A stretch of DNA of 64,000 nt from contig JAFWBI010000003.1 of NCBI GenBank assembly GCA_017507215.1, forward strand, positions 15,687 through 79,686, written 5' to 3'. The notes under the pieces are model-generated. The model had not been told where the DNA came from, ran no database searches, and saw nothing but the letters and a program-made list of their open reading frames with translations. A program made the position numbers and the translations under genes. Positions 1-64,000 of this stretch are shown piece by piece; the first letter of the stretch is position 1, and each line of letters starts with the position of its first letter. The stretch is from Clostridia bacterium. GTDB taxonomy: Bacteria > Bacillota > Clostridia > Christensenellales > UBA1242.

Positions 1-1440
1 GCAAGTGTTGACAAGATGATGCAAGAATTTGTTAAATTCAGCAGTACATACAAAGGTCCAAGTGCAAACTTTGCAAGCGAACTTAAGAAGTATGCTGCTG
101 GTCTTGGAAAACAAAACGAAGAAATGATTAATAAGATTTACAAGAAATATGCAAATATGTTCAGGGGTGGCTTAGGCAAGCTTGAAAATAGTCCAGTTGC
201 TGTTCAACAAAAGAAGATTATGGAAAGCTTTGCTGCAGAACTTAGAAAGTGTCAACAAAGAGTTACTTCAAAGGGTAAGATTCCATCAACTGCTGAAATG
301 AATAACATGTTTGTTGGAAGAACATTCACTGGAGCAACAACAAGAGCTGAAGTTGCACTCCACAGACAAAACGCTGAAGAACTTTCAAGACTTGTGAAAC
401 TTATTAGAGACCAAAAGAACCTTATCAGTTACGATAGTTTGGCCAGCCGTGTAAGTTCAACATTTATGGCTGACTTCATGAGAAATAATCCAAATATTGG
501 CAAAAAATCTGAACAAGCTAAGAAAGCTATGCTTGAGAGTTACTTCACACAAAAACTCAATGAAGCTCTTAAGAAAGCTCACAATGACAACTATCAAAAA
601 TCTGACAAGAACCAACTTGAAAGACTTAATGGTAGAAGAGTGAAGAGAAGCGAAATTGACCACTCTAGGGTATCTCCAGTTCTTGCAAATGCAATGAAGA
701 CTGCAGATAATCCAGCATATCAAAACATCGTTCGTGAATTTAAGTCAGCAACTGAAAAAGTTAAGAACGAACAATTTGCACACGATGAACTTGTTGCAGC
801 TTTGAATAGACTTAAACAATTGCCAAGAACTCCAAAGAATATTGGTAAGACAATTGAACTTCAAAAAGCTGTTGAACAATCTAAGGTTAAACTTAGAACA
901 TTAAACAACATTTTAACTAATGCTAAGAAGAGAAAAGCAGACTACGAAAGAGCGTTTGCTTCAACTGAAATAAAAGAAGCTAAGGCTTCATCAAGGGCTC
1001 GTGCTTATAACAGCTCAACTAGCGTTATGGATAGATACACATTCCCTAAGAAAGATGGAACAGTTATTCAACAAGGTACACAAGATGCTAAACAAGTTCA
1101 AATGCTCGTTACTAATTATGTTCAAAGCTATAGACAAAATATTGAATCTATGCTTAAGAACGAAATTATTGCAAGCAACAACAACTTGAGAAAATACATT
1201 GACGGTATGAGAAGCAAGTTCACTGCCGACTTCGGTAGAAATATGAGATATACAAGAGAAGTTAAAGCAGAACTTAAGAAGTATATCGCAGAGCTTGAAA
1301 AATCAACAAAAGTCGAAGATGTAAGACTCAGAGAAGAACTTATTAGACGTATCGGAGTTATCGATAAAGCTGAACTCACTCTTGAAAGAAGAATGACTGG
1401 TATGAACATCGATATCGCTAACGTTAAACTTAGAAAATAA
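1..1440 (+). CDS. Lys/Glu/Gln-rich, predicted helical soluble protein of unknown function; probably 5'-truncated by the window edge
   Basis: Frame 1 is open from nt 1 (GCA AGT GTT GAC AAG ATG ATG, no stop before the ATG at 16). At least 474 aa with no hydrophobic segment and long basic heptad-like stretches. Same strand as the following ATPase gene and only 106 nt upstream of it. I recognise no family. Confidence 0.6.
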   Translation, partial: ASVDKMMQEFVKFSSTYKGPSANFASELKKYAAGLGKQNEEMINKIYKKYANMFRGGLGKLENSPVAVQQKKIMESFAAELRKCQQRVTSKGKIPSTAEMNNMFVGRTFTGATTRAEVALHRQNAEELSRLVKLIRDQKNLISYDSLASRVSSTFMADFMRNNPNIGKKSEQAKKAMLESYFTQKLNEALKKAHNDNYQKSDKNQLERLNGRRVKRSEIDHSRVSPVLANAMKTADNPAYQNIVREFKSATEKVKNEQFAHDELVAALNRLKQLPRTPKNIGKTIELQKAVEQSKVKLRTLNNILTNAKKRKADYERAFASTEIKEAKASSRARAYNSSTSVMDRYTFPKKDGTVIQQGTQDAKQVQMLVTNYVQSYRQNIESMLKNEIIASNNNLRKYIDGMRSKFTADFGRNMRYTREVKAELKKYIAELEKSTKVEDVRLREELIRRIGVIDKAELTLERRMTGMNIDIANVKLRK

Positions 1441-1456
1441 TAGGAAAAATCAATAA

Positions 1457-1484
1457 ACTTTTGCCACAATTTTGTGGCAAAAGT
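1457..1484 (+). promoter_or_regulatory. Perfect inverted repeat / stem-loop between ORF1 and the ATPase gene (RNA stabiliser, weak terminator or palindromic operator)
   Basis: ACTTTTGCCACAA (1457-1469), TT, TTGTGGCAAAAGT (1472-1484) form 13-nt perfect complementary arms. The following sequence is CCTTATTG, so there is no U-tract and it is not a canonical intrinsic terminator. Confidence 0.5.
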
Positions 1485-1494
1485 CCTTATTGAT

Positions 1495-1523
1495 TTGCTA
1501 GATTTTTCTATATGTTATATACT
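1495..1523 (+). promoter_or_regulatory. Candidate sigma-A promoter for the ATPase/giant-gene transcript
   Basis: TTGCTA (1495-1500), 17-nt spacer, TATACT (1518-1523). The RBS GAGGAG at 1530-1535 precedes the ATG at 1547. Sequence match only. Confidence 0.35.
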
Positions 1524-1546
1524 ATATATGAGGAGAAATTAAGACT

Positions 1547-4231
1547 ATGTCAAGAATGATTCCAAAATCAACGAAAGTTAAAACCCAACTGTTTAAAGGG
1601 CTTAATTTTTCGGATATTTTTGTAGTTTTATTTGCTTTAATTATAGTGGCTCTTGCGATGACCACTTCTTTTAGCATTATTCCAAAATTAGTCATATCAG
1701 GTATCACAGTGTTTATCACAGCAGTACTCTTTATGAGCTTTGAACCTGGTGTTAGGCTTTACAAACAAGTGGGCGACTTATTTAAGTTTTGGTTTGGTAT
1801 CAACACATATAAGAAGGGTAGAGGAAATGGAAAAAACAACGTTAAGCAACTTATGCCATACGTTGGTATCTTAGAACAAGAATATGACGAAAAACGTCAA
1901 ATCGGTATCATCGACTACAAAGAATATTTCGGTGCTGCTCTTGAAATTAACTCAATCCAGTTCTATATGCTTTCAGAGCAAAGACAAAACACTTATATCG
2001 AAACACTTGAAAGTGCATTTAAAACAATCTCAACTGAAGACCTTGGTGCACTTTACAAATTTCAAAGACCAATGGTTTTCGACAACTATATCGAAAACGA
2101 ATGCGTTAAAAGAGAAGAAATTTTAGACTCCGTTCGTAACGGTTCAACAAACATCAACGAAGCTAGACCAAGACTTGAAATTGCTGAAGCACGTATCAAG
2201 AACCTTGAGTCAATGAACGTTGACAGTGAATTTCCAGTTTTAAAAGACCACATGTACATCGCGTTCTATTGTAAGAACATTAGAAACTTGATTCAAGTTG
2301 TTAACTTTGTTCAAAGTACAATTGAAAGTGGTTCGGGTGGTTCAATCGAACCAAAAGTTCTTGACCGTAAGCAAACAGCTATCTTCTTGAAGAGTTATTA
2401 CAATTCAAACTTCGATGAGAGAGAAGTTAAGAATATTGACCCTAAAGATTTGATGGACTGGATTGCTCCAGAAAAAGTAACCTTTGGTATTAAAAGTTGT
2501 AGCATTGACGGAAGTTCATTCTCATTCTTTGAATTATCAGAATTTCCACTTGCAGTTCCAAACGCATGGGGAAGAACATTCTTCTCAGTGCCTGGTGCAA
2601 GAATCTGCTGTAAATTCAGACCAGTTGAACAAGGCGAATCAGAAAAACGTCTTGATAAGGCTATTATTGATATCAGAATCAGTGCTTCTGAAGGTAGTAA
2701 AAAGGCTTCTGCTATTATGGAAACCGAAACTCACCTTAAAACACTTACTGAACTTATGACCTATATCAAGCAAGGTTCCGAAGTTCTTTTCGACACAAAT
2801 ATTTACATGATGATTGAAACCGAACAAAAGAAAGCCTTCAGAACACAAATTATGAGAGCCGGCTTTAGAGCATATGACCTTTTTGGTAAACAAAAAGAAG
2901 GTTTTACAAACTGTAACGTTTCAAGACGTATGACAATCACACGTTTTGAAAGGGGTATCAACTCATCATCTCTCGCAGCGATTTTCCCATTCGTATCTGA
3001 CGCGATTCAAGACCCTAAAGGTTTCTATCTCGGTATGAATAGTGAACCGGTGTTCATCGACTTCTTCCAAAGAGATAAAGAAAGAATCAACTCAAACATG
3101 GTTATCATGGGTAAATCTGGTTGCGGAAAATCATTCTGTACCAAGTCAATTCTTGCAAACCTTGCAGCTGACAACAGTAAAATCTTTATTCTTGACCCTG
3201 AAAAAGAATACGATATTATTGCTAGAAACATGTATGGAAAAGTTATTGACGTAGGTTCTGCTAGAGAAGGTAGAATCAACCCACTTCAACCAAACGCTTC
3301 TCAAGACGACGAAGATAGTGGTGGTGGAAACGTAGCTCTTGCGATGCACATGCAGTTCCTTGAAACATTCTTTGGTATGATTCTTGAAGGTATCACCATG
3401 GACGGTATGGAACTTTTGAACGAAGCGCTTAAAGAGCTTTATGGTAAGTTTGGTATCAACAACCAAACACAGATTGAAAAAGTTAAGCCTGAACAGTTCC
3501 CAATCATGCAAGACTTATATAACTATATTTGTGAAAAGCATGACAACGCAACTGATGACTATAACAGAAACAACTACAAGATTTTAAAAATCTATTTAAA
3601 CAAATTTGCTGAAGGTGGTAGAAATGCTCAGCTTTGGAACGGTCCTTCAACAATTTCTTCAGCAGAAAACTTTATCGTGTTTAACTTCCAGTCACTTCTT
3701 GCTAACAACGCCGGTGCCGTTGCTAACGCGCAAATGCTTCTTATCATGAGATGGCTCAACAACGAAGTTATTAACAATAAAGACTATAACGCGAAATATC
3801 ATACAACTCGTAAGATTATCGTCGTTATCGACGAAGCCCACGTATTTATCGACCCTAAACAAACCGTTGCTCTTGACTTCATGCAGCAGATGGCTAAACG
3901 TATTCGTAAATATGCTGGTTCGCAAATCGTTATTACACAAAACATTAAAGACTTTACTGGTTCGCCTGAAATTGCTAGAAAATCAACAGCTATTATCAAC
4001 GCGTGCCAATACTCACTCATTTTCGCGCTTGCTCCACAAGATATGAATGACCTTGTTATTCTTTATGAAAAAGCAGGTAAGATTAATGAAAAAGAACAAG
4101 AAACGATTACTACAAACCCAAGAGGACGTGCGTTCTTGATGACAAGTACTTATTCAAGAACCAACGTAGACGTACTCGTGAACGACAGAATCCGTAACTT
4201 GTTTGAAAAATTACGTGAAGATGCAACATAA
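1547..4231 (+). CDS. VirB4/TraE-class type IV secretion ATPase with fused N-terminal PrgI/VirB3-like 2-TM segment (894 aa)
   Basis: The N-terminus (KVKTQLFKGLNFSDIFVVLFALIIVALAM ... ISGITVFITAVLFMSF) has the PrgI/TcpE/Orf17 pattern. Walker A is MGKSGCGKSF (nt ~3107-3136). FILDPEKEYDIIA...GRINPLQ follows, then Walker B IIVVIDEAHVFID (nt ~3821-3841) and RKYAGSQIVITQNIKDF. These are all hallmark blocks of Gram-positive VirB4 (AAA_10/CagE_TrbE_VirB) proteins. Confidence 0.85.
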   Translation: MSRMIPKSTKVKTQLFKGLNFSDIFVVLFALIIVALAMTTSFSIIPKLVISGITVFITAVLFMSFEPGVRLYKQVGDLFKFWFGINTYKKGRGNGKNNVKQLMPYVGILEQEYDEKRQIGIIDYKEYFGAALEINSIQFYMLSEQRQNTYIETLESAFKTISTEDLGALYKFQRPMVFDNYIENECVKREEILDSVRNGSTNINEARPRLEIAEARIKNLESMNVDSEFPVLKDHMYIAFYCKNIRNLIQVVNFVQSTIESGSGGSIEPKVLDRKQTAIFLKSYYNSNFDEREVKNIDPKDLMDWIAPEKVTFGIKSCSIDGSSFSFFELSEFPLAVPNAWGRTFFSVPGARICCKFRPVEQGESEKRLDKAIIDIRISASEGSKKASAIMETETHLKTLTELMTYIKQGSEVLFDTNIYMMIETEQKKAFRTQIMRAGFRAYDLFGKQKEGFTNCNVSRRMTITRFERGINSSSLAAIFPFVSDAIQDPKGFYLGMNSEPVFIDFFQRDKERINSNMVIMGKSGCGKSFCTKSILANLAADNSKIFILDPEKEYDIIARNMYGKVIDVGSAREGRINPLQPNASQDDEDSGGGNVALAMHMQFLETFFGMILEGITMDGMELLNEALKELYGKFGINNQTQIEKVKPEQFPIMQDLYNYICEKHDNATDDYNRNNYKILKIYLNKFAEGGRNAQLWNGPSTISSAENFIVFNFQSLLANNAGAVANAQMLLIMRWLNNEVINNKDYNAKYHTTRKIIVVIDEAHVFIDPKQTVALDFMQQMAKRIRKYAGSQIVITQNIKDFTGSPEIARKSTAIINACQYSLIFALAPQDMNDLVILYEKAGKINEKEQETITTNPRGRAFLMTSTYSRTNVDVLVNDRIRNLFEKLREDAT

Positions 4232-4255
4232 TAAATAGGAGACAAAACTAGAGTT

Positions 4256-7200
4256 ATGATTAGACTATATTCATTTTTAATAAGTTTATTTTCGGCAGAG
4301 CGTGGCTCTAGTTTTTTGTCTGCTGCTGGTGGAATTTGGGGCTTCTTTGGAGTGCTTGGAAAGTTTATCGTTCGAGTTATCGCAAACTTTTTTGCAAAAT
4401 GTGCTAACTTCTTAAAAGAAGCTTCATGGGCCATCATTAAATTCGTACTTGGAATTGTTGATGCTTTTCAATTCATGATTGAAGAATTTTTAGGTATTTC
4501 TAGAGATTCAGAAGGTATGATGCACGGTGTGACCGTTGACGAAATGGTTACATATGCAGAAAACAACCAATCTGGGGCAACAAGTTTCCTTTCAGTACTT
4601 TCAACAACATTCAGAGCTATTTTAGCTGTTTCAATTGTGCTTTTGATTATCTTTACAATTATTGCAATCATAAGACAAGAGTACACTGCAGCAACTCAAG
4701 CAGCTTCTGACGGCAACAGCAATGATAAACGACCTATCATTATGGGTATGTTTAAAAAGATGCTTTATATCATTTTGTTGCCTTTGACAATGATATTTAT
4801 TATTACTGGTGTGAATTCCATTCTCGCTGCGTTTTCTCGAGCTATGAGTGGACAGGTGAATATGACTATTGCGTCACAAATTCTCGCCACTTCAACTTAT
4901 GACTCGAATAAATATCGTTATTACGCGCAACAAGATAGAAGGGTTCCAATCGTTATCAACACATATAATCCTGACGATTATGACCCAGATGAAAATGATT
5001 TGCTTGTTCAAAAAATCAAATCAATTTCAGTTCAAGGTAAGTTGCAAGACACAATTGTTAACATTAACAACAGAAACTTGTTGACTTTCAAAGAAGCCTT
5101 GACATACAAAAATAACAGACTGACAAACAGTGTTGAGTATGGTGATTTCTATGAACAATTCATCTGTACTCCTGAGCAATATCAAGTTATGGCTGACTTT
5201 GTTGATTATGCTCAAAAAACAAACTTAAACTTCCAAATCAGGTCACTTGATGACCCAGCAATCGAATGGAAATATGTTGATTCAGCCGTGTTCAATGCAA
5301 ATGATGTTTCACTTAAAATCAACTATCACGATTTGAACGATTTGAACAATAATGGAAGTGTTAAAGATTCATACACAATTGAATATTCAACAAGTTTTGA
5401 AGTTACATCTCCAATCACCGATTCAATGAAGACTATTCAAGCACTTCTTGGTATTGATGAGTATGCTGATAATCTTTATAAGACAATGGAAAGAGATGAA
5501 AATTCAGTTAACCTTGTTAACTGGCAAAATGAGAAAGTTTTGATTCAGCTTTCAGAAGACTTTGTGTTGAATAATCCAAGTTCATGGAGCAGGTTAGACC
5601 AACTCATTATGTATGAATATTATCACTTTGCTTCAAACAATACTTTTGGAAACTATTCAATTCAAGATTTGATGGAAGGCGTTGAACTTGACGCTGCGCA
5701 AATCGTTTATAGAGAATATTATCCTGAAGCAAATGCTTATTCAGCAGAAAGAACAAAAGATTGTGTTAAAATCAATGGTTCATATTACAACACCGTTAAA
5801 GACCCAAGAAAAACCGATTCTTATGGAAATGTTTATTACGTTTTGAAAGATTCACTTGTTGATGAAAATGGTGTTAGCGTTAGCGACACAACATTCTTAA
5901 ACAACGAATATGCAAGAATTGAAAAAGTTGAAGGTAGTGCAGCAAGATTGCTTTTGACAGGAAAGAGCACAGGTTTTAATGTTAACAATCCTGCAACTTG
6001 GGCATATTCAGACCAAATTTTAATCTATGAATTTTTCAGTGATTTAACATATAACAACATGCTTTATATCTACGATTTTAGTGAATTTATGGGTGTTGAC
6101 ACCAATGATGATGGCGACCTTGACAAATTCGTAGATGTTCCTGTTTATAAAATCACACATGCTGGTTTAGACGGAACAACTGAAAAAGATGATTTAAATG
6201 GCATTTATGTTCTTTTGAATGGAACATATTATAAAGTTAAAGAAGCAAATTCTTCTATCTATCATGGTGACACCGGTGTTAATCTTTATTCGCTTTGGGG
6301 AGATAAAGATGACACATCAAACAACTTCATTAATGAAGCAACACCATACACAGATAATTTGTATTATAATTACACAATAACTCTTGATGCTGGTTATGCT
6401 GATGCTTATGGCATCACAACAGAAACAGGTAATGCACTTTCTGCAGACCATATTGTGAGCAGAGTTGAAACTGCAACAAACATTAGCACTTTAACACCTG
6501 CATTTGTTCCTCTTGAACAAGACGATACTAACTATTTGAAATATAGCAGTTATTCAATTTCACTTTCAAGAAACTTTGACTTTGCAGATGTAAACACTTG
6601 GACATATAAAGATTACTTCTTATTCTATTTGTATTCATGCTATCCAAAAATTACTGGTAATTTAGGTCTTGATTCACTTAGAATTGCTGGACTTTCTGGA
6701 AATGTTGGAAAAATTGGTGGAACTTATGTTTTCCAAGTTAAGTATGATAAATACAATCCAGGTGGTGGCGTTCAAGATTTATATCTTTATATCGATATTG
6801 ATAAGTCACGTGCAATTTCAGACATGCTTATCAATAGAAAAATTAATTCAATCAACCTTGGACAGCTTATGACAGCAAATAGGGTTGATAACACAAATGA
6901 ATTGTTTATCAACGTTAATGTTGATGATTTAAAAACTGCACACAGTGAAGTGCATAAATTCAATCTCTCTGAAGGATTCTTAGAAACCGTTCCAGGAAGT
7001 TGGACAGTGTTAGACTATATTTTATACACATTCAGCGAGCAGGATAAAATTTCTTCAGTAGCTGATATTAAAGAAAAGGGATATTCTTCAGTTAAGTATA
7101 TCTTAGAGAATGATGTCGTTTATCAACTTGGACCATCAGCTGAAAAAACATACTTGAGCTTAAATGGAATCAATTCACTCGTTGATATTGATAACAACTC

Positions 7201-10200
7201 ACTCAATTTCTTAACAGAAAGAGATTTCTTAGAAATGCCACTTGTTGACTATATTGCAAAACTTTATAGAACAACTTCAAACGAACTTGTGACAAATGAA
7301 GATGGCGTTGTTGATGCTCTTTATAAAGAACTTTCACCATATATCTATGATATTGACACCATGATTGAAATGATTGTTAATAAAAATGGATTTAAACTTG
7401 ATAGTTCAATCGACCCAGCAAGCCCTAACAAGTTTGAAGTTTTCGATAATGTTTCAGAGTTTACATACACACCACTCCCTGGAACAAAAGTTAATGAGAT
7501 GTCAACTTGGACTAGATTTGATGAACTTTTATATGCACTCACTGGTTCATTCCAAACAAAATATACATCAAAAGTAATATATTACAACGATGATAATGGA
7601 ACGACAGATGATGCAACTGACGACACAGAGTATAAGTATTTCGTTGTTGGAAATTATGCTGTTGATATTTCTTCTGACGAAGTGGAAAACCCTGTAGACC
7701 CAGGCAATATGATTGATAATCCATTTAAGTCTACACTTGTAGATGGAAACGTTATCAATTCACCAGACACAAGTTTTGTTGTTGGAACTGACACAATTGA
7801 TGTGTTCTATCAAAATAGATACAAAGATTATGTCATCACAAAAACACCACTTGCTTATAAAAACACAGCAACAACATCTAACTTCGATAGAACATATAAG
7901 AATTTGACTGGTAACAGCATTGTTATTAACACAACATATAATTTATATGTTATTTCATATAATAATGAGCTTTATGTTGAAGTTTATAATGATGATACAA
8001 ACACTTACTATTATGTAAAAATAGATTCTTATTCAACAAACGCTATTGTTTCTGATGTTCAACCTGAAATTGTGAATGGATTTAAAGTTACTGATTATGC
8101 AAATAGTAAATTTAAATACACAAGGGGATTGTCATCAAGCACATATACAGCATTTGATATTGTTTATGAAAAGCTTATGGGGACAGCTTTATTAGTAAAC
8201 ACATCTGTTGAATACGATGTATTCTCAGTTAACGGAAAATTATATATTGAATTTAATAATTCTGGCGTTTTATATTATTTAGAAGTTACAGAAAGTTACG
8301 GCTCAACATTCTCAGTAATGAAGAAGTCGTCAATTAATCCTGTTGACACGGCAAAAGTTGCTGTTGTTGACCCAATGACTTTCGTGTCATTTAATAACAC
8401 TATTGACGAAGAAAGTAATGACCTTCAATTAAGTTCATTAAACTATTCAAAAATCGACGCAATCATTTATTCGATTACTGGCGAAATGAATTCAAAAACA
8501 TATTCAGTGTATAATCGCGGTGGGGAGCTTTATACATATGTTGATAATCAATATGTTAAGGTTAATGATGATTTAGTTGCTAATAAAAACACAGGTCATT
8601 TAGCTGAAAATGAAACAGAATTTCCAACAATCACGCTTAATCCAACAAATTATCAAATTCAAAGCGCACCTGTTTCAACATTATATGAAAACTATTATGA
8701 AAGTTTGATTGTTGAAGTTATTGGTTCAGTAATAACAGCAAGTGCAACTGAGGTTACTTATAGTTATGTTAAAAATGATGCAAGATTAGATATCACAAAT
8801 ATCTCACCATTTGCTTTAATCTTAGCAAAGAAAGGCTTAATCAACTTAAACACAACTGAAGAAGTTGAAATTTCTGGAACCGTTGTAACATCACAACGTG
8901 GCAGAAAATATTTCAAATTCAATGGTTCTCTTAATGGAAACCCACTTCAATTTAATGTGGATATTACAGATATTGCACACACATTTGTTGATGAAACAGA
9001 CACATCAAGTGTTAAACTTATCGATAATGCTGTTGCAAAATATGAAATGGTTTTAAGATATATGCTTTTGAACAATGGGGTTACAGAAAGCGAATATATT
9101 TCATCACTCACTTCATATAAGAATGACAGACAAGATTATTATGAAGTTCTTACAACTGATAAAAACACATTGAAAACTCCAATTGAAAAAACAGCTGGTT
9201 TTGATTTTAAAGAGCCAACTGCATCTGATTGGACAATCTATAACCTTTTGGTTTATAACCTTACTGGTTTTGCACCAGCAGAAGAAGCGATTGTTTACAT
9301 CGACGCTGCTGGTAACAGATATGTTGAAATCACAGATGGCATGAGCAGTGTTTATACTCAAATTTCACTTGGAACAAATATTATCTCAACATTGTTCACA
9401 AAGATTGAAACAACATCTGTAAACTATGAAAAGAAGAATGCAAGTGGTGAATATACTCCACTTGGAATTATTGCTTCAAAAGCAACAGATGTAGATAATG
9501 GCACAATCACTAAAGTTTTAGTTGATGATATGAATTTCTATTTCTTAGTTGACGGAATTGCTGGAACATATTCAGCTGTTTACGGACTTAATGAAGATGC
9601 TATTAGAAGCAAAAATACAGAAGGTCTTTATTCATATTACTTTGCAGGAAGTGCAACAGTTTCTAACTGGTCGGTGTTTGACACACTTATTGCACTCGTT
9701 GCAAACACAACATCTTCAAAAACATATCTTTCAAATATTTATATTTATGGCTCAAATGCCTACTATTTAATTAATGAAGATTTTGTTAACCTTTCAAAGA
9801 TTCGAGTGCTTACAAGCGCAGGGGTCGACAATATCTTTAATAGAATCGGTGACGATGCTCTTGATATCAATTATCAACTTTCACCAGCCGTTACACCACT
9901 TAAAAACTTTTACAATTCAACAACAGTAGGACATAAGGCTGTTACGGTTATTGATGACATCAACTCACTTGTTCCTGATGTTGATGACGATGATGATGAC
10001 GATGAAGAAAGCAACAGAATTTATTTCTCAGAAGATTTTGATATTAGTGATTTTTCAACTTGGACACATGCAGATTTGATTTTATATTACATGTTTGTTG
10101 AATATCCAAATTATTTCTCAAATGCATCTGTTACAATTTCAAACTTCCAACAATTGATTGAACAAGGATATGCTCCTGCATACGAATTTAATCACATTGT

Positions 10201-13200
10201 TGATGATGGTTTTGGCAACACTGAAATCGCAAAAGTTATTTGGGTTGGTGTTGATGAAACCGGTGGAACAGGCGTTGCTCTTAACAAGGCAGTGTTCCAA
10301 ACATATTACAATAAACTTGTTACAAACTTTGATAGCATTATTGAAGGAGATGTTCTTAAATATTCAATCGGAACAACAGCTCGTGACCTTCCAGCAACTT
10401 CAGACCCAGTGCCTCAAACAATGACAAGTTTCTATATCACAAAGAATATTGCATTAAACACAAATGATTTCATTTATGAAAACTATTTCTATTTCACACT
10501 TGAATATGGTTACATTAATAATCTTTTAGCTCAAGATTATAGTGCTATTGGTGCAGGAACAGGACAACTTGAAACTTCAATCAATATTGCACTTGGTCAA
10601 AATCTTGGAACAGACATTGAAGACAGAAAAGGATTTGATATTTCAAGACCTGAAACATGGACATGGCTTGAATTTATTGTAATTTACGAATTTTCAAATG
10701 TTTCAATCAGACATAATTTCTTTGAAGGTATGAGTTTTGATGATTTGTTTGTTGATAACTATGTTCCAGTGTTCACAAACGATAGAAATGAATTCATTAT
10801 TGAATTTAATGGAAATTATTACAACTTGAATGCGATTGATTATGTACATGATGGCGACGAAGCAAAACTATCAAGTGCAGAAATTGCTTCAATTATTGAG
10901 AGCAGAATTCAAGTTGAAGAAGATGATGGTGGAGATGTTCTCACAGTTGACGATGCAGTTCATGCAGGTTCAGACACCAAGTCGCAAATGAAAACACTTC
11001 GCTACACATATGAATATATGGCTAAAAAAGAAACAGATTATGCTCTTAACTACACAAAGACACCTGAAAGCATTTTATATTCATATAAAGATAGTCCAAG
11101 TGGCAAAAACTCAGCAACATTTACTTATATGAGCACAACATATAATTTCTATGTTGATGCTGATGGAAATGTTTCTTTTGACGGGGCAACAGAAACAATT
11201 TTAAGGGGAATCTTTGGAGCAAGTTTTACAGCTTCAGCTGATATTGCTGACGGAAAAATTACCATTGGTGGAAACACATTAAACTTTAAAGTTATTGAAA
11301 ATGGTACAATTTATTATTTAACACTTAACACGGAAATCATTCAAACTTATCAAATTAGTTTTGCAAGTTTGAACAGTGCTGGCAACTACACAATCACAAA
11401 TGTTGTTAGAATTGTTAACTGGCCACAAAAGTTAATGAATGATATTCAAACAATTTACCCAGACCTTAACTGGGCAACACTTCTTGCAACCGATGGTTGG
11501 CTTGATACACTTGGGGTATTCACATCAGCTCAAGCATCTGGTGAATATGAAAGTTCAGGAAACTCTGCGAACATCACTGCTGCAGGTTTGGTTCTTTCAG
11601 AATTCTTCTTATCTGTTATCAAAATGCCTGAAGATTTCACTTCAAGACTCGAATATGAATATATTCCTGTGTTTGATACAGACACAATCAAAGCTTTGAT
11701 GCTTTCAATGCTTGGTGAAGAAGAATATCACGACCTTTCAATGCAAGCAGAAGTGTTTATGGATATGTTCAACGAATTCTTCGTTCCAATCTTAGAAGAC
11801 ATTGCTAATGAACGTGGGGTTGAACTTGTTGAAGGAAAAGTTGATAACTTCTATATCAGCGTTTATAAAGCATTCCTTGCAACAGTTTTAATGTCTTCAG
11901 ATATGGCTGAATATTTCTATAAAATTGCAACAAGAGTTTACGCTCAATACACAATTTTAGACGCTCTTGCAAGTGCAAGTGGCGACTATGCAGCATATAG
12001 CAAATATATTAATATGCTTAGTGGAGCAGATGATAATGGCGTAACATCATTCAACTACGCAAATTTCCATCAGCTTACACTTTATGAAAATAGTTTCTCT
12101 GGAAACACAAATCCAACATTCACATTCAATATTCATTCAACAATCAATGGTCTTTATGGTCAAGGCTTAACATATAGAAAACTTTCAAATCAAGGTTATG
12201 CAGTTGTGAACTCAACTGGCAATGAAGACAAAAAAGTTACAAAAGCTGATGCTAAGAAAACATTTGAAAATGAAGACAACTTTGCAAAACTTGTTGATGA
12301 CCTTGATACAAAATATGAAGCTATTTATATTGATAGCCACTCAAGAGTGAAAGATAACAATGAAACGGGGTATTATTGTTATTTGTTTGACGCATATTGG
12401 TCAATCAGACAAAATCTTGATGACAGAAATATGCTCAGTACAACATATCTTGCAAACTATCACAAATATCTCTTAGGTGAAATCAAGAGATGGTATCACA
12501 TTTCTGATGTTAGCACGGAGCAAGCTTCAGCTTATATTCCAGACCAACAATCATATGAAATGAACATGTTGCTTTCAAGTGTTATGACAGAGCTTGCAGG
12601 TGTTTCAATTTATATGCCAGACGCAGACCAATTTGAAATCGAAGAAGGTGACAACCTTTGGGACGTTATTAAAGAAGCTTATGACACTGCAACTCAAAAC
12701 TCAGACCAAGTTTTGAAAACTACATTCAAAAACAACACAAATCTTTATAGTGATTATAGAAGAGCATATGAAAATGTATTTGATATGAGCAATAAGTTAA
12801 TCGGAAACGATGTAACTGGAATTTTAGGAATCATGAGCAAGTCTGAAAAAGGCGATACATCTGAAACCTATAGAGTTAAATTAACACAAACCGAAACAAA
12901 GAGAGTTGACGCGTGGAACAGACTTCTTTCTATGCGTGATGACCTTGAAATTTTGGTTAATGAACTTGGTTCTGTAATTGATGCAGCTCCTGGCTCTTAT
13001 GTTGAAGGAGATAATTCAAGGGGTTACAGAGACCCAAGCATTGATGATGGAAGATATGCGAAGGCTTATGAAGAACTTCAAAACTTCTACACAAACCTTG
13101 ATACATATATTTCAAATCAAAAAATAATTGATATTATTTATAAGACAAGTATCACATTCACACTTGCACAATTTGGTAAAAACTATGTAACCGAAGGATA

Positions 13201-15913
13201 TAAGTTTGAATTTGAAAACAAAGAATATACACTTAAATCTGCATCATCACCAGAAAGAATTGCTGAATATGTTTATGGTGGTGCGTTCCTTGCAAGATAT
13301 GGTGTTGCAGCTGTTTACACAACTCCTGAATATCATGGTTTTGTTGAGAACTATAGAGTTTATGATTCAAAAGAAAATGTTATAAAAACCCACTTAAACG
13401 TTTGGACTGAAATGCGTTCATTTGCTTCAGAACTTGCAAATTACACAGCAAGGCTCTATTACTTAAGTAACATGAACGACCTTTCTGGAAACGTCGGAGA
13501 TGCAATTTTATTAACAGATACTGTTTATAAAGGAAAATCTTCAGGTGGTGCTTCTGTTGATAGAACACTTGAACATATGATTTTGGAATATATTCTTCAA
13601 AGCGACCTTTCAGCTGATACTTTATTAAGACTCATATTTGGTGATTCTTCAGAATCACTTGATGACTTAAACGTTGACCCAGCAAAAGAGATTTATGCAC
13701 TTGCATATTTCCTTGAAGGCAAAAACTATACAACCAATAGTGACACGGGCAATATTAGAATTGAGATTGGGGAAGACCCTGACAAAGAAATTTTTGAAAT
13801 GAGCAGCTATAATAAGCGTCAATATCTTTCAAAATATCTTGAACTTGTTGCAAATGATGCAAGTTATGATTCATTTGGATATTATCACGATGGTTCAAAT
13901 ACCGGAAAAGATAGAATCCACACAATCTTCAAAAAGGTTATTTCATATTTAGTTGTAACCGAAGAAGAAGGTGAATCTGTTGCAGAAGATGCTGTTAAAC
14001 TTGATGATATAACATTTAAAGATTTCAGAAAATTGATGGTTAAAACACTTGGTGAATATGAAAAGAATCCAAGTGAAACCGATTTAGAAAACTCAAATCG
14101 TTACATTACATTGTTTAACTTAGTATGTTCACAATTCAGCTACACATATAAGGCAAGTTCAGAAGATATTGAAGCAGGAACAGCTGTAAGTGCTGTTTAC
14201 GCTAAAAATATTGATGGCAGAGCTTACTATATTCATCAAACAAACACTGGTTTAATGGATATTCCACTTTATGCAGACTTCTCAATTGACGTTCCAACAA
14301 GAGATATTATATTAACTCTTGCAGGTGTTGCAAACAGACCAATCGAAGAACTTGTTGGTCTTGAATACGACAATTTATACGCATCAGATGAAGAGTATGA
14401 TGAAGCTGATGGCGATGTATTCATTGTTTGTACGTATGATGAAATGGAAGGATTGTATTATCCAATTCTCGCTAGAAATCCAGATACAGTTATTCCTCAA
14501 AGACATAAAGATTATATTTCAAAGTATAATATTGATGTAACTACAAGGATTATTGAATCTGACTATGGTTATCCAATTGTTGCTAAAGGTGTAATTGATG
14601 CCGCAGGAAATCCAACAGCAATAAAAATTGTAAACAATTCAGTGTTGTTCTATAGAACAGGAATCACAACAACAACAACTGTTGGAGAAGGTGCGTTGTC
14701 GTATACTAAGAGTGGTGGTGAAATCACAACTATTGGTTATACAAAATATGTGGCACACACATATAAAAACGCAAAGGGAGCTGAAAAGATGGCAATGTTT
14801 ACGGGTTCGTCAAACATTGACACAATGATAAACTCAAAGATTTTGTTCTACTTCATACAGGTTGATGATTTGTATTCAATCACAGATGAAACAAACTTTG
14901 ATGCGATTTCAGTTCTTGACCAATTCTCAGCGTTCTACACGCTTGAGAGCAAACAATATGCGATGTTCCTTTTAGGATTCGCAACTATTATACCTATGCT
15001 CTTTAAAGCATCTGGTGCCGTTCTTAGAAGAATTTTAGATTTGATATTCTTAGTTTTAATGGGACCACTTGCCATTTCTGCAACTGGAATAGCTCCAGAA
15101 CAAGGTGGAAACACAAAGAGTAAGATATTTGATACTTGGAAGAACTATCTGACGCAGACGTTGCTGCATGTGTTTGGATATATAATAGCATTTAATGTCT
15201 ACTACATATTAGTATCAACCGTCTTGCAGATGGAACTTGTTTCAGATAACACTATGGATATGATTTATCGCATTGGTGGCTTATCTGGAATCATCACAAA
15301 AGATAGTGTTAACGCATTTATGCGTCTTATTTACACACTTTGTGCTGCTGGTGCGCTTGAAACTTCTGCAGACCTTCTTGTTAAGATTGTTACAGCAGGA
15401 AAAGCAGACCAAGCATTCTCAACAGCGATGTCTAAAGACGTTATGGGCGATGTTAAGAAAGTTGTTCAAGAAATCAAAGCGAAAGCTCAAATGGCTAAGA
15501 ACTTCATTAACGGAAAAGTTATCGTTCAGGCAAAAGACTTTGCTCTGGAAACAGCCAAGAATATTGTTCCTGGTGGAGCTGTAATCGACGCAGCTGTTCG
15601 AAAGGGACAAGATATAGCATCTGATGTTAAAGGAAAAGTTCTTGAAAAAGGTGCTGAAAGACTTGGCGTTCCTCCACAAATCGCTAAGAAGATGGGCAAA
15701 CAATATGCTGAAAATGAAAAGAAACAACGTGATGCAAAACGTCAAAACAGAACTAAGAATGCAAACGAATTCTTAGGTAACTTTGGTGTTGGCGATGGTA
15801 AATTCTTTGATGCTCCACCACCAAGTGCCGGAAAAGGCAAAAAGCCAAAAGGCAAAGGTGGCGGCGGTGGAAAGAAGAAAAAATCGTCAAAGCCAAAAAA
15901 GAAAAAGAAATAA
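4256..15913 (+). CDS. Giant (3885 aa) polytopic membrane/surface protein in the VirB6 gene position; N-terminal TM module, ~3300-aa ectodomain, C-terminal TM module, polybasic tail
   Basis: An uninterrupted 11,658-nt ORF with RBS TAGGAG 10-15 nt upstream, starting 24 nt after the ATPase stop. Hydrophobic segments lie at aa ~20-75, ~110-140 and ~165-195 (nt 4256-4860). More lie at aa ~3565-3680 (nt ~14950-15300; MFLLGFATIIPMLF, LIFLVLMGPLAISATGIAP, LLHVFGYIIAFNVYYILVSTVL). The middle is N/Y/T/D-rich, nearly Cys-free, and contains repeated modules. The tail is GKGKKPKGKGGGGGKKKKSSKPKKKKK. The VirB6-like call rests on gene order and topology only. Confidence 0.7.
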   Translation: MIRLYSFLISLFSAERGSSFLSAAGGIWGFFGVLGKFIVRVIANFFAKCANFLKEASWAIIKFVLGIVDAFQFMIEEFLGISRDSEGMMHGVTVDEMVTYAENNQSGATSFLSVLSTTFRAILAVSIVLLIIFTIIAIIRQEYTAATQAASDGNSNDKRPIIMGMFKKMLYIILLPLTMIFIITGVNSILAAFSRAMSGQVNMTIASQILATSTYDSNKYRYYAQQDRRVPIVINTYNPDDYDPDENDLLVQKIKSISVQGKLQDTIVNINNRNLLTFKEALTYKNNRLTNSVEYGDFYEQFICTPEQYQVMADFVDYAQKTNLNFQIRSLDDPAIEWKYVDSAVFNANDVSLKINYHDLNDLNNNGSVKDSYTIEYSTSFEVTSPITDSMKTIQALLGIDEYADNLYKTMERDENSVNLVNWQNEKVLIQLSEDFVLNNPSSWSRLDQLIMYEYYHFASNNTFGNYSIQDLMEGVELDAAQIVYREYYPEANAYSAERTKDCVKINGSYYNTVKDPRKTDSYGNVYYVLKDSLVDENGVSVSDTTFLNNEYARIEKVEGSAARLLLTGKSTGFNVNNPATWAYSDQILIYEFFSDLTYNNMLYIYDFSEFMGVDTNDDGDLDKFVDVPVYKITHAGLDGTTEKDDLNGIYVLLNGTYYKVKEANSSIYHGDTGVNLYSLWGDKDDTSNNFINEATPYTDNLYYNYTITLDAGYADAYGITTETGNALSADHIVSRVETATNISTLTPAFVPLEQDDTNYLKYSSYSISLSRNFDFADVNTWTYKDYFLFYLYSCYPKITGNLGLDSLRIAGLSGNVGKIGGTYVFQVKYDKYNPGGGVQDLYLYIDIDKSRAISDMLINRKINSINLGQLMTANRVDNTNELFINVNVDDLKTAHSEVHKFNLSEGFLETVPGSWTVLDYILYTFSEQDKISSVADIKEKGYSSVKYILENDVVYQLGPSAEKTYLSLNGINSLVDIDNNSLNFLTERDFLEMPLVDYIAKLYRTTSNELVTNEDGVVDALYKELSPYIYDIDTMIEMIVNKNGFKLDSSIDPASPNKFEVFDNVSEFTYTPLPGTKVNEMSTWTRFDELLYALTGSFQTKYTSKVIYYNDDNGTTDDATDDTEYKYFVVGNYAVDISSDEVENPVDPGNMIDNPFKSTLVDGNVINSPDTSFVVGTDTIDVFYQNRYKDYVITKTPLAYKNTATTSNFDRTYKNLTGNSIVINTTYNLYVISYNNELYVEVYNDDTNTYYYVKIDSYSTNAIVSDVQPEIVNGFKVTDYANSKFKYTRGLSSSTYTAFDIVYEKLMGTALLVNTSVEYDVFSVNGKLYIEFNNSGVLYYLEVTESYGSTFSVMKKSSINPVDTAKVAVVDPMTFVSFNNTIDEESNDLQLSSLNYSKIDAIIYSITGEMNSKTYSVYNRGGELYTYVDNQYVKVNDDLVANKNTGHLAENETEFPTITLNPTNYQIQSAPVSTLYENYYESLIVEVIGSVITASATEVTYSYVKNDARLDITNISPFALILAKKGLINLNTTEEVEISGTVVTSQRGRKYFKFNGSLNGNPLQFNVDITDIAHTFVDETDTSSVKLIDNAVAKYEMVLRYMLLNNGVTESEYISSLTSYKNDRQDYYEVLTTDKNTLKTPIEKTAGFDFKEPTASDWTIYNLLVYNLTGFAPAEEAIVYIDAAGNRYVEITDGMSSVYTQISLGTNIISTLFTKIETTSVNYEKKNASGEYTPLGIIASKATDVDNGTITKVLVDDMNFYFLVDGIAGTYSAVYGLNEDAIRSKNTEGLYSYYFAGSATVSNWSVFDTLIALVANTTSSKTYLSNIYIYGSNAYYLINEDFVNLSKIRVLTSAGVDNIFNRIGDDALDINYQLSPAVTPLKNFYNSTTVGHKAVTVIDDINSLVPDVDDDDDDDEESNRIYFSEDFDISDFSTWTHADLILYYMFVEYPNYFSNASVTISNFQQLIEQGYAPAYEFNHIVDDGFGNTEIAKVIWVGVDETGGTGVALNKAVFQTYYNKLVTNFDSIIEGDVLKYSIGTTARDLPATSDPVPQTMTSFYITKNIALNTNDFIYENYFYFTLEYGYINNLLAQDYSAIGAGTGQLETSINIALGQNLGTDIEDRKGFDISRPETWTWLEFIVIYEFSNVSIRHNFFEGMSFDDLFVDNYVPVFTNDRNEFIIEFNGNYYNLNAIDYVHDGDEAKLSSAEIASIIESRIQVEEDDGGDVLTVDDAVHAGSDTKSQMKTLRYTYEYMAKKETDYALNYTKTPESILYSYKDSPSGKNSATFTYMSTTYNFYVDADGNVSFDGATETILRGIFGASFTASADIADGKITIGGNTLNFKVIENGTIYYLTLNTEIIQTYQISFASLNSAGNYTITNVVRIVNWPQKLMNDIQTIYPDLNWATLLATDGWLDTLGVFTSAQASGEYESSGNSANITAAGLVLSEFFLSVIKMPEDFTSRLEYEYIPVFDTDTIKALMLSMLGEEEYHDLSMQAEVFMDMFNEFFVPILEDIANERGVELVEGKVDNFYISVYKAFLATVLMSSDMAEYFYKIATRVYAQYTILDALASASGDYAAYSKYINMLSGADDNGVTSFNYANFHQLTLYENSFSGNTNPTFTFNIHSTINGLYGQGLTYRKLSNQGYAVVNSTGNEDKKVTKADAKKTFENEDNFAKLVDDLDTKYEAIYIDSHSRVKDNNETGYYCYLFDAYWSIRQNLDDRNMLSTTYLANYHKYLLGEIKRWYHISDVSTEQASAYIPDQQSYEMNMLLSSVMTELAGVSIYMPDADQFEIEEGDNLWDVIKEAYDTATQNSDQVLKTTFKNNTNLYSDYRRAYENVFDMSNKLIGNDVTGILGIMSKSEKGDTSETYRVKLTQTETKRVDAWNRLLSMRDDLEILVNELGSVIDAAPGSYVEGDNSRGYRDPSIDDGRYAKAYEELQNFYTNLDTYISNQKIIDIIYKTSITFTLAQFGKNYVTEGYKFEFENKEYTLKSASSPERIAEYVYGGAFLARYGVAAVYTTPEYHGFVENYRVYDSKENVIKTHLNVWTEMRSFASELANYTARLYYLSNMNDLSGNVGDAILLTDTVYKGKSSGGASVDRTLEHMILEYILQSDLSADTLLRLIFGDSSESLDDLNVDPAKEIYALAYFLEGKNYTTNSDTGNIRIEIGEDPDKEIFEMSSYNKRQYLSKYLELVANDASYDSFGYYHDGSNTGKDRIHTIFKKVISYLVVTEEEGESVAEDAVKLDDITFKDFRKLMVKTLGEYEKNPSETDLENSNRYITLFNLVCSQFSYTYKASSEDIEAGTAVSAVYAKNIDGRAYYIHQTNTGLMDIPLYADFSIDVPTRDIILTLAGVANRPIEELVGLEYDNLYASDEEYDEADGDVFIVCTYDEMEGLYYPILARNPDTVIPQRHKDYISKYNIDVTTRIIESDYGYPIVAKGVIDAAGNPTAIKIVNNSVLFYRTGITTTTTVGEGALSYTKSGGEITTIGYTKYVAHTYKNAKGAEKMAMFTGSSNIDTMINSKILFYFIQVDDLYSITDETNFDAISVLDQFSAFYTLESKQYAMFLLGFATIIPMLFKASGAVLRRILDLIFLVLMGPLAISATGIAPEQGGNTKSKIFDTWKNYLTQTLLHVFGYIIAFNVYYILVSTVLQMELVSDNTMDMIYRIGGLSGIITKDSVNAFMRLIYTLCAAGALETSADLLVKIVTAGKADQAFSTAMSKDVMGDVKKVVQEIKAKAQMAKNFINGKVIVQAKDFALETAKNIVPGGAVIDAAVRKGQDIASDVKGKVLEKGAERLGVPPQIAKKMGKQYAENEKKQRDAKRQNRTKNANEFLGNFGVGDGKFFDAPPPSAGKGKKPKGKGGGGGKKKKSSKPKKKKK
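5570..10700 (+). repeat. About 11 degenerate protein-level modules inside the giant ORF, each marked by a W-[ST]-x-x-D-x-hydrophobic-hydrophobic-Y motif
   Basis: Strong copies are SWSRLDQLIMYEY (~5581), TWAYSDQILIYEF (~5995), TWTYKDYFLFYLY (~6595), SWTVLDYILYTF (~7000), TWTRFDELLYAL (~7505), DWTIYNLLVYNL (~9230), NWSVFDTLIALV (~9665), TWTHADLILYYM (~10060) and TWTWLEFIVIYEF (~10657). Weaker copies are YTAFDIVYEKL (~8150) and YSKIDAIIYSI (~8445). Each is usually followed by a Tyr-rich hairpin-like element such as NGSYYNTV, NGTYYKVKE, ELYVEVYND..YYYVKI, KLYIEFNNSGVLYYLEV, ELYTYVDNQYVKV, NRYVEITDG or NGNYYNLN. The nucleotide sequences have diverged, so this is not a collapsed assembly repeat. 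Confidence 0.7.
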
Positions 15914-15945
15914 AAAATAAAAGTAGTACGGGAGAGAAAAAATAG

Positions 15946-18900
15946 ATGGGGTTAATTAATTCAATTAGTACAGTTCCGATGACTCTGATGAAGTTTGCTT
16001 CATCTATTTTCTCATCTGTACCGAATTTCTTGGCTGCAAAGGTTGGTTTTGAAGGAGCTGTTTCTTCATTATTCAACGGTATTTCAAAAATAATGTATTT
16101 TGTGGCAAAGTGGATGCTTTATGTGCTTGATATATTATTTTCGTTTATAAGGCAGCTTAGTGGTTTGGAAATGAAATATGATTCACTTGAAAGTATGGTT
16201 TCAAAAGAATCCGATTTCGTGTTTAATATGTTGTTTACGGCAACAGACTTAATCAATCCAATCATAAGGAATTTAATTGGTCTTTCAATTGCACTTATTA
16301 TATTCTTTGCAATACTTGCAGTTGTAAAAACACAATTCAATTCATTAAAAAGCAAAACACCAGCAGATATTAAAGGTGTTTTAAAAGACACAGGTAGAGC
16401 ATTTGTTTTACTCATTGTTACTCCAATGATAGCGATTATGGGTATCGTTGGTTCAAACTTGTTGTTGCAATCGCTATATCGAGCGACGAACACAACAAAC
16501 TCAAACAGTATAAGTTCTTCGTTATTCTCAGTTTCTGCAACTTCTGCAAGTGCATATCGAATATATGCTCAAGAAGATATGAGAATACCGATAACATTTG
16601 ACTTTACTGAACACGCAGAAATTCTTGAATATTATAAAAAACATGCAATAACTAAAGAATTTAGAGAATATGTTAGTTCAAGCAAAAACCTGATTTATTA
16701 CTTGGGTTATAAACCATTTACTGAAGGTAAGTTTTCTGCATTTTCAACCATGAATGATACTAGGGTTATAGACCCGAACAGCACTCAGGCTGTTAATGCA
16801 AAAAACTATTATCAGGTTTATGACAGAACACAAGAAGCTTATGAAGCGTTAAATTCAACAACAGTAAATTCGTATAAGAAAATCTCAGCATATAGGCCAG
16901 AATATTTTGTTATGGCTGATGTAATTGATTTTGGTATTGAAACTTCAACAGTGATGTATTTCAAAACCATTCAAGAAGTGCTTGAAAGCATTTCACAAAC
17001 AGGTGATGATTATCTATTCAATTCAACAGTTGCGCTTTATAAGATTCAATTCTTAGATTCTGATTTAAAAGTGATAAAGCGTCAGTTTGAATCTGTTGAC
17101 ACAGCAACTGAAACTGCAAGCTCTTATGCTACTTATAAAGAAATTTATAAGGGAAGTTGGAGTGTGATTCGATTCACAAGCACTTATTATGATGTGAATG
17201 CCGAATCAGAACCAACTAAGAAAATGCAGATTCAATATAACCATGTCAGAGATGCTGTCGATGAAATTCAGGGCGCAAAATTCATTATGACTGTTCAAGA
17301 AAACTTAAAAAGAACAGAAACAAGACAAGAGTATGTTGAAGGTGCGTTAACAACAATAACCGAAGACGTTGTTCACACATATTACTATCCACTTACTATT
17401 GGACTTTCACAAGGTAATGAATTTGTATTTGATTCAGAATATATTCAAACTGGACAGCTTATTGCAGCAAAAGGTGTCTTCTCGCAAGAAAGATATGGAT
17501 ATCCTGTTCCGACAGCGATAAGAATTTCAGAAGATGGTTCAGAAGTTCAATTTTATAGACATGATATCGAATCGGTAACAGTTGGTGACTCAGACCAAGC
17601 TGGTACTGGTACGATGAAAGCAGAAGAAGATAAAGGTGGATTTTTGAGCTGGATTAAGAAATTATTTGCGTTCTTAAATCCAAATTTCGATGTTAAAATC
17701 GACCAAGATGCACTTGTTACGGCATATCAATATTCAGAAACAGTTGTAAATGTTTTGCCATCAGGTAAACTTAACGTGAGTTATATGTTTGAAGATGGAT
17801 TTAGTAACAACCTTTTGAACTTTGCAACTGGTGTTGTGAATGTTGTAAATGCTTCAAAAGGTGAAGAAAGTGTTGAGCAAATGGGCATTCACGGACTTCT
17901 TTTAGAAAACGTATTTATTCCAAATAAAATAAATATGATAATCTTAATCTGTGGTTCGTTAATGCTTGTTAAAATCGTATTCACTGCGATATTCCAGCTG
18001 ATAAATAGAGGATATGAACTATTCCTGACGATAATTGTTTATCCAACGGCATGTGCAACAATTCCAATTATGGATAAAGACGATGGCTATAAAACGTGGA
18101 TGACGACGTTTGTCAGCAGGCTGTTCTCGACGTATGGTTTGGTTTTGGGTTTAAACTTCGTTTTGATGTTGTTCCCAGTTATTGCTGAACTTGAAGTTTT
18201 CACGGCTGGTGAAATTGCACTTTCTAAACCAATTATGAGATTTAGAAACTTATTCAGCACAATTCGAACGGTTGCGACAATTGGTATCGTTCAAGCCCCA
18301 ATCAGTTTTGAATTCTTAGCAGGATTCTTAAACATGGTTGTTGTCATCATATTCCAACTTGTTGCATTCACACTGCTTGAAACTATTCCAGAAACAATCA
18401 ACAGAATCACAAAATCTGCTCCACTTAGAGGTGTTAACCCAATCGAATCAGCAAAGAAAGTTCTTAAAGTTGTTGCTGCTATCGTTAAGACGATTTCGTC
18501 GGTTGTCGGTGGTATCAAAGACTTTATTATGATTGCTGGTGATATTGGTGGAAAGCGTGAAGAATTCATCAGAAATGCAAAGATGAAAGTTAAAGGATTC
18601 TTGCCTGGAAGTGAAATTGTTGAAAGTGCTAAAGACTTTGGCAATATGCAAAAGAAGAAACATGAGCAGAAAGAAGCCATGAATGAGCTTAAAGATGCAA
18701 TGAATACTGCAAAAGTTTCGGGCAAAGATGAAAAAGATAAAACTCCTGAAGAAAAAGAACAGGATAAGAAGAGTGCAAAAGAGATTCAAGAAAAATTCAA
18801 TAAAGTTCTTGAAGCTCAAGATAACTATCAAAAAGCTATTGCAGACCCTAGGGGCAACCGTTTGGCTGAAGATGACAAACGTCGTGCTAATGAAAGAAAG

Positions 18901-20151
18901 GGTCTTGATGAAAACGGAAGAGTAAGTTCTAGAGATGAAGGTGATGATGAAACAGGTTTATCACACAGAACAAAACGTCAACTTCGAAAAGAAAAGAAGC
19001 GTGCAAGCAAGATTGTTAAGCGTCTTAAAAAAGAGCAGAAGTTGGCAAATAAAGGAAAACGTGGAGAACTTACAGAAGCTGAACAAGCATCTCTCAATAA
19101 ATACACTAAGATTTTAGAAAATGTAAATTCTGCTCAACAAGAACAAAAGAAAAACGGAAAAGAAATTTCTCAAGCTAAGAAAACCATTAAGAAACTCACC
19201 AAGAAACGTGGTGAAACTTCTTTAAATGCCGAAGAAGAAGCTCAACTTAAAGCTGCAGAAGCTACTGTTGAAGAGGGAGAACAAAGAAAAGTTGACAATA
19301 AAAAGGCTAGAACAGACGAAAAAGTTGAAAGAAAAAAAACAGCTAAAATTAGAAAGAAACAAGAAAAACAAGAACAAAAGAACAAAAAGATTTCAAGGGC
19401 ATTCAAGAGAACTGGTCTTGGTGCAAAGATTGCTCAAAAACGTTATATGAAAGACGTGAACAAACAATCTAATAAAATTCAAGAAGCTTTGAATGCAACG
19501 GGCTATATGGGTAAACGTCTTGAAGATATGACTGCCGAAGAAAGAAAGCAGACTATGGAAAGTGGAACATTGACCGAATCGCAAGTGGAAATGTTTAAAA
19601 CTTATGAAGCTTTGCAGACTCAAAAATCTGAAAATCTTGGTTATGCTGATGCTGTTAATGCTTCAAAGGCTGCTCAAGGTGCAAACGGTTTAAGAATGAA
19701 AAACAGGTTCAAGGCCGGAAGACGAAGTGGCAACAAAATTCAAAAGAAATTGATGCAAACTGAAGAAAGAGATGCTCAAGAACTTGAGAAAATTGAAGCC
19801 GAACTTGAAAGTCTTGGTGCTACTGGAGATAACAGTGGCGTGACTGCTGCAAACCTAGGCAGAGTTAGAAAGCTTAAACAACGCAGACAAGAGCTTCTTT
19901 CAAGAGAACAATTTAGAGATTATTGGTCTGGTAAAAAAGGCGCCGACGGAACACGAACTGGTGGCAGAAACACTAAGACTAAAAAAGAAGTTAAGAAAGA
20001 AAAGAAGGGGCTTCAAAAGCGTGGAAGAATTCAAAGGGATTTGGTTGAACAATACGGAACCGATATCTCAGAAGAAGAACTTTCAACCAGAACAAATCAA
20101 AAACTTGAAAAGAAAAAGAAGAAAAAGAAAAAAGATACTTCTGATTACTAA
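15946..20151 (+). CDS. 1401-aa polytopic membrane protein, paralog of the giant protein (shared N- and C-terminal membrane modules), with a ~520-aa Lys/Glu/Arg-rich C-terminal tail
   Basis: RBS GGGAGAG precedes the start, 32 nt after the giant ORF stop. Blocks alignable with the giant protein include YRIYAQEDMRIPITF vs YRYYAQQDRRVPIVI and PEYFVMADVIDFG vs EQYQVMADFVDYA. The TM segments NLIGLSIALIIFFAILAVV and FVLLIVTPMIAIMGIVGSNLLL also align. The second TM cluster spans nt ~17920-18400. From nt ~18540 the sequence is low-complexity and charged, ending KKKKKKKKDTSDY. Confidence 0.7.
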   Translation: MGLINSISTVPMTLMKFASSIFSSVPNFLAAKVGFEGAVSSLFNGISKIMYFVAKWMLYVLDILFSFIRQLSGLEMKYDSLESMVSKESDFVFNMLFTATDLINPIIRNLIGLSIALIIFFAILAVVKTQFNSLKSKTPADIKGVLKDTGRAFVLLIVTPMIAIMGIVGSNLLLQSLYRATNTTNSNSISSSLFSVSATSASAYRIYAQEDMRIPITFDFTEHAEILEYYKKHAITKEFREYVSSSKNLIYYLGYKPFTEGKFSAFSTMNDTRVIDPNSTQAVNAKNYYQVYDRTQEAYEALNSTTVNSYKKISAYRPEYFVMADVIDFGIETSTVMYFKTIQEVLESISQTGDDYLFNSTVALYKIQFLDSDLKVIKRQFESVDTATETASSYATYKEIYKGSWSVIRFTSTYYDVNAESEPTKKMQIQYNHVRDAVDEIQGAKFIMTVQENLKRTETRQEYVEGALTTITEDVVHTYYYPLTIGLSQGNEFVFDSEYIQTGQLIAAKGVFSQERYGYPVPTAIRISEDGSEVQFYRHDIESVTVGDSDQAGTGTMKAEEDKGGFLSWIKKLFAFLNPNFDVKIDQDALVTAYQYSETVVNVLPSGKLNVSYMFEDGFSNNLLNFATGVVNVVNASKGEESVEQMGIHGLLLENVFIPNKINMIILICGSLMLVKIVFTAIFQLINRGYELFLTIIVYPTACATIPIMDKDDGYKTWMTTFVSRLFSTYGLVLGLNFVLMLFPVIAELEVFTAGEIALSKPIMRFRNLFSTIRTVATIGIVQAPISFEFLAGFLNMVVVIIFQLVAFTLLETIPETINRITKSAPLRGVNPIESAKKVLKVVAAIVKTISSVVGGIKDFIMIAGDIGGKREEFIRNAKMKVKGFLPGSEIVESAKDFGNMQKKKHEQKEAMNELKDAMNTAKVSGKDEKDKTPEEKEQDKKSAKEIQEKFNKVLEAQDNYQKAIADPRGNRLAEDDKRRANERKGLDENGRVSSRDEGDDETGLSHRTKRQLRKEKKRASKIVKRLKKEQKLANKGKRGELTEAEQASLNKYTKILENVNSAQQEQKKNGKEISQAKKTIKKLTKKRGETSLNAEEEAQLKAAEATVEEGEQRKVDNKKARTDEKVERKKTAKIRKKQEKQEQKNKKISRAFKRTGLGAKIAQKRYMKDVNKQSNKIQEALNATGYMGKRLEDMTAEERKQTMESGTLTESQVEMFKTYEALQTQKSENLGYADAVNASKAAQGANGLRMKNRFKAGRRSGNKIQKKLMQTEERDAQELEKIEAELESLGATGDNSGVTAANLGRVRKLKQRRQELLSREQFRDYWSGKKGADGTRTGGRNTKTKKEVKKEKKGLQKRGRIQRDLVEQYGTDISEEELSTRTNQKLEKKKKKKKKDTSDY

Positions 20152-20186
20152 TATTTGTTTTCTGACAAAATTTCTTAAATCATTAA

Positions 20187-20221
20187 AAGACAAGGTGAAT
20201 TTCACCTTGTCTTTTTTTTTG
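20187..20221 (+). terminator. Rho-independent terminator closing the ATPase/giant-gene block
   Basis: GACAAGGTG (20189-20197), loop AATTT, CACCTTGTC (20203-20211), followed by a run of about 10 T. Confidence 0.85.
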
Positions 20222-20241
20222 TGCTATGATAAAATAAAACT

Positions 20242-20700
20242 ATGATAACAACAATCATTGCACTAGTTTGCGCAGGGGCTGTTATTGGGCTTGACCAGCT
20301 GACTAAATTTTTGATTTATGGAACAGCATCAAGGTCAATAATTGGCAATTTTTTGTGGTTTGAAAGCACCTTAAACACAGGTGTTGCTTTTTCTATGTTT
20401 GAAGGAAAAAGTATGCTTTTTATTGTGATTTCTGCGCTGGCATCATTTGGGTTATTGTTTTTAATTTGTAATAAAAAAATAATTCAAAAACGCTTACAAA
20501 AGATATGTTTGGGGCTGATTTTGGGTGGCACAATCGGCAATTTAATTGACAGAATTGTGTTTGATGGTGTTCGTGATTTTATATACTTAAAATTCATAAA
20601 TTTTGCCATTTTTAACGTTGCTGATATGGCAATTGTGTGTTCAGTGATAGTTTTTTGCGTTTTTTTGATAATTGATATATTTAAAAAGGAAAAGAAATGA
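20242..20700 (+). CDS. lspA: Lipoprotein signal peptidase II
   Basis: 152 aa with 4 TM segments. Motifs are LDQLTKFLI, NTGVAFSMF, GGTIGNLIDR and FNVADMAI, which are typical of LspA. It overlaps rluD by 4 nt (ATGA), the conserved lspA-rluD pairing. Confidence 0.9.
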   Translation: MITTIIALVCAGAVIGLDQLTKFLIYGTASRSIIGNFLWFESTLNTGVAFSMFEGKSMLFIVISALASFGLLFLICNKKIIQKRLQKICLGLILGGTIGNLIDRIVFDGVRDFIYLKFINFAIFNVADMAIVCSVIVFCVFLIIDIFKKEKK

Positions 20701-21614
20701 TTGAGTTAAATTCAGAAATTATTGTGGAAGATTTGGAAGAAAAAACTAGGCTTGATGTTTTTTTGTCTGAAGAAACTGGTTGGTCAAGGTCGCAGGTTAA
20801 ACTTCAAATTGATGGCGAAAGGGCACTTGTTAATGGAGTTTCACGAAAGGCAGGTTTTTTAATTAAAAATGGTGATGTTGTTAGTCTTTCGTTTTCAAAA
20901 GAGATTCTTGAAATTAATGCTGAAGCTGAAGATATTCCACTCGATATTGTTTATGAAGATGATGATTTTGCAATAATAAATAAGCCACAGGGAATGGTTG
21001 TGCATCCAGCTCCGGGTGCATATAATCACACCCTTGTTAACGCTCTTTTATATCACTTTGAAAACCTTAGTGCATCAAATGACAAAATCAGACCGGGCAT
21101 TGTGCATAGAATTGATAAGGATACGTCAGGGCTTTTAGTGGTTGCAAAAAACGACAAAGCACATGAAAGTTTAGCAAAGCAAATTGCTGAGCACTCATGC
21201 TTTAGGCACTATTTGGCGCTTCTTGAAGGAAACTTAAAAACAGACTCTGGAACAGTTGACACGTTTATTTCTAGAAGCAAAAATGATAGAAAAATGATGG
21301 CTGTTTCTGAAGATGGAAAAAGGGCAATAACTCACTACACGGTGCTAGAAAGGTTTGGAGATTACTGTTTGGTTGAGTTTGTGCTTGAAACGGGCAGAAC
21401 ACATCAAATCAGGGTTCATTCAAAGCATTTGGGTCACCCAATTGTGGGCGATAAAACTTATGGAATTAAAAATCAAAAATTTAAACTTGATGGTCAACTT
21501 TTGCACGCATATAAACTTGAACTTACACACCCAACAACAGGAAAAAGAATGGCTTTTGAATGCGAAATTCCTGATTATTTTACAAAAATTTTAAACAAAC
21601 TTAAAAATAAATAA
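20697..21614 (+). CDS. rluD: 23S rRNA pseudouridine synthase, RluD subfamily (S4 domain + RluA catalytic domain)
   Basis: The N-terminal S4-like segment is RLDVFLSEE...SRSQVKLQI. The catalytic motif is HRIDKDTSGLLVVAK, and GRTHQIRVH is also present. Confidence 0.9.
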   Translation: MIELNSEIIVEDLEEKTRLDVFLSEETGWSRSQVKLQIDGERALVNGVSRKAGFLIKNGDVVSLSFSKEILEINAEAEDIPLDIVYEDDDFAIINKPQGMVVHPAPGAYNHTLVNALLYHFENLSASNDKIRPGIVHRIDKDTSGLLVVAKNDKAHESLAKQIAEHSCFRHYLALLEGNLKTDSGTVDTFISRSKNDRKMMAVSEDGKRAITHYTVLERFGDYCLVEFVLETGRTHQIRVHSKHLGHPIVGDKTYGIKNQKFKLDGQLLHAYKLELTHPTTGKRMAFECEIPDYFTKILNKLKNK

Positions 21615-21682
21615 AATTCTCGTTGACTTAAATTTTTTATAAATTATATAATGTGTTTAATAAAGGTATAGGAGATTAAATT

Positions 21683-22012
21683 ATGGCTACAAAAACAAAA
21701 AGTCAAAGTTCATCATCAACAACCACAACAACATCTTCAAGAAAAAGAAGTGTCAGCATCAGCTACATTTTAAATATTTTGGCATATGTTGCTGTTTGTG
21801 TTGGTGGTTTAGCGCTTTTTATTTCAATGATTCTTTCAAAATTTGAACTTTCAACATCAATCACAGGTGCAATGCAAACCATTGCAAATGCTATTGGTTG
21901 GGCAGTTCTTTGTGTGCTTTCAGCTGTTTACATTTCACACAGAAGAAAACTTTGGATGTGGATTGTTTGGGTTGTTGCAGTTGTGATGATTGTTACAGGC
22001 ATTATTTTATAG
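21683..22012 (+). CDS. Small membrane protein (109 aa), Ser/Thr-rich N-terminus + 3 TM segments, unknown function
   Basis: Good RBS (TAGGAGA). Hydrophobic segments are clear, but I recognise no family. Confidence 0.5.
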   Translation: MATKTKSQSSSSTTTTTSSRKRSVSISYILNILAYVAVCVGGLALFISMILSKFELSTSITGAMQTIANAIGWAVLCVLSAVYISHRRKLWMWIVWVVAVVMIVTGIIL

Positions 22013-22021
22013 AATGGGAAT

Positions 22022-22351
22022 ATGATTATGAATAAAAAGGAAATTATTAAGACTTTAGATATCGCAAGTTTTGTTTCAGCTGTTATTGCAACACTGCTTG
22101 TGCTAATCTTTCAATTTACTGGTGAATATATGGTGATGAAGGCATCAATCGTGATGTATGCAGCATGTTTCTTGCTTCTTGTCACATTGCTTTCATTTAA
22201 GGTTCATTCAGTTTTTTCAAAGAAAGAAAAGGTTGATGGTGAAGATGATTCAAATGAACAAACTTCAAAGAAAAAAGCAACTGCAATTGTGCTTTTAGTT
22301 CTTGCATCAATAGCGTTTATCTTTACTTGCGTGCTTTTGGTTTTATATTAA
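22022..22351 (+). CDS. Small membrane protein (109 aa), unknown function
   Basis: Three hydrophobic segments with an acidic loop, followed by a terminator. The start is ambiguous (22022 or 22028). Confidence 0.45.
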   Translation: MIMNKKEIIKTLDIASFVSAVIATLLVLIFQFTGEYMVMKASIVMYAACFLLLVTLLSFKVHSVFSKKEKVDGEDDSNEQTSKKKATAIVLLVLASIAFIFTCVLLVLY

Positions 22352-22360
22352 AAAATTTTA

Positions 22361-22386
22361 AAAACTGCCAAACTTGGCAGTTTTTA
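22361..22386 (+). terminator. Rho-independent terminator
   Basis: AAAACTGCCA / TGGCAGTTTT stem with a 4-nt loop, followed by a T-run. Confidence 0.8.
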
Positions 22387-22480
22387 TTATGCACGTATAT
22401 CAATTAGCATATAAATCTTGACAAAAGGGTTAATTTTTATTAGAATAATGTATGTTAGTTAATTATCAAGGAGAATTATA

Positions 22481-23767
22481 ATGACATATAAAATTGGTGA
22501 AAAGAAAGACGGAAAACTTACCGTTGATTTCAAATTAAACGCAGACGAATGGGAAGCAGAAATTGAAAAAGCTTACCAAAAAAATAAAGGAAAATATAAA
22601 CTTGACGGTTTCAGACAAGGCAAAATTCCTAGAAAAGTTTTAGAAAAAACTTATGGTGATTTCTTATTTTATGAAGATGCTTTAAATGCTGTTTGTGATG
22701 ATAGTTTCTATGAATTTTTGGAAAAAGAAACAGACGTTCAAGCTGTTGATTATCCAGAAGTTTCTGTTAAATCAGTTTCAAAAGACGGTGTTGAATGGGT
22801 TGCAACAATCACACTTCTTCCAGAAGTTACCCTTGGAAAACTTGACGGTCTTAAAGTTACTAAAGCAAAAGTTTCAGTAACAGAAAAAGAAGTTGATGAA
22901 AAAATCAAAGCAATGCAAGACAAACAAGCTAGATTTGTTGATGTTAAAGACAAAGCTGCAAAAATGGGCGACCTTGTAAACATTGACTTTGCTGGTTCAA
23001 TGAACGGAGTTCTTTTTGAAGGTGGTTCAGCTAAAGATTTCGAACTCGAACTTGGCAGCCATTCATTCATTGCTGGTTTTGAAGAACAAATCGTTGGTAT
23101 GGAAATTGATGAACAAAAAGACATCAATGTAACATTCCCAGATGCTTACCACGCAAAAGAACTTGCTGGAAAGCCTGCAGTTTTTGCTGTTAAGCTTCTT
23201 GCAATTCGTGAAAAACAAGTTCCAGAAATTGATGACAAATTTGCATCAGAAGTTAGTGAATTTGAAACACTCGCTGACCTTAAGAAAGATACAAAAGAAA
23301 AAATCAAAGCTGAAAAAGAAGCAGCTGCTGAAAAAGAACTTGAAAACAACCTTGTTGACGCATATGTTGCAGGTGCTGAAATTGAAGTTCCTAAGTGCAT
23401 GGTTACAAACCAAATCACACGTGCTATTGAAGACACAAAGAGAGCTCTTGCATCTCAAGGTATGAGCTATGAAATGTATCTTGCATATATCGGCATGAAT
23501 GACGCAGAATTCAGAAAATCAAGAGAAGCAGACACAGAAAAACAAATCAAAACAAGCCTTGTTCTTGCTGAACTTGTTAAAGCTGAAAACATTAAAGCTG
23601 AAGAAGCTGATGTTGAAGCAAAGATTGCTGAACTTGCTGAAAAAATGAAGAAAACAGCTGATGAACTTAAAAAGACAATGACTTCAAACCAAAGAGAAGT
23701 TATTGAAAACAATATCGTTTCAGACAAGATTGTTAAACTCTTGAAAGAAAAGAACAATATTCAATAA
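22481..23767 (+). CDS. tig: Trigger factor (ribosome-associated PPIase chaperone)
   Basis: 428 aa. The N-terminal ribosome-binding region contains GFRQGKIPRKVLE and the central part is an FKBP-like domain. It sits in the conserved tig-clpP-clpX order. Confidence 0.95.
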   Translation: MTYKIGEKKDGKLTVDFKLNADEWEAEIEKAYQKNKGKYKLDGFRQGKIPRKVLEKTYGDFLFYEDALNAVCDDSFYEFLEKETDVQAVDYPEVSVKSVSKDGVEWVATITLLPEVTLGKLDGLKVTKAKVSVTEKEVDEKIKAMQDKQARFVDVKDKAAKMGDLVNIDFAGSMNGVLFEGGSAKDFELELGSHSFIAGFEEQIVGMEIDEQKDINVTFPDAYHAKELAGKPAVFAVKLLAIREKQVPEIDDKFASEVSEFETLADLKKDTKEKIKAEKEAAAEKELENNLVDAYVAGAEIEVPKCMVTNQITRAIEDTKRALASQGMSYEMYLAYIGMNDAEFRKSREADTEKQIKTSLVLAELVKAENIKAEEADVEAKIAELAEKMKKTADELKKTMTSNQREVIENNIVSDKIVKLLKEKNNIQ

Positions 23768-23901
23768 AAAATTTTAAAAGTGCAATAAAACGAATCGGTT
23801 TTTCATAAGTTTTTATGGTGCCAATTCAAAATTGCACTTTTAATTGACTAAAAAATTTTAAAGTGTAAACACTTAAAAGTATTAATATTTTAGGAGATAA
23901 C

Positions 23902-24495
23902 ATGGAAGAAAAAGATATGCTTATTCCTATGGTTGTTGAGCAAACAAATCGTGGTGAAAGGTCTTATGATATTTATTCAAGACTTTTAGAAGATAGAATT
24001 ATCTTTTTAACTGGTGAAATCAACGACCAAAACGCAAATCTTGTTATTGCGCAACTTATTTATCTTGAAGGAAAAGACCCAGATAAAGATATAACTCTTT
24101 ACATCAACAGCCCTGGTGGAAGTGTTGTGGCTGGTATGGCAATTTATGATACTATGAACTATATTAAGTGTGACGTTTGCACAGTTTGTATTGGCATGGC
24201 TGCTTCAATGGCTGCAATTTTGCTTTCTTCTGGTGCAAAAGGCAAGAGATTTGCTCTTTCAAATTCAGAAGTAATGATTCATCAACCACTTGGTGGTTTC
24301 CAAGGTCAGGCAAGTGACATCAAAATTCATGCTGCACACATGGAAAAAACTAAGAAAACTATTAATAGAATTTTATCAGAAAATACTGGTATGCCTATTG
24401 AAACTGTTGAAAAAGACACAGACAGAGATAACTTTATGTCTGCTGAAGAAGCTAAAAAATATGGCTTAATTGATAAGATTTACGCAAAAAGATAG
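23902..24495 (+). CDS. clpP: ATP-dependent Clp protease proteolytic subunit
   Basis: Contains [25 protein letters not shown] (the active-site Ser region) and MIHQPLGG. The start may instead be the internal Met at MLIPMV. Confidence 0.95.
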
Positions 24496-24502
24496 ATATT
24501 TG

Positions 24503-24553
24503 TCAAGATATACAAAAGACGATTTGTTTTTTTGCATATCTTGATTTTATTTT
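24503..24553 (+). terminator. Long imperfect hairpin + T-rich tail between clpP and clpX (terminator/attenuator)
   Basis: TCAAGATAT (24503-24511) pairs with ATATCTTGA (24536-24544). The stem extends inward through CAAAA/TTTTG with one mismatch and is followed by TTTTATTTT. Confidence 0.55.
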
Positions 24554-24564
24554 AAGGAGAATTT

Positions 24565-25923
24565 ATGGACGAAAATCAAACACCAAACGTTGAACAGCCA
24601 AAAAGAAACGGAAACTGTTCGTTTTGTGGCAGACCACGTGGTGCATTTAAAGAAATCGTTGAAAATCCAAACGGCAGCGTGGGAATTTGTAATGACTGTA
24701 TTAGAATTTGCAGGGATATTTTAGACGCTGAAGAAAGAAAGAGAACAAAAGAAAAATTGTTTGAACTTCCAACACCTGAAAAAATCAAGCAAGAACTTGA
24801 CGAGTATATAATCGGTCAAAACAAGGCAAAAGAAGTGCTTTCAGTTGCTGTTTACAATCACTATAAAAGAATCAACTATTTTATTTCAAAACGTCAAAAA
24901 AATGAAGAACTTGCAAAGCAAGGCGATTCAAAAACAAAGATTTTTGAAGATGTTGACCTTGAAAAAAGCAACGTTTTAATGCTTGGACCAACCGGTTCAG
25001 GTAAAACCCTTATTGCAAAAACTCTTGCAAAAATTCTTGATGTTCCATTTGCAACTGCAGATGCAACAACCCTGACAGAAGCTGGCTACGTTGGTGATGA
25101 CGTTGAAAATATTTTATTGAAGCTCATTCAAGCTGCAAATTTCGATATCAAAAAAGCTGAAAAAGGCATTGTTTATATCGATGAAATTGATAAGATTGCA
25201 AGAAAGAGCGAAAATGTTTCAATCACTCGTGACGTTTCAGGTGAAGGTGTGCAACAATCACTTTTGAAGATTTTGGAAGGCACTGTTGCAAATGTTCCAC
25301 CACAAGGTGGAAGAAAACACCCAAATCAAGAATGTTTGCAACTTGACACAACAAACATCTTATTCATTTTAGGTGGCGCATTTGTTGGTCTTAATGATAT
25401 CATTAAAAAGAGAACAGAAAATTCGTGTCTTGGTTTTGGTGGAAACGTTAAAAGTAAAAGTCAAATCAAAGAAGATGAAATTCTTTCAAAGGTTGAACCA
25501 CATGACCTTATCAAATTTGGATTGATTCCAGAATTTATTGGCCGTGTTCCAATCACTGTAACACTTCAAGAGTTAGACGAAAAGGCTCTCAAAAAGATTT
25601 TGACAGAACCAAGAAATGCTCTTGTGAAACAATATAAAAAGCTTTTTGAAATGGACGGAATCAAACTTGAGTTCACAAATGAAGCTATCTTGACATTTGC
25701 AAGAAAAGCAATCGAACTTAAAACCGGTGCTAGGGGACTTAGAACCATTGTTGAAAATTCAATGCTTCCAGTTATGTATGAAACTCCAAGCAAGAAAGAT
25801 GAAATCAAAAAGATTGTTATGGACGTTGATGAAAAAGATGATTCAAAAATTGGTCCGACAATCATTTACAAAGAGAAGACTGAAGCTCAAAATGAGCAAG
25901 ATGACAGCACAGAAACGGCTTAA
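24565..25923 (+). CDS. clpX: ATP-dependent Clp protease ATP-binding subunit ClpX
   Basis: The zinc-binding N-terminus is CSFCGR...CNDC. Walker A is GPTGSGKT, Walker B is [10 protein letters not shown], and an IPEFIGRVP block is present. Confidence 0.95.
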
Positions 25924-25983
25924 AGTCAAAGTCAGTCAAACTATATAAAAACTGCAAAAGTTTCCAAATTTAATTTAATAAAA

Positions 25984-26029
25984 ACATCGCCAAAGTGAAA
26001 ATTGCACAAAATTGGTGGTGTTTTTTTTA
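25984..26029 (+). terminator. Probable terminator after clpX
   Basis: ACATCGCCAA pairs with TTGGTGGTGT (10 bp including 2 G-U) around an 18-nt loop, followed by T8. Confidence 0.45.
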
Positions 26030-26151
26030 TAACTATTGATTTTTTTAAAAATTAATGATAAAATAATAAACGATAAAAGTAGGGTTGAGCGTTTGTTTTA
26101 AAAAATCGCAAAAATGCTCAATTTTTAATAAAATTATAGGGGTAAAAACTT

Positions 26152-26742
26152 ATGAAAGTGATAAAAAATGCAGTTTTTTTAAAATCTGAATCAGATGCTG
26201 AAAATTATAAAGGTTTTGACCTTCCAGAAGTTTTGCTTGTTGGAAGAAGTAATGTTGGCAAATCTAGCATTATAAATATGCTTTCAAACAATTCAAAACT
26301 TGCAAAGATTTCTTCAACACAAGGAAAAACAAAACTCATCAATTTCTTTATGTTCAACAAAGAATTTATTTTGGTTGACCTTCCAGGATATGGTTATGCA
26401 GCAACCAGCAAACTTGAACAACAACGTTGGAGTAAGATGATTGATGGATTTATTGAAAAAACAAAAAACCTTGCTTGTGCAGTTCTTTTGGTTGATATCA
26501 GACACACTCCAACAGCTCAAGATATTCAGATGCTAGATTACTTAACATTTAACAATATTCCTGTTACAATAGTAGCAACGAAGTACGACAAGATTAAAAA
26601 GTCTGAACGTATGTCAAGGCTTACAGATATTGCATCAACTTTAAAGGTTGGTGTTGAAAATGTTTATATTGTTAGCTCTGAAACATCTTACGGAAAAGAC
26701 AGTTTAGTTAATCGTATCTATCAATTTGTAGATGGAGAATAA
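26152..26742 (+). CDS. engB: Ribosome biogenesis GTPase EngB/YsxC
   Basis: The G1 motif is GRSNVGKSSIIN. DLPGYGYA and the NKxD-like TKYDK are present. It is in the conserved position after clpX. Confidence 0.9.
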   Translation: MKVIKNAVFLKSESDAENYKGFDLPEVLLVGRSNVGKSSIINMLSNNSKLAKISSTQGKTKLINFFMFNKEFILVDLPGYGYAATSKLEQQRWSKMIDGFIEKTKNLACAVLLVDIRHTPTAQDIQMLDYLTFNNIPVTIVATKYDKIKKSERMSRLTDIASTLKVGVENVYIVSSETSYGKDSLVNRIYQFVDGE

Positions 26743-26743
26743 T

Positions 26744-27445
26744 ATGAAAATTTATGCAATAAGTGATTTGCATCTTTCAAACTCTTGTGATAAGCCAATG
26801 GATATTTTTGGTGGACACTGGGAAGGTTACACGGAAAAGATTATTGATAATTGGAAGTCAAAGGTGACTGATGAAGATTTGGTTTTGATTGCTGGTGATA
26901 TAAGCTGGGCAATGAAGCTTGAAGAAGCCACTGCTGACCTTGACTGGATTTATGAGCTTCCTGGAAAGAAGATTATCATTAAAGGTAATCATGAGTATTG
27001 GTGGAAATCAATTTCAGCTGTTCGTGAAATTTTGCCAGAGTCAATCATGGCAATTCAAAATGATGCTATCAAAATTGGTGACTATATCATTTGTGGCACT
27101 CGTGGCTGGACAGTTCCTGAAAAAGATAAAGAGCTTGAAGCAGAAGATTTGAAGATTTATAAAAGAGAAGTTGAAAGATTGAAACTTACCCTTATGTCTG
27201 CAAAAGTTTTAAAAGGTGACACTGATGCAAAAATTATTGCAATGATGCACTTTCCACCATATAACACAGACAAAGAGCAGAGCGATTTCACAAAACTCTT
27301 TGAAGAATATGCAGTTGACAAAGTTGTTTTTGGACACTTGCACGGTTACGTAAATTGTGACCTTGTTTCTGAGATTAATGGTGTGACATATTATTTCACA
27401 TCTTGTGACCACATCAAAAACGACCCCGTGATTATTTACGAATAA
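26744..27445 (+). CDS. Metallophosphoesterase (calcineurin-like phosphoesterase family)
   Basis: Contains SDLHLS, GDISWA, GNHEYWW, HFPP and GHLHG metal-ligand blocks. I prefer the ATG at 26744 (RBS GATGGAG) over the track start at 26732, which overlaps the end of engB. Confidence 0.75.
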   Translation: MKIYAISDLHLSNSCDKPMDIFGGHWEGYTEKIIDNWKSKVTDEDLVLIAGDISWAMKLEEATADLDWIYELPGKKIIIKGNHEYWWKSISAVREILPESIMAIQNDAIKIGDYIICGTRGWTVPEKDKELEAEDLKIYKREVERLKLTLMSAKVLKGDTDAKIIAMMHFPPYNTDKEQSDFTKLFEEYAVDKVVFGHLHGYVNCDLVSEINGVTYYFTSCDHIKNDPVIIYE

Positions 27446-27456
27446 AATGATAATAA

Positions 27457-27485
27457 AAGGCACCCATTAAAGGTGTCTTTTTTTA
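27457..27485 (+). terminator. Rho-independent terminator
   Basis: AAGGCACC / GGTGTCTT stem (one G-U) followed by T7. Confidence 0.55.
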
Positions 27486-27496
27486 TTGTGGGGATT

Positions 27497-27515
27497 TTGA
27501 CCACCGGTTGACCAC
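27497..27515 (-). promoter_or_regulatory. Distal pair of GTGGTCAA repeats (inverted orientation), candidate MraZ-binding sites
   Basis: TTGACCAC occurs at 27497-27504 and 27508-27515 (11-nt period). It is the reverse complement of the GTGGTCAA repeats next to the mraZ promoter. Confidence 0.4.
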
Positions 27516-27655
27516 TTTTGTTTAAAAATTATTAAATTTTATGGTCAAAATAACCAAAATGGTAAAATTTAGGATTTTTTAACCACTTTAAAAATGCTGA
27601 AAATTTCGGCATTTATGAAGTTTTTAACAAAAATGTTAATAACTTTGTTGAAAAA

Positions 27656-27682
27656 GTGGTCAAAAGTGGTCATTTTTGGTTG
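27656..27682 (+). promoter_or_regulatory. Proximal MraZ-box array: direct repeats with 10-bp periodicity abutting the -35 of the mraZ promoter
   Basis: AAAGTGGTCA (27653-27662), AAAGTGGTCA (27663-27672) and TTTTTGGTTG (27673-27682). GTGG-type direct repeats at 10-bp spacing upstream of mraZ are the known MraZ operator architecture in E. coli (GTGGG) and Mollicutes (AAAGTG[TG]). Confidence 0.6.
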
Positions 27683-27708
27683 CAATTTGATTTTGCTTGA
27701 AATATAAT
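27680..27708 (+). promoter_or_regulatory. Sigma-A promoter of the dcw cluster (PmraZ)
   Basis: TTGCAA (27680-27685), exactly 17-nt spacer, TATAAT (27703-27708). The RBS AAGGAGGGG precedes the ATG at 27740. Confidence 0.65.
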
Positions 27709-27739
27709 TGATTTATAAACTTATAAGGAGGGGTATTCT

Positions 27740-28162
27740 ATGCTCATTGGCACCTATAGACATTCTGTTGATGCAAAAAAGCGTATGCGTATGCCTTCTA
27801 AGTTTAAGGCTGAGCTTGGAGCAAACTTTGTTATTACAAAAGGCAACACAGGAAACTTGTTTGTTTTCTCAAACGCACAATTTTCTGCACTTTATGAAAA
27901 GATGATAAATCTTCCACTTTTTGATGAAGAAGCTCAAAAGCCAATCAGAAAATTCTTGTCATCTGCATTTGAAGCAGAAGAAGACAATCAAGGACGTGTT
28001 CTTCTTCCAAAAGAACTTGTTAAACATGCCGGCATTGAAAAAAATATGGTTTTTGTTGGTGTGGGAAATCGTGTTGAAATTTGGGCAGAAGAAACTTGGG
28101 ATAAAATCAATTCTGATGATGAAGATAATGATTTTAGCGTTCTTGCTAAGTTTGGAGTGTAA
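27740..28162 (+). CDS. mraZ: Division/cell wall cluster transcriptional regulator MraZ
   Basis: 140 aa. It opens MLIGTYRHSVDAKKRMRMP and has a duplicated SpoVT/AbrB-like DxxxR motif (DNQGRVLLP). It is the first gene of the dcw cluster. Confidence 0.9.
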   Translation: MLIGTYRHSVDAKKRMRMPSKFKAELGANFVITKGNTGNLFVFSNAQFSALYEKMINLPLFDEEAQKPIRKFLSSAFEAEEDNQGRVLLPKELVKHAGIEKNMVFVGVGNRVEIWAEETWDKINSDDEDNDFSVLAKFGV

Positions 28163-28164
28163 GC

Positions 28165-29097
28165 ATGACAGAATTTTCACACATTCCAGTTCTTTTAGAG
28201 CCAACAATTGAACTTTTAGACGTTAAAGAAAATGGTGTCTATGTTGATGGAACGCTTGGTGGTGCCGGACACTCAAAAGAAATTTTGAAAAAAGCCAAAA
28301 TCAAAAAGTTGATTGGAATCGACCAAGACGAAGAAGCTCTTTTGGCTGCAAAAGCAAATTTGAAAGACTTTGACAATGTGACTTATGTTCATGGCAACTT
28401 CAAAAACATTGATGAAATTTTAGATGAACTTAACGAGCAAGAAGTTGATGGAATTTTGGTTGATATTGGCGTCAGCTCACATCAAATTGACTCAGCAGAG
28501 CGTGGCTTTTCATTCAGGTTTGATGCCAAACTTGATATGAGAATGGACACATCAAAAACATTTTCAGCTTACAATGTTGTGAATGAATATTCAGAAGAAG
28601 AACTTACAAGAGTTATTCGTGAATATGGCGAAGAGAAATTTGCAAAGAGCATTGCACGTCACATTTTGAAGCAAAGAGAAGTTGGCGATATATCTTCGAC
28701 AAAAGAACTTGAAGAAATTATTTTGAAATCTGTGCCAAGATATCGTGGGCAAGATGGCAGAAGTAATGTTCAGCGAACATTTCAAGCAATTCGAATTGAA
28801 GTTAATGACGAACTTAATGTTTTGAAGGAATTTATTGATAAAGCCGTTTCTAAACTCAAAAAAGGTGGAAGGCTTGCAATCATTTCATTCCATTCACTTG
28901 AAGACCGAATTGTTAAACAAAAATTTAAAGAACTTGCAACCGGTTGCATTTGTCCACCAGATTTTCCAATCTGTGTATGTGGACACAAGGCAGCTGTTAA
29001 ATTAATAACAAAACACCCAGTTGAAGCAACAGACGACGAACTTAAAAGAAATTCAAGGTCTGCACCTGCAAAACTTCGTGTTATTGAAAAATTATAA
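28165..29097 (+). CDS. rsmH: 16S rRNA (cytosine1402-N4)-methyltransferase
   Basis: Contains HIPVLLEP, DGTLGGAGHS, DIGVSSHQID, ERGFSF and SFHSLEDRIVK. Confidence 0.95.
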   Translation: MTEFSHIPVLLEPTIELLDVKENGVYVDGTLGGAGHSKEILKKAKIKKLIGIDQDEEALLAAKANLKDFDNVTYVHGNFKNIDEILDELNEQEVDGILVDIGVSSHQIDSAERGFSFRFDAKLDMRMDTSKTFSAYNVVNEYSEEELTRVIREYGEEKFAKSIARHILKQREVGDISSTKELEEIILKSVPRYRGQDGRSNVQRTFQAIRIEVNDELNVLKEFIDKAVSKLKKGGRLAIISFHSLEDRIVKQKFKELATGCICPPDFPICVCGHKAAVKLITKHPVEATDDELKRNSRSAPAKLRVIEKL

Positions 29098-29117
29098 AAA
29101 TAAAGGAGGGTTTATAG

Positions 29118-29819
29118 ATGTTTGATGATGATGTATATTCAAATTTGTTGAATAGCTTGGGAACAATCACAACTGAAACAGATGAAGAAAATGAAACCAC
29201 ATCAAGTTATAGCCCTTCTTCATATAACACAACCACAACTTATAATCCTTACACCACAGACACATCTTATCAAGATGATTATTCTGTGACACCAAACTAT
29301 GAAGAGCAATCTTCTTATGAATCATCTAGCAGAGCTGAAGAAACTGCTGAAACAACAACGACATATGTTTCAAGCATGCATACGCCAATGATTCAAAGAG
29401 AAGAAAAGGCTGTGGTTCTCACAAAAACAAGACAAAAAATCTATTTGCATGCAAGAATGAAAATTGCGATTGCAATGTTTGTGACAATTGTTTCGGCGTT
29501 ATTGTTTGTGACAGTGTTCAATTTTGTGAATGCTGGCAGGCTAAATTCGTCACTTGCAGACAAACAAGTTGAAATTAATCAACTTCAAGCAAGCATAATG
29601 GAACTTCAAAAGTCATACAATGAAATGAGTTCTGACCAGTATATTATAGGCGAAGTTCAAACACCGGTTGATGAAGGTGGTCTTGGATTTAAAGATGCTG
29701 CTGACAGCACAATCACACTTTCTGTTGGTGATGTTTACACTGAGCCAGTGATTGAAGAACTTCCATCTAACTGGTTTAATGATGTTTGTGATTTTTTCAG
29801 TAATTTGTTTGCTGCGTGA
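29118..29819 (+). CDS. FtsL-like septation protein (low-complexity cytoplasmic N-terminus, single TM, coiled-coil ectodomain)
   Basis: It is in the position of ftsL between rsmH and the class B PBP. It has one TM (IAIAMFVTIVSALLFVTVF) followed by a heptad region (QVEINQLQASIMELQKSYNEM). Sequence conservation in this family is low, so the call is positional and architectural. Confidence 0.5.
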   Translation: MFDDDVYSNLLNSLGTITTETDEENETTSSYSPSSYNTTTTYNPYTTDTSYQDDYSVTPNYEEQSSYESSSRAEETAETTTTYVSSMHTPMIQREEKAVVLTKTRQKIYLHARMKIAIAMFVTIVSALLFVTVFNFVNAGRLNSSLADKQVEINQLQASIMELQKSYNEMSSDQYIIGEVQTPVDEGGLGFKDAADSTITLSVGDVYTEPVIEELPSNWFNDVCDFFSNLFAA

Positions 29820-29875
29820 TAATAGTCATATAAAATCTCGAACTGATACAAAAGATATTTGTTGAAAGTTTTGGG

Positions 29876-31789
29876 GTGGATATGGCAGTTAAATATAGTT
29901 TATATTCAATGAAACAAAGGTTATTAGCACTGTTTGTGCTGGTAACCTTTTTTGCGTGTGGAATAACTTTCAGAATTTTTTATCTGCAAGTTTTAAATAG
30001 TTTGTCTTACATTGAAAAGGGAATGACACAGTGGCTTCGTGATTTGCCACTTGTTGCAAGTCGTGGAACTATAACGGATAGAAATGGAGTTGTTCTTGCA
30101 TCAAGCCATACGACCTATGATGTTTATGTTAGGCCTGCCGATATTGAAAATGTGGAAACGGTGGCGAAAATTTTATCTGAAAATTTGAATTTAGATTATG
30201 AAAAGACTTATGAAAAGGTTTCTAAAAAGAATCAGAGTGAAATCAAAATTGCAACTGGTATTGAAAAAAAAGACGTGCAGAAAATTTTGCAAAACTATCA
30301 AAAAGGAATAATGTTTGCAAGCAACACCAAAAGGGATTATGTTTATGACGAAATGTTGTGTCAGGTTTTGGGGTTTGTTGGTGGTGACAATGTTGGACAA
30401 ACTGGAATCGAATCGTTTTACAACACATACCTTGCAGGAACAAATGGTGTGAGTTTGGTTGAGTCAGACCTTAAAGGAAGTAGTCTTGAAAATGCTGTCA
30501 CATATTATGAAGATGCGATAAATGGGTTAAACTTAACGCTTACTATTGATTTTAAGATTCAAAAAATTGTGGAAGAAAGACTTAAAAGAGCGATGAATGA
30601 AACTGGGGCGAAGTCGGTTTCGTGTATGGTGGCAAGTCCAAAAACTGGTGAAATTTTATCAGTTTGCACGCTTCCGTCTTACAACCTGAATGACATTCCA
30701 CGAGAAGATATGTCAGCATTAAATCGACTCTCAAGGGCATCAACTATTGTTGACACGCTTGAGCCCGGCTCAACATTTAAAGCGATTGTTGCTGCGATTG
30801 CGATAGAAGAAGGGCTAGCAGGGAAAGGCAGTTATTTTTATTGTGGTGGATTCAGGCTTATAAACGGTGTGAAAATTAACTGTTCTAGAAGGTCAGGACA
30901 CGGCAGTCAGTCACTAGAGCAAGGGCTTATGAATAGTTGCAACTGCGTGTTTATGGATTTAATTCAAAGAATCGGACTCAAAAAATTTTATGATTATTTG
31001 AACAGGCTTGGTTTTTCTGGCTCGCTTGGAATCGACTTTCCGGGTGAAGTTGCAGCAGTTTTGATGCCACAATCACTTGTGACTGCTCCAGACCTTGCTC
31101 GCATGGGTTTTGGACAAACCATTGCGCTTTCGCCACTTCATATGGTGACCGGATTCAGTTCCGTCATCAATGGCGGTGTGGTTTATCAGCCAAATTTCAT
31201 AAAGCAAATAAAGACGGAGACTGGAAAGGTGGTGTATAGCCGAACAGCAACAATTCATGAAAATATTTTTAGTGAAAACACAAGCAGGTTGATGAGAGAA
31301 ATGCTTTTTTCGGTAGTTTTCAAAGGTGGTGGAAGATATGCTGCTGTGGAAGGGTATCCGATTATAGGTGGAAAGACAGGAACGGCACAAAAATATGAAA
31401 ACAATGCTATTGCTCAAGGCAAATATATTGCTTCATTTATTGGCTTTGCACCATATGATGACCCGAAGTATGTGGTTTATGTAATTGTTGATGAGCCGCA
31501 AGGTGCATATTATGGTGGTGTGGTTGCTGCGCCTATTGCAAGTGATATTTTCAAGGGTGTTTTTGAAGGAGACTCAGAAATCAATAAAAAAGATGGTGTT
31601 CAAGAGCGAGTTGAAAACATTGAACTTGACACACTTATTGGAATGACGCTAACACAGTCAGCTGGTTATCTTCAAGGCAAAGGAATTCAATATTTGGTTC
31701 AGGGTGACGGAGATTATGTCACATCGCAAGTTCCTGCACCGGGTGCGATGCTTGCAGAAGGTGATATTGTGCTTTTAAAATTTGAATAA
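29876..31789 (+). CDS. Class B penicillin-binding protein (FtsI/PBP2B/SpoVD type) with C-terminal PASTA domain
   Basis: N-terminal TM anchor. Motifs are SxxK (GSTFK), SxN (NSCN) and KTG (GKTGTAQ). A C-terminal PASTA-like segment is present (LIGMTLTQSAGYLQGKGIQYLVQGDG). The start is GTG 29876 or ATG 29882. Confidence 0.85.
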   Translation: MDMAVKYSLYSMKQRLLALFVLVTFFACGITFRIFYLQVLNSLSYIEKGMTQWLRDLPLVASRGTITDRNGVVLASSHTTYDVYVRPADIENVETVAKILSENLNLDYEKTYEKVSKKNQSEIKIATGIEKKDVQKILQNYQKGIMFASNTKRDYVYDEMLCQVLGFVGGDNVGQTGIESFYNTYLAGTNGVSLVESDLKGSSLENAVTYYEDAINGLNLTLTIDFKIQKIVEERLKRAMNETGAKSVSCMVASPKTGEILSVCTLPSYNLNDIPREDMSALNRLSRASTIVDTLEPGSTFKAIVAAIAIEEGLAGKGSYFYCGGFRLINGVKINCSRRSGHGSQSLEQGLMNSCNCVFMDLIQRIGLKKFYDYLNRLGFSGSLGIDFPGEVAAVLMPQSLVTAPDLARMGFGQTIALSPLHMVTGFSSVINGGVVYQPNFIKQIKTETGKVVYSRTATIHENIFSENTSRLMREMLFSVVFKGGGRYAAVEGYPIIGGKTGTAQKYENNAIAQGKYIASFIGFAPYDDPKYVVYVIVDEPQGAYYGGVVAAPIASDIFKGVFEGDSEINKKDGVQERVENIELDTLIGMTLTQSAGYLQGKGIQYLVQGDGDYVTSQVPAPGAMLAEGDIVLLKFE

Positions 31790-31798
31790 GGGGAATGT

Positions 31799-33229
31799 AT
31801 GAAATTATTTAAGCTTTTAAAAAATCACAAATGCAGAACAGTTGGAAATGTGAGCGTTGAAATCACAGGGCTTTATCATAAAGATACGGAAGTGAAAGAC
31901 GGTGGATTATTCTTTTGTTTGCGTGGAACAAATGTTGATGGAACAGATTATGTCAAAAGTGCAATAAACAATGGTGCTGTTGCGATTGTGACTGAACACG
32001 AAATTCAAAATCTTTTTAGAATAACTCAAATTATTGTGAAAAATGCAAGAGAAACAATGAGCCAACTTGCGTGTGAATTTTTTGGAAACCCTGCACGCAA
32101 AATGAAAATTATTGGGGTGACGGGAACAAATGGAAAGACAACAATTTCAACAATGATTGCAAGGGGTTTTGAATTTGCTGGCAAAAAGGTTGGAATTGTC
32201 GGAACGAATGGAATTTTTATTTCAGGCAAAAGATATGATGCGTTTATGACGACACCAGACCCGATTGTTTTGCAATTTTATTTTTCGAAAATGCTTAAAG
32301 CAAAATGTGAGTATGTTTGCATGGAAGTTTCTGCGCATGCGTTAGACCAAGGCAGGGTGAATGGTTTTAAGTTTGATTTAGTGATTTTCACAAATCTTTC
32401 GGAAGACCATTTAGATTATTTCAAAACCATGGAAAGATATTTTGAAGCGAAGGCGAAATTGTTTACGTCAAACCATTCAAAGCACGCATTGATTAATATC
32501 GATGATGACGCGGGAAAGTTTTTGGCTGACTGCATAAATATTCCTTTTAGTGCGTATTCTATTAATGAAAAAAGCTCGTATTTTGCAAGCAAAATCAAAA
32601 CCCATGAAGCAAGTCAAGAGTTTTATTTTAATAACAATAATTTATTTATGATTAACATGATGGGAAGGTTTAATGTTTCAAATGCCCTTGCTGCAATAGC
32701 AGCGCTTAGGCATTTTGGAATCGAAATGAATGTGGTGGTTCAGGCTTTTGAAAAAATGAAACCGATTGATGGCAGGTTTAACCTTAGAGTTATTGGTGGA
32801 ATAAAGATTGTTGTTGATTATGCACACACTCCTGATGGACTTGAAAATTTGCTTAAGGCAAGCAGGGAATTGGCTTTTCAGAATAGACTGGTTGTGGTGT
32901 TTGGTTGTGGTGGAAACAGAGAAGTTCAAAAGCGACCAAAAATGGGTGAGATTGCATCAAGACTTGCCAATTTTGTGATAATCACAAGTGACAATCCAAG
33001 ATTTGAAAAGAGAGAAATGATTGCAAAAGATATTGAAAAAGGTGTGACCAGTTCAAATTATTTGATTGAGCTTGACAGAAGCAAGGCGATAAACAAAGCT
33101 GTGAAAATGTGCGAAAGTGGTGATGTTGTGGTGATTGCCGGAAAAGGCTCAGAAAACTATATTGATGAAAATGGTGAAAAAACGCCATATAGTGATTTTG
33201 AAGAAATTGAAAACCTTGGGAGATGCTAA
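31799..33229 (+). CDS. murE: UDP-N-acetylmuramoyl-L-alanyl-D-glutamate--2,6-diaminopimelate ligase
   Basis: The P-loop is GVTGTNGKTT. The DNPR motif (TSDNPRFE) is typical of meso-DAP-adding MurE. It is in the dcw position. Confidence 0.9.
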   Translation: MKLFKLLKNHKCRTVGNVSVEITGLYHKDTEVKDGGLFFCLRGTNVDGTDYVKSAINNGAVAIVTEHEIQNLFRITQIIVKNARETMSQLACEFFGNPARKMKIIGVTGTNGKTTISTMIARGFEFAGKKVGIVGTNGIFISGKRYDAFMTTPDPIVLQFYFSKMLKAKCEYVCMEVSAHALDQGRVNGFKFDLVIFTNLSEDHLDYFKTMERYFEAKAKLFTSNHSKHALINIDDDAGKFLADCINIPFSAYSINEKSSYFASKIKTHEASQEFYFNNNNLFMINMMGRFNVSNALAAIAALRHFGIEMNVVVQAFEKMKPIDGRFNLRVIGGIKIVVDYAHTPDGLENLLKASRELAFQNRLVVVFGCGGNREVQKRPKMGEIASRLANFVIITSDNPRFEKREMIAKDIEKGVTSSNYLIELDRSKAINKAVKMCESGDVVVIAGKGSENYIDENGEKTPYSDFEEIENLGRC

Positions 33230-34237
33230 ATGAGAGATTATTGTTTGATTGTTGAATGTTGTGTTTGGGGATTTTTGTTTACACTTGTGATTTCTCCATT
33301 TATTATTTCAATGATTAAACGAGAAAAAGTTAAACAGGTTATTTTGAACTATGTTGAAGCTCATTCATATAAATCTGGAACGCCAACCATGGGTGGAATT
33401 ATATTTTTGATTTCAATCACCATAATTTCACTGATTTGTTTTGACGGAAAAAGCAGTTTGGCGAGAATGTCAATTTTGATTTTCTTAGCATATGGATTAG
33501 TTGGTTTTTTAGATGATTTTATCAAGTTTAAGTTTAAGAGAAATTTGGGGCTCAGGGCATATCAAAAAATAATTTTTCAGCTTATAATTTCACTTGGAAT
33601 TGGTTATTTTGTTTATAAAGCTGAGCTTCTTGGTGGAAGGTGTGTGATTCCTTTCACGAGTTATGTTGTTGATTTGGGGGCTTGGATAATTCCGGTTGTG
33701 GCAATAATTTATTTAGCCACAACAAACGCCGTCAACTTGACTGACGGACTCGATGGGCTCGCAACTTCAACGACTTTTGCTTATATGCTTATGTTCACAA
33801 TTCTTTCACTTGTTGTTCAAAATAATGTGTTTTTGGGACTTGACGAAATTGCATATTCAGAAATGAAAAATATGGCTAGGCTTTCAAGTGTGGTGTGTGG
33901 TGCGCTTTTAAGTTTTTTGGTGTTTAACTGCTTTCCTGCAAAAATTTTTATGGGTGACACTGGCTCACTTGCTCTTGGAAGTTTGGTTGCAAGTGTGGCT
34001 GTGTTTTCAAAGATGAGTCTTTATATTCCGATTTTGGGAATTATGTTTGTGCTTTCAGCTGTGTCAGTTATTATTCAGGTGGCATATTATAAACTAACGA
34101 AAAAAAGGATATTTTTGATGGCTCCACTTCATCATCATTTTGAGAAAAAAGGTGTGCATGAAGTGCGCATCACGGTTTGCTATACTCTGGTGACTGTGTT
34201 TGTGGGAATTGTGTCAATTCTTTTGAATGTCCTTTAA
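33230..34237 (+). CDS. mraY: Phospho-N-acetylmuramoyl-pentapeptide transferase
   Basis: 10-TM protein with GTPTMGG, NAVNLTDGLDGLA, MGDTGSLALG and APLHHHFE. Confidence 0.92.
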   Translation: MRDYCLIVECCVWGFLFTLVISPFIISMIKREKVKQVILNYVEAHSYKSGTPTMGGIIFLISITIISLICFDGKSSLARMSILIFLAYGLVGFLDDFIKFKFKRNLGLRAYQKIIFQLIISLGIGYFVYKAELLGGRCVIPFTSYVVDLGAWIIPVVAIIYLATTNAVNLTDGLDGLATSTTFAYMLMFTILSLVVQNNVFLGLDEIAYSEMKNMARLSSVVCGALLSFLVFNCFPAKIFMGDTGSLALGSLVASVAVFSKMSLYIPILGIMFVLSAVSVIIQVAYYKLTKKRIFLMAPLHHHFEKKGVHEVRITVCYTLVTVFVGIVSILLNVL

Positions 34238-34245
34238 GGAGATTT

Positions 34246-35586
34246 ATGGAAGCATTGGTGGTTGGTCAAGGAAAAAGTGGCAGAAGTGCTTATGATTATT
34301 TATATAAACATAACTATAATGTAAAATTTGCAGATGAAAAAATTTTAAATTTATCAAAAGAAGATTTTGAAAAACAAGACAAGGACAGGCTTTTTGAAGG
34401 TCTGTCTTTTATTGTGACGAGCCCCGGAGTGAGTTTAGATTTGCCGTTTTTAGTTGAAGCAAAAAAACGAAAAATCAAGATTGTTGGTGAGCTTGAGCTA
34501 GGCGCAAGGAACTTAAAGGGAGATATTATTGCAGTCACTGGAACAAATGGAAAAACCACCACGGTTTCAATTATTAATTATCTTTTGAAAAATCAAGAGA
34601 GAAGAGTGTTTCTTGGTGGAAATATTGGCGTGCCGGTGACGAGTTTTTGCGATAACTTATCTGATGGAGATATTGCTGTTTTAGAGTGTTCGAGTTATCA
34701 GCTTGAAAGTGTGAAAGATTTTCATGCACATATCGCTTGCATTTTAAACTTTTCAGTGGACCACCTTGCAAGGCACAAAACACTAAAAAAATATATATGG
34801 TGCAAAAACAGAATCACTCGAAATCAAACTGAAAATGATTATTTGTTAATCAACTATGACAATAGTCTTTTGATGAAAAACATTCCAAAAACTAAAGCAA
34901 AAATTTTTTATTTCAGCACAAAAAGTCAAGTTGACGGTTGTTATCTTTCTCGTGGGTGCATATATTTTAAAGATAACAAAACTCATGAAAAACTATTATC
35001 TCTTAAAAATTTAAAGCTTGTGGGTGAGCATAACATTTCGAATGTTTTAGCGTCTGTTCTTGCTGTTTATCTTCAAACTAGAAGAAAAGATATTCTTCAA
35101 GATGTGGTGAACTTCAATTCGGTTGAGCATAGAATTGAATACGTCAAAACCATTAATGGTGTTGCGTTTTACAATGACAGCAAAGCCACAAACATCGACA
35201 GCACAGTCGTTGCAACAAAAAGTTTTAAATGTGAAATTAACTTGATTTTGGGTGGAAGTGATAAGGGTTATGATTTTGATGAATTATTCAAAAATTTGCC
35301 AAAAAATGTGAAAAATATAGCAATTTTTGGTGAAACAAAGCACAAAATTGCGTTTTCTGCAAAAAAGTTTGGCTTTGATAGTTATCAGATTTATAACACT
35401 CTTAAAGAATCAGTTTTGTCTTTGTTTCGAGTTGCACACAAAAACTCAATCGTTTTGCTTTCACCGGCTTGTGCAAGTTTTGACTATTTTTCAAACTTTG
35501 AAGAAAGGGGTAATGTTTTCAAAAAAATTGTAGGAGAGATTGCCCTTGATGAAAATTTGCACCTTGAAAACTCAAAAAAGTCATAG
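34246..35586 (+). CDS. murD: UDP-N-acetylmuramoylalanine--D-glutamate ligase
   Basis: Opens MEALVVGQGKSGRS. The P-loop is AVTGTNGKTTT, and NDSKATN is present. I prefer the ATG at 34246 (RBS AAGGAG) to the track start at 34177, which overlaps mraY by 61 nt. Confidence 0.9.
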   Translation: MEALVVGQGKSGRSAYDYLYKHNYNVKFADEKILNLSKEDFEKQDKDRLFEGLSFIVTSPGVSLDLPFLVEAKKRKIKIVGELELGARNLKGDIIAVTGTNGKTTTVSIINYLLKNQERRVFLGGNIGVPVTSFCDNLSDGDIAVLECSSYQLESVKDFHAHIACILNFSVDHLARHKTLKKYIWCKNRITRNQTENDYLLINYDNSLLMKNIPKTKAKIFYFSTKSQVDGCYLSRGCIYFKDNKTHEKLLSLKNLKLVGEHNISNVLASVLAVYLQTRRKDILQDVVNFNSVEHRIEYVKTINGVAFYNDSKATNIDSTVVATKSFKCEINLILGGSDKGYDFDELFKNLPKNVKNIAIFGETKHKIAFSAKKFGFDSYQIYNTLKESVLSLFRVAHKNSIVLLSPACASFDYFSNFEERGNVFKKIVGEIALDENLHLENSKKS

Positions 35587-36670
35587 ATTTAATTTTGTGC
35601 TTTTTGGACTAATGCTTGCCCTTGTTTTGATTGGTTGTGTTTTTGTTTTTTCAGCTAGTTCATATTCTGCCGAAGTTTCATATGGGGATAAATTTTTCTT
35701 TTTGAAAAAGCAGGTGTTTGGCATTGTGGTTGGGCTTGTGTGTTATTTTATTTTTTCATTTGTTGATTATAAAAAACTTGAAAGAGTGAGATGGGTGCTT
35801 TTTGTGTTGTCGGTTGTTTTGCTGGCACTTGTTTTTGTTCCGGGAGTGGGGCTTACAAACTATGGCGCAACAAGATGGATTAATCTTAGAGTGATAACTT
35901 TTCAACCATCAGAAATTGCAAAGTTTGCATTCATTGTTTTTGCTGCAAGTTATCTTTCAAAATCATCAGAAAAAGTGAAAACTTTTAAAGGGATTTTGCC
36001 AGTGCTTTTTTCTGGCTTTGTGTTATGCCTTTTAATCATTCTCGAGCCGAATATGTCGATTACAATATGTATGGCGCTTTTGGTTGTTGTGATGCTTTTT
36101 GTTGGTGGCGCCAGATTTAAGCATTTTTTGATTTTGATGATTCCTGCAGCACTCATGGTGGTTTTGCTTATTGTGGTTGAACCATATAGACTCAAACGAC
36201 TTATTGCGTTTATCGACCCGTTTGCATCTAGCAAAGACGAAGGGTTTCAGCTTGTGCAATCTCTTTTTGGAGTGTCGCTTGGTGGAATGTTTGGGCAAGG
36301 AATTTTTCACTCAAGACAAAAATTTTTGTTTTTGCCATTTTCAGAATCCGATTTTATATTTTCAATCATTGCTGAAGAAACTGGTTTTGTTGGCTCATGC
36401 ACTTTGATTTTGTTGTTTATTTTGCTTTTTATGAGCATTTTAAAGATTGCAAAAAATGCCGATACGAAGTTTGGATTCTTGCTGTGCCTTGGAATTGGCT
36501 CGATTATCATTATTCAGGTTTTGTTGAACATAGCAGTTGTGACAGGAGTGGTTCCACCAACGGGGCTTCCACTTCCGTTTATTTCAGCGGGAAGCACATC
36601 AATTATGATTTTTATGTCTATGCTTGGGGTGGTTCAAAATGTGCATAGGCAGAGCATAAATAAATTATAA
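35549..36670 (+). CDS. ftsW: SEDS-family peptidoglycan polymerase FtsW/SpoVE
   Basis: Polytopic protein with INLRVITFQPSEIAKF, FLPFSESDFIFSIIAEETGF and GLPLPFISAGSTS. I prefer the ATG at 35549 (RBS TAGGAGAG at 35531). Confidence 0.85.
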   Translation: MKICTLKTQKSHRFNFVLFGLMLALVLIGCVFVFSASSYSAEVSYGDKFFFLKKQVFGIVVGLVCYFIFSFVDYKKLERVRWVLFVLSVVLLALVFVPGVGLTNYGATRWINLRVITFQPSEIAKFAFIVFAASYLSKSSEKVKTFKGILPVLFSGFVLCLLIILEPNMSITICMALLVVVMLFVGGARFKHFLILMIPAALMVVLLIVVEPYRLKRLIAFIDPFASSKDEGFQLVQSLFGVSLGGMFGQGIFHSRQKFLFLPFSESDFIFSIIAEETGFVGSCTLILLFILLFMSILKIAKNADTKFGFLLCLGIGSIIIIQVLLNIAVVTGVVPPTGLPLPFISAGSTSIMIFMSMLGVVQNVHRQSINKL

Positions 36671-36671
36671 A

Positions 36672-36699
36672 AACATACCTAAAAGGTATGGTTTTTTTT
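36672..36699 (+). terminator. Rho-independent terminator after ftsW
   Basis: CATACC (36674-36679), loop, GGTATG (36685-36690), then GT8. Confidence 0.75.
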
Positions 36700-36758
36700 G
36701 TTTGGTTATGTTATAATATAATCAGAACAATGTGAGTTGTTTCTAGGGAGAAAACTTT

Positions 36759-38363
36759 ATGAAAATTGAAGAAATATTAAAGAAATACTTTGATTGGACT
36801 GAGCAAGATGTTGCCACCAGACAAATCATTCTTCAAAATCGAGATATTAGCGAAGAAGAAGCAGTGAAAAAGATTGCCTTTTTTGAATCAGAATTGGGAT
36901 TTGATAGGGCTGAAATTGTTAAAATGTTTAAAAGGCAGCCGACAATATTATTCTTTTCAGATGTTGAAATTTTTGAAAGAGTTGAATTTTTTAAATCAGA
37001 GTTGGGATTTGAAAAAGAAGAGGTTGTTAAAATGGTAAAGAGTCAGCCAATGCTTTTGTGTTTGGCAGAAGATTCAATTAAAGAGAGATTAGAATTTTTT
37101 GAAACTGAATTTGATTTAGACAAACCTGAACTTAAGCAGATGTTGAAGCGTTTGCCAACCATTCTTGGGCTTACAGAAGACACTGTTAAGGGAAAAGTGA
37201 AATTTTATCAAAAAGAAATGGGTTTAAGCAAGGCTGAATTTGTGAAGATGCTTAAAAGTCAACCTTCGCTTCTTGCTTATGCAGATGAAGAAATTAAAAA
37301 CAAAATCAAAATTGTTAGACAAGAGTTTGGTGTTTTGAAAGATGATGCCATTAAAATTATAAAATCTACACCAACACTTCTCACATTTTCTGAAGAGTTA
37401 ATGAAGAGTAAGGTGGAATTTTTTGAATCAGAGTTTGGACTTTCAAAGCCTGAATTTGTGAAGTTGGTTTCAAGAGTGTCATCACTTTTGACAATTTCAG
37501 AAGAAACACTCAAAGGCAAAGTTGAGTTTTATGAAAGGGAGTTTGGGCTTTCAAAAACTGAATTTATCAAAATGCTCAAGACCCAACCTTCGCTTCTTGT
37601 TTATGCAGAAGAAGAAATCAAAAACAAGGCAGATTTTTATCAAAGTGAATTTGGTTTGAAAAAGGCTGAATTTATTAAGATGTTAAAAGTTTTGCCATCA
37701 ATGATTACATTTGCTCAGGAGAGCGTGAAACAAAAAGCTGAGTTTTACAAAAAGCAGTTTTCTTTAAGCAACGATGAGTTTATCAGAATGCTTAAAAGTC
37801 ATCCAACACTTCTCACAAACGCTGAAGAAACAGTGATTAAAAAAGGGTTGCTTTATCAGCAAGAATTGGGCGTTAGTGAAGCTGAATATGCTAAAATGGT
37901 GAAAACATTGCCAACAATGTTGGGCTTTTCAGATGAAAGCATAAAAGAAAAATATAGACAAATTAAAGAGTTAAACATTTCAAAGGAAACACTTCTTGCA
38001 TCTCCAAATATTTTGGTTGTTCCTGCAAATGTGCTTAAACTTAGATATATGATTTTAAGACAAATTGCATCAAGAGAAGATATCCTTTCAAGACCTAACT
38101 GGTTTATGACGAGTCAGGCAAAAACTTATGCTCGAATTGCGTATATTCAAAATGAAACAAAAGTTGACCCAACACTTTTTAGAGTGTTGCAAGAAGAAAA
38201 GAAGTTTGTTAGAACCTATGACGTTGAGTCTGAAGAACTTATGCAAAAATATCAAATCACTCCAAAAATGATTGCTTTACTTGAAAGATATATGGAAGAT
38301 GAAAAGATATCTTTCAATGCAGAAGAAAAAGAGTTTTTAGCAAAAGAATATGGAGAATCATAA
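36759..38363 (+). CDS. mTERF-like helical repeat protein (534 aa; at least 10 tandem 36-aa repeats)
   Basis: The repeat consensus is F[FY]xSEFGLSKxEFxKMLKxxP[ST]LLxxxEExxKxKxE. This matches the mTERF-motif pattern of plant and animal organellar mTERF proteins, e.g. LGxSxxxIxKIxxxxPxLLxxSxExxLxPKxEFL, which have a ~36-aa period. Pattern recognition only; no HMM was run. Confidence 0.6.
   Translation: MKIEEILKKYFDWTEQDVATRQIILQNRDISEEEAVKKIAFFESELGFDRAEIVKMFKRQPTILFFSDVEIFERVEFFKSELGFEKEEVVKMVKSQPMLLCLAEDSIKERLEFFETEFDLDKPELKQMLKRLPTILGLTEDTVKGKVKFYQKEMGLSKAEFVKMLKSQPSLLAYADEEIKNKIKIVRQEFGVLKDDAIKIIKSTPTLLTFSEELMKSKVEFFESEFGLSKPEFVKLVSRVSSLLTISEETLKGKVEFYEREFGLSKTEFIKMLKTQPSLLVYAEEEIKNKADFYQSEFGLKKAEFIKMLKVLPSMITFAQESVKQKAEFYKKQFSLSNDEFIRMLKSHPTLLTNAEETVIKKGLLYQQELGVSEAEYAKMVKTLPTMLGFSDESIKEKYRQIKELNISKETLLASPNILVVPANVLKLRYMILRQIASREDILSRPNWFMTSQAKTYARIAYIQNETKVDPTLFRVLQEEKKFVRTYDVESEELMQKYQITPKMIALLERYMEDEKISFNAEEKEFLAKEYGES
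36879..37958 (+). repeat. Ten in-phase 108-nt (36-aa) tandem repeats with a higher-order 3-repeat (324-nt) duplication
   Basis: The repeats start at aa 41 (FFESELGFDRAEIVKMFKRQPTILFFSDVEIFERVE) and continue without indels for 10 units. Unit 3 resembles unit 6 (..KPE..T.KGKV.). Unit 4 resembles unit 7 (FYQKEMGLSKAEFVKMLKSQPSLLAYADEEIKNK vs FYEREFGLSKTEFIKMLKTQPSLLVYAEEEIKNK). Unit 5 resembles unit 8. Confidence 0.8.
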
Positions 38364-38656
38364 TGGACCAAGAAGTTTATGAAATTTTGAAAAGTTTCGA
38401 TATTTCAGATTTAGAGATTAAAGATGTTTTGGCTGTTGCACCAATGATGGAAAATGTTTCGTGTGACGAATTTGCAATGAATTGCTTTTTGCTTAAAAAA
38501 CACGGTTATCCAGATTCAGACTTAGATGTTTTGTTTTTGGCAAATCCGAATATTTTTGTGAAAGATGCCGAAGAACTTGAAACTGAGCTTGAAAATTTAA
38601 AAGCTCAATATGGTGATATTGAAACATTGTTAAAGCAAGACCCAATGATTATTTAA
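38363..38656 (+). CDS. Small mTERF-like repeat protein (97 aa, ~2.5 repeats), translationally coupled to the upstream gene
   Basis: There is a TAATG stop/start overlap at 38361-38365. The sequence LKSFDISDLEIKDVLAVAPMM...LLKKHGYPDSDLDVLFLANPNIF...YGDIETLLKQDP follows the same G-x-s...P-x-h-h repeat logic. Confidence 0.5.
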   Translation: MDQEVYEILKSFDISDLEIKDVLAVAPMMENVSCDEFAMNCFLLKKHGYPDSDLDVLFLANPNIFVKDAEELETELENLKAQYGDIETLLKQDPMII

Positions 38657-38665
38657 TTAAGAACA

Positions 38666-38696
38666 AAAAAGAGCACGGTTGATGCTCTTTTTTTTG
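38666..38696 (+). terminator. Rho-independent terminator
   Basis: AGAGCA (38670-38675), 7-nt loop, TGCTCT (38683-38688), then T8. Confidence 0.75.
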
Positions 38697-38742
38697 TGCC
38701 AAAAAAGAACGCCTTTGAATAATCTATAATAAGTAGGTGTTT

Positions 38743-39993
38743 ATGAAATATGTTGTAAGTGGTGGTAATAAACTTTTTGGAAAACTTAAGGTTGATTCAG
38801 CAAAAAATGCTATTCTTCCAATTATTGCAGCGACTATTATGTGCGATGAAGACTGTGTGATTGAAGACATTCCACTTTATTTAGATGTTATTGAAATGGG
38901 GCTGATTTTAGAAAAACTGGGAAAGAAGGTGGAAGTTTCTAATGGAAATATGATAATTTCAGGAGCGCTTTCAAGCACGTCCGTCATCATGGCAGAAACT
39001 AAAACGCTTCGCTCAAGTATATTCATGATGGGTTCAATTCTGTCTAAATATCGCAAGGCAATTTTCACTTATCCCGGTGGGTGTGATATAGGAAAGCGGC
39101 CAATAGACATTCATCTTGCAGGGCTTGAAAAACTTGGAATCAAGTTTTCATTTGCAAATGACTTGATTTATTCTGATGCGAGCAAAATTCAGGGGAGTGT
39201 TGTTGAACTTTCTTTTCCAAGTGTGGGAGCAACTGAAAATATAATGATGGCAAGCACGCTTATTGATGGAGAGATAACCGTCATCAAAAATGCTGCAAGA
39301 GAGCCAGAAATTGTTGAGCTTGCAAGATTTATAAATTCGATGGGTGGAAAGGTTTTTGGTGCAGGATATGAAACCATTGTGATTTATGGCGTGAAGAAAC
39401 TTTATGGAACAACTTTTAAGTGTATTGGTGACAGAATTGCTGCCGGAACATATTTAATTGCCGGTGCTATGTGTGGTGGAAAGATAGAACTTGAAGGAAT
39501 TGACCCAAATTTTTTATTGCCACTTATTGTATTTTTGCGTAATTCTGGTTGCAACATTGATTTGTTTAGTGATAAAATAACCTTAGAAAACTTTTCAAGG
39601 TTGAAATCCTGTGAAAAAATCGAAACGTCAATCTATCCCGGATTTCCAACGGACTTGCAGTCGCCGATGCTGGTGATGCAAACCATTTCTAAGGGAACGT
39701 CAATCATTCATGAAACGGTGTTTGAAGCAAGATTCAAGGTGGTGACGGAACTTCTTAAAATGGGTGCAAAAATCAATGTTAGCGAAAGGTATGCAACGGT
39801 TGTGGGGGTTACTAAGTTAAAGCCTGCTGAAGTGGCTTGTCCTGACCTTCGTGGTGGTGCTGGGCTGGTGCTTGCAGGGCTTGTTGCAAAAGGCAAAACC
39901 GTTATCGACGAAATTTTTCACGTGGAACGTGGGTATTATAACCTAGACAAAAACCTTAGAAGTTTGGGTGCAATTATTGATAAGGTAGATTAA
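38743..39993 (+). CDS. murA: UDP-N-acetylglucosamine 1-carboxyvinyltransferase
   Basis: Opens MKYVVSGGNKLFGKLKVDSAKNAILPIIAA. The active-site Cys lies in YPGGCDIGKRPIDIH. The C-terminus is FHVERGYYNLDKNLRSLGA. I prefer the ATG at 38743 to the GTG at 38737. Confidence 0.9.
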   Translation: MKYVVSGGNKLFGKLKVDSAKNAILPIIAATIMCDEDCVIEDIPLYLDVIEMGLILEKLGKKVEVSNGNMIISGALSSTSVIMAETKTLRSSIFMMGSILSKYRKAIFTYPGGCDIGKRPIDIHLAGLEKLGIKFSFANDLIYSDASKIQGSVVELSFPSVGATENIMMASTLIDGEITVIKNAAREPEIVELARFINSMGGKVFGAGYETIVIYGVKKLYGTTFKCIGDRIAAGTYLIAGAMCGGKIELEGIDPNFLLPLIVFLRNSGCNIDLFSDKITLENFSRLKSCEKIETSIYPGFPTDLQSPMLVMQTISKGTSIIHETVFEARFKVVTELLKMGAKINVSERYATVVGVTKLKPAEVACPDLRGGAGLVLAGLVAKGKTVIDEIFHVERGYYNLDKNLRSLGAIIDKVD

Positions 39994-39999
39994 CTATTT

Positions 40000-40863
40000 A
40001 TGAAACGAAAGAAGTTTTGGATTATTTTTGGTAGTTGTTGTTTAAGTGTTGTTCTTTTATGCACTATTTTTGCTCTTGTGTTTAGACTTAAAACAGTTGA
40101 TATTGAAATTCGCTCAAGAGAAGAAATGACAAAAACCAATCTTGGTGAAGGCATTAAAGAATCGGTGCTTGATTCGGGTGAGTTTGATTTTGGCAAAAAT
40201 ATTGTCTTTATGAACTTTGAAGATAATATTGCAAAAATTGAAAAGAGCAATCCTTATGTTAAGGTTGAACAAGTGGTTCGACATTTTCCAAATATTGTCA
40301 GAGTTTATATCTCTGAAAGAGTGCCAAGGTATAGAGTGAAAGATGCGTCAAGCGAAAACTGGTATATCTTAGATGTTGAATTTAAGGTTTTAGACAAAGT
40401 TTCAACAGCAGAGCTTGAGTCTAAAGTTGTTTGTGGAAACTCTTGCTATTTCGACCGAACAATAGAAATCACAAAAGAAACATTGACTCTTTCATCGGCA
40501 ATTATCGGTGAGTTTGTTGAAGATGACATCAGTGTTTATTTGACCGACATAACAACCGGTGTTTATGGAAAAACAAAAGATATCACAGCTGTTAGAAAAA
40601 TTAGTTACTCTGGCGTTGACCAAAGATTTATTATCACAATGAGAAATGCTGGAAACAATGAGCAACTCGGTTGCAATATTGTGATTTCTGGAACAAGCAA
40701 ACTTTATGAAAAAGTTTTAAAGGGAACAGTTGTTTTCTTAGATGGTCAAGAAATTGAAGCTGGTGATGGCAGAATTCAAAATAATCCAGATGAAATTATT
40801 GAAGTTAAGCAAGATTCAGATGGAAAAATTTATGTTATTAAGCCAAATGGTGAAACAGAATAA
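40000..40863 (+). CDS. divIB: Cell division protein DivIB/FtsQ (TM anchor + POTRA-like domain)
   Basis: It has a basic N-terminus and a single TM (FWIIFGSCCLSVVLLCTIFALVF). VRHFPNIVRVYISERVP matches the FtsQ/DivIB POTRA-beta signature. It lies immediately upstream of ftsA-ftsZ. Confidence 0.7.
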   Translation: MKRKKFWIIFGSCCLSVVLLCTIFALVFRLKTVDIEIRSREEMTKTNLGEGIKESVLDSGEFDFGKNIVFMNFEDNIAKIEKSNPYVKVEQVVRHFPNIVRVYISERVPRYRVKDASSENWYILDVEFKVLDKVSTAELESKVVCGNSCYFDRTIEITKETLTLSSAIIGEFVEDDISVYLTDITTGVYGKTKDITAVRKISYSGVDQRFIITMRNAGNNEQLGCNIVISGTSKLYEKVLKGTVVFLDGQEIEAGDGRIQNNPDEIIEVKQDSDGKIYVIKPNGETE

Positions 40864-40893
40864 AAGGCAGGGCGAAAACCTTGCCTTTTTATT
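40863..40893 (+). terminator. Probable rho-independent terminator after divIB
   Basis: AAGGCAGGG pairs with CCTTGCCTT (9 bp, one G-U), followed by T5ATTT. Confidence 0.55.
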
Positions 40894-40948
40894 TGCGTTT
40901 ATAATCGAGTAAATTCGCACATAATTTAATAATTGAAGACATTTTTGT

Positions 40949-40977
40949 TTGACACAAATTCGCTTCACGAATATACT
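40949..40977 (+). promoter_or_regulatory. Sigma-A promoter for ftsA-ftsZ
   Basis: TTGACA (40949-40954), 17-nt spacer, TATACT (40972-40977). A single Spo0A-box heptamer TGTCGAA lies at 40997-41003, between the -10 and the ftsA ATG (41016). Confidence 0.6.
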
Positions 40978-41015
40978 TAAACTATCATAGAAATATTGTC
41001 GAAAAAAGGATTTGT

Positions 41016-42161
41016 ATGAGAGAAAGTACTGCTATTATTGATATTGGCTCATCATCAATAGTTACGCTTATTGGTGACAACGGCGTGAATGACACCTTTA
41101 AAATTCTTGGAAAAGGTGAAATTGCTTACGCTGGTTTTCAAAATTCCGAATTTTTAGAACCAGAAAGCTTGAAGTATGCCTTGGCTCAATCAATTTCTAA
41201 TGCTGAAATCACTTCAGAAACAAAAGTTTCAAGTGTTTATATCGGTGTTCCGGGTGAATTTAGCACCTGCGTTACAAAATCAGTTAATCTCACATTTCCT
41301 AAAGCAAAGAAAGTTACAAAATTTGATATCGAAAATATTTTTAAGACCGGCAATTCTTTTGGGGCTGACCAAAAGTATGCTGTTATAAACAACTCAGTTG
41401 TCTATTACGAAATTGATAGTATGCGCAGAGTTATCGACCCTGTTGGCGCAAAGGCAAAATCTATTACCGGCATGATTTCATACGTTCTTGCTGAAAAAGA
41501 ATTTATAGCCTTTGTGAAATCTATCTTTAAAGAATTGAAAATTGAAATTTTAGGGTTTATCTCTTCGCCACTTGCTGAATGTTTATATTTATTTGAACCA
41601 AATGTGCGTGATAAATATGTTCTTTTGGTTGACGTTGGATATATCACAACAACAGTTTCACTTGCTCGTGGAAATGCGCTTTTGTTTATGAGCAGTTTTT
41701 CAATGGGTGGGGGTTACATAACTTCAGATTTGTCTCAATGCTTAAAAATTTCATTTAATGAAGCTGAAAGGTTGAAACATAAAATTGTTCTTGGTTGGAA
41801 CCCTAAGGTGACTGACACCTATGAAGTTGAAGGTGACGAAATTATGCAGTCGTATTCTGCAAAGGCAACAAATGAAATTGTTTCAGACCGAGTTGAAATG
41901 ATTTGCGAATATATCAGCAAGTGCTTAGAGCGTTGCATGTATGACCTTCCTGAATTTTTGCCAGTTTATTTTGTTGGTGGTGGATTCAACTTTATTCACG
42001 GAATAAAAACAATCATAACAAAAAAACTTAAACGAAAAGTTGAGTTTGTTAATGCTATTCAAAACAGAGATATAAGACCATATGATGCCAGTGAAGAAGG
42101 GCTTTTGAACATGATTTTAAATTATGGCTATATGCTTGAAGAATTAATAGTAAAAGTATAA
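41016..42161 (+). CDS. ftsA: Cell division protein FtsA (actin-like ATPase)
   Basis: The phosphate-1 motif is [21 protein letters not shown] is present and GGGFNFIHG is the adenosine motif. It lies directly upstream of ftsZ. Confidence 0.85.
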
Positions 42162-42174
42162 CGGAGATAGGACT

Positions 42175-43665
42175 ATGGAAATTAATAATATCACACCTAT
42201 TTGTAAAATTTTAGTTGTTGGTGTTGGTGGTGGTGGCTGTAATGCTGTCAATAGAATGATTGCATCTGAACTTAAAAGTGCGTCTTTTATTGCTGCAAAC
42301 ACAGACAAACAAGCCCTAATGCTCAGCAAAGCTGCAGTTAAGATTCAACTTGGTGAAAAGCTCACCAAAGGTCTTGGCGCTGGTGCAGACCCTGAAGTTG
42401 GAAGAAAAGCAGCTGAAGAAAGCAGAACTCAAATTTGTGAAAAGCTTCGTGGTGTTGACCTTGTGTTTATCACTGCTGGTATGGGTGGTGGAACTGGAAC
42501 TGGTGCTGCTCCTGTTATTGCAAGCATTGCTCGTGAAATGGGAATTTTAACCATTGCAGTTGTTACAAAACCATTCGAATTTGAAGGCAGAACAAGAGCT
42601 GCAAATGCTGAACTTGGAATCAAGAGTTTGAGCAAATGCGTTGACACACTTGTTGTTATTCCAAACGACAGACTTTTGTCAATCGCTCCAAAAGGCACAT
42701 CTATTGTTGATGCGTTTAAATATGCAGATGAAGTTTTAAGAGAAGGCATTCAAGGAATTTCTGACCTTATTGCTACACCATCTCTTATCAACCTTGACTT
42801 TGCTGACGTTAGAACGGTTATGAAAAATCGTGGTCTTGCTCATATGGGCATTGGTGAAGGAAAAGGCGAAAAGAGAAATGAAATTGCAGTTCGTCAAGCG
42901 ATTGCAAGCCCACTTTTAGAAACATCAATCAATGGTGCAAAAGCAGTTATCATCAACGTTATGGGTGGTTTCGACTTAACTCTTGAAGAAGTTAATGATG
43001 CTGTCAACATGGTTAAAGAAGTTGTTTCACCAGACGCAAACACAATTTTTGGTGCTTCAATAGACGAAAAATATAATGATAAAATGATGGTTACCATTGT
43101 TGCAACTGGCTTTGAAGGAAGTAAGTTTGAAAATGCAACAGCTGCTTCAAGACCTAGTTTCTTGCAAGCTCAAAATGGTGCTGATAGACTCAGTCAAATT
43201 TCGAAACCACAAGACACTGGAAACTTTGACAGAAATAGATTCAATGACTTTGTGACTGGCAAGCCAACAGCGATGCGTTCACTTTTTGAAAAGGATTTTG
43301 GAATGTCTGAACCACGACCAGTTCAACAAAATATGCAACCACAACAAGCTTCACAACCACAACCAACAACATTTGAACCAAGAAATGATATGGATTTGTG
43401 GAATAGACTTCGTGGCACAACAAACTCTGCACCTGCAGAACAGACTCAAGTGATTCCAAACCAAGCTGAAATTGATAGAAAATATGGAATCACACCAGAA
43501 CCTATGCAAAATCAACCTGTTCAAAATCAATGTTCAAGGGGACAAGTTCCACCACAAAACCCATATGCTGGAATGAACAACAATTCAGCAATTCAAACAG
43601 GTTCAAACATTAGAGTTGAAGATGCTGAAATCCCACCATTTTTAAGAAGAAAATTCAATAAGTAA
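42175..43665 (+). CDS. ftsZ: Cell division GTPase FtsZ with long Q/P-rich linker
   Basis: Contains [15 protein letters not shown] and the tubulin signature [18 protein letters not shown] is also present. A ~150-aa disordered Q/P/N-rich linker precedes the conserved C-terminal peptide EIPPFLRRK. Confidence 0.97.
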
Positions 43666-43667
43666 TC

Positions 43668-43696
43668 AAAAGACAGGCTTGCCTGTCTTTTTTCTT
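43668..43696 (+). terminator. Rho-independent terminator after ftsZ
   Basis: AGACAGG / CCTGTCT stem with a CTTG loop, followed by T6. Confidence 0.8.
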
Positions 43697-43794
43697 TGCA
43701 AAATTTTACAAAATTTTAAAGAGCAGGGGTTTTTGTTATGAAAAAAAAGTCAGATTTATTATAATGGAGTCATATAATGTCTTAAGGGGTTTTT

Positions 43795-45426
43795 ATGGAT
43801 TATAAACAAAGATATGATTTGTGGCTTGAAAAAGTCAAAGACGAGTTGCTTTTAAATGAGTTGAAATCAATGAGTGACGAAGATAAAAATTCGGCGTTTT
43901 TCAAGGTTATGGAATTTGGCACAGCTGGTCTTCGTGGCATTGTTGGTGCTGGCAGCAATCGCATGAATATTTACACAGTTGCAAGGGCAACAAATGCGCT
44001 TGTGATTTATATGAAAAAGAATGGTGGAAAAAAGATTGCAATAAGCTATGACAGCCGAATTATGTCAAAGGAATTTGCTGAGCTTGTGGCAGGAATTTGT
44101 GCAAAACAAGGAATTGCCGTTTATCTTTCAAAAGAGCTTATGCCGACGCCATTTTTGTCGTATATGGTGAGATTTTATGGCTGTGATGCAGGTGTTATGA
44201 TAACTGCCAGTCACAATCCAAAAGACTACAACGGATATAAAGTTTATGACAGCGATGGTTGTCAGCTTCTTGAAGAACCATCTTTTGAAATTATGAAAAT
44301 TGCAGAAACTTTAGATGAGTTTTCATTTGAAGCACTAAGCGTTAAAGAAGGCTTGAAACTTGGCTTGATTAAATATACAGATGATGAAATCTTGAACAAA
44401 TATGTTTCAGAAGTTGAGTCTGTTTCTTTAAACAAAATTGAAAACATTTCAGTTTTGTTTTCAGCTTTAAACGGAACAGGCATTCAAACAGTTCCAAGAG
44501 TGCTTAGTGAAAAAGGCGCAAAAGTTGAGCTTAACAAAGTTCAGTGCACTCCAGACAAAAACTTCACAACATGTCCATATCCAAACCCAGAAAAAATTGA
44601 AGTTTATGAAACATCTCTTGAGCTTGCAAAGCTTTCAAATCCAGACCTTATTATTGCAAGTGACCCAGATGCAGACAGAGTTGGTGTCATGGTGAAGCAT
44701 GATGGCAAATTTGTGCATTTAACCGGAAATGAAATCGGTGTTATAATTGAAGATTATCTTTTGAAAAATCGAAAAACAAAAGGTGGTTTTGTGGTTAAAT
44801 CAGTGGTTTCAACGGGGCTTGCTGAAAAGATTGCAGAAAAGTATGGCGCAAAGTGCTTTGACGTTTTGACAGGCTTTAAATATATTGGTGAATTTATCAC
44901 AAATCTTGAAAAACAAGGAAAAGCAAAAGAGTTTGTTTTAGGTTTTGAAGAAAGTTCCGGATATCTTGCAGGAACTCATGTTCGAGATAAAGATGCAACG
45001 GTTGCAAGCATGCTTATTGCTGAAGTGGCAAGTGAACTCAAAAAACAAAACAAGACTATTGCTGACAGGTTGAATGAAATCTATGAAGAATTTGGTTATT
45101 ATCAAGCATATGTTTCGTCTTATAAATTTGCAGGTTCTTCAGGCGATGCGAGAATGAAAGAAATTTTGAAAAGTCTTCGAGAAAATCCACCACAAGAATT
45201 TGCAGGGCTTAAAGTTTTAAGCATTTCAGATTATGCTGGTGGAATAGATGGGCTTCCAAGTGCAAACCTTATCAGTTTTGAGCTTGAAGAAAATACAAGG
45301 GTAATGGTTAGACCATCAGGAACCGAACCACTTATCAAAGTTTATTTGACACTGACTCAAACAAAAGAAAAGAATGACAAAAACAACAAAAAACTTCAAG
45401 AGTGTTTTGAAAAAATGTTTAAGTAA
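43795..45426 (+). CDS. Phosphoglucomutase/phosphomannomutase family phospho-sugar mutase
   Basis: The active-site loop is ITASHNPKDYNGYKVY. The metal-binding block is ASDPDADR, and GFEESSGYL and RPSGTEPLIKVY are present. It resembles PgcA. Confidence 0.85.
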   Translation: MDYKQRYDLWLEKVKDELLLNELKSMSDEDKNSAFFKVMEFGTAGLRGIVGAGSNRMNIYTVARATNALVIYMKKNGGKKIAISYDSRIMSKEFAELVAGICAKQGIAVYLSKELMPTPFLSYMVRFYGCDAGVMITASHNPKDYNGYKVYDSDGCQLLEEPSFEIMKIAETLDEFSFEALSVKEGLKLGLIKYTDDEILNKYVSEVESVSLNKIENISVLFSALNGTGIQTVPRVLSEKGAKVELNKVQCTPDKNFTTCPYPNPEKIEVYETSLELAKLSNPDLIIASDPDADRVGVMVKHDGKFVHLTGNEIGVIIEDYLLKNRKTKGGFVVKSVVSTGLAEKIAEKYGAKCFDVLTGFKYIGEFITNLEKQGKAKEFVLGFEESSGYLAGTHVRDKDATVASMLIAEVASELKKQNKTIADRLNEIYEEFGYYQAYVSSYKFAGSSGDARMKEILKSLRENPPQEFAGLKVLSISDYAGGIDGLPSANLISFELEENTRVMVRPSGTEPLIKVYLTLTQTKEKNDKNNKKLQECFEKMFK

Positions 45427-45456
45427 AAAACAGGGCAAACAGCCCTGTTTTTTTTA
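45427..45456 (+). terminator. Rho-independent terminator
   Basis: CAGGGC (45431-45436), loop AAACA, GCCCTG (45442-45447), then T8. Confidence 0.8.
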
Positions 45457-45557
45457 TGGACAAAATTTCTAATAAAAAAATATTAGCAGACATAAAACAA
45501 AATAATTAGCCAATTTAATTTTATGAATTAAAGCAAGAAATATAATATAATTTTTTT

Positions 45558-46400
45558 ATGGAAAGTTATATTGTTTTTATATTGGTTTCTTTAACTTTAG
45601 ATTATGTTTTATTCTTGTCACTCAAAAGACTATTTAGACTTGAAAGTGGTAATGTTTGTATTTTTTTATTGCAGATTTTAAATGTTTCAGCTGGCGCAAT
45701 TTTCTTAGTTTTAGAGTTAAAGTTTTATCAATTTTTGTTAATGAAAATTTTAGCCTATTTTCTCATATGTTTGCTTATAACCAACAATTATAAATTTTCA
45801 AAATTTATCCCATTTTTCTTTTTGTCACTTGTAATGATGTTTTCTTATTATGGGTTTTCAAAGTTTTTGGTTATGTTTGTTCGTGCGCTGTTTATTCAAA
45901 TTTTTAGCAAAAATTTATCTAAAATTTGTGATTTAGTTATAGTTTTTGCAATTTTATGTTATATTTTTGCGCTTTTTAAAATTATCGATGCCTTTTCAAA
46001 AAATAAAATATTAAACACTTTTTTAAGAAAAGTATCATTTTTTGCATTTGGAAAACATATAGAGTTTATGGGTCTATTAGATTCAGGAAATGTGCTTTAT
46101 GATTCAAAAACAAAACTGCCAGTCATCATTGTAAGTGTCTATTCGCTCAAAAAATATTTGCCGCAAAAAGATTATAAAAACATAACTAATTGCAACTATG
46201 ATAATTTAGCAGTGAGCCACTATTTGAAAGTTGTGACAATTGCAAATAAAAATTTCGATATTCCAATTTTTGATATAAAAAAAGTAAGTGTTTATTTTGG
46301 CACTGAAAAAAGAAGTTTCAGATGTGTGCTTGGAGTTGTAAGTCATAGGTTTGAAAGTTCTAATAGGTATGATTGTTTGCTTCACAGAGATTTTGTTTAA
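45558..46400 (+). CDS. spoIIGA: Sigma-E processing peptidase SpoIIGA
   Basis: Five N-terminal TM segments are followed by the aspartic-protease motif GLLDSGNVLYD. It lies immediately upstream of sigE. Confidence 0.8.
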   Translation: MESYIVFILVSLTLDYVLFLSLKRLFRLESGNVCIFLLQILNVSAGAIFLVLELKFYQFLLMKILAYFLICLLITNNYKFSKFIPFFFLSLVMMFSYYGFSKFLVMFVRALFIQIFSKNLSKICDLVIVFAILCYIFALFKIIDAFSKNKILNTFLRKVSFFAFGKHIEFMGLLDSGNVLYDSKTKLPVIIVSVYSLKKYLPQKDYKNITNCNYDNLAVSHYLKVVTIANKNFDIPIFDIKKVSVYFGTEKRSFRCVLGVVSHRFESSNRYDCLLHRDFV

Positions 46401-46409
46401 GGGGTGTTT

Positions 46410-47099
46410 ATGTTTAAATTTTTAGCAAATTTATTCAAGAGAAAAAATTACGTTTATTATATTGCAAATGGCTCTGAAATCTTGCCTGAAAAGCTTAGTT
46501 CAATCGAAGAGTTTAACTTGGTTGAAGAAATGAAAAATGGGAGTGATGAAGCCAAAAATCAGCTTATTGAACGCAATTTAAGGCTGGTTGTTTACACTGC
46601 TCAAAAGTTTGATAACACCGGTTCGAACATTGAAGATTTAATCAGCATCGGAACGATTGGGCTAATCAAAGCAGTGTCATCATTTGATAATTCAAAAAAT
46701 ATAAAAATGGCAACATATGCGTCAAGGTGTATTGAAAATGAAATTTTGATGCACCTTAGAAAAGTGTCTAAAATCAAAAAAGAAGTTTCACTTGATGAAC
46801 CATTAAACACTGATGCTGAAGGAAATGAGCTTTGTATTTCTGATATTTTGAGTTCTGAAACAGATGAAGTTACAGTTTCAATGGATAAGCAAGATGAAAA
46901 AGACGATTTGAAACGTGTGCTTAATGACCTTAGCGAAAAAGAAAAAGAAATTGTTTGCATGAGATATGGTCTTTCAGGAAACTCTGAAATGACACAAAAA
47001 GAAGTGGCTGATTATTTTGACATTTCACAGTCATATATTTCAAGGATTGAAAAGAAAATTTTAGATAAAATGAAAGTCGAAATTTTGAAACTGGCATAA
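46410..47099 (+). CDS. sigE: Sporulation sigma factor pro-sigma-E
   Basis: Near-identity to hallmark SigE blocks: IERNLRLVVYTAQKFDNTGSNIEDLISIGTIGLIKAV, ATYASRCIENEILMHLR and ISQSYISRIEKK. I prefer the ATG at 46410 (RBS AAGGGG) to the GTG at 46404. Confidence 0.9.
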   Translation: MFKFLANLFKRKNYVYYIANGSEILPEKLSSIEEFNLVEEMKNGSDEAKNQLIERNLRLVVYTAQKFDNTGSNIEDLISIGTIGLIKAVSSFDNSKNIKMATYASRCIENEILMHLRKVSKIKKEVSLDEPLNTDAEGNELCISDILSSETDEVTVSMDKQDEKDDLKRVLNDLSEKEKEIVCMRYGLSGNSEMTQKEVADYFDISQSYISRIEKKILDKMKVEILKLA

Positions 47100-47101
47100 A
47101 G

Positions 47102-47136
47102 AAAAGCGTGGCATTTTGCTACGCTTTTGTTGTTTT
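47102..47136. terminator. Bidirectional terminator between convergent sigE and sigG
   Basis: AAAAGCGTGGCA / TGCTACGCTTTT hairpin (one G-U) flanked by A-rich and T-rich runs. Confidence 0.6.
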
Positions 47137-47158
47137 GAGATATGAAGTTTAAGGTCTT

Positions 47159-47929
47159 TTATGTGACACTAGACTTGATTTCTTTGAGAGCGTCTTTTTC
47201 AAGTCTTGAAACTTGCGCTTGGCTGATTCCTATTGTATCTGAAATTTCCATTTGGGTTTTTCCGACATAATATCTTAAAAAGAGTATTTGTTGCTCACGT
47301 TTTCCAAGAGTTGAAAGTGCTTGCTTTAAAGCAGTTTTTTCTAATATTTTATCATCAGATGAACCGTCTTGAATTTGGTCCATAATCAGCATCGTGTCGT
47401 TGTCGTCATGAAAAACCGTGTCATAAAGTGAAAGTGGTTCGCTGATTGCGTCCATAGCATCGGCAATTTGTTTTTCGGGAATGCCTGTCACTTTTGAAAT
47501 TTCTTCAATGGTGGCTTCCTTGTTTGAGTTTTTCAAAATTTCTTCTTTTGCTTGCAACGCTTTATATGCAATATCTCGAATGCTTCGGGTAACCTTCATG
47601 GCGCTTGAATCTCTTAAAAACTTTCGAATTTCGCCAATAATCATCGGAACTGCATAGGTTGAAAATTTTACGCCAACCGACATATCGAAATTATCAATCG
47701 ACTTTAAAAGTCCGATGATTCCAACCTGAAAAATGTCATCAGAATTGTTTTTGTTTGACGAAAATCTTTTAACGATTGATAAGACCAGTCGCATGTTGTA
47801 AATCACAAATTGTTCACGTGCTTCAACGTCACCAGATTTCACTTTAAGCATCAAATTATTAAGTTCATCAGTTGTGCATTTTGGAAGGGTTGATGTGTCT
47901 ATGCCACAAATTATTACTTTGTTTGCCAT
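47159..47929 (-). CDS. sigG: Forespore sigma factor SigG
   Basis: The N-terminus NKVIICGIDTSTLP is the SigG signature (B. subtilis NKVEICGVDTSKLP). Other matching blocks are FQVGIIGLLKSIDNFD, KFSTYAVPMIIGEIRKFLRD, RSIRDIAYKALQ and GISQAQVSRLEK. The RBS AAGGAG is on the minus strand. Confidence 0.9.
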   Translation of the reverse strand: MANKVIICGIDTSTLPKCTTDELNNLMLKVKSGDVEAREQFVIYNMRLVLSIVKRFSSNKNNSDDIFQVGIIGLLKSIDNFDMSVGVKFSTYAVPMIIGEIRKFLRDSSAMKVTRSIRDIAYKALQAKEEILKNSNKEATIEEISKVTGIPEKQIADAMDAISEPLSLYDTVFHDDNDTMLIMDQIQDGSSDDKILEKTALKQALSTLGKREQQILFLRYYVGKTQMEISDTIGISQAQVSRLEKDALKEIKSSVT

Positions 47930-48016
47930 ATAAGCTCCTTAAGATTAAGTTTTCTCGAAAGGGAGCTTTTTTATTCAGCATGTGTTACAAGTTTGTTTTT
48001 TGGAATATAATTAAGT

Positions 48017-48469
48017 ATGGATATTACGCTTACAGAGCTTAAAGAAAAAGAAATAATCAATGTTTTTGACGGTAAAAAACTAGGGCACATAATAGATGTT
48101 TTGTTTGATATAGAAAATGGACTGGTTCGTGGAATTGTCGTTCCTGGGGAAAGAAAAATTTTCAAAAAAAGTGAAGATATTTTCATTCCACTCGAAAAGT
48201 TAAAAAAGATTGGTGACGATGTTGTGCTTGTTAAACTTCAAGTTCAAAACGAAAGGGAATTTGGTTTTTATCAGGGTGATTATGATAAAAAGAAATCTAA
48301 AAGCACAGCGAATTATTATAAGCACTTGCAAATGGAAAATTATAAAAATAGAAATGCAGTGGGGCAAAAAGAACAAAGAAATCCTGAGCATATAATCAAA
48401 AGTCAAAGTCAGTCAAATTATAGGTCATATGTACGATTTAAACCAATAAATAATAAAAAATATAAATAA
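48017..48469 (+). CDS. YlmC/YmxH-family sporulation protein (PRC-barrel) with a ~70-aa basic C-terminal extension
   Basis: LTELKEKEIINVFDGKKLGHIIDVLFDIENGLVRGIVVPG matches the YlmC/YmxH signature. The C-terminal half is low-complexity (K/N/Q/S). Confidence 0.7.
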   Translation: MDITLTELKEKEIINVFDGKKLGHIIDVLFDIENGLVRGIVVPGERKIFKKSEDIFIPLEKLKKIGDDVVLVKLQVQNEREFGFYQGDYDKKKSKSTANYYKHLQMENYKNRNAVGQKEQRNPEHIIKSQSQSNYRSYVRFKPINNKKYK

Positions 48470-48517
48470 CTTGCAAATTGACATAAAAAATTGTATTATA
48501 CAAGTGGAGAAAGTATT

Positions 48518-49051
48518 ATGAAATGTGTATATTGTGGCTCGGAAGAAAGCAAAGTTATTGACTCAAGAGCTTGTGACGATTCCAATTCAATCAGAAGAAG
48601 GCGTGAATGTTTGGGTTGTGGAAGAAGATTCAACACTTATGAAACAATCGAAGTAACACCAATTATGGTTGTGAAAAGCAATGGCAACCGTGAACGTTTT
48701 TCGACGAGCAAGATGAAAAATGGAATCTTAAAATCTTGTGAAAAAAGACCTGTTTCAATCAGTGACATTGACAAACTTGTTTCTGATATTGAAAAGAAGG
48801 TTTACAACAGTATGGAAGAAGAAATCTCATCACAAGTTATTGGTGAGTATGTTATGGAAGGTTTGAAAAATCTTGATGAAGTTTCATATATCAGATTTGC
48901 TTCCGTTTATAAAAAGTTTAAAGACATAACAACATTCTTTGATTTTGTAAATGAATTTGAAACCATGCTTAAAGACCAAGGTTCAGGAAAACCTTCTATA
49001 GAAGAAGTTAAAAATGTCGCACTTAAAAAAGAAGGAAAAAAGAAAAAGTAG
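48518..49051 (+). CDS. nrdR: Transcriptional repressor NrdR (zinc ribbon + ATP-cone)
   Basis: Opens MKCVYCGSEESKVIDSR and contains RRRRECLGCGRRFNTYE, followed by an ATP-cone region. I prefer the ATG at 48518 (RBS GTGGAGAAAG) to the track start at 48491. Confidence 0.9.
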   Translation: MKCVYCGSEESKVIDSRACDDSNSIRRRRECLGCGRRFNTYETIEVTPIMVVKSNGNRERFSTSKMKNGILKSCEKRPVSISDIDKLVSDIEKKVYNSMEEEISSQVIGEYVMEGLKNLDEVSYIRFASVYKKFKDITTFFDFVNEFETMLKDQGSGKPSIEEVKNVALKKEGKKKK

Positions 49052-49053
49052 AA

Positions 49054-49084
49054 AAAATAACCCAATCAGGGTTATTTTTTTTTG
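49054..49084 (+). terminator. Rho-independent terminator after nrdR
   Basis: ATAACCC (49057-49063), loop AATCA, GGGTTAT (49069-49075), then T9. Confidence 0.8.
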
Positions 49085-49523
49085 TGATAAAAATATGATA
49101 TTTTATTATCTATAGAAATGTGAATATTTTAGAGCCGAGTCTGTTTATATTAAAAATAAAAAACGCAAAACATTGCAAAAATAATTAAAATATATGCTAT
49201 TTATAATAATATAATTAATAAAATTTGCGAAAATGTGAAAAATTGACAATAAAAACTTGTTTTGAATGAGATGATGTTTAAATAAGTATATTATTTACAA
49301 AATATTGTGTTATTTTAATAAAAATCTATAATTATTTCTACAAAATATTTGATTATTTGCGAATAATAATTTAATGCGTAAATATGTTAGATATAATTAA
49401 TTTGATAGTGTTTTACATAGAGTTTAGCTTATTTTAGAATTGTACTTGATATATTAATTCTTGATATTTTATTTGATTGTGTGCTAAAATTGAAGAAGAT
49501 ATTTAAGTGTCGGAGAAACGATT

Positions 49524-50390
49524 ATGCGAGTAGAAAATTTTAAAAATTCAAAACGTCAAAAGGTTTCAGATTCAATCATTGAAAAGTTTCCATCAATCAC
49601 ATATTCTAACGTGCGAAAAATGTTAAGGCAAAAAGATATTAAGATTAATGGAAAGAGAATCTCTGAAGATTTAATTATAAATTCTGATGATGAAGTTTTA
49701 TTTTATATAAATGAAATTCGTGAAATGAAAGTTGATGTTGTTTATGAAGATGAAAATATTGTCGTTGCTTTTAAACCAAGAAAAATAGAAACCGTTTCAG
49801 AAGATGGTTCATTAGATTTTGTTTCTGCAGTGTCAAACACTTGTGGTAGTAAATGCTTTGCTGTTCACAGGCTTGATAGAAACACTGAAGGTTTGGTTGT
49901 GTTTGCAAAAAATGAAAAAACAAAGCAGTCTTTAGATGCTGCGTTTAAAAATAGGACAATTCATAAATTTTATTTAGCACTCGTTTATGGAAGGCTTGAA
50001 AAACAAAGTGATAACATGGTGGCATATTTAAAGAAATATTCTGATAAATCTTTTGTTGAAATTTCTGACAATAAAAAAGCTGGTTTTGAAAAAATTCAAA
50101 CAAACTATAAATTGATAAAATCACACAATGATTTATCACTTGTTGAAATTGAGCTTGTGACTGGAAAGACTCATCAAATTCGTGCACACTTTGCTCATAT
50201 TGGTCACTTTTTGATTGGTGATGAAAAATATGGTGACTCTGCTGTGAATAAAATTTTCAAAAAGAAATATCAGTGTCTATGTGCATATAAAATAATTTTT
50301 AGTTTTGATGAAAATGATTTTCTTTCATATTTAGATGGGAAGGAAATTTCACTAGATGAAAGCAAAATAGATTTTTGTCGAAACGTGTAA
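49524..50390 (+). CDS. RluA-family pseudouridine synthase with N-terminal S4-like domain
   Basis: The catalytic motif is HRLDRNTEGLVVFAK. GKTHQIRAH is also present. Confidence 0.85.
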   Translation: MRVENFKNSKRQKVSDSIIEKFPSITYSNVRKMLRQKDIKINGKRISEDLIINSDDEVLFYINEIREMKVDVVYEDENIVVAFKPRKIETVSEDGSLDFVSAVSNTCGSKCFAVHRLDRNTEGLVVFAKNEKTKQSLDAAFKNRTIHKFYLALVYGRLEKQSDNMVAYLKKYSDKSFVEISDNKKAGFEKIQTNYKLIKSHNDLSLVEIELVTGKTHQIRAHFAHIGHFLIGDEKYGDSAVNKIFKKKYQCLCAYKIIFSFDENDFLSYLDGKEISLDESKIDFCRNV

Positions 50391-50436
50391 TAAAAAAGTA
50401 ATCTCTTTTACATACTAATTGTAAAGGAGATTTTTT

Positions 50437-51216
50437 ATGTCAGCGAGTTTAATTATTTTAACAACAATTATTCTTCTTGTCATGTTTGGAGCTGGTCAGC
50501 GAATTTTGGACAGTTTGCGATTAAATGATAAAGAAGCACTAATGATTTTGGTTTTGATTTGTATAGGAATATTGATACCTCCAATTTGGATAGGAAAGTA
50601 TTTTTGTTTTTCGATAGGTGGATTTTTAATTCCATTGGGGCTTTCAATTTATTTGCTTATTTCGTGTGGTTGGTCAAGAGATTTGCTTAGAGCATTTTTT
50701 GGAACAATTATAGTTGCTTCGCTTATATATGCGCTTGAATGGTTACTTCCGGCAGACCCAGAAGAAGTGCTCATTGATAACATGTATGTTTATGGTGTCG
50801 TTGCTGGCGTTGTTGCTTATGCTCTTGGAAGAAGCAGGAGAAACGCATTTGTTTCATGCTTGTTTGGAATAACCCTTGCACAGTTAGTTCAGTGGATTAT
50901 CAATTTTTCTAAAGATGTTCCGACTGTGCTTGGACTTGGTGTTGGTGGAGCATTTGGCGCATATATTGTTTCAATTGTGATTGCAGTTGCTGTGAGTGAG
51001 TTTCTTGGAAGGTGTTTTGAAAATGCGGCGATAAAAAAAGAAACTAAAAATTTTAATTACAAAACGCACACCTTTGATTCAGTGAAAAATGGGAAATTGA
51101 ATAAAATTGCTTATGATAAAACGAACTTAAAAAACGCAAAAAGTGTTAAAAATGAAGAAAATACTGCAACAACAAGTGAATTTTATTTAAATAATGTGAA
51201 AGGTGGTGATTTATAA
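50437..51216 (+). CDS. Integral membrane protein, unknown function (possibly DUF1614-like)
   Basis: 259 aa with about 6 hydrophobic segments and a polar C-terminal tail. It is tightly coupled (2-nt gap) to spoIIP. The family assignment is from memory and weak. Confidence 0.5.
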   Translation: MSASLIILTTIILLVMFGAGQRILDSLRLNDKEALMILVLICIGILIPPIWIGKYFCFSIGGFLIPLGLSIYLLISCGWSRDLLRAFFGTIIVASLIYALEWLLPADPEEVLIDNMYVYGVVAGVVAYALGRSRRNAFVSCLFGITLAQLVQWIINFSKDVPTVLGLGVGGAFGAYIVSIVIAVAVSEFLGRCFENAAIKKETKNFNYKTHTFDSVKNGKLNKIAYDKTNLKNAKSVKNEENTATTSEFYLNNVKGGDL

Positions 51217-51218
51217 AT

Positions 51219-52391
51219 ATGAAGAGATTATCATGTTTTCTATTTAGTTTTTTGTTTATTTTTTTAGGATTTACAACTTCAACAACCTTAAATATTGACG
51301 TTGCGCATGGTGCAGACACTGCTAAAAATTATTATACAATTTATGCTGATTCATCAAAAAGTAAAGTGCTGTTTTTGAAAGGTGGCAACATAAATGTTGG
51401 TGACAATTATCTTTCGACGGACAACAAATATTATGAAATTGAAAGTGTTGATTCAAACAATAAAACAGCAGTTGCAAAGTTTTTGAATGATGAAAAATTA
51501 CCTAAGATTAAATTGAAAAGTGAATCAAAAAATGGTGAGCAAACTGCAAGTGCAAAAGTGACAAAAAAAGTTGGCGTTTATCACACTCACAATGACGAAT
51601 GTTATTTTACTCCAGATGGTATTGATTCGGTTTATGGAAAGGGTGGCATTCATGATGTTGGAAAAAAGTTTGTTTCAAGTTTAGAAGGGCTTGGAATTAG
51701 TGTGAACTATAATGAAGATTTGCACTTGCCACACAATTCTGGGGCTTACACAAGAAGTCAAGTGTCTGCATCTGAGCTTTTAGATTCTGGCGCTCAAGCA
51801 ATTTTTGACTTGCACCGTGATTCAACAAAAAGAAGTGAGTATTTAACTAAGGTCGATGGAAAGCAAATGAGTTCTGTGAGAATGGTGGTTGGAAAGTCTA
51901 GTGCAAACTATGAAGAAAATAAAAATTTTGCTTATATGATTAAGTCGTATGCTGATGAAGTTTACCCGGGGCTTATTAAAGATATTTATTTTGGCAAGGG
52001 AAATTATAATCAGCAGTTAACAAATAGAGCCATGCTTTTTGAAATGGGCTGTGAGAATATTGAAAAAGATTTGGTTTTAAAAACAACGCCTTATCTTGCA
52101 AAAGTGGTTGATGTTGTGCTTTATGGAACTGAAGATGCAAGTGAAAGTTCGGTTGCAGACCTTTCAGAAAATTCAAACGAAGATGTTGCAGTTGCTGGGC
52201 TTGTGAATAACTCTTCAAATGGTTCAGCAAACTCAAACAAAACACTTTATGTTACACTTGGTGTTTTGGGTGTTTTGTCACTGGTTTTTGCAGGTGTTAT
52301 GATTTTTTCGAAAAGGGCAAGATATAAAGTTGCAAGATTTTTCTCAGAAACATTTGCAGGAATTTTTGGAAAGAAGAAAAAAACTAATTGA
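51219..52391 (+). CDS. spoIIP: Stage II sporulation protein P (engulfment peptidoglycan hydrolase)
   Basis: An N-terminal signal/anchor is present. VGVYHTHNDECY, YTRSQVSASELL and FDLHRDS correspond to the conserved SpoIIP amidase-like blocks (xYHTHxxExY ... DxHRD). An extra C-terminal TM is present. Confidence 0.75.
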   Translation: MKRLSCFLFSFLFIFLGFTTSTTLNIDVAHGADTAKNYYTIYADSSKSKVLFLKGGNINVGDNYLSTDNKYYEIESVDSNNKTAVAKFLNDEKLPKIKLKSESKNGEQTASAKVTKKVGVYHTHNDECYFTPDGIDSVYGKGGIHDVGKKFVSSLEGLGISVNYNEDLHLPHNSGAYTRSQVSASELLDSGAQAIFDLHRDSTKRSEYLTKVDGKQMSSVRMVVGKSSANYEENKNFAYMIKSYADEVYPGLIKDIYFGKGNYNQQLTNRAMLFEMGCENIEKDLVLKTTPYLAKVVDVVLYGTEDASESSVADLSENSNEDVAVAGLVNNSSNGSANSNKTLYVTLGVLGVLSLVFAGVMIFSKRARYKVARFFSETFAGIFGKKKKTN

Positions 52392-52417
52392 GTTGGCTTT
52401 TATGCCAACTTTTTTTG
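52391..52417 (+). terminator. Rho-independent terminator
   Basis: AGTTGGC / GCCAACT stem followed by T7. Confidence 0.75.
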
Positions 52418-52513
52418 ATTGTTTTGTGTTAAAAATTTTTAGTTTATATTTTAAATATAAAATCTTGCCAATTTCACGAGTTTCCGTTATAATGATATTT
52501 GTAGGAGAATGTT

Positions 52514-53842
52514 ATGAGAGAACCACTTGTTGCAATCGTTGGCAGACCAAACGTTGGAAAGTCAACACTCTTTAATCGTATTGTTGGAAAAAGAATTTCT
52601 ATTGTTAATGATGAGCCTGGCGTTACACGTGACAGGATTTTTGCTCGTGCAGAATGGCTTGATAATTCATTCACTTTGATTGATACCGGTGGTCTTGATT
52701 TGGAGCATGATGACGAAATAACAAAAAATATTGTTCGTCAAGCAAAACTTGCAATTGACATGGCTGATGTGATTTTGTTTGTTGTTGATGGAAAGACAGG
52801 GCTCACTGTTCAAGATGAAGATGCTCTTGATGTTCTTAGAAAATCAAATAAGAAAATAATTTTAACAGTTAATAAAATTGATAATTATGACGAAAATTTA
52901 ATGTATGAGTATTATTCTCTTGGTCTTGGTGACCCATTCTTAATTTCATCAATTCACGGAAAGGGTGTTGGTGACCTACTTGATAAAGTTGTTTCATATT
53001 TTGAAAAAGAAAGACTTTCTGGAAGTGATGATGAAACAACAAAAATTGCGATTGTTGGAAAACCAAACGCTGGAAAATCTAGTCTTATAAACAGGCTTGT
53101 TGGTGAAGATAGAGTTATCGTTTCAAATATTGCCGGAACAACTCGTGATTCAATCGATATTCCATTTAAGTATAACGGCAAAAAATATTCACTTATCGAT
53201 ACTGCTGGAATGCGTCGAAAAAGCAAGATTGAAGACGAAACCGTTGAACGTTATTCAATCATTCGTTCGCTTGATGCGATTAGAAATGCAGATATTGTTG
53301 TTTTGGTGATTGATGTTAGCGAAGAAATTTCTGACCAAGATGTTAAAATTGCAGGTCTTATTCATGAACAAAACAAACCATCTGTTATTGTGTTTAATAA
53401 GTGGGATTTAATTGAAAAAGACACAAACACAATGAATCAGTATGAAAAGAAACTTGAAACTGACCTTGCGTTTATGTCATATTTCAAATCGGTTTATTTG
53501 TCAGCACTTACAGGAAAAAGAACAGAAAAACTCATGCAAGCTGTTGAATCTGTTATTGAAAATGCAAATAGAAAAATCTCAGCAGGTGCACTCAATGATA
53601 TCTTGCAAGATGCTTACACAATTAACGCTCCAGCTTATAAGAAAGGAAAGAAACTTAAAATTTTCTATGCAACACAAACTGGTGTGAAACCACCAGTGTT
53701 TGCACTTTTTGTGAATGACACAAAGCTTATGGAAAATAATTATTTAAGATATCTTGAAAATAACATTAGAAAGGCATTTGATTTTTCAGGTGTTCCGATA
53801 CAAATTAAAATGAAATGTAAAAAAGAAGAAGATTTATTTTAG
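52514..53842 (+). CDS. der: Ribosome biogenesis GTPase Der/EngA (tandem GTPase domains + KH-like domain)
   Basis: There are two G1 motifs (GRPNVGKST and GKPNAGKSS), two DTGG/DTAG motifs, and two NKxD motifs. Confidence 0.95.
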   Translation: MREPLVAIVGRPNVGKSTLFNRIVGKRISIVNDEPGVTRDRIFARAEWLDNSFTLIDTGGLDLEHDDEITKNIVRQAKLAIDMADVILFVVDGKTGLTVQDEDALDVLRKSNKKIILTVNKIDNYDENLMYEYYSLGLGDPFLISSIHGKGVGDLLDKVVSYFEKERLSGSDDETTKIAIVGKPNAGKSSLINRLVGEDRVIVSNIAGTTRDSIDIPFKYNGKKYSLIDTAGMRRKSKIEDETVERYSIIRSLDAIRNADIVVLVIDVSEEISDQDVKIAGLIHEQNKPSVIVFNKWDLIEKDTNTMNQYEKKLETDLAFMSYFKSVYLSALTGKRTEKLMQAVESVIENANRKISAGALNDILQDAYTINAPAYKKGKKLKIFYATQTGVKPPVFALFVNDTKLMENNYLRYLENNIRKAFDFSGVPIQIKMKCKKEEDLF

Positions 53843-53851
53843 GAGAAACAT

Positions 53852-54505
53852 ATGATTTGGTGGCAAGTTTTAATTGTTGTGCTGGTTTCATATCTTTGTG
53901 GAAATATTTCGTTTGCGAGAATTATATCTAAAAATCAAAAGCAAGACATCACAAAACTTGGAAGTGGAAACCCTGGCATGACAAACGTGCTTAGAAATTT
54001 CGGTTTTAAGTTTGGGCTTTTGAATTTGATTTTGGATATGCTTAAAGCATTTTTGCCAGCGATTATCACATATTATATTTTTGATGAAAGGCTTGTAATG
54101 CTTTATATTGCTGGGCTTTCAGCGATGGCAGGGCACATTTATCCAGTGTTTTACAAGTTTAAAGGTGGAAAGGGTATATCTTCAATGATGGGAATATTCT
54201 TGGCTGCTAATCCTATTGCAACACTCATTGTTATTGCAGTTGGTGCGATTGTTTGGATTTTGTTTGAATATGGTTCAGTGGTGAGTTTTTTGTGCATCAC
54301 ATCGCTGACTGTTATTGAAGGCATTAGAGCGAAGATGAATCTTCCTGAATTTGATAGAAAAGCAATCTGCTTAATGTTGTTTGCAATTTTCATTTCAACA
54401 TGGTATGCTCATAGAAAAAATATTGAAAGATTGCTTCTTGGAAAAGAAAGCAAGGCTAGTTTAAAAAAGAAAGTAAAAAAGAAATTAAGTCAGAAGGCGA
54501 GTTAA
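53852..54505 (+). CDS. plsY: Glycerol-3-phosphate acyltransferase PlsY
   Basis: Contains GSGNPGMTNVLR and HIYPVFYKFKGGKG. The der-plsY adjacency is conserved in Firmicutes. Confidence 0.9.
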   Translation: MIWWQVLIVVLVSYLCGNISFARIISKNQKQDITKLGSGNPGMTNVLRNFGFKFGLLNLILDMLKAFLPAIITYYIFDERLVMLYIAGLSAMAGHIYPVFYKFKGGKGISSMMGIFLAANPIATLIVIAVGAIVWILFEYGSVVSFLCITSLTVIEGIRAKMNLPEFDRKAICLMLFAIFISTWYAHRKNIERLLLGKESKASLKKKVKKKLSQKAS

Positions 54506-54506
54506 T

Positions 54507-55034
54507 ATGAAAGTTTCAAAAGTTTTATTAAATATTATGTCAGTTGTGTGCTTTGTTTATGGTGCACTTTATACATTCTCATTGGTGTTTATTCCTGTCG
54601 GAATTTATTGCTTTATTGCAGGCAGAAGGTTTTCATATAAGGCAGAACATTTGGACAATACAATCTTTATGAGTAATGAAGATTTTAAAAAATATGTTAT
54701 TTTTTCAAGTATTGCATGTTTTCCATTAGGGCTTCTTTCAATCATTCCTTATGTTTTGATTGCTGGAAACAAAATAAAAATCACAAACCCTGCAGGATTG
54801 CATGTTCAATCTCATGATGAAAAATTTGATTCTGAAGTGAAGATTGAGAGTGTTGAAGAAAAATCCGAAGAAAAGTCAGATGAACCAAACAAAGTTGAAG
54901 CTCAAAAAGACGATGAACTTTCAGAAGAAGAAAAACAAGCAAAGTTTGAAAAGTTGAAAAATTTTAGAGAAAAGGGTATTATAACCGAAGAAGAACTCGA
55001 GCTTGCTCGTGAACAACTGTTTGGAAAAAAATAA
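54507..55034 (+). CDS. Membrane protein with C-terminal SHOCT-like domain
   Basis: Two or three TM segments are followed by an acidic linker. The end sequence FEKLKNFREKGIITEEELELAREQLFGK has the SHOCT pattern. Confidence 0.55.
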   Translation: MKVSKVLLNIMSVVCFVYGALYTFSLVFIPVGIYCFIAGRRFSYKAEHLDNTIFMSNEDFKKYVIFSSIACFPLGLLSIIPYVLIAGNKIKITNPAGLHVQSHDEKFDSEVKIESVEEKSEEKSDEPNKVEAQKDDELSEEEKQAKFEKLKNFREKGIITEEELELAREQLFGKK

Positions 55035-55048
55035 TAATCTAAAATTTA

Positions 55049-55074
55049 GCGACCACACTGTGGTTGCTTTTTTA
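55049..55074 (+). terminator. Rho-independent terminator
   Basis: GCGACCAC / GTGGTTGC stem (one G-U) with a 3-nt loop, followed by T6. Confidence 0.6.
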
Positions 55075-55142
55075 ATGCTTTAAAAGCATAATATTTTTGA
55101 TAATATCATATATATTTGATAGAAGCAGTATACGGAGGTTTT

Positions 55143-56621
55143 ATGGAAAGCTTTGAAATATATAATGATATTGCAAAACGAACAAATGGAGATATTTATG
55201 TTGGTGTGGTTGGTCCGGTTAGAACGGGAAAATCGACATTCATTTCTAAGTTTATGCATTCGTCTATTTTAGATAATATAGTTAATGAATATGAAAAACA
55301 GAGAACAATTGATGAAATGCCGCAGTCTGGCGCTGGAAAAACGGTGATGACAATGCAGCCAAAATTTATTCCAAGTGAAGCTGTTGAAGTTAACTTTGGA
55401 AGTGATGCAACAGCAAGAGTTAGGCTTGTTGATTGTGTGGGTTATGCCGTTGAAGGTGCAAACGGATTTGCTGATGAGAATGGTCCAAGAATGGTGAAAA
55501 CTCCTTGGAGTGACTTGGAAATGTCATTTGAAGAAGCTGCAGAAATTGGAACTCACAAAGTCATTTCAGAGCATTCGACAGTTGCTGTTTTGGTTACAAC
55601 AGACGGAACGATTGCAGATATTCCAAGAGAAAATTATGTGAAATCTGAAGAAAGAGTTGTGGCTGAACTTAATGAAAATCATAAGCCATTTGTGATTGTT
55701 TTAAATTCTAGATTTCCAGAATCTGAAGATGTTTTGAAACTGGAAAAAGAGCTTGAAGAAAAATATAATGCACCCGTGCTCGCATATGATATTTCAAAAA
55801 TGGGTGCAGAAGAAATCACAAATATCATCAAGTCAATTTTGATGGAATTTCCAATTAAAGAAATCAATTTCAGACTTCCAAAGTGGATTATGGCACTTCC
55901 ATATGACAATGATTTTATTAAAAATATTATGAGTGTGATAAAACAAAATTCAGACCCATTGAAGAAGATGAGTGATTATTTAAAGCTTATAAATATTTTT
56001 AAAGAAAGTGAAGATTTGAAAGAACTTGAAGTTTTGAAAATGAATCTTGCAACGGGTGAAATTGATTTTGAAATTCCAGTTGATGATGCGCTTTATTACA
56101 AAACATTGAGTAAAGAATGTGGTGTTGAAATTAAAGATGATTTCTGTTTGATGAACTATGTTAAAGAACTTGTAAGCGCAAAAAGTGAATATGACAAAAT
56201 TAAGGCTGCGCTTGATATGGTGAAACAAACGGGGTATGGCATTGTGAATCCAACTGTTGGTGACATGGTTTTATCTGAACCAGAAATCATTACAAAAAAT
56301 GGAAACTCAAGCTTAAAGCTTAAAGCGACAGCTCCAAGTCTTCATATTATGAGAGTTGATGTTGATGCTGAAATTTGTCCAGCTGTTGGAAGTGTTAATC
56401 AAAGTGGTTCACTTGTGAGTTATATGCTTAATGAATTTGAAAATAATAAGGAAGACCTTTGGAATAAAAATATGTTTGGAAAGCCAATGAATGAACTTGT
56501 TAAAGATTCGATTGACACAAAACTGGCTGGTCTTCCTGATGAAGTTCAAACAAAAATGAGAAAAACACTTACAAAAATTGTTAATGAAAGAAAGGGTGGA
56601 GTTATTTGTATTTTGCTTTAA
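55143..56621 (+). CDS. spoIVA: Stage IV sporulation protein A (spore coat morphogenetic ATPase)
   Basis: MESFEIYNDIAKRTNGDIYVGVVGPVRTGKSTFI has the SpoIVA N-terminus and Walker A. The C-terminus is GGVICILL. I prefer the ATG at 55143 (RBS ACGGAGG) to the track start at 55116. Confidence 0.9.
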   Translation: MESFEIYNDIAKRTNGDIYVGVVGPVRTGKSTFISKFMHSSILDNIVNEYEKQRTIDEMPQSGAGKTVMTMQPKFIPSEAVEVNFGSDATARVRLVDCVGYAVEGANGFADENGPRMVKTPWSDLEMSFEEAAEIGTHKVISEHSTVAVLVTTDGTIADIPRENYVKSEERVVAELNENHKPFVIVLNSRFPESEDVLKLEKELEEKYNAPVLAYDISKMGAEEITNIIKSILMEFPIKEINFRLPKWIMALPYDNDFIKNIMSVIKQNSDPLKKMSDYLKLINIFKESEDLKELEVLKMNLATGEIDFEIPVDDALYYKTLSKECGVEIKDDFCLMNYVKELVSAKSEYDKIKAALDMVKQTGYGIVNPTVGDMVLSEPEIITKNGNSSLKLKATAPSLHIMRVDVDAEICPAVGSVNQSGSLVSYMLNEFENNKEDLWNKNMFGKPMNELVKDSIDTKLAGLPDEVQTKMRKTLTKIVNERKGGVICILL

Positions 56622-56675
56622 ACTTGCAAAAATAAGCATAATTTCATTCAAAAAACACAAAATATGCGAAAAAAT

Positions 56676-56705
56676 AAAAAGAGTTATTGCAACTCTTTTT
56701 ATTTT
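56676..56705. terminator. Bidirectional terminator between convergent spoIVA and the GH18 gene
   Basis: AAAAGAGTT / AACTCTTTT stem flanked by A- and T-runs. Confidence 0.7.
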
Positions 56706-57838
56706 TTGTCGTTATTATATTCTTTCAAAACTTCGGTGTATGTGTATTGTTTAGAAATGTCTTTGTTAGGTTCCAAAATAGCATCTCTGCCCATTGACCA
56801 GAATGAAACCATGCCATAATTATTTTTTATTGCGTCGTCAACAATGGTTTTTGCCATATCGGTTGTGAATGTTGGATAGAGTGAGTTTTCATATCCGATT
56901 GAAAAAGTTGCACCTGTTTTTAAATAAGCTTCTTCATCGGTTAGGCTTAAACCATAGCCTGCGTAAATGGTTTTTAACTGTGCGATTGAATTGTCTATTG
57001 CACGAATTGATGCTGTGCCATAGTCTTCATTTTCATAAACACCTGCACCGTAACACATGGTCATTGAGTTGATTAATGCGATATCAACTTCTGCGTCCAT
57101 GTAGGCTTTGATTATGTTGATTTGTTTTTCTTGCCAGCCACTTGGCATGATTGGAATGGTGAGTGTTATTTCGACACCAGTTTCATCTTGAACTTTTTTA
57201 ATGGCTTTTGCATTGATAACATTTTGATTATAGTCTTGATTTGATTCTTCAATGTCAAGGTCTAAACGTTTGAGTTCGTATGTTCCGATAATGTCTAGAT
57301 AAAAATTTTCAAGTGCTGTTTGATTTTGGGTGACCACCCATGGAGCTGCACCAACTTGACCACCAACTGAAATTGCAAAGTCGCCACCACGACTTCTAAG
57401 ATTGATAAGTGAATCGACAATTCCTTTATACTGAGCATTTGTTCCACCAGAGCCTTGCTTGCTTAAAACGTAATAGCCGCCCCAGCCCCAACGGATATTG
57501 CCGTCTTCTGCAATAGGGGTGGTGGTGTCTGGTTGAATGAAACCAAGATTGAAGTATTGAAAACCGGTTTCGTCGTGAAGTTTTCCAAGGTTTGGTGCGC
57601 CAGAAAGAGAATATGCACTAGAGGTGTCTACCCATGACGACATGTCGATATATGGTGCAGCAAGTCTAACTGGCCAACCACTTTTTTCAGATTTTCTGCT
57701 TGGGTCGGAAAGTTTAGAAACTGTTATTGTGGGGATTATAAAAATTAAAATTAAAGAGATAATAAACGCAGCACCAAGGCTTGAGAAAATGGGAATATAT
57801 CTTTTTTTGAATGGCGAGAGTGATTTAAAGTTTTGCAT
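56699..57838 (-). CDS. Membrane-anchored glycoside hydrolase family 18 (chitinase / endo-beta-N-acetylglucosaminidase-like)
   Basis: N-terminal TM anchor. The GH18 catalytic DxxDxDxE motif is present as RLDLDIEES. The fold follows a (beta/alpha)8-type pattern (FNLGFIQ, GGQVGAAPW). Confidence 0.7.
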   Translation of the reverse strand: MQNFKSLSPFKKRYIPIFSSLGAAFIISLILIFIIPTITVSKLSDPSRKSEKSGWPVRLAAPYIDMSSWVDTSSAYSLSGAPNLGKLHDETGFQYFNLGFIQPDTTTPIAEDGNIRWGWGGYYVLSKQGSGGTNAQYKGIVDSLINLRSRGGDFAISVGGQVGAAPWVVTQNQTALENFYLDIIGTYELKRLDLDIEESNQDYNQNVINAKAIKKVQDETGVEITLTIPIMPSGWQEKQINIIKAYMDAEVDIALINSMTMCYGAGVYENEDYGTASIRAIDNSIAQLKTIYAGYGLSLTDEEAYLKTGATFSIGYENSLYPTFTTDMAKTIVDDAIKNNYGMVSFWSMGRDAILEPNKDISKQYTYTEVLKEYNNDKK

Positions 57839-58002
57839 AGAAATAAAAGCTCCTTGTTATAATTAGTTTGTGAGATAAAAATGGAAATATACAAATAATT
57901 GTTTTGTTTTTATTTAATAACTAATTATAAGATTTAATTTAATATTATTTTAATTTGACAATCATTTTTTATAATATTAAAATTAAATTAGGAGAAAGGC
58001 TT

Positions 58003-58524
58003 ATGATTATTATGTTTGTTAGGCACGCAGAGGATTTGAAAGATAAGCTTACTGAGCGTGGCAAAAAACAATGTGAAACAATGATTGATTATAATGAAGA
58101 ATATTCATTTTCTAAAATTTACACATCTCCAGCAAAACGCTGTGTTGACACAGCTAAGGCATTAAACAAAAAGTTTAATTTGGAGATTGAAATTGAAAAG
58201 GATATTGTTGAGCGTGAAAGTTTGCCTGAAAAATCTCCAAAAAATAAAAAAGAGCAAGAGTGGTATGACAATTATCTAAATCCGGAATATTCAAGCAAAA
58301 ATCCTGAAGGTTGCAAAGAATATTTAGAGAGAACTTTCAGATGTTTTAGAAAAATTATTGATACGCATTTTGATAAAAATGAAAATGTCATTATTGTTGC
58401 GCATAGCGTCACAACTTATGCTCTTTGTGCCTTCATTTATGGAATTAGAAAAAACGAAGACATTAAATGGATTAGAGTTGGAAATTGCTCAAAGTTATAT
58501 TTTGAAATAAACGAAAAGGTGTAA
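58003..58524 (+). CDS. Histidine phosphatase (phosphoglycerate-mutase-like) family protein
   Basis: MFVRHAE is the RHG-type motif, and a second catalytic His lies in IIVAHSVT. I prefer the ATG at 58003 (RBS TAGGAGAAAGG). Confidence 0.65.
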   Translation: MIIMFVRHAEDLKDKLTERGKKQCETMIDYNEEYSFSKIYTSPAKRCVDTAKALNKKFNLEIEIEKDIVERESLPEKSPKNKKEQEWYDNYLNPEYSSKNPEGCKEYLERTFRCFRKIIDTHFDKNENVIIVAHSVTTYALCAFIYGIRKNEDIKWIRVGNCSKLYFEINEKV

Positions 58525-58525
58525 G

Positions 58526-59809
58526 ATGCAAAAGATATTTTATAATGCTAGATTTTTAACAATGAATGATAAATTCGAAACAAGTGATGCAATGCTTGTG
58601 AATGATGAATCGATTGTTTTTGTTGGTGAGAAGCAAGAAGTGCTTCAGATGAAAACAGATGAAACAGAGCTTGTTGATCTTAAAGAAAAAGTGGTTATTC
58701 CAACATTTTTTGATATGAATATTGGGGTTTATCAAAGAATTGAAACAGTTTTAAAAAACGCAAAAAAAGATAGATTTATTGAAAAAGAAGCTGAAAATGA
58801 TGAAAATTATGAAAAATTTGAGAATTTTAAGCTTTATGAAAAAGAGTTTTTGAAAATTCAAACGGGGCTTTTAAAACTTGGTGTGACCACCATTCAAGAG
58901 AGTATTTGCTCAAAACAAGAATTCTGTTTTTGGAAAAAAATTGCCGAATCTGGAAACTTGAAGATTGATGTTATTGGTTATGTTGATTTTTTAAGAAACA
59001 AGCAGATTATGGACGATAATTGCAGGTCGTTTAGAAAATATAAAAACCATTTTAGACTTGGTGGATATTACATTAAACTTGATGGTTCAATTTTAGAAAA
59101 AAAAGCATGGCTAAAAAAACCATATCCGAAAGAGCATGGTTATTTAGGTTATGGTGAGCTTGGATTTGAACAGTTGAAATTCATAATCAAAACAGCGTTC
59201 GAAGAGAAAAAACAACTTGTTGTATACGCAGATGGCGACAGGGCTGTTGAAGAATTTTTGAAATGTTTTGAAGAGCAACTTGAAGAGAGTAAGGTTGAAG
59301 ATACATACAGGCCAATCATTGTCGGTTGCAACTTTGTTTCGAGAAAGCTCATTCAAAAAATGATTAAGCTAAAAATAACTCCAAATTTTGAAATAGACAA
59401 TTTGACCGATAATGCTGATATTTTAAAATCATACTTTGGAAGAAAATTGAAAAAGATGATTCCTTTTAGTTTGATTGAAAAGGAAAATATGAAAATGCTT
59501 TTAAGCTGCAACAGAGATAAAGATTTTAATTCATTTGAAGTTGCAAGCGAAATGCTTAAAGAAAAATCTACACTTAAAAAGGTTTCAAAACACAAGCAAG
59601 CATTTTTGAAAGAATCTGTGTTTGAATCATTGACCACACTTCCTGCATATAACTGTTTTGATTTAGAGCAAAAAGGCAGTTTGGAAAGTGGAAAAAAGGC
59701 AAACTTTTTGGTTATTGATAAAGATATTTCAGCCATTTTTGAAAATGAAAACAAGATTAAAGTTTTAAGTGTTTATTTAGATGGAGAATTGGTTTTTAGC
59801 AGAAAATAA
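58526..59809 (+). CDS. Amidohydrolase-superfamily (YtcJ/Amidohydro_3-like) protein lacking the N-terminal HxH metal motif
   Basis: The family ends are typical: IFYNARFLTMND...DAMLVNDESIVFVG at the N-terminus and GSLESGKKANFLVIDKDI at the C-terminus. Where the family has PGfiDxHxH, this protein has IPTFFDMNIG. Confidence 0.55.
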   Translation: MQKIFYNARFLTMNDKFETSDAMLVNDESIVFVGEKQEVLQMKTDETELVDLKEKVVIPTFFDMNIGVYQRIETVLKNAKKDRFIEKEAENDENYEKFENFKLYEKEFLKIQTGLLKLGVTTIQESICSKQEFCFWKKIAESGNLKIDVIGYVDFLRNKQIMDDNCRSFRKYKNHFRLGGYYIKLDGSILEKKAWLKKPYPKEHGYLGYGELGFEQLKFIIKTAFEEKKQLVVYADGDRAVEEFLKCFEEQLEESKVEDTYRPIIVGCNFVSRKLIQKMIKLKITPNFEIDNLTDNADILKSYFGRKLKKMIPFSLIEKENMKMLLSCNRDKDFNSFEVASEMLKEKSTLKKVSKHKQAFLKESVFESLTTLPAYNCFDLEQKGSLESGKKANFLVIDKDISAIFENENKIKVLSVYLDGELVFSRK

Positions 59810-59838
59810 AAATAAGGACGATTCGTCCTTATTTTTTA
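59808..59838. terminator. Bidirectional terminator between convergent genes
   Basis: ATAAGGACG (59812-59820), ATT, CGTCCTTAT (59824-59832), flanked by A- and T-runs. Confidence 0.8.
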
Positions 59839-60699
59839 TATTGGTTCATATTCGTCATTAATATCAATTTCCGTTCCGAGTTTTAAAACAAATTCATCAA
59901 GATTTGAATTTTTGTTTGAAAGATTTTTGATACTGATTTCGGTATTCAAAAAATCTCCGTCAAATTCATGCTCGAAAAGATAAATGTTGCTTTCTTCGTC
60001 TGACAAGATTAAGTTGATTTTGACATCAATGGTTTCAATAAAGATTGCCATTGAAACGCTGACTTTGAATTTGTTGTTTTCAAGTGATGTTACAGATGTT
60101 GAAAGTTCTGTGTTTGATGTGAGATTAGATAAACTAAAACCCGTTGGAGAAACAGATGTATTGGTGAAAAAGTGAAGTGGATTTTGGTTCATAACAGAAA
60201 TTGAAGTTAGTTTTCCGGTTTCAACTTCTGGCTGAAAGAGAACGTCATCAATGGCGTAAACTGCAATTCCAACAGTTTTGAATTTGTTTAGTTTTGCTGA
60301 AACTGAAACATTTGTTTTGACTTTGAAGGTTGCTTCGCTAATTTCGTAAAATTTGCCATCAACATTGAAACCGGACAGAACCAAACCATCAGCAAAACTT
60401 ACGTAGTTTTCATTGCTCATTTCGAAATTTTCATTGTTTGAAAGGTTAAACTCGAGAGAAATTTCAGTGTTGTTTGGAACCATAATTTTTGAGTTTGAAA
60501 TGACAACTTTGTCTTCGTCGTCACAAACAATGCTTGTGTATTTGTCGAAGTATACAACGTGATAACCCAAAGCAGAGTAATATTCAATTTTTGATTCTGT
60601 TTCATCGTCTTCATCATCTTTATTGTTTGAGCATGAAGTGATTGCAAAACAAGAGATAATCAGAGCAAGGCACAAGAATCTTTTTAAAAAGTTTTTCAT
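59836..60699 (-). CDS. Lipoprotein of unknown function
   Basis: A signal peptide with lipobox (LIISCFAITSC) is followed by an acidic linker (NNKDDEDDETE). The mature part is beta-rich. I recognise no family. Confidence 0.6.
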   Translation of the reverse strand: MKNFLKRFLCLALIISCFAITSCSNNKDDEDDETESKIEYYSALGYHVVYFDKYTSIVCDDEDKVVISNSKIMVPNNTEISLEFNLSNNENFEMSNENYVSFADGLVLSGFNVDGKFYEISEATFKVKTNVSVSAKLNKFKTVGIAVYAIDDVLFQPEVETGKLTSISVMNQNPLHFFTNTSVSPTGFSLSNLTSNTELSTSVTSLENNKFKVSVSMAIFIETIDVKINLILSDEESNIYLFEHEFDGDFLNTEISIKNLSNKNSNLDEFVLKLGTEIDINDEYEPI

Positions 60700-60762
60700 A
60701 GCATTCCTTAAAAATTAGTAATAATTAAATGATAAGAAAAATGCAAATGAATGTCAATGTTT

Positions 60763-60779
60763 TGTCGAATTATGTCGAA
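60763..60779 (+). promoter_or_regulatory. Tandem perfect Spo0A boxes (TGTCGAA x2, 10-bp phasing) in the divergent lipoprotein/hydrolase intergenic region
   Basis: TGTCGAA at 60763-60769 and again at 60773-60779, within TTTGTCGAATTATGTCGAATATT. The 0A-box consensus is TGNCGAA. Confidence 0.45.
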
Positions 60780-60811
60780 TATTAAATTTAGTTAAAATTT
60801 AAATAAAAGTG

Positions 60812-60820
60812 TGATATAAT
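60812..60820 (+). promoter_or_regulatory. Extended -10 promoter element for the alpha/beta hydrolase gene
   Basis: TGATATAAT (TGn + TATAAT) lies 25 nt upstream of the start codon. There is no good -35; the 0A boxes sit 35-55 nt upstream. Confidence 0.45.
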
Positions 60821-60844
60821 AAATTAGGTAAAGGATAATTTGTG

Positions 60845-61741
60845 ATGGAAGAAATTGTAATCAGTGCACGAGATGGATATGGCTTGCTGTTAAATGTGTA
60901 TGATGTTGAGAGCCCAAAAGCTGTGGTTCAAATTGCACATGGAATGGAAGAGCATCAGGGTAGGTATAAAGAGTTTGTGAAAATGCTTAATGAAAATGGG
61001 TTTGCTGTTGTGTCGGCAGACATGCGTGGGCATGGCAAAATGGCAAAAACGCTGGGCTTTTTCAAAAGAAAAGAAGGCTATAAGGCTCTTGTTGATGACC
61101 ATTTGAAAGTAACCAACTTTATAAAGAGCCGATATCAGGGTTTGCCGACTTGTTTGTTTGCGCATTCAATGGGGTCAATTATTGCAAGAGTGGTTCTTCA
61201 AACTCATTCAAAAAAATATGACAAAGTGATTTTGTCAGGATATCCAAACTATCGTGCTGCTGCAAAACTTGGAGTCAAATTTGCAGACTCGTTAACAGCA
61301 AAACATGGCGCAAAATATAAATCAAAGCTTATGACTACACTTGAATTTAAGTTTTTTAACTTTTTTGTTTGGAACTCAAAAACAAATGTTGACTGGATAT
61401 GTTATGACAAACAAGTGGTTGATGAATATTTAAAAGACCCACTTTGTGGCTTTGGGTTCACAAGCTCTGCATTTTCAGACCTTTTTAATTTGGTGGTGCT
61501 GATGCATGACCAGTCGAGATTTAAAAAGGTGAAAGTTAATCTTCCAATTTTATTTATTCGTGGTGCAGATGACCCGTCAACTGGTGGAAAACAAGGTGCG
61601 AAATATTCTGTTCAAACTCTTGAAAAGGCTGGTTTTAAAAACATAACTAAAATTGACTATGAAAAAATGCGACATGAAGTTATTAATGAAACACATAAAG
61701 AAATTGTTTATGATGACATTTTGAATTTTTTAAATAGTTAA
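60845..61741 (+). CDS. Alpha/beta hydrolase (lysophospholipase / monoacylglycerol lipase-like)
   Basis: Contains HGMEEHQGRY and the nucleophile elbow AHSMGS, with C-terminal Asp/His regions (GADDP, MRHEV). Confidence 0.8.
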   Translation: MEEIVISARDGYGLLLNVYDVESPKAVVQIAHGMEEHQGRYKEFVKMLNENGFAVVSADMRGHGKMAKTLGFFKRKEGYKALVDDHLKVTNFIKSRYQGLPTCLFAHSMGSIIARVVLQTHSKKYDKVILSGYPNYRAAAKLGVKFADSLTAKHGAKYKSKLMTTLEFKFFNFFVWNSKTNVDWICYDKQVVDEYLKDPLCGFGFTSSAFSDLFNLVVLMHDQSRFKKVKVNLPILFIRGADDPSTGGKQGAKYSVQTLEKAGFKNITKIDYEKMRHEVINETHKEIVYDDILNFLNS

Positions 61742-61751
61742 AAATTAACTT

Positions 61752-61779
61752 AAACACAACAATCTTTGTTGTGTTTTTA
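61752..61779 (+). terminator. Rho-independent terminator
   Basis: AACACAACAA (61753-61762), TCT, TTGTTGTGTT (61766-61775), then a T-run. Confidence 0.8.
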
Positions 61780-61901
61780 TTATGAAAATATAACAAAATA
61801 ATTAACTTGAATAATTTTCAAGTGCAAAAATTTGAAATTTGTTTTTCAAAAAACGATTTATGTGATATGCTGTTGATGAAAACAAAAGGAGATTTTGCTT
61901 T

Positions 61902-62972
61902 ATGGAAAAAACCTTTGGTGAATTTTTAACAGAAAAACGCAAAGAGAAAAGGCTTACTCAAAAAGAACTTTCAAAAATGCTTTTTGTGTCTGAGTCAACA
62001 ATCAGCAAATGGGAAAAAGATGTTGCACATCCTGATATTTCAATGCTTCCAAAGCTTTCTGAGATTTTTGGTGTGTCAGTTGATGAACTCGTGAATTCAA
62101 GCGTTGACGAAAAATTAAGGGAAGAAAAATCTCAAGCAAAAAAGTGGCGAGTTTTTTCGATGTCTTGGAGTTTGTTTTTTTATATTTCATATGGAATTGC
62201 GCTCGTTCCATGTTTCATTTGCAACTTGGTGATTGACAAAACTCTTTCGTGGTTTTGGATTGTGGCTTCAGCTCTCTTGCTTGCATTCACATTCACAAAT
62301 CTTCCAAAACTCATAAAGAAACACAAGCTTTTGATTTTGCCACTGTCAATGTATGCTGCACTTTGCATATTGCTTGGGGTTTGTTGTTTATACACCGGTG
62401 GTGACTGGTTTATGATTCCAGTTGTTTCAGTGCTTTTCGGAATGGTGATTATTTTTTGCCCGATTTACATTGCAAAATTTGAAGTGTTTAAAAAAGTAAG
62501 AAAATTTAATGATTTCGTGTCTATTGCTGTAGCCTTTGTGGTGTTGAATATTCTTCTTTTGTTTGCTGAAAACTATTCAGTTTCGCATGGCTACATTGGT
62601 CATTCGTGGTATTTAAAACTAGGTCTTCCAATTTCGTTATATTTCTATTTGGCGTTGAATTTGCTTTGTGCTGTTAGATTTTTGAAAGTTAATAAACTTT
62701 TAAAAACAAGCATTGTTTTGGGGCTTATTGATTTAGTTTGCTACATTCCGTCAATGTTTTTGAAAGTGGGAAATAAGAATATTCAAAAAGAGTTGATTGA
62801 TGAATCTAATATTTTAAAAGCTGATTTTTCAATTTGGACAGAATCAACCATTGATAACAATGTGCATTTAATTATATTTCTGACAATTTTAGGTGTGTCA
62901 ATTGCATTTTTAACGGCAGGCTTGATATTATATATCAAGAGAAAAAATAGAAACAAAGTTATAAATAAATAA
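61902..62972 (+). CDS. Membrane-bound XRE-family helix-turn-helix regulator (N-terminal HTH + ~8 TM segments)
   Basis: FGEFLTEKRKEKRLTQKELSKMLFVSESTISKWEKD is a canonical HTH_3 segment. The rest of the protein is polytopic. Confidence 0.75.
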   Translation: MEKTFGEFLTEKRKEKRLTQKELSKMLFVSESTISKWEKDVAHPDISMLPKLSEIFGVSVDELVNSSVDEKLREEKSQAKKWRVFSMSWSLFFYISYGIALVPCFICNLVIDKTLSWFWIVASALLLAFTFTNLPKLIKKHKLLILPLSMYAALCILLGVCCLYTGGDWFMIPVVSVLFGMVIIFCPIYIAKFEVFKKVRKFNDFVSIAVAFVVLNILLLFAENYSVSHGYIGHSWYLKLGLPISLYFYLALNLLCAVRFLKVNKLLKTSIVLGLIDLVCYIPSMFLKVGNKNIQKELIDESNILKADFSIWTESTIDNNVHLIIFLTILGVSIAFLTAGLILYIKRKNRNKVINK

Positions 62973-62996
62973 CATAAAAATTTTTATTTTAAAATA

Positions 62997-63025
62997 TTGA
63001 CAAATTAAAATTAAAGGGTTATATT
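62997..63025 (+). promoter_or_regulatory. Sigma-A promoter of the trp leader
   Basis: TTGACA (62997-63002), exactly 17-nt spacer, TATATT (63020-63025). Confidence 0.65.
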
Positions 63026-63058
63026 GAATTTATACAAAAACAAAAAGGAGACAAACTT

Positions 63059-63094
63059 ATGTTTAATTCATTTATTTGGTGGTGGCGTTTTTAG
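63059..63094 (+). CDS. Trp-rich leader peptide MFNSFIWWWRF (11 codons, three consecutive TGG)
   Basis: The RBS AAAAGGAG (63044-63051) lies 7 nt before the ATG at 63059. The codons TGG TGG TGG are at 63077-63085 and the TAG stop at 63092-63094. It lies between a consensus promoter and a terminator directly upstream of trpB. Confidence 0.65.
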   Translation: MFNSFIWWWRF

Positions 63095-63097
63095 GTG

Positions 63098-63233
63098 TTC
63101 ACAAAGCTTGTGTTTTGTGAATGCTTTTTCGTGGCGTCACAAAACATATGAAATGGATTAGATATTTGTAAATATAAATAAAATCTTAAAACCCGTTGGT
63201 ATGTTTTGTTTTAACATACAACGGGTATTTTTT
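63098..63233 (+). promoter_or_regulatory. Transcription attenuator: mutually exclusive RNA helices ending in an intrinsic terminator
   Basis: Segment 1 (TTCACAAA, 63098-63105) pairs with segment 2 (TTTGTGAA, 63114-63121). Segment 2 (TGTTTTGTGA, 63111-63120) alternatively pairs with segment 3 (TCACAAAACA, 63137-63146), a perfect 10 bp. Segment 3 (ACAAAACATAT, 63139-63149) alternatively pairs with GTATGTTTTGT (63199-63209, 11 bp with one G-U), which is part of the terminator's 5' arm. Confidence 0.6.
63191..63233 (+). terminator. Attenuator terminator upstream of trpB
   Basis: ACCCGTTGGTATGTT (63191-63205) pairs with AACATACAACGGGT (63213-63226), about 14 bp with one bulge, followed by ATTTTTT. 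Confidence 0.8.
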
Positions 63234-63264
63234 ATGCAAATTTTATTATAAGGAGATTTTATTT

Positions 63265-64000
63265 ATGAAAAAAGGATATTTTGGAGAGTTTGGTGGAAGT
63301 TTTGTTTCTGCTGAAATTCAAGAAGAATTAGACAAAATTGAAAAGGAATATAACAGATTAAAAAAAGATAAGGGATTTATTCGTGAGCTAAACAACTTGC
63401 GTAGAGATTATCAAGGAAGACCAACACCACTTTATTTCTGCAAGAATTTAACAGAAAGAGTTGGTGGGGCAAAAATCTATTTAAAGCGTGAAGATTTGAA
63501 TCACACAGGGGCTCACAAAATCAATCACTGCATTGGTGAAGCGCTTCTTGCAAAACACCTTGGCAAAACAAAGATTATTGCAGAAACTGGGGCTGGTCAA
63601 CATGGGCTTGCAATTGCAACAGTTTGCAGGGTTCTTGGGCTTGAATGTGAAATTCATATGGGCAGTGTTGACATCAAAAAACAAAGTGCAAATGTCAGCA
63701 AAATGAAAATGCTTGGCGCAAAAATTGTTGAATGCACAGCAGGAGACGGAACACTTAAAGATGCAGTTGACAGTGCGTTTGCGTCATATGCAGGGCAACT
63801 TGATTCAGCGATTTATTGCATAGGCTCAGTTGTTGGCCCACACCCATTTCCAACAATGGTTCGTGACTTTCAGTCTGTGATTGGAAAGGAAGCGAAAAAG
63901 CAAATCAAAAAGCACGAAAACAGACTTCCAGACTATGTTGTTGCATGTGTTGGTGGTGGCTCGAATGCAATGGGCATTTTTTATCCGTTCATTAAAGAAG
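63265..64000 (+). CDS. trpB: Tryptophan synthase beta chain (3'-truncated by the window edge)
   Basis: This ORF is not in the supplied track because it runs off the window. The translation from the ATG at 63265 (RBS AAGGAG) opens MKKGYFGEFGGSFVSAEIQEEL. It contains YLKREDLNHTGAHKINH (the PLP Lys), AETGAGQHG and ACVGGGSNAMG. Confidence 0.95.
   Translation, partial: MKKGYFGEFGGSFVSAEIQEELDKIEKEYNRLKKDKGFIRELNNLRRDYQGRPTPLYFCKNLTERVGGAKIYLKREDLNHTGAHKINHCIGEALLAKHLGKTKIIAETGAGQHGLAIATVCRVLGLECEIHMGSVDIKKQSANVSKMKMLGAKIVECTAGDGTLKDAVDSAFASYAGQLDSAIYCIGSVVGPHPFPTMVRDFQSVIGKEAKKQIKKHENRLPDYVVACVGGGSNAMGIFYPFIKE

Follow-up and report, generated by a model that had tools for sequence, protein, structure and literature searches.

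Two very large adjacent genes lie near the start of a 64,000-nucleotide stretch of DNA from a Clostridia bacterium (the window): A, at 4256..15913 (3885 aa), and B, at 15946..20151 (1401 aa), both, like every feature described below, on the plus strand. They raise two questions, namely whether proteins so different in size are related and what kind of apparatus they might belong to. The first-pass annotation, whose ORF coordinates and lengths agree with ours, had proposed from blocks matched by eye that A and B are paralogs sharing terminal membrane modules around unrelated central regions, and had suspected that the open frame at the window edge could be the tail end of a third member.

Homology of A and B

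Profile-profile alignment bears out the relationship for both terminal modules. When the profile of A orthologs was aligned with the B family using hhalign, the N-terminal regions matched with a probability of 99.8 and E=3e-30 over 316 columns (A 17-346, B 19-372), and the C-terminal regions with a probability of 99.8 and E=1.8e-28 over 491 columns (A ~3267-3817, B 318-871). Pairwise BLASTP with composition correction aligned A 114-232 with B 102-216 (E=4e-9) and A 3557-3843 with B 679-951 (E=0.006). Every block aligned by hand reappeared in the profile-profile alignments in unchanged register. For A and B respectively, these are FLKEASWAIIKF... and GISKIMYFVAKW..., AILAVSIV... and LIGLSIAL..., KYRYYAQQDRRVPI and AYRIYAQEDMRIPI, PEQYQVMADFVDYA and PEYFVMADVIDFG, LIFLVLMGPLAISATGI and LFLTIIVYPTACATIPI, FDTWKNYL and YKTWMTTF, and LHVFGYIIAFNVYYIL and STYGLVLGLNFVLMLF; the motif coordinates given in nucleotides were correct to within a few bases.

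Membrane helices hold much of the pairwise BLAST alignment, and the pairwise C-terminal E-value is only 0.006, which might suggest that the resemblance is a by-product of the hydrophobic composition of membrane segments and involves no homology. We give this reading practically no credence, as it is already refuted by the profile-profile E-values, obtained with long non-membrane stretches included, and by the specificity of the module HMMs. When every ORF of 120 aa or more was scanned in the window and in 41 loci (42 sequences, >700 kb in total), these HMMs matched only proteins of the A, B and P1 types (P1 being the third paralog described below), and no match was found to FtsW, MraY, LspA or other membrane proteins. 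The similarity is thus not a general effect of membrane-protein composition. Moreover, A and B have invariant non-hydrophobic motifs in common.

What the proteins share is a chassis of about 320 aa, their most conserved stretch, consisting of three membrane helices, a break and three to four further helices (six to seven segments in total by hydropathy in both A and B). The N-terminal module of A (4373..5293) comprises three membrane helices (aa ~40-250) and the conserved first part of the outer domain next to the membrane (up to aa ~346), is matched by the N-module HMM at 1.6e-23 and carries the motifs YRxYAxxxxRIPI and EQYxVMADFIDY. It is followed by a central insertion (5294..14053) of ~2,900 aa, which is rich in Thr, Asp, Tyr, Asn and Ser and predicted to be extracellular. 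Searches of the insertion found no Pfam match and no repeats in a self-BLAST at 1e-3, and a search for DNA tandem repeats was likewise empty; a short motif, F-D/N...S/T-W-S/T..D..L.Y, is present at least six times. The membrane-proximal end of the outer domain (14054..14935; motifs YDEAxGDxFVVC and YPIxAKGxI...PTAIKxV...VxFYR) leads into the C-terminal membrane module (14936..15430, aa ~3561-3725), which has the hallmark GP-x8-...-F-D-T-W-K and is matched by the C-module HMM at 3.3e-7. A short Lys/Gly-rich tail (15431..15913, ~160 aa) with a conserved VPGGAVI, predicted to be cytoplasmic, closes the protein.

B is built on the same plan. Its N-terminal membrane module (16057..16650, aa ~38-235), delimited by hydropathy, hhalign and the module HMM, is modeled as long helices with pLDDT 80-93 (AF2 model 2). 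The outer domain (16651..17865, aa ~236-640) is a compact alpha/beta structure in the AF2 model (pLDDT 70-97). The C-terminal membrane module (17866..18435, aa ~641-830) is followed by a tail of ~570 aa (18436..20151), rich in Lys, Glu, Ala and Arg, containing LPGSEIV and predicted to be cytoplasmic. The long helices of the AF2 model span residues 35-72, 100-136, 142-181, 664-704, 713-747 and 788-821.

The earlier picture therefore holds in that a shared membrane chassis bears outer domains that differ greatly in size (~3,300 aa in A, ~400 aa in B), but the description of the central regions as unrelated holds only in part. The ~2,900-aa insert of A indeed has no counterpart in B; the outer domain of B, however, is homologous to the two membrane-proximal ends of the outer domain of A (the second within the 491-column alignment at E=1.8e-28), so that B aa 1-870 can be paired with A almost throughout. 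From this match we conclude that A has, as judged by alignment, the core of a B-like protein whose outer domain received an insert of about 2,900 aa. The HMM of the B ecto-domain also matches on either side of the insert in compact A-like proteins, and the gap between the modules varies strongly among A-class orthologs, from 1190 to 3312 aa.

The third paralog, P1

The suspicion about the window edge proved well founded. The open frame at 1..1440, open from base 1, holds the last 479 codons of a 5289-aa gene called on the same contig, P1, and is 88% identical to residues 3775-4253, the C-terminus, of its 4253-aa ortholog P0170. That ortholog bears both modules (N module at 37-215, hhalign E=7.6e-35; C module at 1210-1370, 5e-35), as does the complete upstream protein in seven more distant genomes. 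By analogy with these orthologs, P1 of the source genome would carry the N and C modules within its 5′ 1,992 codons. No hydrophobic segment was found in its last 3297 aa, and the part within the window is a helical stretch rich in Lys, Ala and Glu, predicted to form a cytoplasmic tail. In the gap from the stop codon of P1 to the start codon of the next gene, a consensus scan picked out a stem-loop of 12-14 bp (1457..1484) and, 3′ of it, a promoter-like site (1495-1523), which together possibly mark a boundary between transcription units.

The three paralogs differ in what has been added to the chassis. At its break lies a lineage-specific domain of ~1,000 aa in P1, ~3,300 aa in A and ~400 aa in B, and the last helix is followed by a Lys-rich tail of ~3,900, ~160 and ~570 aa, respectively. 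An outward orientation of the inserted domains is suggested by composition, by the positive-inside rule and by an even helix count. In a phylogeny, class A and class B proteins group into separate clades (bootstrap 86 and 62, respectively), and the classes are distinct in architecture; these two observations point to an ancient triplication. The family is large, with 1,890 representative clusters of 800-7,309 aa.

Family identity of the chassis and its VirB4 neighbor

A and B match two NCBIfam models, NF045848 (MMCAP2_0566 family) and NF045889 (Mbov_0396 family ICE transmembrane protein), which represent CDS16 of Mollicutes ICEs. The scores stay below the cutoffs of 90 and 70 bits (57.7 and 43.7 bits for B; 32.7 and 29.2 bits for the A N-terminus and 29.8 bits for its C-terminus), because the insert splits the model, yet they are significant, with whole-protein E-values of 1e-15 to 6e-7. 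In A, both halves of NF045848 are matched in order, positions 8-178 by the N module (4.6e-8) and 166-313 by the C module (3.5e-7). In B, the best-scoring stretch, aa 658-803, corresponds to positions 187-293 (whole-protein E 1.1e-15), and a second stretch is also matched. The outer domain thus breaks the model near position 170-185. One P1 ortholog (locus L036) reaches 90.3 bits against the NF045848 cutoff of 90. In the opposite direction, the module HMMs match proteins of Spiroplasma and M. hyorhinis with the N-C order kept and no gap between the modules, and hhalign gives probabilities of 93 and 64, the former for the chassis profile, at the C-terminal module of B, against a Spiroplasma Mbov_0396-family protein (E=3e-7).

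The CDS16/Mbov_0396/MMCAP2_0566 family is treated in the literature as the VirB6 equivalent. A and B have no match to the canonical VirB6/TrbL family (PF04610) at E<=0.1, and a profile search found no VirB6 among PDB sequences. Foldseek with the AF2 model of B (pLDDT 77) returned no similar solved structure at E<=1e-3; the T4SS-related hits were insignificant (DotA-IcmX, E 1.1; an R388 chain, E 4.4, R388 TrwI being the solved VirB6 comparator). In layout, however, the proteins are of the VirB6 type, being polytopic, with at least five hydrophobic helices, and encoded beside virB4 in a T4SS locus. The 'extended VirB6' class is defined by at least five hydrophobic helices together with at least one large central or C-proximal hydrophilic domain (PMC12857230), and the present proteins have both, with central domains of ~400, ~1,000 and ~3,300 aa and C-proximal tails of ~160, ~570 and ~3,900 aa.

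The gene between P1 and A (1547..4231) encodes an 894-aa ATPase, which has a membrane hairpin near its N-terminus (aa ~24-68) and contains the motifs GKSGCGKS (Walker A) and VVIDEAH (Walker B). It matches Pfam P-loop_TraG (2.7e-19), DUF87 and AAA_10, the VirB4 structure 4ag5 (7.7e-53) and, over its full length, NF045975, the 'Mbov_0397 family ICE element conjugal transfer ATPase' (595.1 bits, cutoff 590). Its sequence identifies it as a VirB4 of the Mollicutes ICE type, and its full-length plasmid matches are exclusively Spiroplasma Mbov_0397-family ATPases. In related genomes the full cassette reads VirD4, two pilin-like genes, P1, VirB4, A-like, B-like. VirD4 and the two VirB2-like pilin genes (PF18895/NF045849) are known from relatives only, both close and distant: they occur upstream of P1 in L035, L036, L040, L041 and L042, of which L042 is the closest, and pilin-like genes also in L037. 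The VirD4 of relatives matches PF02534 (6e-46) and exceeds the NF045973 cutoff (283 bits, cutoff 250), and the Mbov_0395 pilin-like model picks up the small proteins encoded upstream, so that the gene context of CDS16 is found here as well. Neither a hydrolase of the VirB1 type nor a counterpart of VirB8 was recognised, which would be unusual for a walled monoderm.

Could A and B instead be surface adhesins or wall-associated fibre proteins that reuse a CDS16-related anchor independently of the neighboring ATPase? In the fashion of adhesins, their huge outer domains evolve fast, have a repeat-like character and abound in Thr, Asp, Asn and Tyr, and no T4SS domain is recognisable in them. Such independence is nevertheless hard to square with a P1-VirB4-A-B order that is invariant in all loci where it is visible, with intergenic gaps of 24-106 nt, with the chassis being the best conserved part of the proteins, and with the requirement for its Mollicutes homolog, CDS16, which is essential for conjugative transfer of ICEA (PMC6030558). 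We therefore regard the adhesin reading as highly improbable.

Our preferred interpretation, to which we assign a probability of roughly three in four, is that A, B and P1 are ancient paralogs of the polytopic channel subunit (CDS16/Mbov_0396/MMCAP2_0566) of a monoderm T4SS. The three chassis would co-assemble into a membrane translocon atop VirB4 and VirD4, and the outer domains might cross or overtop the thick wall and contact a target cell. The basic tails could serve as cytoplasmic scaffolds or bind nucleic acid or substrate, and the whole machine may be a domesticated conjugation-type apparatus for contact-dependent transfer.

Genomic setting and comparison with known systems

An alternative is that the cassette is part of an active ICE or other mobile element, the giants being mating-channel and mating-pair-formation proteins for DNA self-transfer. 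In its favor, the named proteins most closely related to the cassette serve conjugation in Mollicutes ICEs and Spiroplasma plasmids, a VirD4 coupling protein belonging to a conjugative-transposon family (CD1115) is present, and an unannotated protein of 966-1020 aa adjoining VirD4 could be an unrecognised relaxase. Against mobility, the cassette sits between comEC-holA-gpr and lspA-rluD-tig-clpP-clpX in more than 20 genomes, even though their B proteins are only 30-57% identical to that of the window; in a second lineage the surroundings differ but are again housekeeping genes (gapA-mnmA-trpS-proS). The cassette diverges in step with ClpX and Tig, with B identity tracking that of ClpX (Spearman 0.58, p=1.5e-9). 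In the flanks scanned, no integrase, transposase or relaxase family was recognised, nor were the boundaries and variable presence expected of an ICE, and a tblastn search of 72,556 plasmids with the chassis gave no match. An active mobile element is thus unlikely. Gene order and co-divergence indicate that the cassette has a fixed place in the chromosome; its carriers are an uncultured lineage of gut Clostridia that forms spores.

The channel-subunit interpretation finds its closest sequence counterpart in the Mollicutes ICE module (CDS15/Mbov_0395, CDS16/Mbov_0396/MMCAP2_0566 and CDS17/Mbov_0397) of Mycoplasma agalactiae ICEA, M. bovis and Spiroplasma plasmids. The VirB4 scores above the Mbov_0397 cutoff, in A, B and P1 the chassis aligns, in order, with the two halves of the Mbov_0396/MMCAP2_0566 models, and the gene sequence pilin, transmembrane protein, VirB4 is also seen in M. 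hyorhinis. Mollicutes CDS16, however, measures 306-412 aa and has its N and C halves directly joined, whereas the Clostridia cassette has three copies, each interrupted by an insert (400-3,300 aa) and extended by a tail of up to ~3,900 aa. Rather than compact proteins of ~300-400 aa on a mobile ICE or plasmid, we find proteins of 1401, 3885 and 5289 aa in a syntenic chromosomal cassette, unlike the DDE-transposase ICE of Mollicutes, and in a walled, spore-forming host. The large Mollicutes protein encoded 3′ of VirB4 (Mbov_0399/CDS19 family) was considered as a homolog of A and B and rejected, as it lacks the chassis.

By layout, the cassette resembles the extended VirB6 arrays of Rickettsiales, in which tandem channel-subunit paralogs with giant hydrophilic extensions lie by virB4 in a chromosomal, vertically inherited T4SS with multiplied pilin genes; in Anaplasma phagocytophilum the order is sodB-virB3-virB4-virB6-1..4, and VirB6-4 reaches 4,322-9,935 aa (PMC7648143, PMC12857230). 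Those systems, however, are diderm MPF-T systems of obligate intracellular Proteobacteria, whereas the present one is of the monoderm type, and their additions form a C-terminal repeat array, whereas the largest additions here include a central outer-domain insert free of DNA tandem repeats. The resemblance is probably convergent.

The T4SS of Patescibacteria (Saccharibacteria) is likewise monoderm, with VirB4, VirD4, a VirB6-like protein and several VirB2-like (PF18895) pilins, and is chromosomally fixed and not obviously part of a mobile element (PMC12857230, PMC12102498); its essentiality and epibiotic role have been demonstrated in Southlakia only. It belongs to another phylum, giant triplicated VirB6-like proteins have not been reported there, and its VirB1-, VirB3- and VirB8-like genes were not recognised in the Clostridia cassette. 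Finally, the VirB6-like proteins of Gram-positive systems (PrgH, TcpH, MPF-FA) are also polytopic subunits encoded beside VirB4 and VirD4, and MPF-FA members are themselves 'extended', at 700-900 aa with added domains (PMC12857230). Unlike them, with which they share no sequence match in the libraries searched, the Clostridia proteins are 1.5 to 6 times larger and come as three paralogs per locus.

Shared chassis of the two giant proteins

The two giant proteins encoded side by side in the window, of 3885 aa (4256-15913; A) and 1401 aa (15946-20151; B), had been proposed in the first-pass annotation to be paralogs sharing terminal membrane modules, and profile comparison confirmed this at both ends. 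Pairwise BLASTP aligned B 102-216 with A 114-232 (E=4e-9) and B 679-951 with A 3557-3843 (E=0.006). With profiles built from 22 B orthologs and from six A N-termini and six A C-termini taken from loci 5′ of B orthologs, hhalign matched the N-terminal parts with E=3e-30 (probability 99.8, 316 columns; A 17-346 to B 19-372) and the C-terminal parts with E=1.8e-28 (probability 99.8, 491 columns; A about 3267-3817 to B 318-871). Every block previously aligned by hand was recovered in unchanged register. Because HMMs of the modules, run over the window and 41 related loci, matched no other membrane protein, the likeness of A and B does not stem from hydrophobic composition. In each of the two proteins, hydrophobic helices number three at the N-terminus and three to four at the C-terminus, and the end is Lys-rich. 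The idea of a common membrane chassis carrying outer domains of very different size holds.

The central regions had been described as unrelated. The aligned ranges imply that B up to residue ~870 is almost wholly matched in A; thus, the outer domain of B has a counterpart in A, with homology extending beyond the membrane helices, and the description stands only for the A insert. By these alignments, A is a B-like core whose outer domain is interrupted midway by an insert of about 2,900 aa. Other genomes encode compact A-like proteins of 1,722-1,967 aa, and in these a B outer-domain HMM matches on either side of the insert. Overall, the original interpretation is supported with this one correction and with one addition, the identity of the locus as a type IV secretion system (T4SS).

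What the sequence of the giant A insert suggests is an array of very divergent repeated domains. Self-BLAST of A found no internal repeats at 1e-3, and DNA tandem-repeat scans gave nothing relevant. A motif of about 20 aa, F-D/N-x5-S/T-W-S/T-x2-D-x2-L-x-Y, recurs in the insert at aa 442, 780, 1083, 1803, 1934 and 2133 (nt about 5579-10660), often with NGxYY 60-80 residues after it. Midway along the outer domain of A there is also a poly-Asp/Glu run (DDDDDDDEE, window 9977-10005), which registers as a 12-nt tandem repeat. Some 40-60 residues past their last membrane helix, A (VPGGAVI, aa 3771-3777, nt about 15566-15586), B (LPGSEIV, aa 886-892, nt about 18601-18621) and several orthologs of the third paralog described below share another motif, hydrophobic-P-G-[GS]-x-[IV], at which the ATPases may dock.

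A third paralog and the T4SS identity of the locus

The reading frame at the window start (ORF1, 1-1440, + strand), open from base 1, had been suspected of being the tail of a third family member, and its relatives confirm this. A 230-kb metagenome contig, which encodes an identical VirB4 protein and whose sequence agrees with that at the window start, has this third paralog (P1) called at 5289 aa; its last 3297 aa are rich in Ala, Lys and Glu with no hydrophobic segment. Exhaustive searching with a B chassis profile yielded a P1 ortholog of 4253 aa. Its last 479 residues are 88% identical to ORF1, and it contains the two modules, N at 37-215 (hhalign E=7.6e-35) and C at 1210-1370. Both modules are likewise present in the full upstream protein of seven more distant genomes (2,313-2,927 aa). 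The modules are thus seen directly in orthologs, and for the first 1,992 P1 codons of the window's own genome we infer them. Pfam gave no match for either the tail or the outer domain of P1. A weak gpW match on ORF1 (E=0.001) prompted a phage tail or tape-measure reading, which was rejected in view of the chromosomal T4SS context. Between two assemblies whose VirB4 is identical to that of the window (L001 and L002), the giant upstream gene is called at 5289 vs 5301 aa, a difference that indicates tail length polymorphism within the species.

The gene between P1 and A (1547-4231) encodes a VirB4-type ATPase (Pfam P-loop_TraG, 2.7e-19; PDB 4ag5, 7.7e-53), which matches over its full length the NCBIfam equivalog "Mbov_0397 family ICE element conjugal transfer ATPase" with 595 bits (cutoff 590). 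A and B themselves match the NCBIfam "MMCAP2_0566 family conjugal transfer protein" and "Mbov_0396 family ICE element transmembrane protein". The A N module falls at model positions 8-178, the A C module at 166-313 and the best stretch of B (aa 658-803) at 187-293; therefore, the chassis corresponds to a protein of ~320 aa into which the outer domain has been inserted near model position 170-185. In the Mollicutes homologs the two modules are contiguous. One P1 ortholog reaches the curated NCBIfam cutoff (90.3 vs 90 bits). The chassis profile also matched a Spiroplasma Mbov_0396-family protein (hhalign E=3e-7, probability 93), with which it has the motif P-x8-D-x-G-x-F/Y-x-x-W in common. The Mollicutes member of this family, CDS16, is required for ICEA transfer (PMC6030558) and is regarded in a 2025 review as the likely VirB6-like component (PMC12857230). 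Membership of the canonical VirB6/TrbL family was not supported by sequence match. The large Mollicutes protein CDS19/Mbov_0399, encoded 3′ of VirB4, was considered as the homolog of A and B and rejected, as it has one C-terminal membrane helix and no module matches.

An AlphaFold2 model of B 1-885 (46 sequences; pLDDT 77, pTM 0.75) has a confident alpha/beta outer domain and long helices at 35-72, 100-136, 142-181, 664-704, 713-747 and 788-821. Foldseek of this model against the PDB gave nothing at E<=1e-3; the T4SS-related rows, a DotA-IcmX protochannel (E 1.1) and an R388 chain (E 4.4), are insignificant, and a profile search of PDB sequences returned noise only. In an earlier model from 14 sequences the membrane part was poor (pLDDT 56) and the fold search uninformative.

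The complete cassette and its inheritance

Related loci extend the gene set. 5′ of P1 lies a VirD4 coupling protein on the opposite strand (PF02534, 6e-46; NF045973, 283 bits, cutoff 250), followed by two proteins of 100-130 aa with two membrane helices each, which match PF18895 T4SS_pilin and "Mbov_0395 family pilin-like". The closest relative examined, the contig of a 79%-identical B ortholog, reads VirD4, pilin, pilin, P1 (4253 aa), VirB4 and an A-like protein (3850 aa). The order pilin-like, membrane protein, VirB4 is found in Mesomycoplasma hyorhinis too, and a Spiroplasma plasmid has the membrane protein followed by VirB4, as in the cassette. A conserved protein of 966-1020 aa adjoins VirD4 on the same strand (3213-6110 (-) in locus L035, 3181-6240 (-) in L040); its 966-aa form has no match in Pfam, NCBIfam or PDB, and the protein may be a T4SS partner of unrecognised type, for instance a relaxase.

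The host can be read from the rest of the window, a bacterial chromosome of about 34% GC with nearly all genes on the + strand. 3′ of the cassette come lspA, rluD, two small membrane proteins, tig, clpP, clpX and engB. The division and cell-wall cluster is complete (mraZ, rsmH, PBP, murE, mraY, murD, ftsW, murA, ftsQ, ftsA, ftsZ), and sporulation genes occur at 45558-47929 and 51219-52391 (spoIIGA with an adjoining sigma-factor gene, a second sigma-factor gene on the opposite strand, and spoIIP), as does gpr in L035 (2317-3168). These genes therefore identify the host as a walled, endospore-forming member of the Clostridia. Within the species-representative genome collection, all related loci come from uncultured "Clostridia bacterium" MAGs, with goat, sheep, deer, buffalo, mouse and human gut as sources.

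The data favour a cassette fixed in the chromosome and passed on vertically. It lies 5′ of lspA-rluD-tig-clpP-clpX in >20 genomes and is preceded by comEC-holA-gpr in the two loci that extend far enough upstream (L035 and L040); in a more distant lineage gapA, mnmA, trpS/tyrS and proS come after it. Integrase, transposase and relaxase families were not recognised in the flanks examined, and tblastn of the chassis against 72,556 plasmids gave no match. Pairwise identities of B correlate with those of ClpX (Spearman 0.58, p=1.5e-9) and Tig (0.50), the comparison pair Tig vs ClpX giving 0.67; B diverges faster (30-57% identity where ClpX has 78-91%). A fixed chromosomal copy of the transfer module may exist in Mollicutes as well. 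In M. hyorhinis (NZ_LR214949.1, 593728-602137; locus L044, 6796-15205), a four-gene cluster of pilin-like protein, Mbov_0396 membrane protein, VirB4 and Mbov_0399 follows dprA, has genes for ribosomal protein and for the DNA polymerase III alpha subunit on its flanks, and is accompanied by no other ICE genes within 20 kb; the record is an 843-kb sequence labelled 'plasmid 3' in the collection.

When the N and C modules of 42 proteins were concatenated (366 columns) and placed in a neighbour-joining tree, the A and B proteins formed clades with bootstrap 86 and 62, and P1 was disrupted solely by one long branch. Architectures are class-specific: the outer domain and tail measure about 1,000 aa and 760 to >2,800 aa in P1, 1,190-3,312 aa and 114-181 aa in A, and 258-492 aa and 90-797 aa in B. 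Clades and architectures together imply that the triplication is older than the divergence of these genomes, and they argue against swapping of outer domains between classes, which the first-pass annotation had proposed looking for. The wider family comprises 1,890 representative clusters at E<=1e-3 (800-7,309 aa), all without annotation. A word-index search with the A N-terminus returned just five contig-end fragments, and one with a diverse alignment almost no further sequences.

A monoderm T4SS with giant VirB6-like subunits

The locus is a monoderm, Clostridia-borne, chromosomally fixed T4SS in which a VirB6-like subunit has been triplicated and extremely enlarged. Among known proteins, those of Mollicutes ICEs are the closest homologs of the cassette proteins. 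In design, the nearest analogue is found in Anaplasma/Rickettsiales, where four tandem VirB6 paralogs stand beside virB4 and VirB6-4 reaches 4,322-9,935 aa (PMC7648143); in lifestyle it is the chromosomal, pilin-bearing T4SS of Patescibacteria. The "extended VirB6" type is thus already known, and what is new is the triplicated giant form at a Clostridia locus. A 2025 nomenclature review calls the contribution of the added domains "not yet known" and lists monoderm VirB2-like pilins from Patescibacteria only (PMC12857230), but such pilins extend further among monoderms, to Mollicutes ICEs through an NCBIfam family and now to walled Clostridia. Through this locus, an ICE transfer module taken to be specific to Mollicutes (pilin-like, CDS16, VirB4) is linked to walled Clostridia; as an extreme natural case, the locus also bears on the question of how a T4SS passes through the thick Gram-positive wall. 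The arrangement of three chassis copies per locus, each with an outer domain and tail typical of it, is conserved in many uncultured Clostridia of gut and rumen. Several multi-kilobase "hypothetical" genes of gut MAGs can now be named as paralogs of a T4SS channel subunit.

The observed parts are three chassis paralogs, VirB4, VirD4 and pilin-like genes, tightly spaced at a fixed chromosomal position. The chassis has an even number of helices, its tails and the loop between helices 2 and 3 are Lys-rich, and Thr, Asp, Asn and Tyr abound in the inserts; these features would place the N-terminus and tails in the cytoplasm and the inserts outside. The three chassis might co-assemble on VirB4 and VirD4 as a membrane translocon, with the outer domains supplying the part that crosses the wall and touches the target. 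The basic tails could serve as cytoplasmic scaffolds or bind nucleic acid or substrate, and the transported substrate might be DNA or protein. A more far-reaching reading, to which we give roughly one chance in five, is that a spore-forming, walled lineage of gut Clostridia domesticated a Mollicutes-ICE-type conjugation machine as a core, vertically inherited cell-contact apparatus. With inserts of up to 3,300 aa, its triplicated giant VirB6-like subunits would build a wall-spanning surface structure, and their tails, which reach about 3,900 aa here and about 5,500 aa in other members of the family, would form a cytoplasmic megascaffold. The system would then serve to exchange DNA or protein with other cells instead of moving an element of its own. 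Such a domesticated apparatus may be likened to the essential T4SS of Patescibacteria and the rvh system of Rickettsiales.

Several further features of the window deserve mention. Directly 3′ of the P1 stop codon is a perfect stem-loop of 12-14 bp (1457-1484), and a promoter-like site (1495-1523) lies between it and the VirB4 start; together they may mark the boundary between P1 and a VirB4-A-B transcription unit. An Rfam scan of the whole window gave zero matches. The mTERF family is found chiefly in mitochondria and plastids; a 534-aa protein encoded between ftsW and murA (36759-38363, +) matches it (PF02536, E=1.2e-59) in four stretches. Finally, two adjoining 109-aa membrane proteins without family assignment (21683-22012 and 22022-22351, both +) are kept as a pair between rluD and tig in >20 related genomes.

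Follow-up and report, generated by a model that had tools for sequence, protein, structure and literature searches.

The window analysed here is a 64,000-nt stretch of DNA from a Clostridia bacterium, and it ends inside a trpB gene (63250-64000, with the Shine-Dalgarno sequence AAGGAGA at 63250-63256 and the ATG at 63265) that continues past the window end; this gene and all features described below lie on the + strand. The assignment to trpB, a tryptophan synthase gene, is based on a match to TIGR00263 (E = 5e-110) over the 245 aa inside the window. The stop codon of the upstream gene is at 62972 and is followed by a SigA/sigma-70-type promoter at 62997-63025, in which -35 TTGACA (62997-63002) and -10 TATATT (63020-63025) are separated by a 17-nt spacer and match the consensus at 11 of 12 positions. 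It was the top promoter-like site in a scan of 62600-64000, and transcription would start near 63032. The Shine-Dalgarno sequence AAGGAG (63045-63050), 8 nt 5' of the ATG at 63059, serves a leader ORF of 11 codons plus UAG (MFNSFIWWWRF, 63059-63094, stop at 63092-63094), which is presumably translated and in which three consecutive Trp codons, the regulatory codons, can be read directly at 63077-63085. The bare string TGGTGGTGG is not rare, occurring seven times in the window and mostly in intragenic Gly-type runs; the triplet by itself is uninformative, and it is the context that carries the meaning.

Downstream of the ORF, a terminator hairpin at 63191-63226 (pairs 63191-63198/63219-63226 and 63200-63205/63213-63218) and a U6 tract at 63228-63233 form an intrinsic terminator that sits 30 nt 5' of the trpB ATG. 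The terminator (63191-63233) was recovered by the minimum free energy (MFE) fold and was missed by a simple terminator scan because the stem has a bulged G (63199) and is AU-rich in its upper part. The promoter, the strong ribosome-binding site, the leader ORF with its three Trp codons and the terminator were thus all found where the earlier note had placed them. Its description of the host as a sporulating Firmicute also agrees with the gene content of the window, which includes SpoIVA and SpoIIP above NCBIfam cut-offs as well as SpoIIGA-, SigE- and SigG-like genes.

Between the ORF and the terminator, the predicted structures are organized around one hub strand (segment 3, 63133-63165), which could pair with three alternative partners. 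In the MFE fold, the start of the ORF (codons 1-5, 63059-63073) forms the 5' strand of a helix, P0, with 63151-63165 as its 3' strand, and the hairpin P2 (63093-63126; helix 1:2 of the earlier note) is formed between segment 1 (63093-63107) and segment 2 (63112-63126), with a U-run at 63125-63129 on its 3' side. The 5' strand of helix P1, GUGGCGUU (the last Trp codons plus CGU, 63082-63089), pairs with 63133-63140 in the hub. The hub also contains the partner of segment 2 (63137-63146, helix 2:3) and the antiterminator 5' strand (63139-63149 and 63152-63156), which in folding pairs with 63199-63209 and 63193-63197, respectively, so that the terminator 5' arm and loop (63193-63209) double as the antiterminator 3' strand. 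The helix energies were -11.4 (P0), -9.3 (P1), -17.0 (P2), -10.7 (2:3), -14.9 (antiterminator) and -16.8 kcal/mol (terminator). The MFE of the whole leader was -61.9 kcal/mol compared with -37.4 +/- 3.8 kcal/mol in 200 dinucleotide shuffles (z = -6.5), none of which was as good.

The effect of a ribosome was modelled at equilibrium, with kinetics ignored, by masking 29 nt of a transcript ended before the terminator 3' arm. Without a ribosome, the antiterminator of the window leader had a probability of 0.01. When the A site was placed on any of the three Trp codons, hairpin 1:2 was kept and the antiterminator rose to 0.79-0.91, and when it was placed on the stop codon, 1:2 melted, 2:3 reached 0.94 and the antiterminator fell to 0.01. 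The mutually exclusive pairings of 1:2, 2:3 and segment 3 with the terminator arm, which the earlier note had proposed, were therefore reproduced in silico, together with its logic for scarcity (1:2 kept and segment 3 pairing with the terminator 5' arm) and for sufficiency (a ribosome at the stop codon leading to 2:3 and then to the terminator). The same off/on/off pattern was obtained in 22-23 of the 29 distinct family members described below and was missing in this equilibrium model for six, i.e., the MFFS.. subfamily (L009, L094, and L109) and L111, L112, and L089. Across the family the permissive zone extended 3' as far as the regulatory codons. In the model a masked ribosome on nearly any ORF codon caused antitermination, and the Trp specificity would consequently depend on codon identity alone. 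Equilibrium folding with the complete terminator was uninformative as a test of the switch, as the terminator dominated in all ribosome states (0.90); the switch must therefore be kinetic, and the choice between terminator and antiterminator is probably made during transcription, with P2 and its U-run possibly acting as a pause site.

Based on these results, we consider it likely that the leader would act as a ribosome-mediated (leader-peptide) transcription attenuator, sensing charged tRNA-Trp and controlling a solitary trpB, probably for indole salvage. With no ribosome on the ORF, either because it is untranslated or because the ribosome has departed, P0 and P1 would pair with the hub around P2, the terminator would fold, and transcription would end at the U-tract. 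The untranslated ORF would itself be the anti-antiterminator, since P0 and P1 tie up the antiterminator strand with its start and its Trp codons, respectively. Under Trp scarcity, a ribosome stalled while a Trp codon occupies its A site would cover the 5' strands of P0 and P1 and leave P2 intact, and the hub, now free, could form the antiterminator (11 + 5 bp) with the 5' arm and loop of the terminator, so that RNA polymerase would enter trpB. When Trp is sufficient, the ribosome would reach the UAG abutting P2 and unzip segment 1, and the released segment 2 would take the hub as a decoy (2:3), again allowing the terminator to fold. The long-range covarying helices P0 and P1, the 5-bp extension of the antiterminator and the existence of a re-coded family go beyond the scheme of the earlier note.

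Homologous leaders were found in gut and other metagenomes, amounting to 29 distinct sequences, and the design is shared by dozens of uncultured Clostridia of the gut. The arrangement of promoter, Shine-Dalgarno sequence, short ORF, helices and terminator recurs 5' of 9 of 11 TrpB orthologues (70-98% identity) that had been retrieved via the protein alone, and the leader also precedes a TrpB orthologue of 64% identity (L009). A promoter of the form TTGAC(A/T)-17-TAnnnT occupies the same position in nine of the loci. The presence of the leader ORF in orthologous regions, which had been suggested as a check, was established: a homologous ORF of 9-12 codons with its Shine-Dalgarno sequence, ATG and stop was kept in 29/29 leaders, the SD-like site being 5-14 nt 5' of the ATG and the stop codon ending 2-9 nt 5' of the core of segment 1 in every one. 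A T-run follows the terminator stem in all aligned members, and a GCTTTTT is conserved as well. With the family profile, nhmmer found no second copy of the leader within the window and no family member in any of the 78 further genome loci that TrpB similarity had yielded. Leaders with WW in CPR and alphaproteobacterial MAGs are unrelated in sequence, as they gave no nhmmer match to this profile.

Compensatory covariation, the other check suggested beforehand, was seen in P0, P1 and the terminator. In the whole 'off' structure, 80.5% of the cells were paired, compared with at most 48.8% when the partners were slid, and compensatory changes occurred in 17 pairs; the observed score was reached by 0 of 500 shuffles. 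P0 was paired in 86% of the cells, with compensatory changes at 7 of 15 pairs (alignment A1), and the base of the terminator stem showed such changes in four pairs. P2 was paired in 90% of the cells and was recovered by RNAalifold. RNAalifold on the MAFFT alignment A1 recovered only P2 and the terminator base and not P0 or P1, and therefore gives by itself no support to the latter two. Counting P1 by MAFFT columns (60% and 17% paired) was misleading because leaders with WWW and those with WW do not align in register, and it was dropped for a helix-anchored analysis with a partner-swap control; a 'last GYG' rule for re-anchoring P1 chose wrong anchors and was also rejected. In the helix-anchored analysis, a P1 helix of at least 6 bp was present in 24 of 29 members, and the observed value for own versus swapped partners was reached by only 2 of 10000 permutations; the covarying pairs included GUGGCGUU/GGCGUCAC, GUGGUGCA/UGCAUCAC, GUGGCAU/AUGUCAC, and GUGAAAU/AUUUCAC. 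For 35 loci, the search pattern itself had prescribed segments 2 and 3 as well as the core of the antiterminator, and their conservation there is for this reason not independent evidence. The divergent L089 retains an antiterminator of different sequence.

In the loci examined, the gene after the leader was a lone trpB with no accompanying trpA; some loci had trpB-trpS or only trpS instead (trpS identified by TIGR00233, 338 bits, above cut-off). The full-length TrpB orthologue in L081 (387 aa, 98% identical) has no trpA after it; the two 356-aa genes flanking trpB in that locus are unrelated, and an insertion of the cassette between paralogues was rejected. Indole is abundant in the gut, and a lone trpB suggests that likely Trp auxotrophs salvage it there, the solitary TrpB probably being used for this. 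The leader codons were compared with the downstream genes in loci found by a pattern excluding the ORF. WW or WWW was present at the equivalent position in every trpB- or trpS-linked member, whereas His, Arg or Cys codons were found on the identical scaffold before other genes. An AGA-CGC-CGC-CGU (RRRR) leader precedes an ArgE/DapE-like deacylase, and leaders with CAU/CAC pairs (His) precede homologues of this deacylase. The use of synonymous regulatory codons argues for decoding. With rather more doubt than confidence, we suggest that the family may be a re-programmable cassette for amino-acid sensing, spread through uncultured Clostridia and Erysipelotrichales of the gut. In this view a single RNA scaffold, with its three-partner hub and with RNA pairing constraining the first ORF codons, would have been re-coded for no fewer than four amino acids (Trp, His, Arg and Cys) and would have displaced T-boxes before trpB and trpS. 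If this is true, the leader codons would report the substrates of uncharacterised salvage enzymes, i.e., indole for the lone TrpB, His or Arg derivatives for the M20 deacylases and a Cys link for the GNAT, and tight ribosome-polymerase timing would operate in a phylum regarded as one of runaway transcription.

Other explanations of the same leader should be considered. The usual control of trp genes in Firmicutes by T-box or TRAP, and the presence of T-boxes 5' of trpB in two other Firmicutes loci (L016 and L029), would favour a trans factor that senses the leader, such as uncharged tRNA-Trp in a T-box-like manner, a TRAP-like protein or a small molecule, with the mini-ORF being incidental; a binding site might in principle be provided by the UGGUGG run. 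However, neither a T-box nor a TRAP site, the matches that the earlier note had named as evidence against its reading, nor another known leader was found by the Rfam and motif scans. At gathering thresholds (Rfam 15), there was no match for the attenuator in the window or in 20 related loci, and none to Trp_leader (RF00513), His_leader, the Leu/phe leader or other curated leader models; at E up to 10, the search of 62900-63400 gave Rfam noise only (best mir-95, E = 0.39). There was no T-box covariance-model match (RF00230) and no GGUGGNACC motif in the leader, and the same search detected T-boxes of 94-112 bits in L016, L029, L034 and L061 as a positive control. A TRAP array, taken as 9-11 (G/U)AG triplets 2-3 nt apart and overlapping the antiterminator, was absent from 63026-63264, where four isolated triplets occur and the longest properly spaced chain is one. 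Moreover, none of the 29 members has lost the Shine-Dalgarno sequence, the ATG, the reading frame or the stop, and the regulatory codons swap to His, Arg or Cys, with synonymous codons used, to match the downstream gene. A trans-acting sensor is thus very unlikely. A nascent peptide (MFNSFIWWW..) that senses free Trp and stalls when it is abundant, as in TnaC, would agree with the conserved N-terminus MF(N/S)SF of many members, but we regard it as highly improbable. The conservation of MFNSF is explained at the RNA level by the pairing of P0, the MFFS.. peptides come with matching changes in the partner strand (UA to CG and AU to UA), His, Arg and Cys codons also occur on this scaffold, and the inverted logic, with trpB on when Trp is plentiful, is physiologically senseless.

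A simpler attenuator with two states, in which only the pairing of P0 and P1 with the hub competes, P2 is a pause site or spacer and 2:3 is incidental to the similarity of segments 1 and 3, deserves somewhat more weight, though it is still unlikely. P0 and P1 suffice for 'no ribosome = off' and 'stalled = on', the U-run that follows P2 resembles a pause signal, as does the conserved GCTTTTT, and the covariation of 2:3 is limited to one position (a single UA-to-CG switch, in six sequences) in pattern-selected sequences. On the other hand, 2:3 is paired in 100% of the cells, loci retrieved through TrpB only included, and the MFE folds of L009 and L118 contain it. At the one position that varies, segment 2 is matched more strictly by segment 3 (UA 20, CG 6, UG 1), whereas segment 1 is looser with segment 2 (GU 13, AU 8, GC 6). 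The closeness of the stop codon to the segment 1 core in all members and the modelled shift to 2:3 (0.94) by a stop-codon ribosome also argue against this reading. Lastly, it is scarcely credible that there is no regulator here and that the ORF lies by chance beside a terminator belonging to a small RNA or to the upstream gene. Promoter-like hexamers are indeed common in AT-rich DNA (seven found, 5.6 expected), and the sevenfold occurrence of TGGTGGTGG would fit chance; but the folding z-score and the leader's own conserved promoter after the upstream stop speak against it. So does the constant location of the element in 29 distinct sequences that show compensatory changes, with a promoter on its 5' side in every case and trpB, trpS or a different amino-acid gene on its 3' side. 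The three-partner attenuator remains our preferred reading.

Judged from its sequence, the leader would represent a new family that relies on a textbook mechanism and is unusual for Firmicutes. No Trp-specific leader-peptide attenuator in Firmicutes and no prior description of the leader family were found in the openly searchable literature. TRAP and T-box control are the textbook cases for trp genes in Firmicutes, and a well-conserved Trp leader-peptide family in gut spore-forming Clostridia would add a third Trp-sensing solution in the phylum. Rfam 15 has no entry for the family, which genome annotation could take up, and the re-coded relatives suggest a way of assigning substrates to unannotated salvage enzymes via leader codons. 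Bacillota have been classed as having runaway transcription, in which RNA polymerase outpaces ribosomes (PMC13323073), and the synchrony of ribosome and polymerase over a leader of ~170 nt is therefore less obvious; the family would give a natural test bed for transcription-translation timing.

Several known systems share parts of this design. In the Lactococcus leu/phe leader, one scaffold is used with different codons. Ribosome-mediated attenuation has been considered rare in Firmicutes (PMC2965389, PMC9413887), in agreement with the remark of the earlier note that it would be uncommon there; the predicted or demonstrated cases include His leaders in the B. cereus group, Peptostreptococcaceae and Erysipelotrichales (PMC9413887, PMC2965389) and the ilv-leu leader-peptide attenuator of S. 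aureus (PMC5794164). The Firmicutes His, ilv-leu and leu/phe leaders share mechanism and phylum with the present family but serve other amino acids and genes, and none of them matches in Rfam 15. T-box (RF00230) and TRAP systems share with it the regulatory slot and a terminator/antiterminator output reporting the Trp supply, but the sensor here would be the translating ribosome, in place of an RNA that binds tRNA or a protein 11-mer, and their defining motifs are absent. The enterobacterial his, leu and thr leaders form alternating chains of hairpins (A:B, B:C, C:D, D:E, E:F). A relay of exclusive helices in which a ribosome at one end sets the other is common to both, whereas here one hub would have three partners, the ORF start (P0) would be part of the anti-antiterminator, and there is no His_leader match. 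The E. coli trpL/trp attenuator (RF00513) likewise has a short ORF with tandem Trp codons and an intrinsic terminator before the structural genes, and there too the untranslated ORF region pairs with the antiterminator strand, which a stalled ribosome frees for the terminator 5' arm. However, the two have no sequence or covariance-model similarity; the present leader has an extra hairpin, P2, between the ORF and the hub strand, its stop-codon ribosome would release a decoy strand instead of covering the antiterminator strand, its host is a Clostridia-like spore-former, and its target is a lone trpB (or trpS) and not trpEDCBA.

The RNA leader upstream of trpB, near the end of the window, carries on the forward strand all the elements listed in the earlier note. 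Reading of 62700-64000 located a TTGACA/TATATT promoter (62997-63002 and 63020-63025, 17-nt spacer, 11/12 consensus matches), also the top-scoring promoter-like site of the region in a promoter scan, a Shine-Dalgarno (SD) site AAGGAG (63045-63050), and the short ORF MFNSFIWWWRF, with ATG at 63059, Trp codons at 63077-63085 and UAG at 63092-63094, directly 3' of which lies a hairpin. The terminator, a stem-loop with a U6 tract (63191-63233), was recovered by folding; a simple terminator scan did not list it, as its stem has a bulged G (63199) and is AU-rich in the upper part. An SD (AAGGAGA) and ATG (63265) follow 30 nt past the terminator, and the 245 residues of this downstream gene inside the window identify it as trpB (TIGR00263, E = 5e-110). 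The 211-nt leader had a folding energy of -61.9 kcal/mol, whereas shuffles averaged -37.4 ± 3.8 (z = -6.5), and the profile of the leader's family was found as a single copy in the window.

In the minimum-free-energy fold, three helices are nested. P0 pairs the ORF from the start codon through codon 5 (63059-63073) with 63151-63165, P1 joins 63082-63089 (GUGGCGUU; the final Trp codons and CGU) to 63133-63140, and P2 is formed by 63093-63107 and 63112-63126. P2 is the 1:2 helix of the earlier note, which had overlooked P0 and P1. With this nest, 63133-63165 becomes a hub strand that could pair in three ways: with the ORF, in P0 and P1; with segment 2, in the proposed 2:3 pairing (63111-63120 with 63137-63146, -10.7 kcal/mol); or with the 5' arm and loop of the terminator (63139-63149 with 63199-63209 and 63152-63156 with 63193-63197), an antiterminator of -14.9 kcal/mol compared with -16.8 for the terminator. 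Behind P2 lies a U5 run (63123-63131, GCUUUUUCG), conserved in most family members as GCTTTTT, which may serve as a pause site for RNA polymerase, or as a weak terminator, and so keep transcription in step with translation of the leader.

Folding of a transcript ending just 5' of the terminator 3' arm, with 29 nt masked as ribosome-bound (P site -15 to +13), reproduced the switching logic suggested previously for scarce and sufficient Trp. With the A site on any of the three Trp codons, the antiterminator reached 0.79-0.91 and P2 stayed intact; with the A site on UAG, the antiterminator fell to 0.01, P2 melted and 2:3 rose to 0.94. When no ribosome was placed, the antiterminator was likewise at 0.01 and P0, P1 and P2 at 0.89-0.99, so that in this model an untranslated ORF would supply a default-off state, a feature beyond the earlier scheme. 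Because the complete terminator, once included, dominates all ribosome states (0.90), the choice would have to be kinetic and made during transcription, as in classical attenuators.

When the mask was moved codon by codon along 29 distinct leaders, 22-23 showed the expected pattern: the antiterminator stayed near 0 in the absence of a ribosome, exceeded 0.7 with the mask on the regulatory codons and dropped below 0.5 at the stop. In all cases the permissive zone ended, on its 3' side, at the regulatory codons (W, H, R or C), and every member had its stop codon 2-9 nt before the segment 1 core. The pattern was absent in the GC-richer MFFS.. subfamily (related loci L009, L094 and L109) and in L111, L112 and L089, which is a genuine weakness of the thermodynamic argument. 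The equilibrium fold of L009 favoured 2:3 with the ribosome on the Trp codons and SD-to-ORF pairing without ribosome. In that locus (L009:3789-3830), the SD region, GAGGAGAAGAA, and codons 2-4, UUCUUUUC, have complementary sequences and pair in the predicted ribosome-free fold; this could represent an extra translational layer in the subfamily, or it could be a folding artefact.

Relatives were sought independently of the leader by tracing TrpB proteins of 70-98% identity to their own contigs, with L001 and L009 added from a genome-collection scan. Of the 11 orthologues with 70% identity or more, 9 had a homologous leader upstream of trpB and two, L091 and L130, lacked it. The peptide was identical to that of the window in L081 (TrpB 98%), followed by MFNSFIWWWQEA in L082 (85%), MFNSFIWWRW in L083 (81%), MIYSFIWWCK in L001 (76%), MFNSFSWWRNN in L085 (75%), MFSSFIWWRK in L086 (73%), MFSSFIWWRG in L131 (72%), MFYSFIWWRKIN in L128 and MTKNSFTWRWL in L089 (both 71%), and MFFSRNWWRG in L009 (64%). 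A TTGAC(A/T)-17-TAnnnT promoter occupied the same position in all of them. In these loci trpA was never behind trpB, which was solitary in L081, L082, L089, L128 and L131 and followed by trpS in L083, L085 and L086; this arrangement points to use of the leader-controlled trpB for indole salvage. The protein encoded upstream of the leader (61902-62972; 356 aa) has an XRE-type helix-turn-helix at its N-terminus (NCBIfam matches, residues 2-77), and its hydrophobic remainder resembles, by eye, a multi-pass membrane domain. Its gene is probably unconnected with trpB control, since synteny is kept in L081 but not in L082.

A pattern of segment 2, segment 3 and the antiterminator 3' strand, with no ORF in it, retrieved 35 loci in one metagenome scan, and nearly all carried, some 50-56 nt ahead of segment 2, a short ORF with its own SD. 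WW/WWW leaders sit before trpB or, directly, trpS (TIGR00233, 338 bits, above cut-off); trpS was immediately behind the leader or second in a trpB-trpS operon in L104, L105, L114, L117, L120, L123, L124, L083:3669-4664, L085:4166-5155 and L086:4173-5168. In Firmicutes trpS is usually under T-box control, and in these loci the leader peptide takes over from the T-box. Other leaders are re-coded (L098:1451-1644, L103, L107, L108:10088-10266, L111:2029-2211, L118:201-381 and L121:1030-1206). Behind the Arg-type leader MFNSFTCWRRRR (AGA CGC CGC CGU) is an ArgE/DapE-like M20 deacylase gene, monocistronic, and the His-type leaders MFNSFNMWHHK, MFNSFVMWHLHK, MFNSFNMWHWHN, MFNSFILWHHDS and MIKLMHHRW are followed by the same kind of gene where the downstream region is readable (L107 is cut off); these deacylases share 43-59% identity with each other; the Cys-type leader MFNLCICLCIK precedes a GNAT acetyltransferase. 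The ORF thus appears to be decoded, as swaps of the codon run on a retained RNA, with synonymous codons used, would be hard to explain otherwise.

Covariation was assessed after aligning 27 distinct leaders with MAFFT. The 'off' structure had 80.5% of cells paired, compared with 38.6-48.8% when partners were slid by 1-3 columns, with compensatory changes in 17 pairs and a score reached by 0/500 shuffles. P0 was compensatory in 7/15 pairs (e.g., UA 17 / CG 6; AU 17 / UA 5 / GU 5) and both its strands co-change in the MFFS.. subfamily, so the apparent conservation of 'MFNSF' reflects an RNA constraint. P2 was 90% paired and the terminator base had 4 compensatory pairs; RNAalifold recovered these two only, and per-sequence minimum-free-energy folds recovered the nest P0 > P1 > P2 in most members. 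P1 was analysed apart because MAFFT misregisters WWW against WW leaders: 24/29 members had a helix of 6 bp or more that was anchored on the segment 3 CRC and started in codon 7-9 (pair 5: CG 18 / AU 2 / UA 1 / UG 1; pair 6: GC 16 / AU 4 / GU 1 / UG 1), and in a partner-swap test own partners fitted better than swapped ones (2/10000 permutations). The 2:3 pairing (100% of cells, a single UA-to-CG switch) and the antiterminator (97% paired) are weak evidence, because most sequences were chosen by a pattern fixing those strands; the independent L089 retains a complementary antiterminator of different sequence.

Known RNA regulators were considered as proposed in the earlier note, and Rfam, T-box and TRAP comparisons gave no match. 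Rfam 15 at gathering thresholds had no hit in the window, a permissive search of 62900-63400 returned noise only (best E = 0.39, a microRNA model), and related loci yielded only tRNAs; the leader belongs to none of the curated RNA families tested. The T-box core motif is absent from it, and for a TRAP site there are just four isolated (G/U)AG triplets. As a positive control, the same search found T-boxes in L034 and L061 and, directly ahead of trpB, in MAGs of other Firmicutes (L016:3490-3723 and L029:3686-3933), so T-box and leader-peptide solutions fill the same slot in the phylum.

The description of the host as a sporulating Firmicute is reasonable. The window (33% GC) contains sporulation genes (45558-47929, 51219-52391 and 55116-56621), with SpoIVA and SpoIIP above cut-offs and SpoIIGA-, SigE- and SigG-like genes, a cell-division/cell-wall cluster (a SpoVD-like penicillin-binding protein, murE, murA, ftsZ), tig and clpX; the closest public MAGs, from sheep colon and chicken, are labelled Clostridia bacterium, and one relative Erysipelotrichales. 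The SigG-like gene has an unusual orientation, opposite to the adjoining SpoIIGA- and SigE-like genes on the forward strand. A VirB4 ATPase, assigned to the Mbov_0397 (mycoplasma ICE) family with 595 bits (above cut-off), is encoded in an ICE-like block (1547-20151) ahead of ORFs of 3885 aa (4256-15913) and 1401 aa (15946-20151).

The elements described in the earlier note are confirmed and its Trp-attenuator interpretation is supported, and the leader is most likely a ribosome-mediated Trp attenuator; the roles of 2:3 as decoy and P2 as pause site are proposed with less confidence. Its RNA family is new, and the mechanism is already known. Leader-peptide attenuators are rare in Firmicutes, being documented or predicted for His and Leu (PMC2965389; PMC9413887; PMC5794164); the searchable literature, subscription reviews on Gram-positive trp regulation aside, yielded neither a Trp example in Firmicutes nor any account of this family. 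The Bacillota have been placed among runaway-transcription organisms (PMC13323073), which makes a conserved ribosome-timed switch more interesting there and is also a ground for caution. Sequence-unrelated short WW ORFs also occur upstream of lone trpB (about 270 nt upstream in L003, L005, L007 and L010; also in L004, L022, L027 and L028), ending in ..NTAWWTAHxxG* (Patescibacteria/CPR MAGs) or ..WWC* (alphaproteobacterial MAGs); in the CPR examples a terminator follows, and its 5' arm (ACCCAC) complements the GUGGGU that closes the ORF. They look like independent Trp attenuators. With the E. coli trp attenuator the window leader shares an ORF-containing strand, an antiterminator strand and a terminator, and it differs by an inserted hairpin, an added relay whose 3' strand would act as decoy when the ribosome reaches the stop. 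This relay is reminiscent of the hairpin chains of his, leu and thr leaders.
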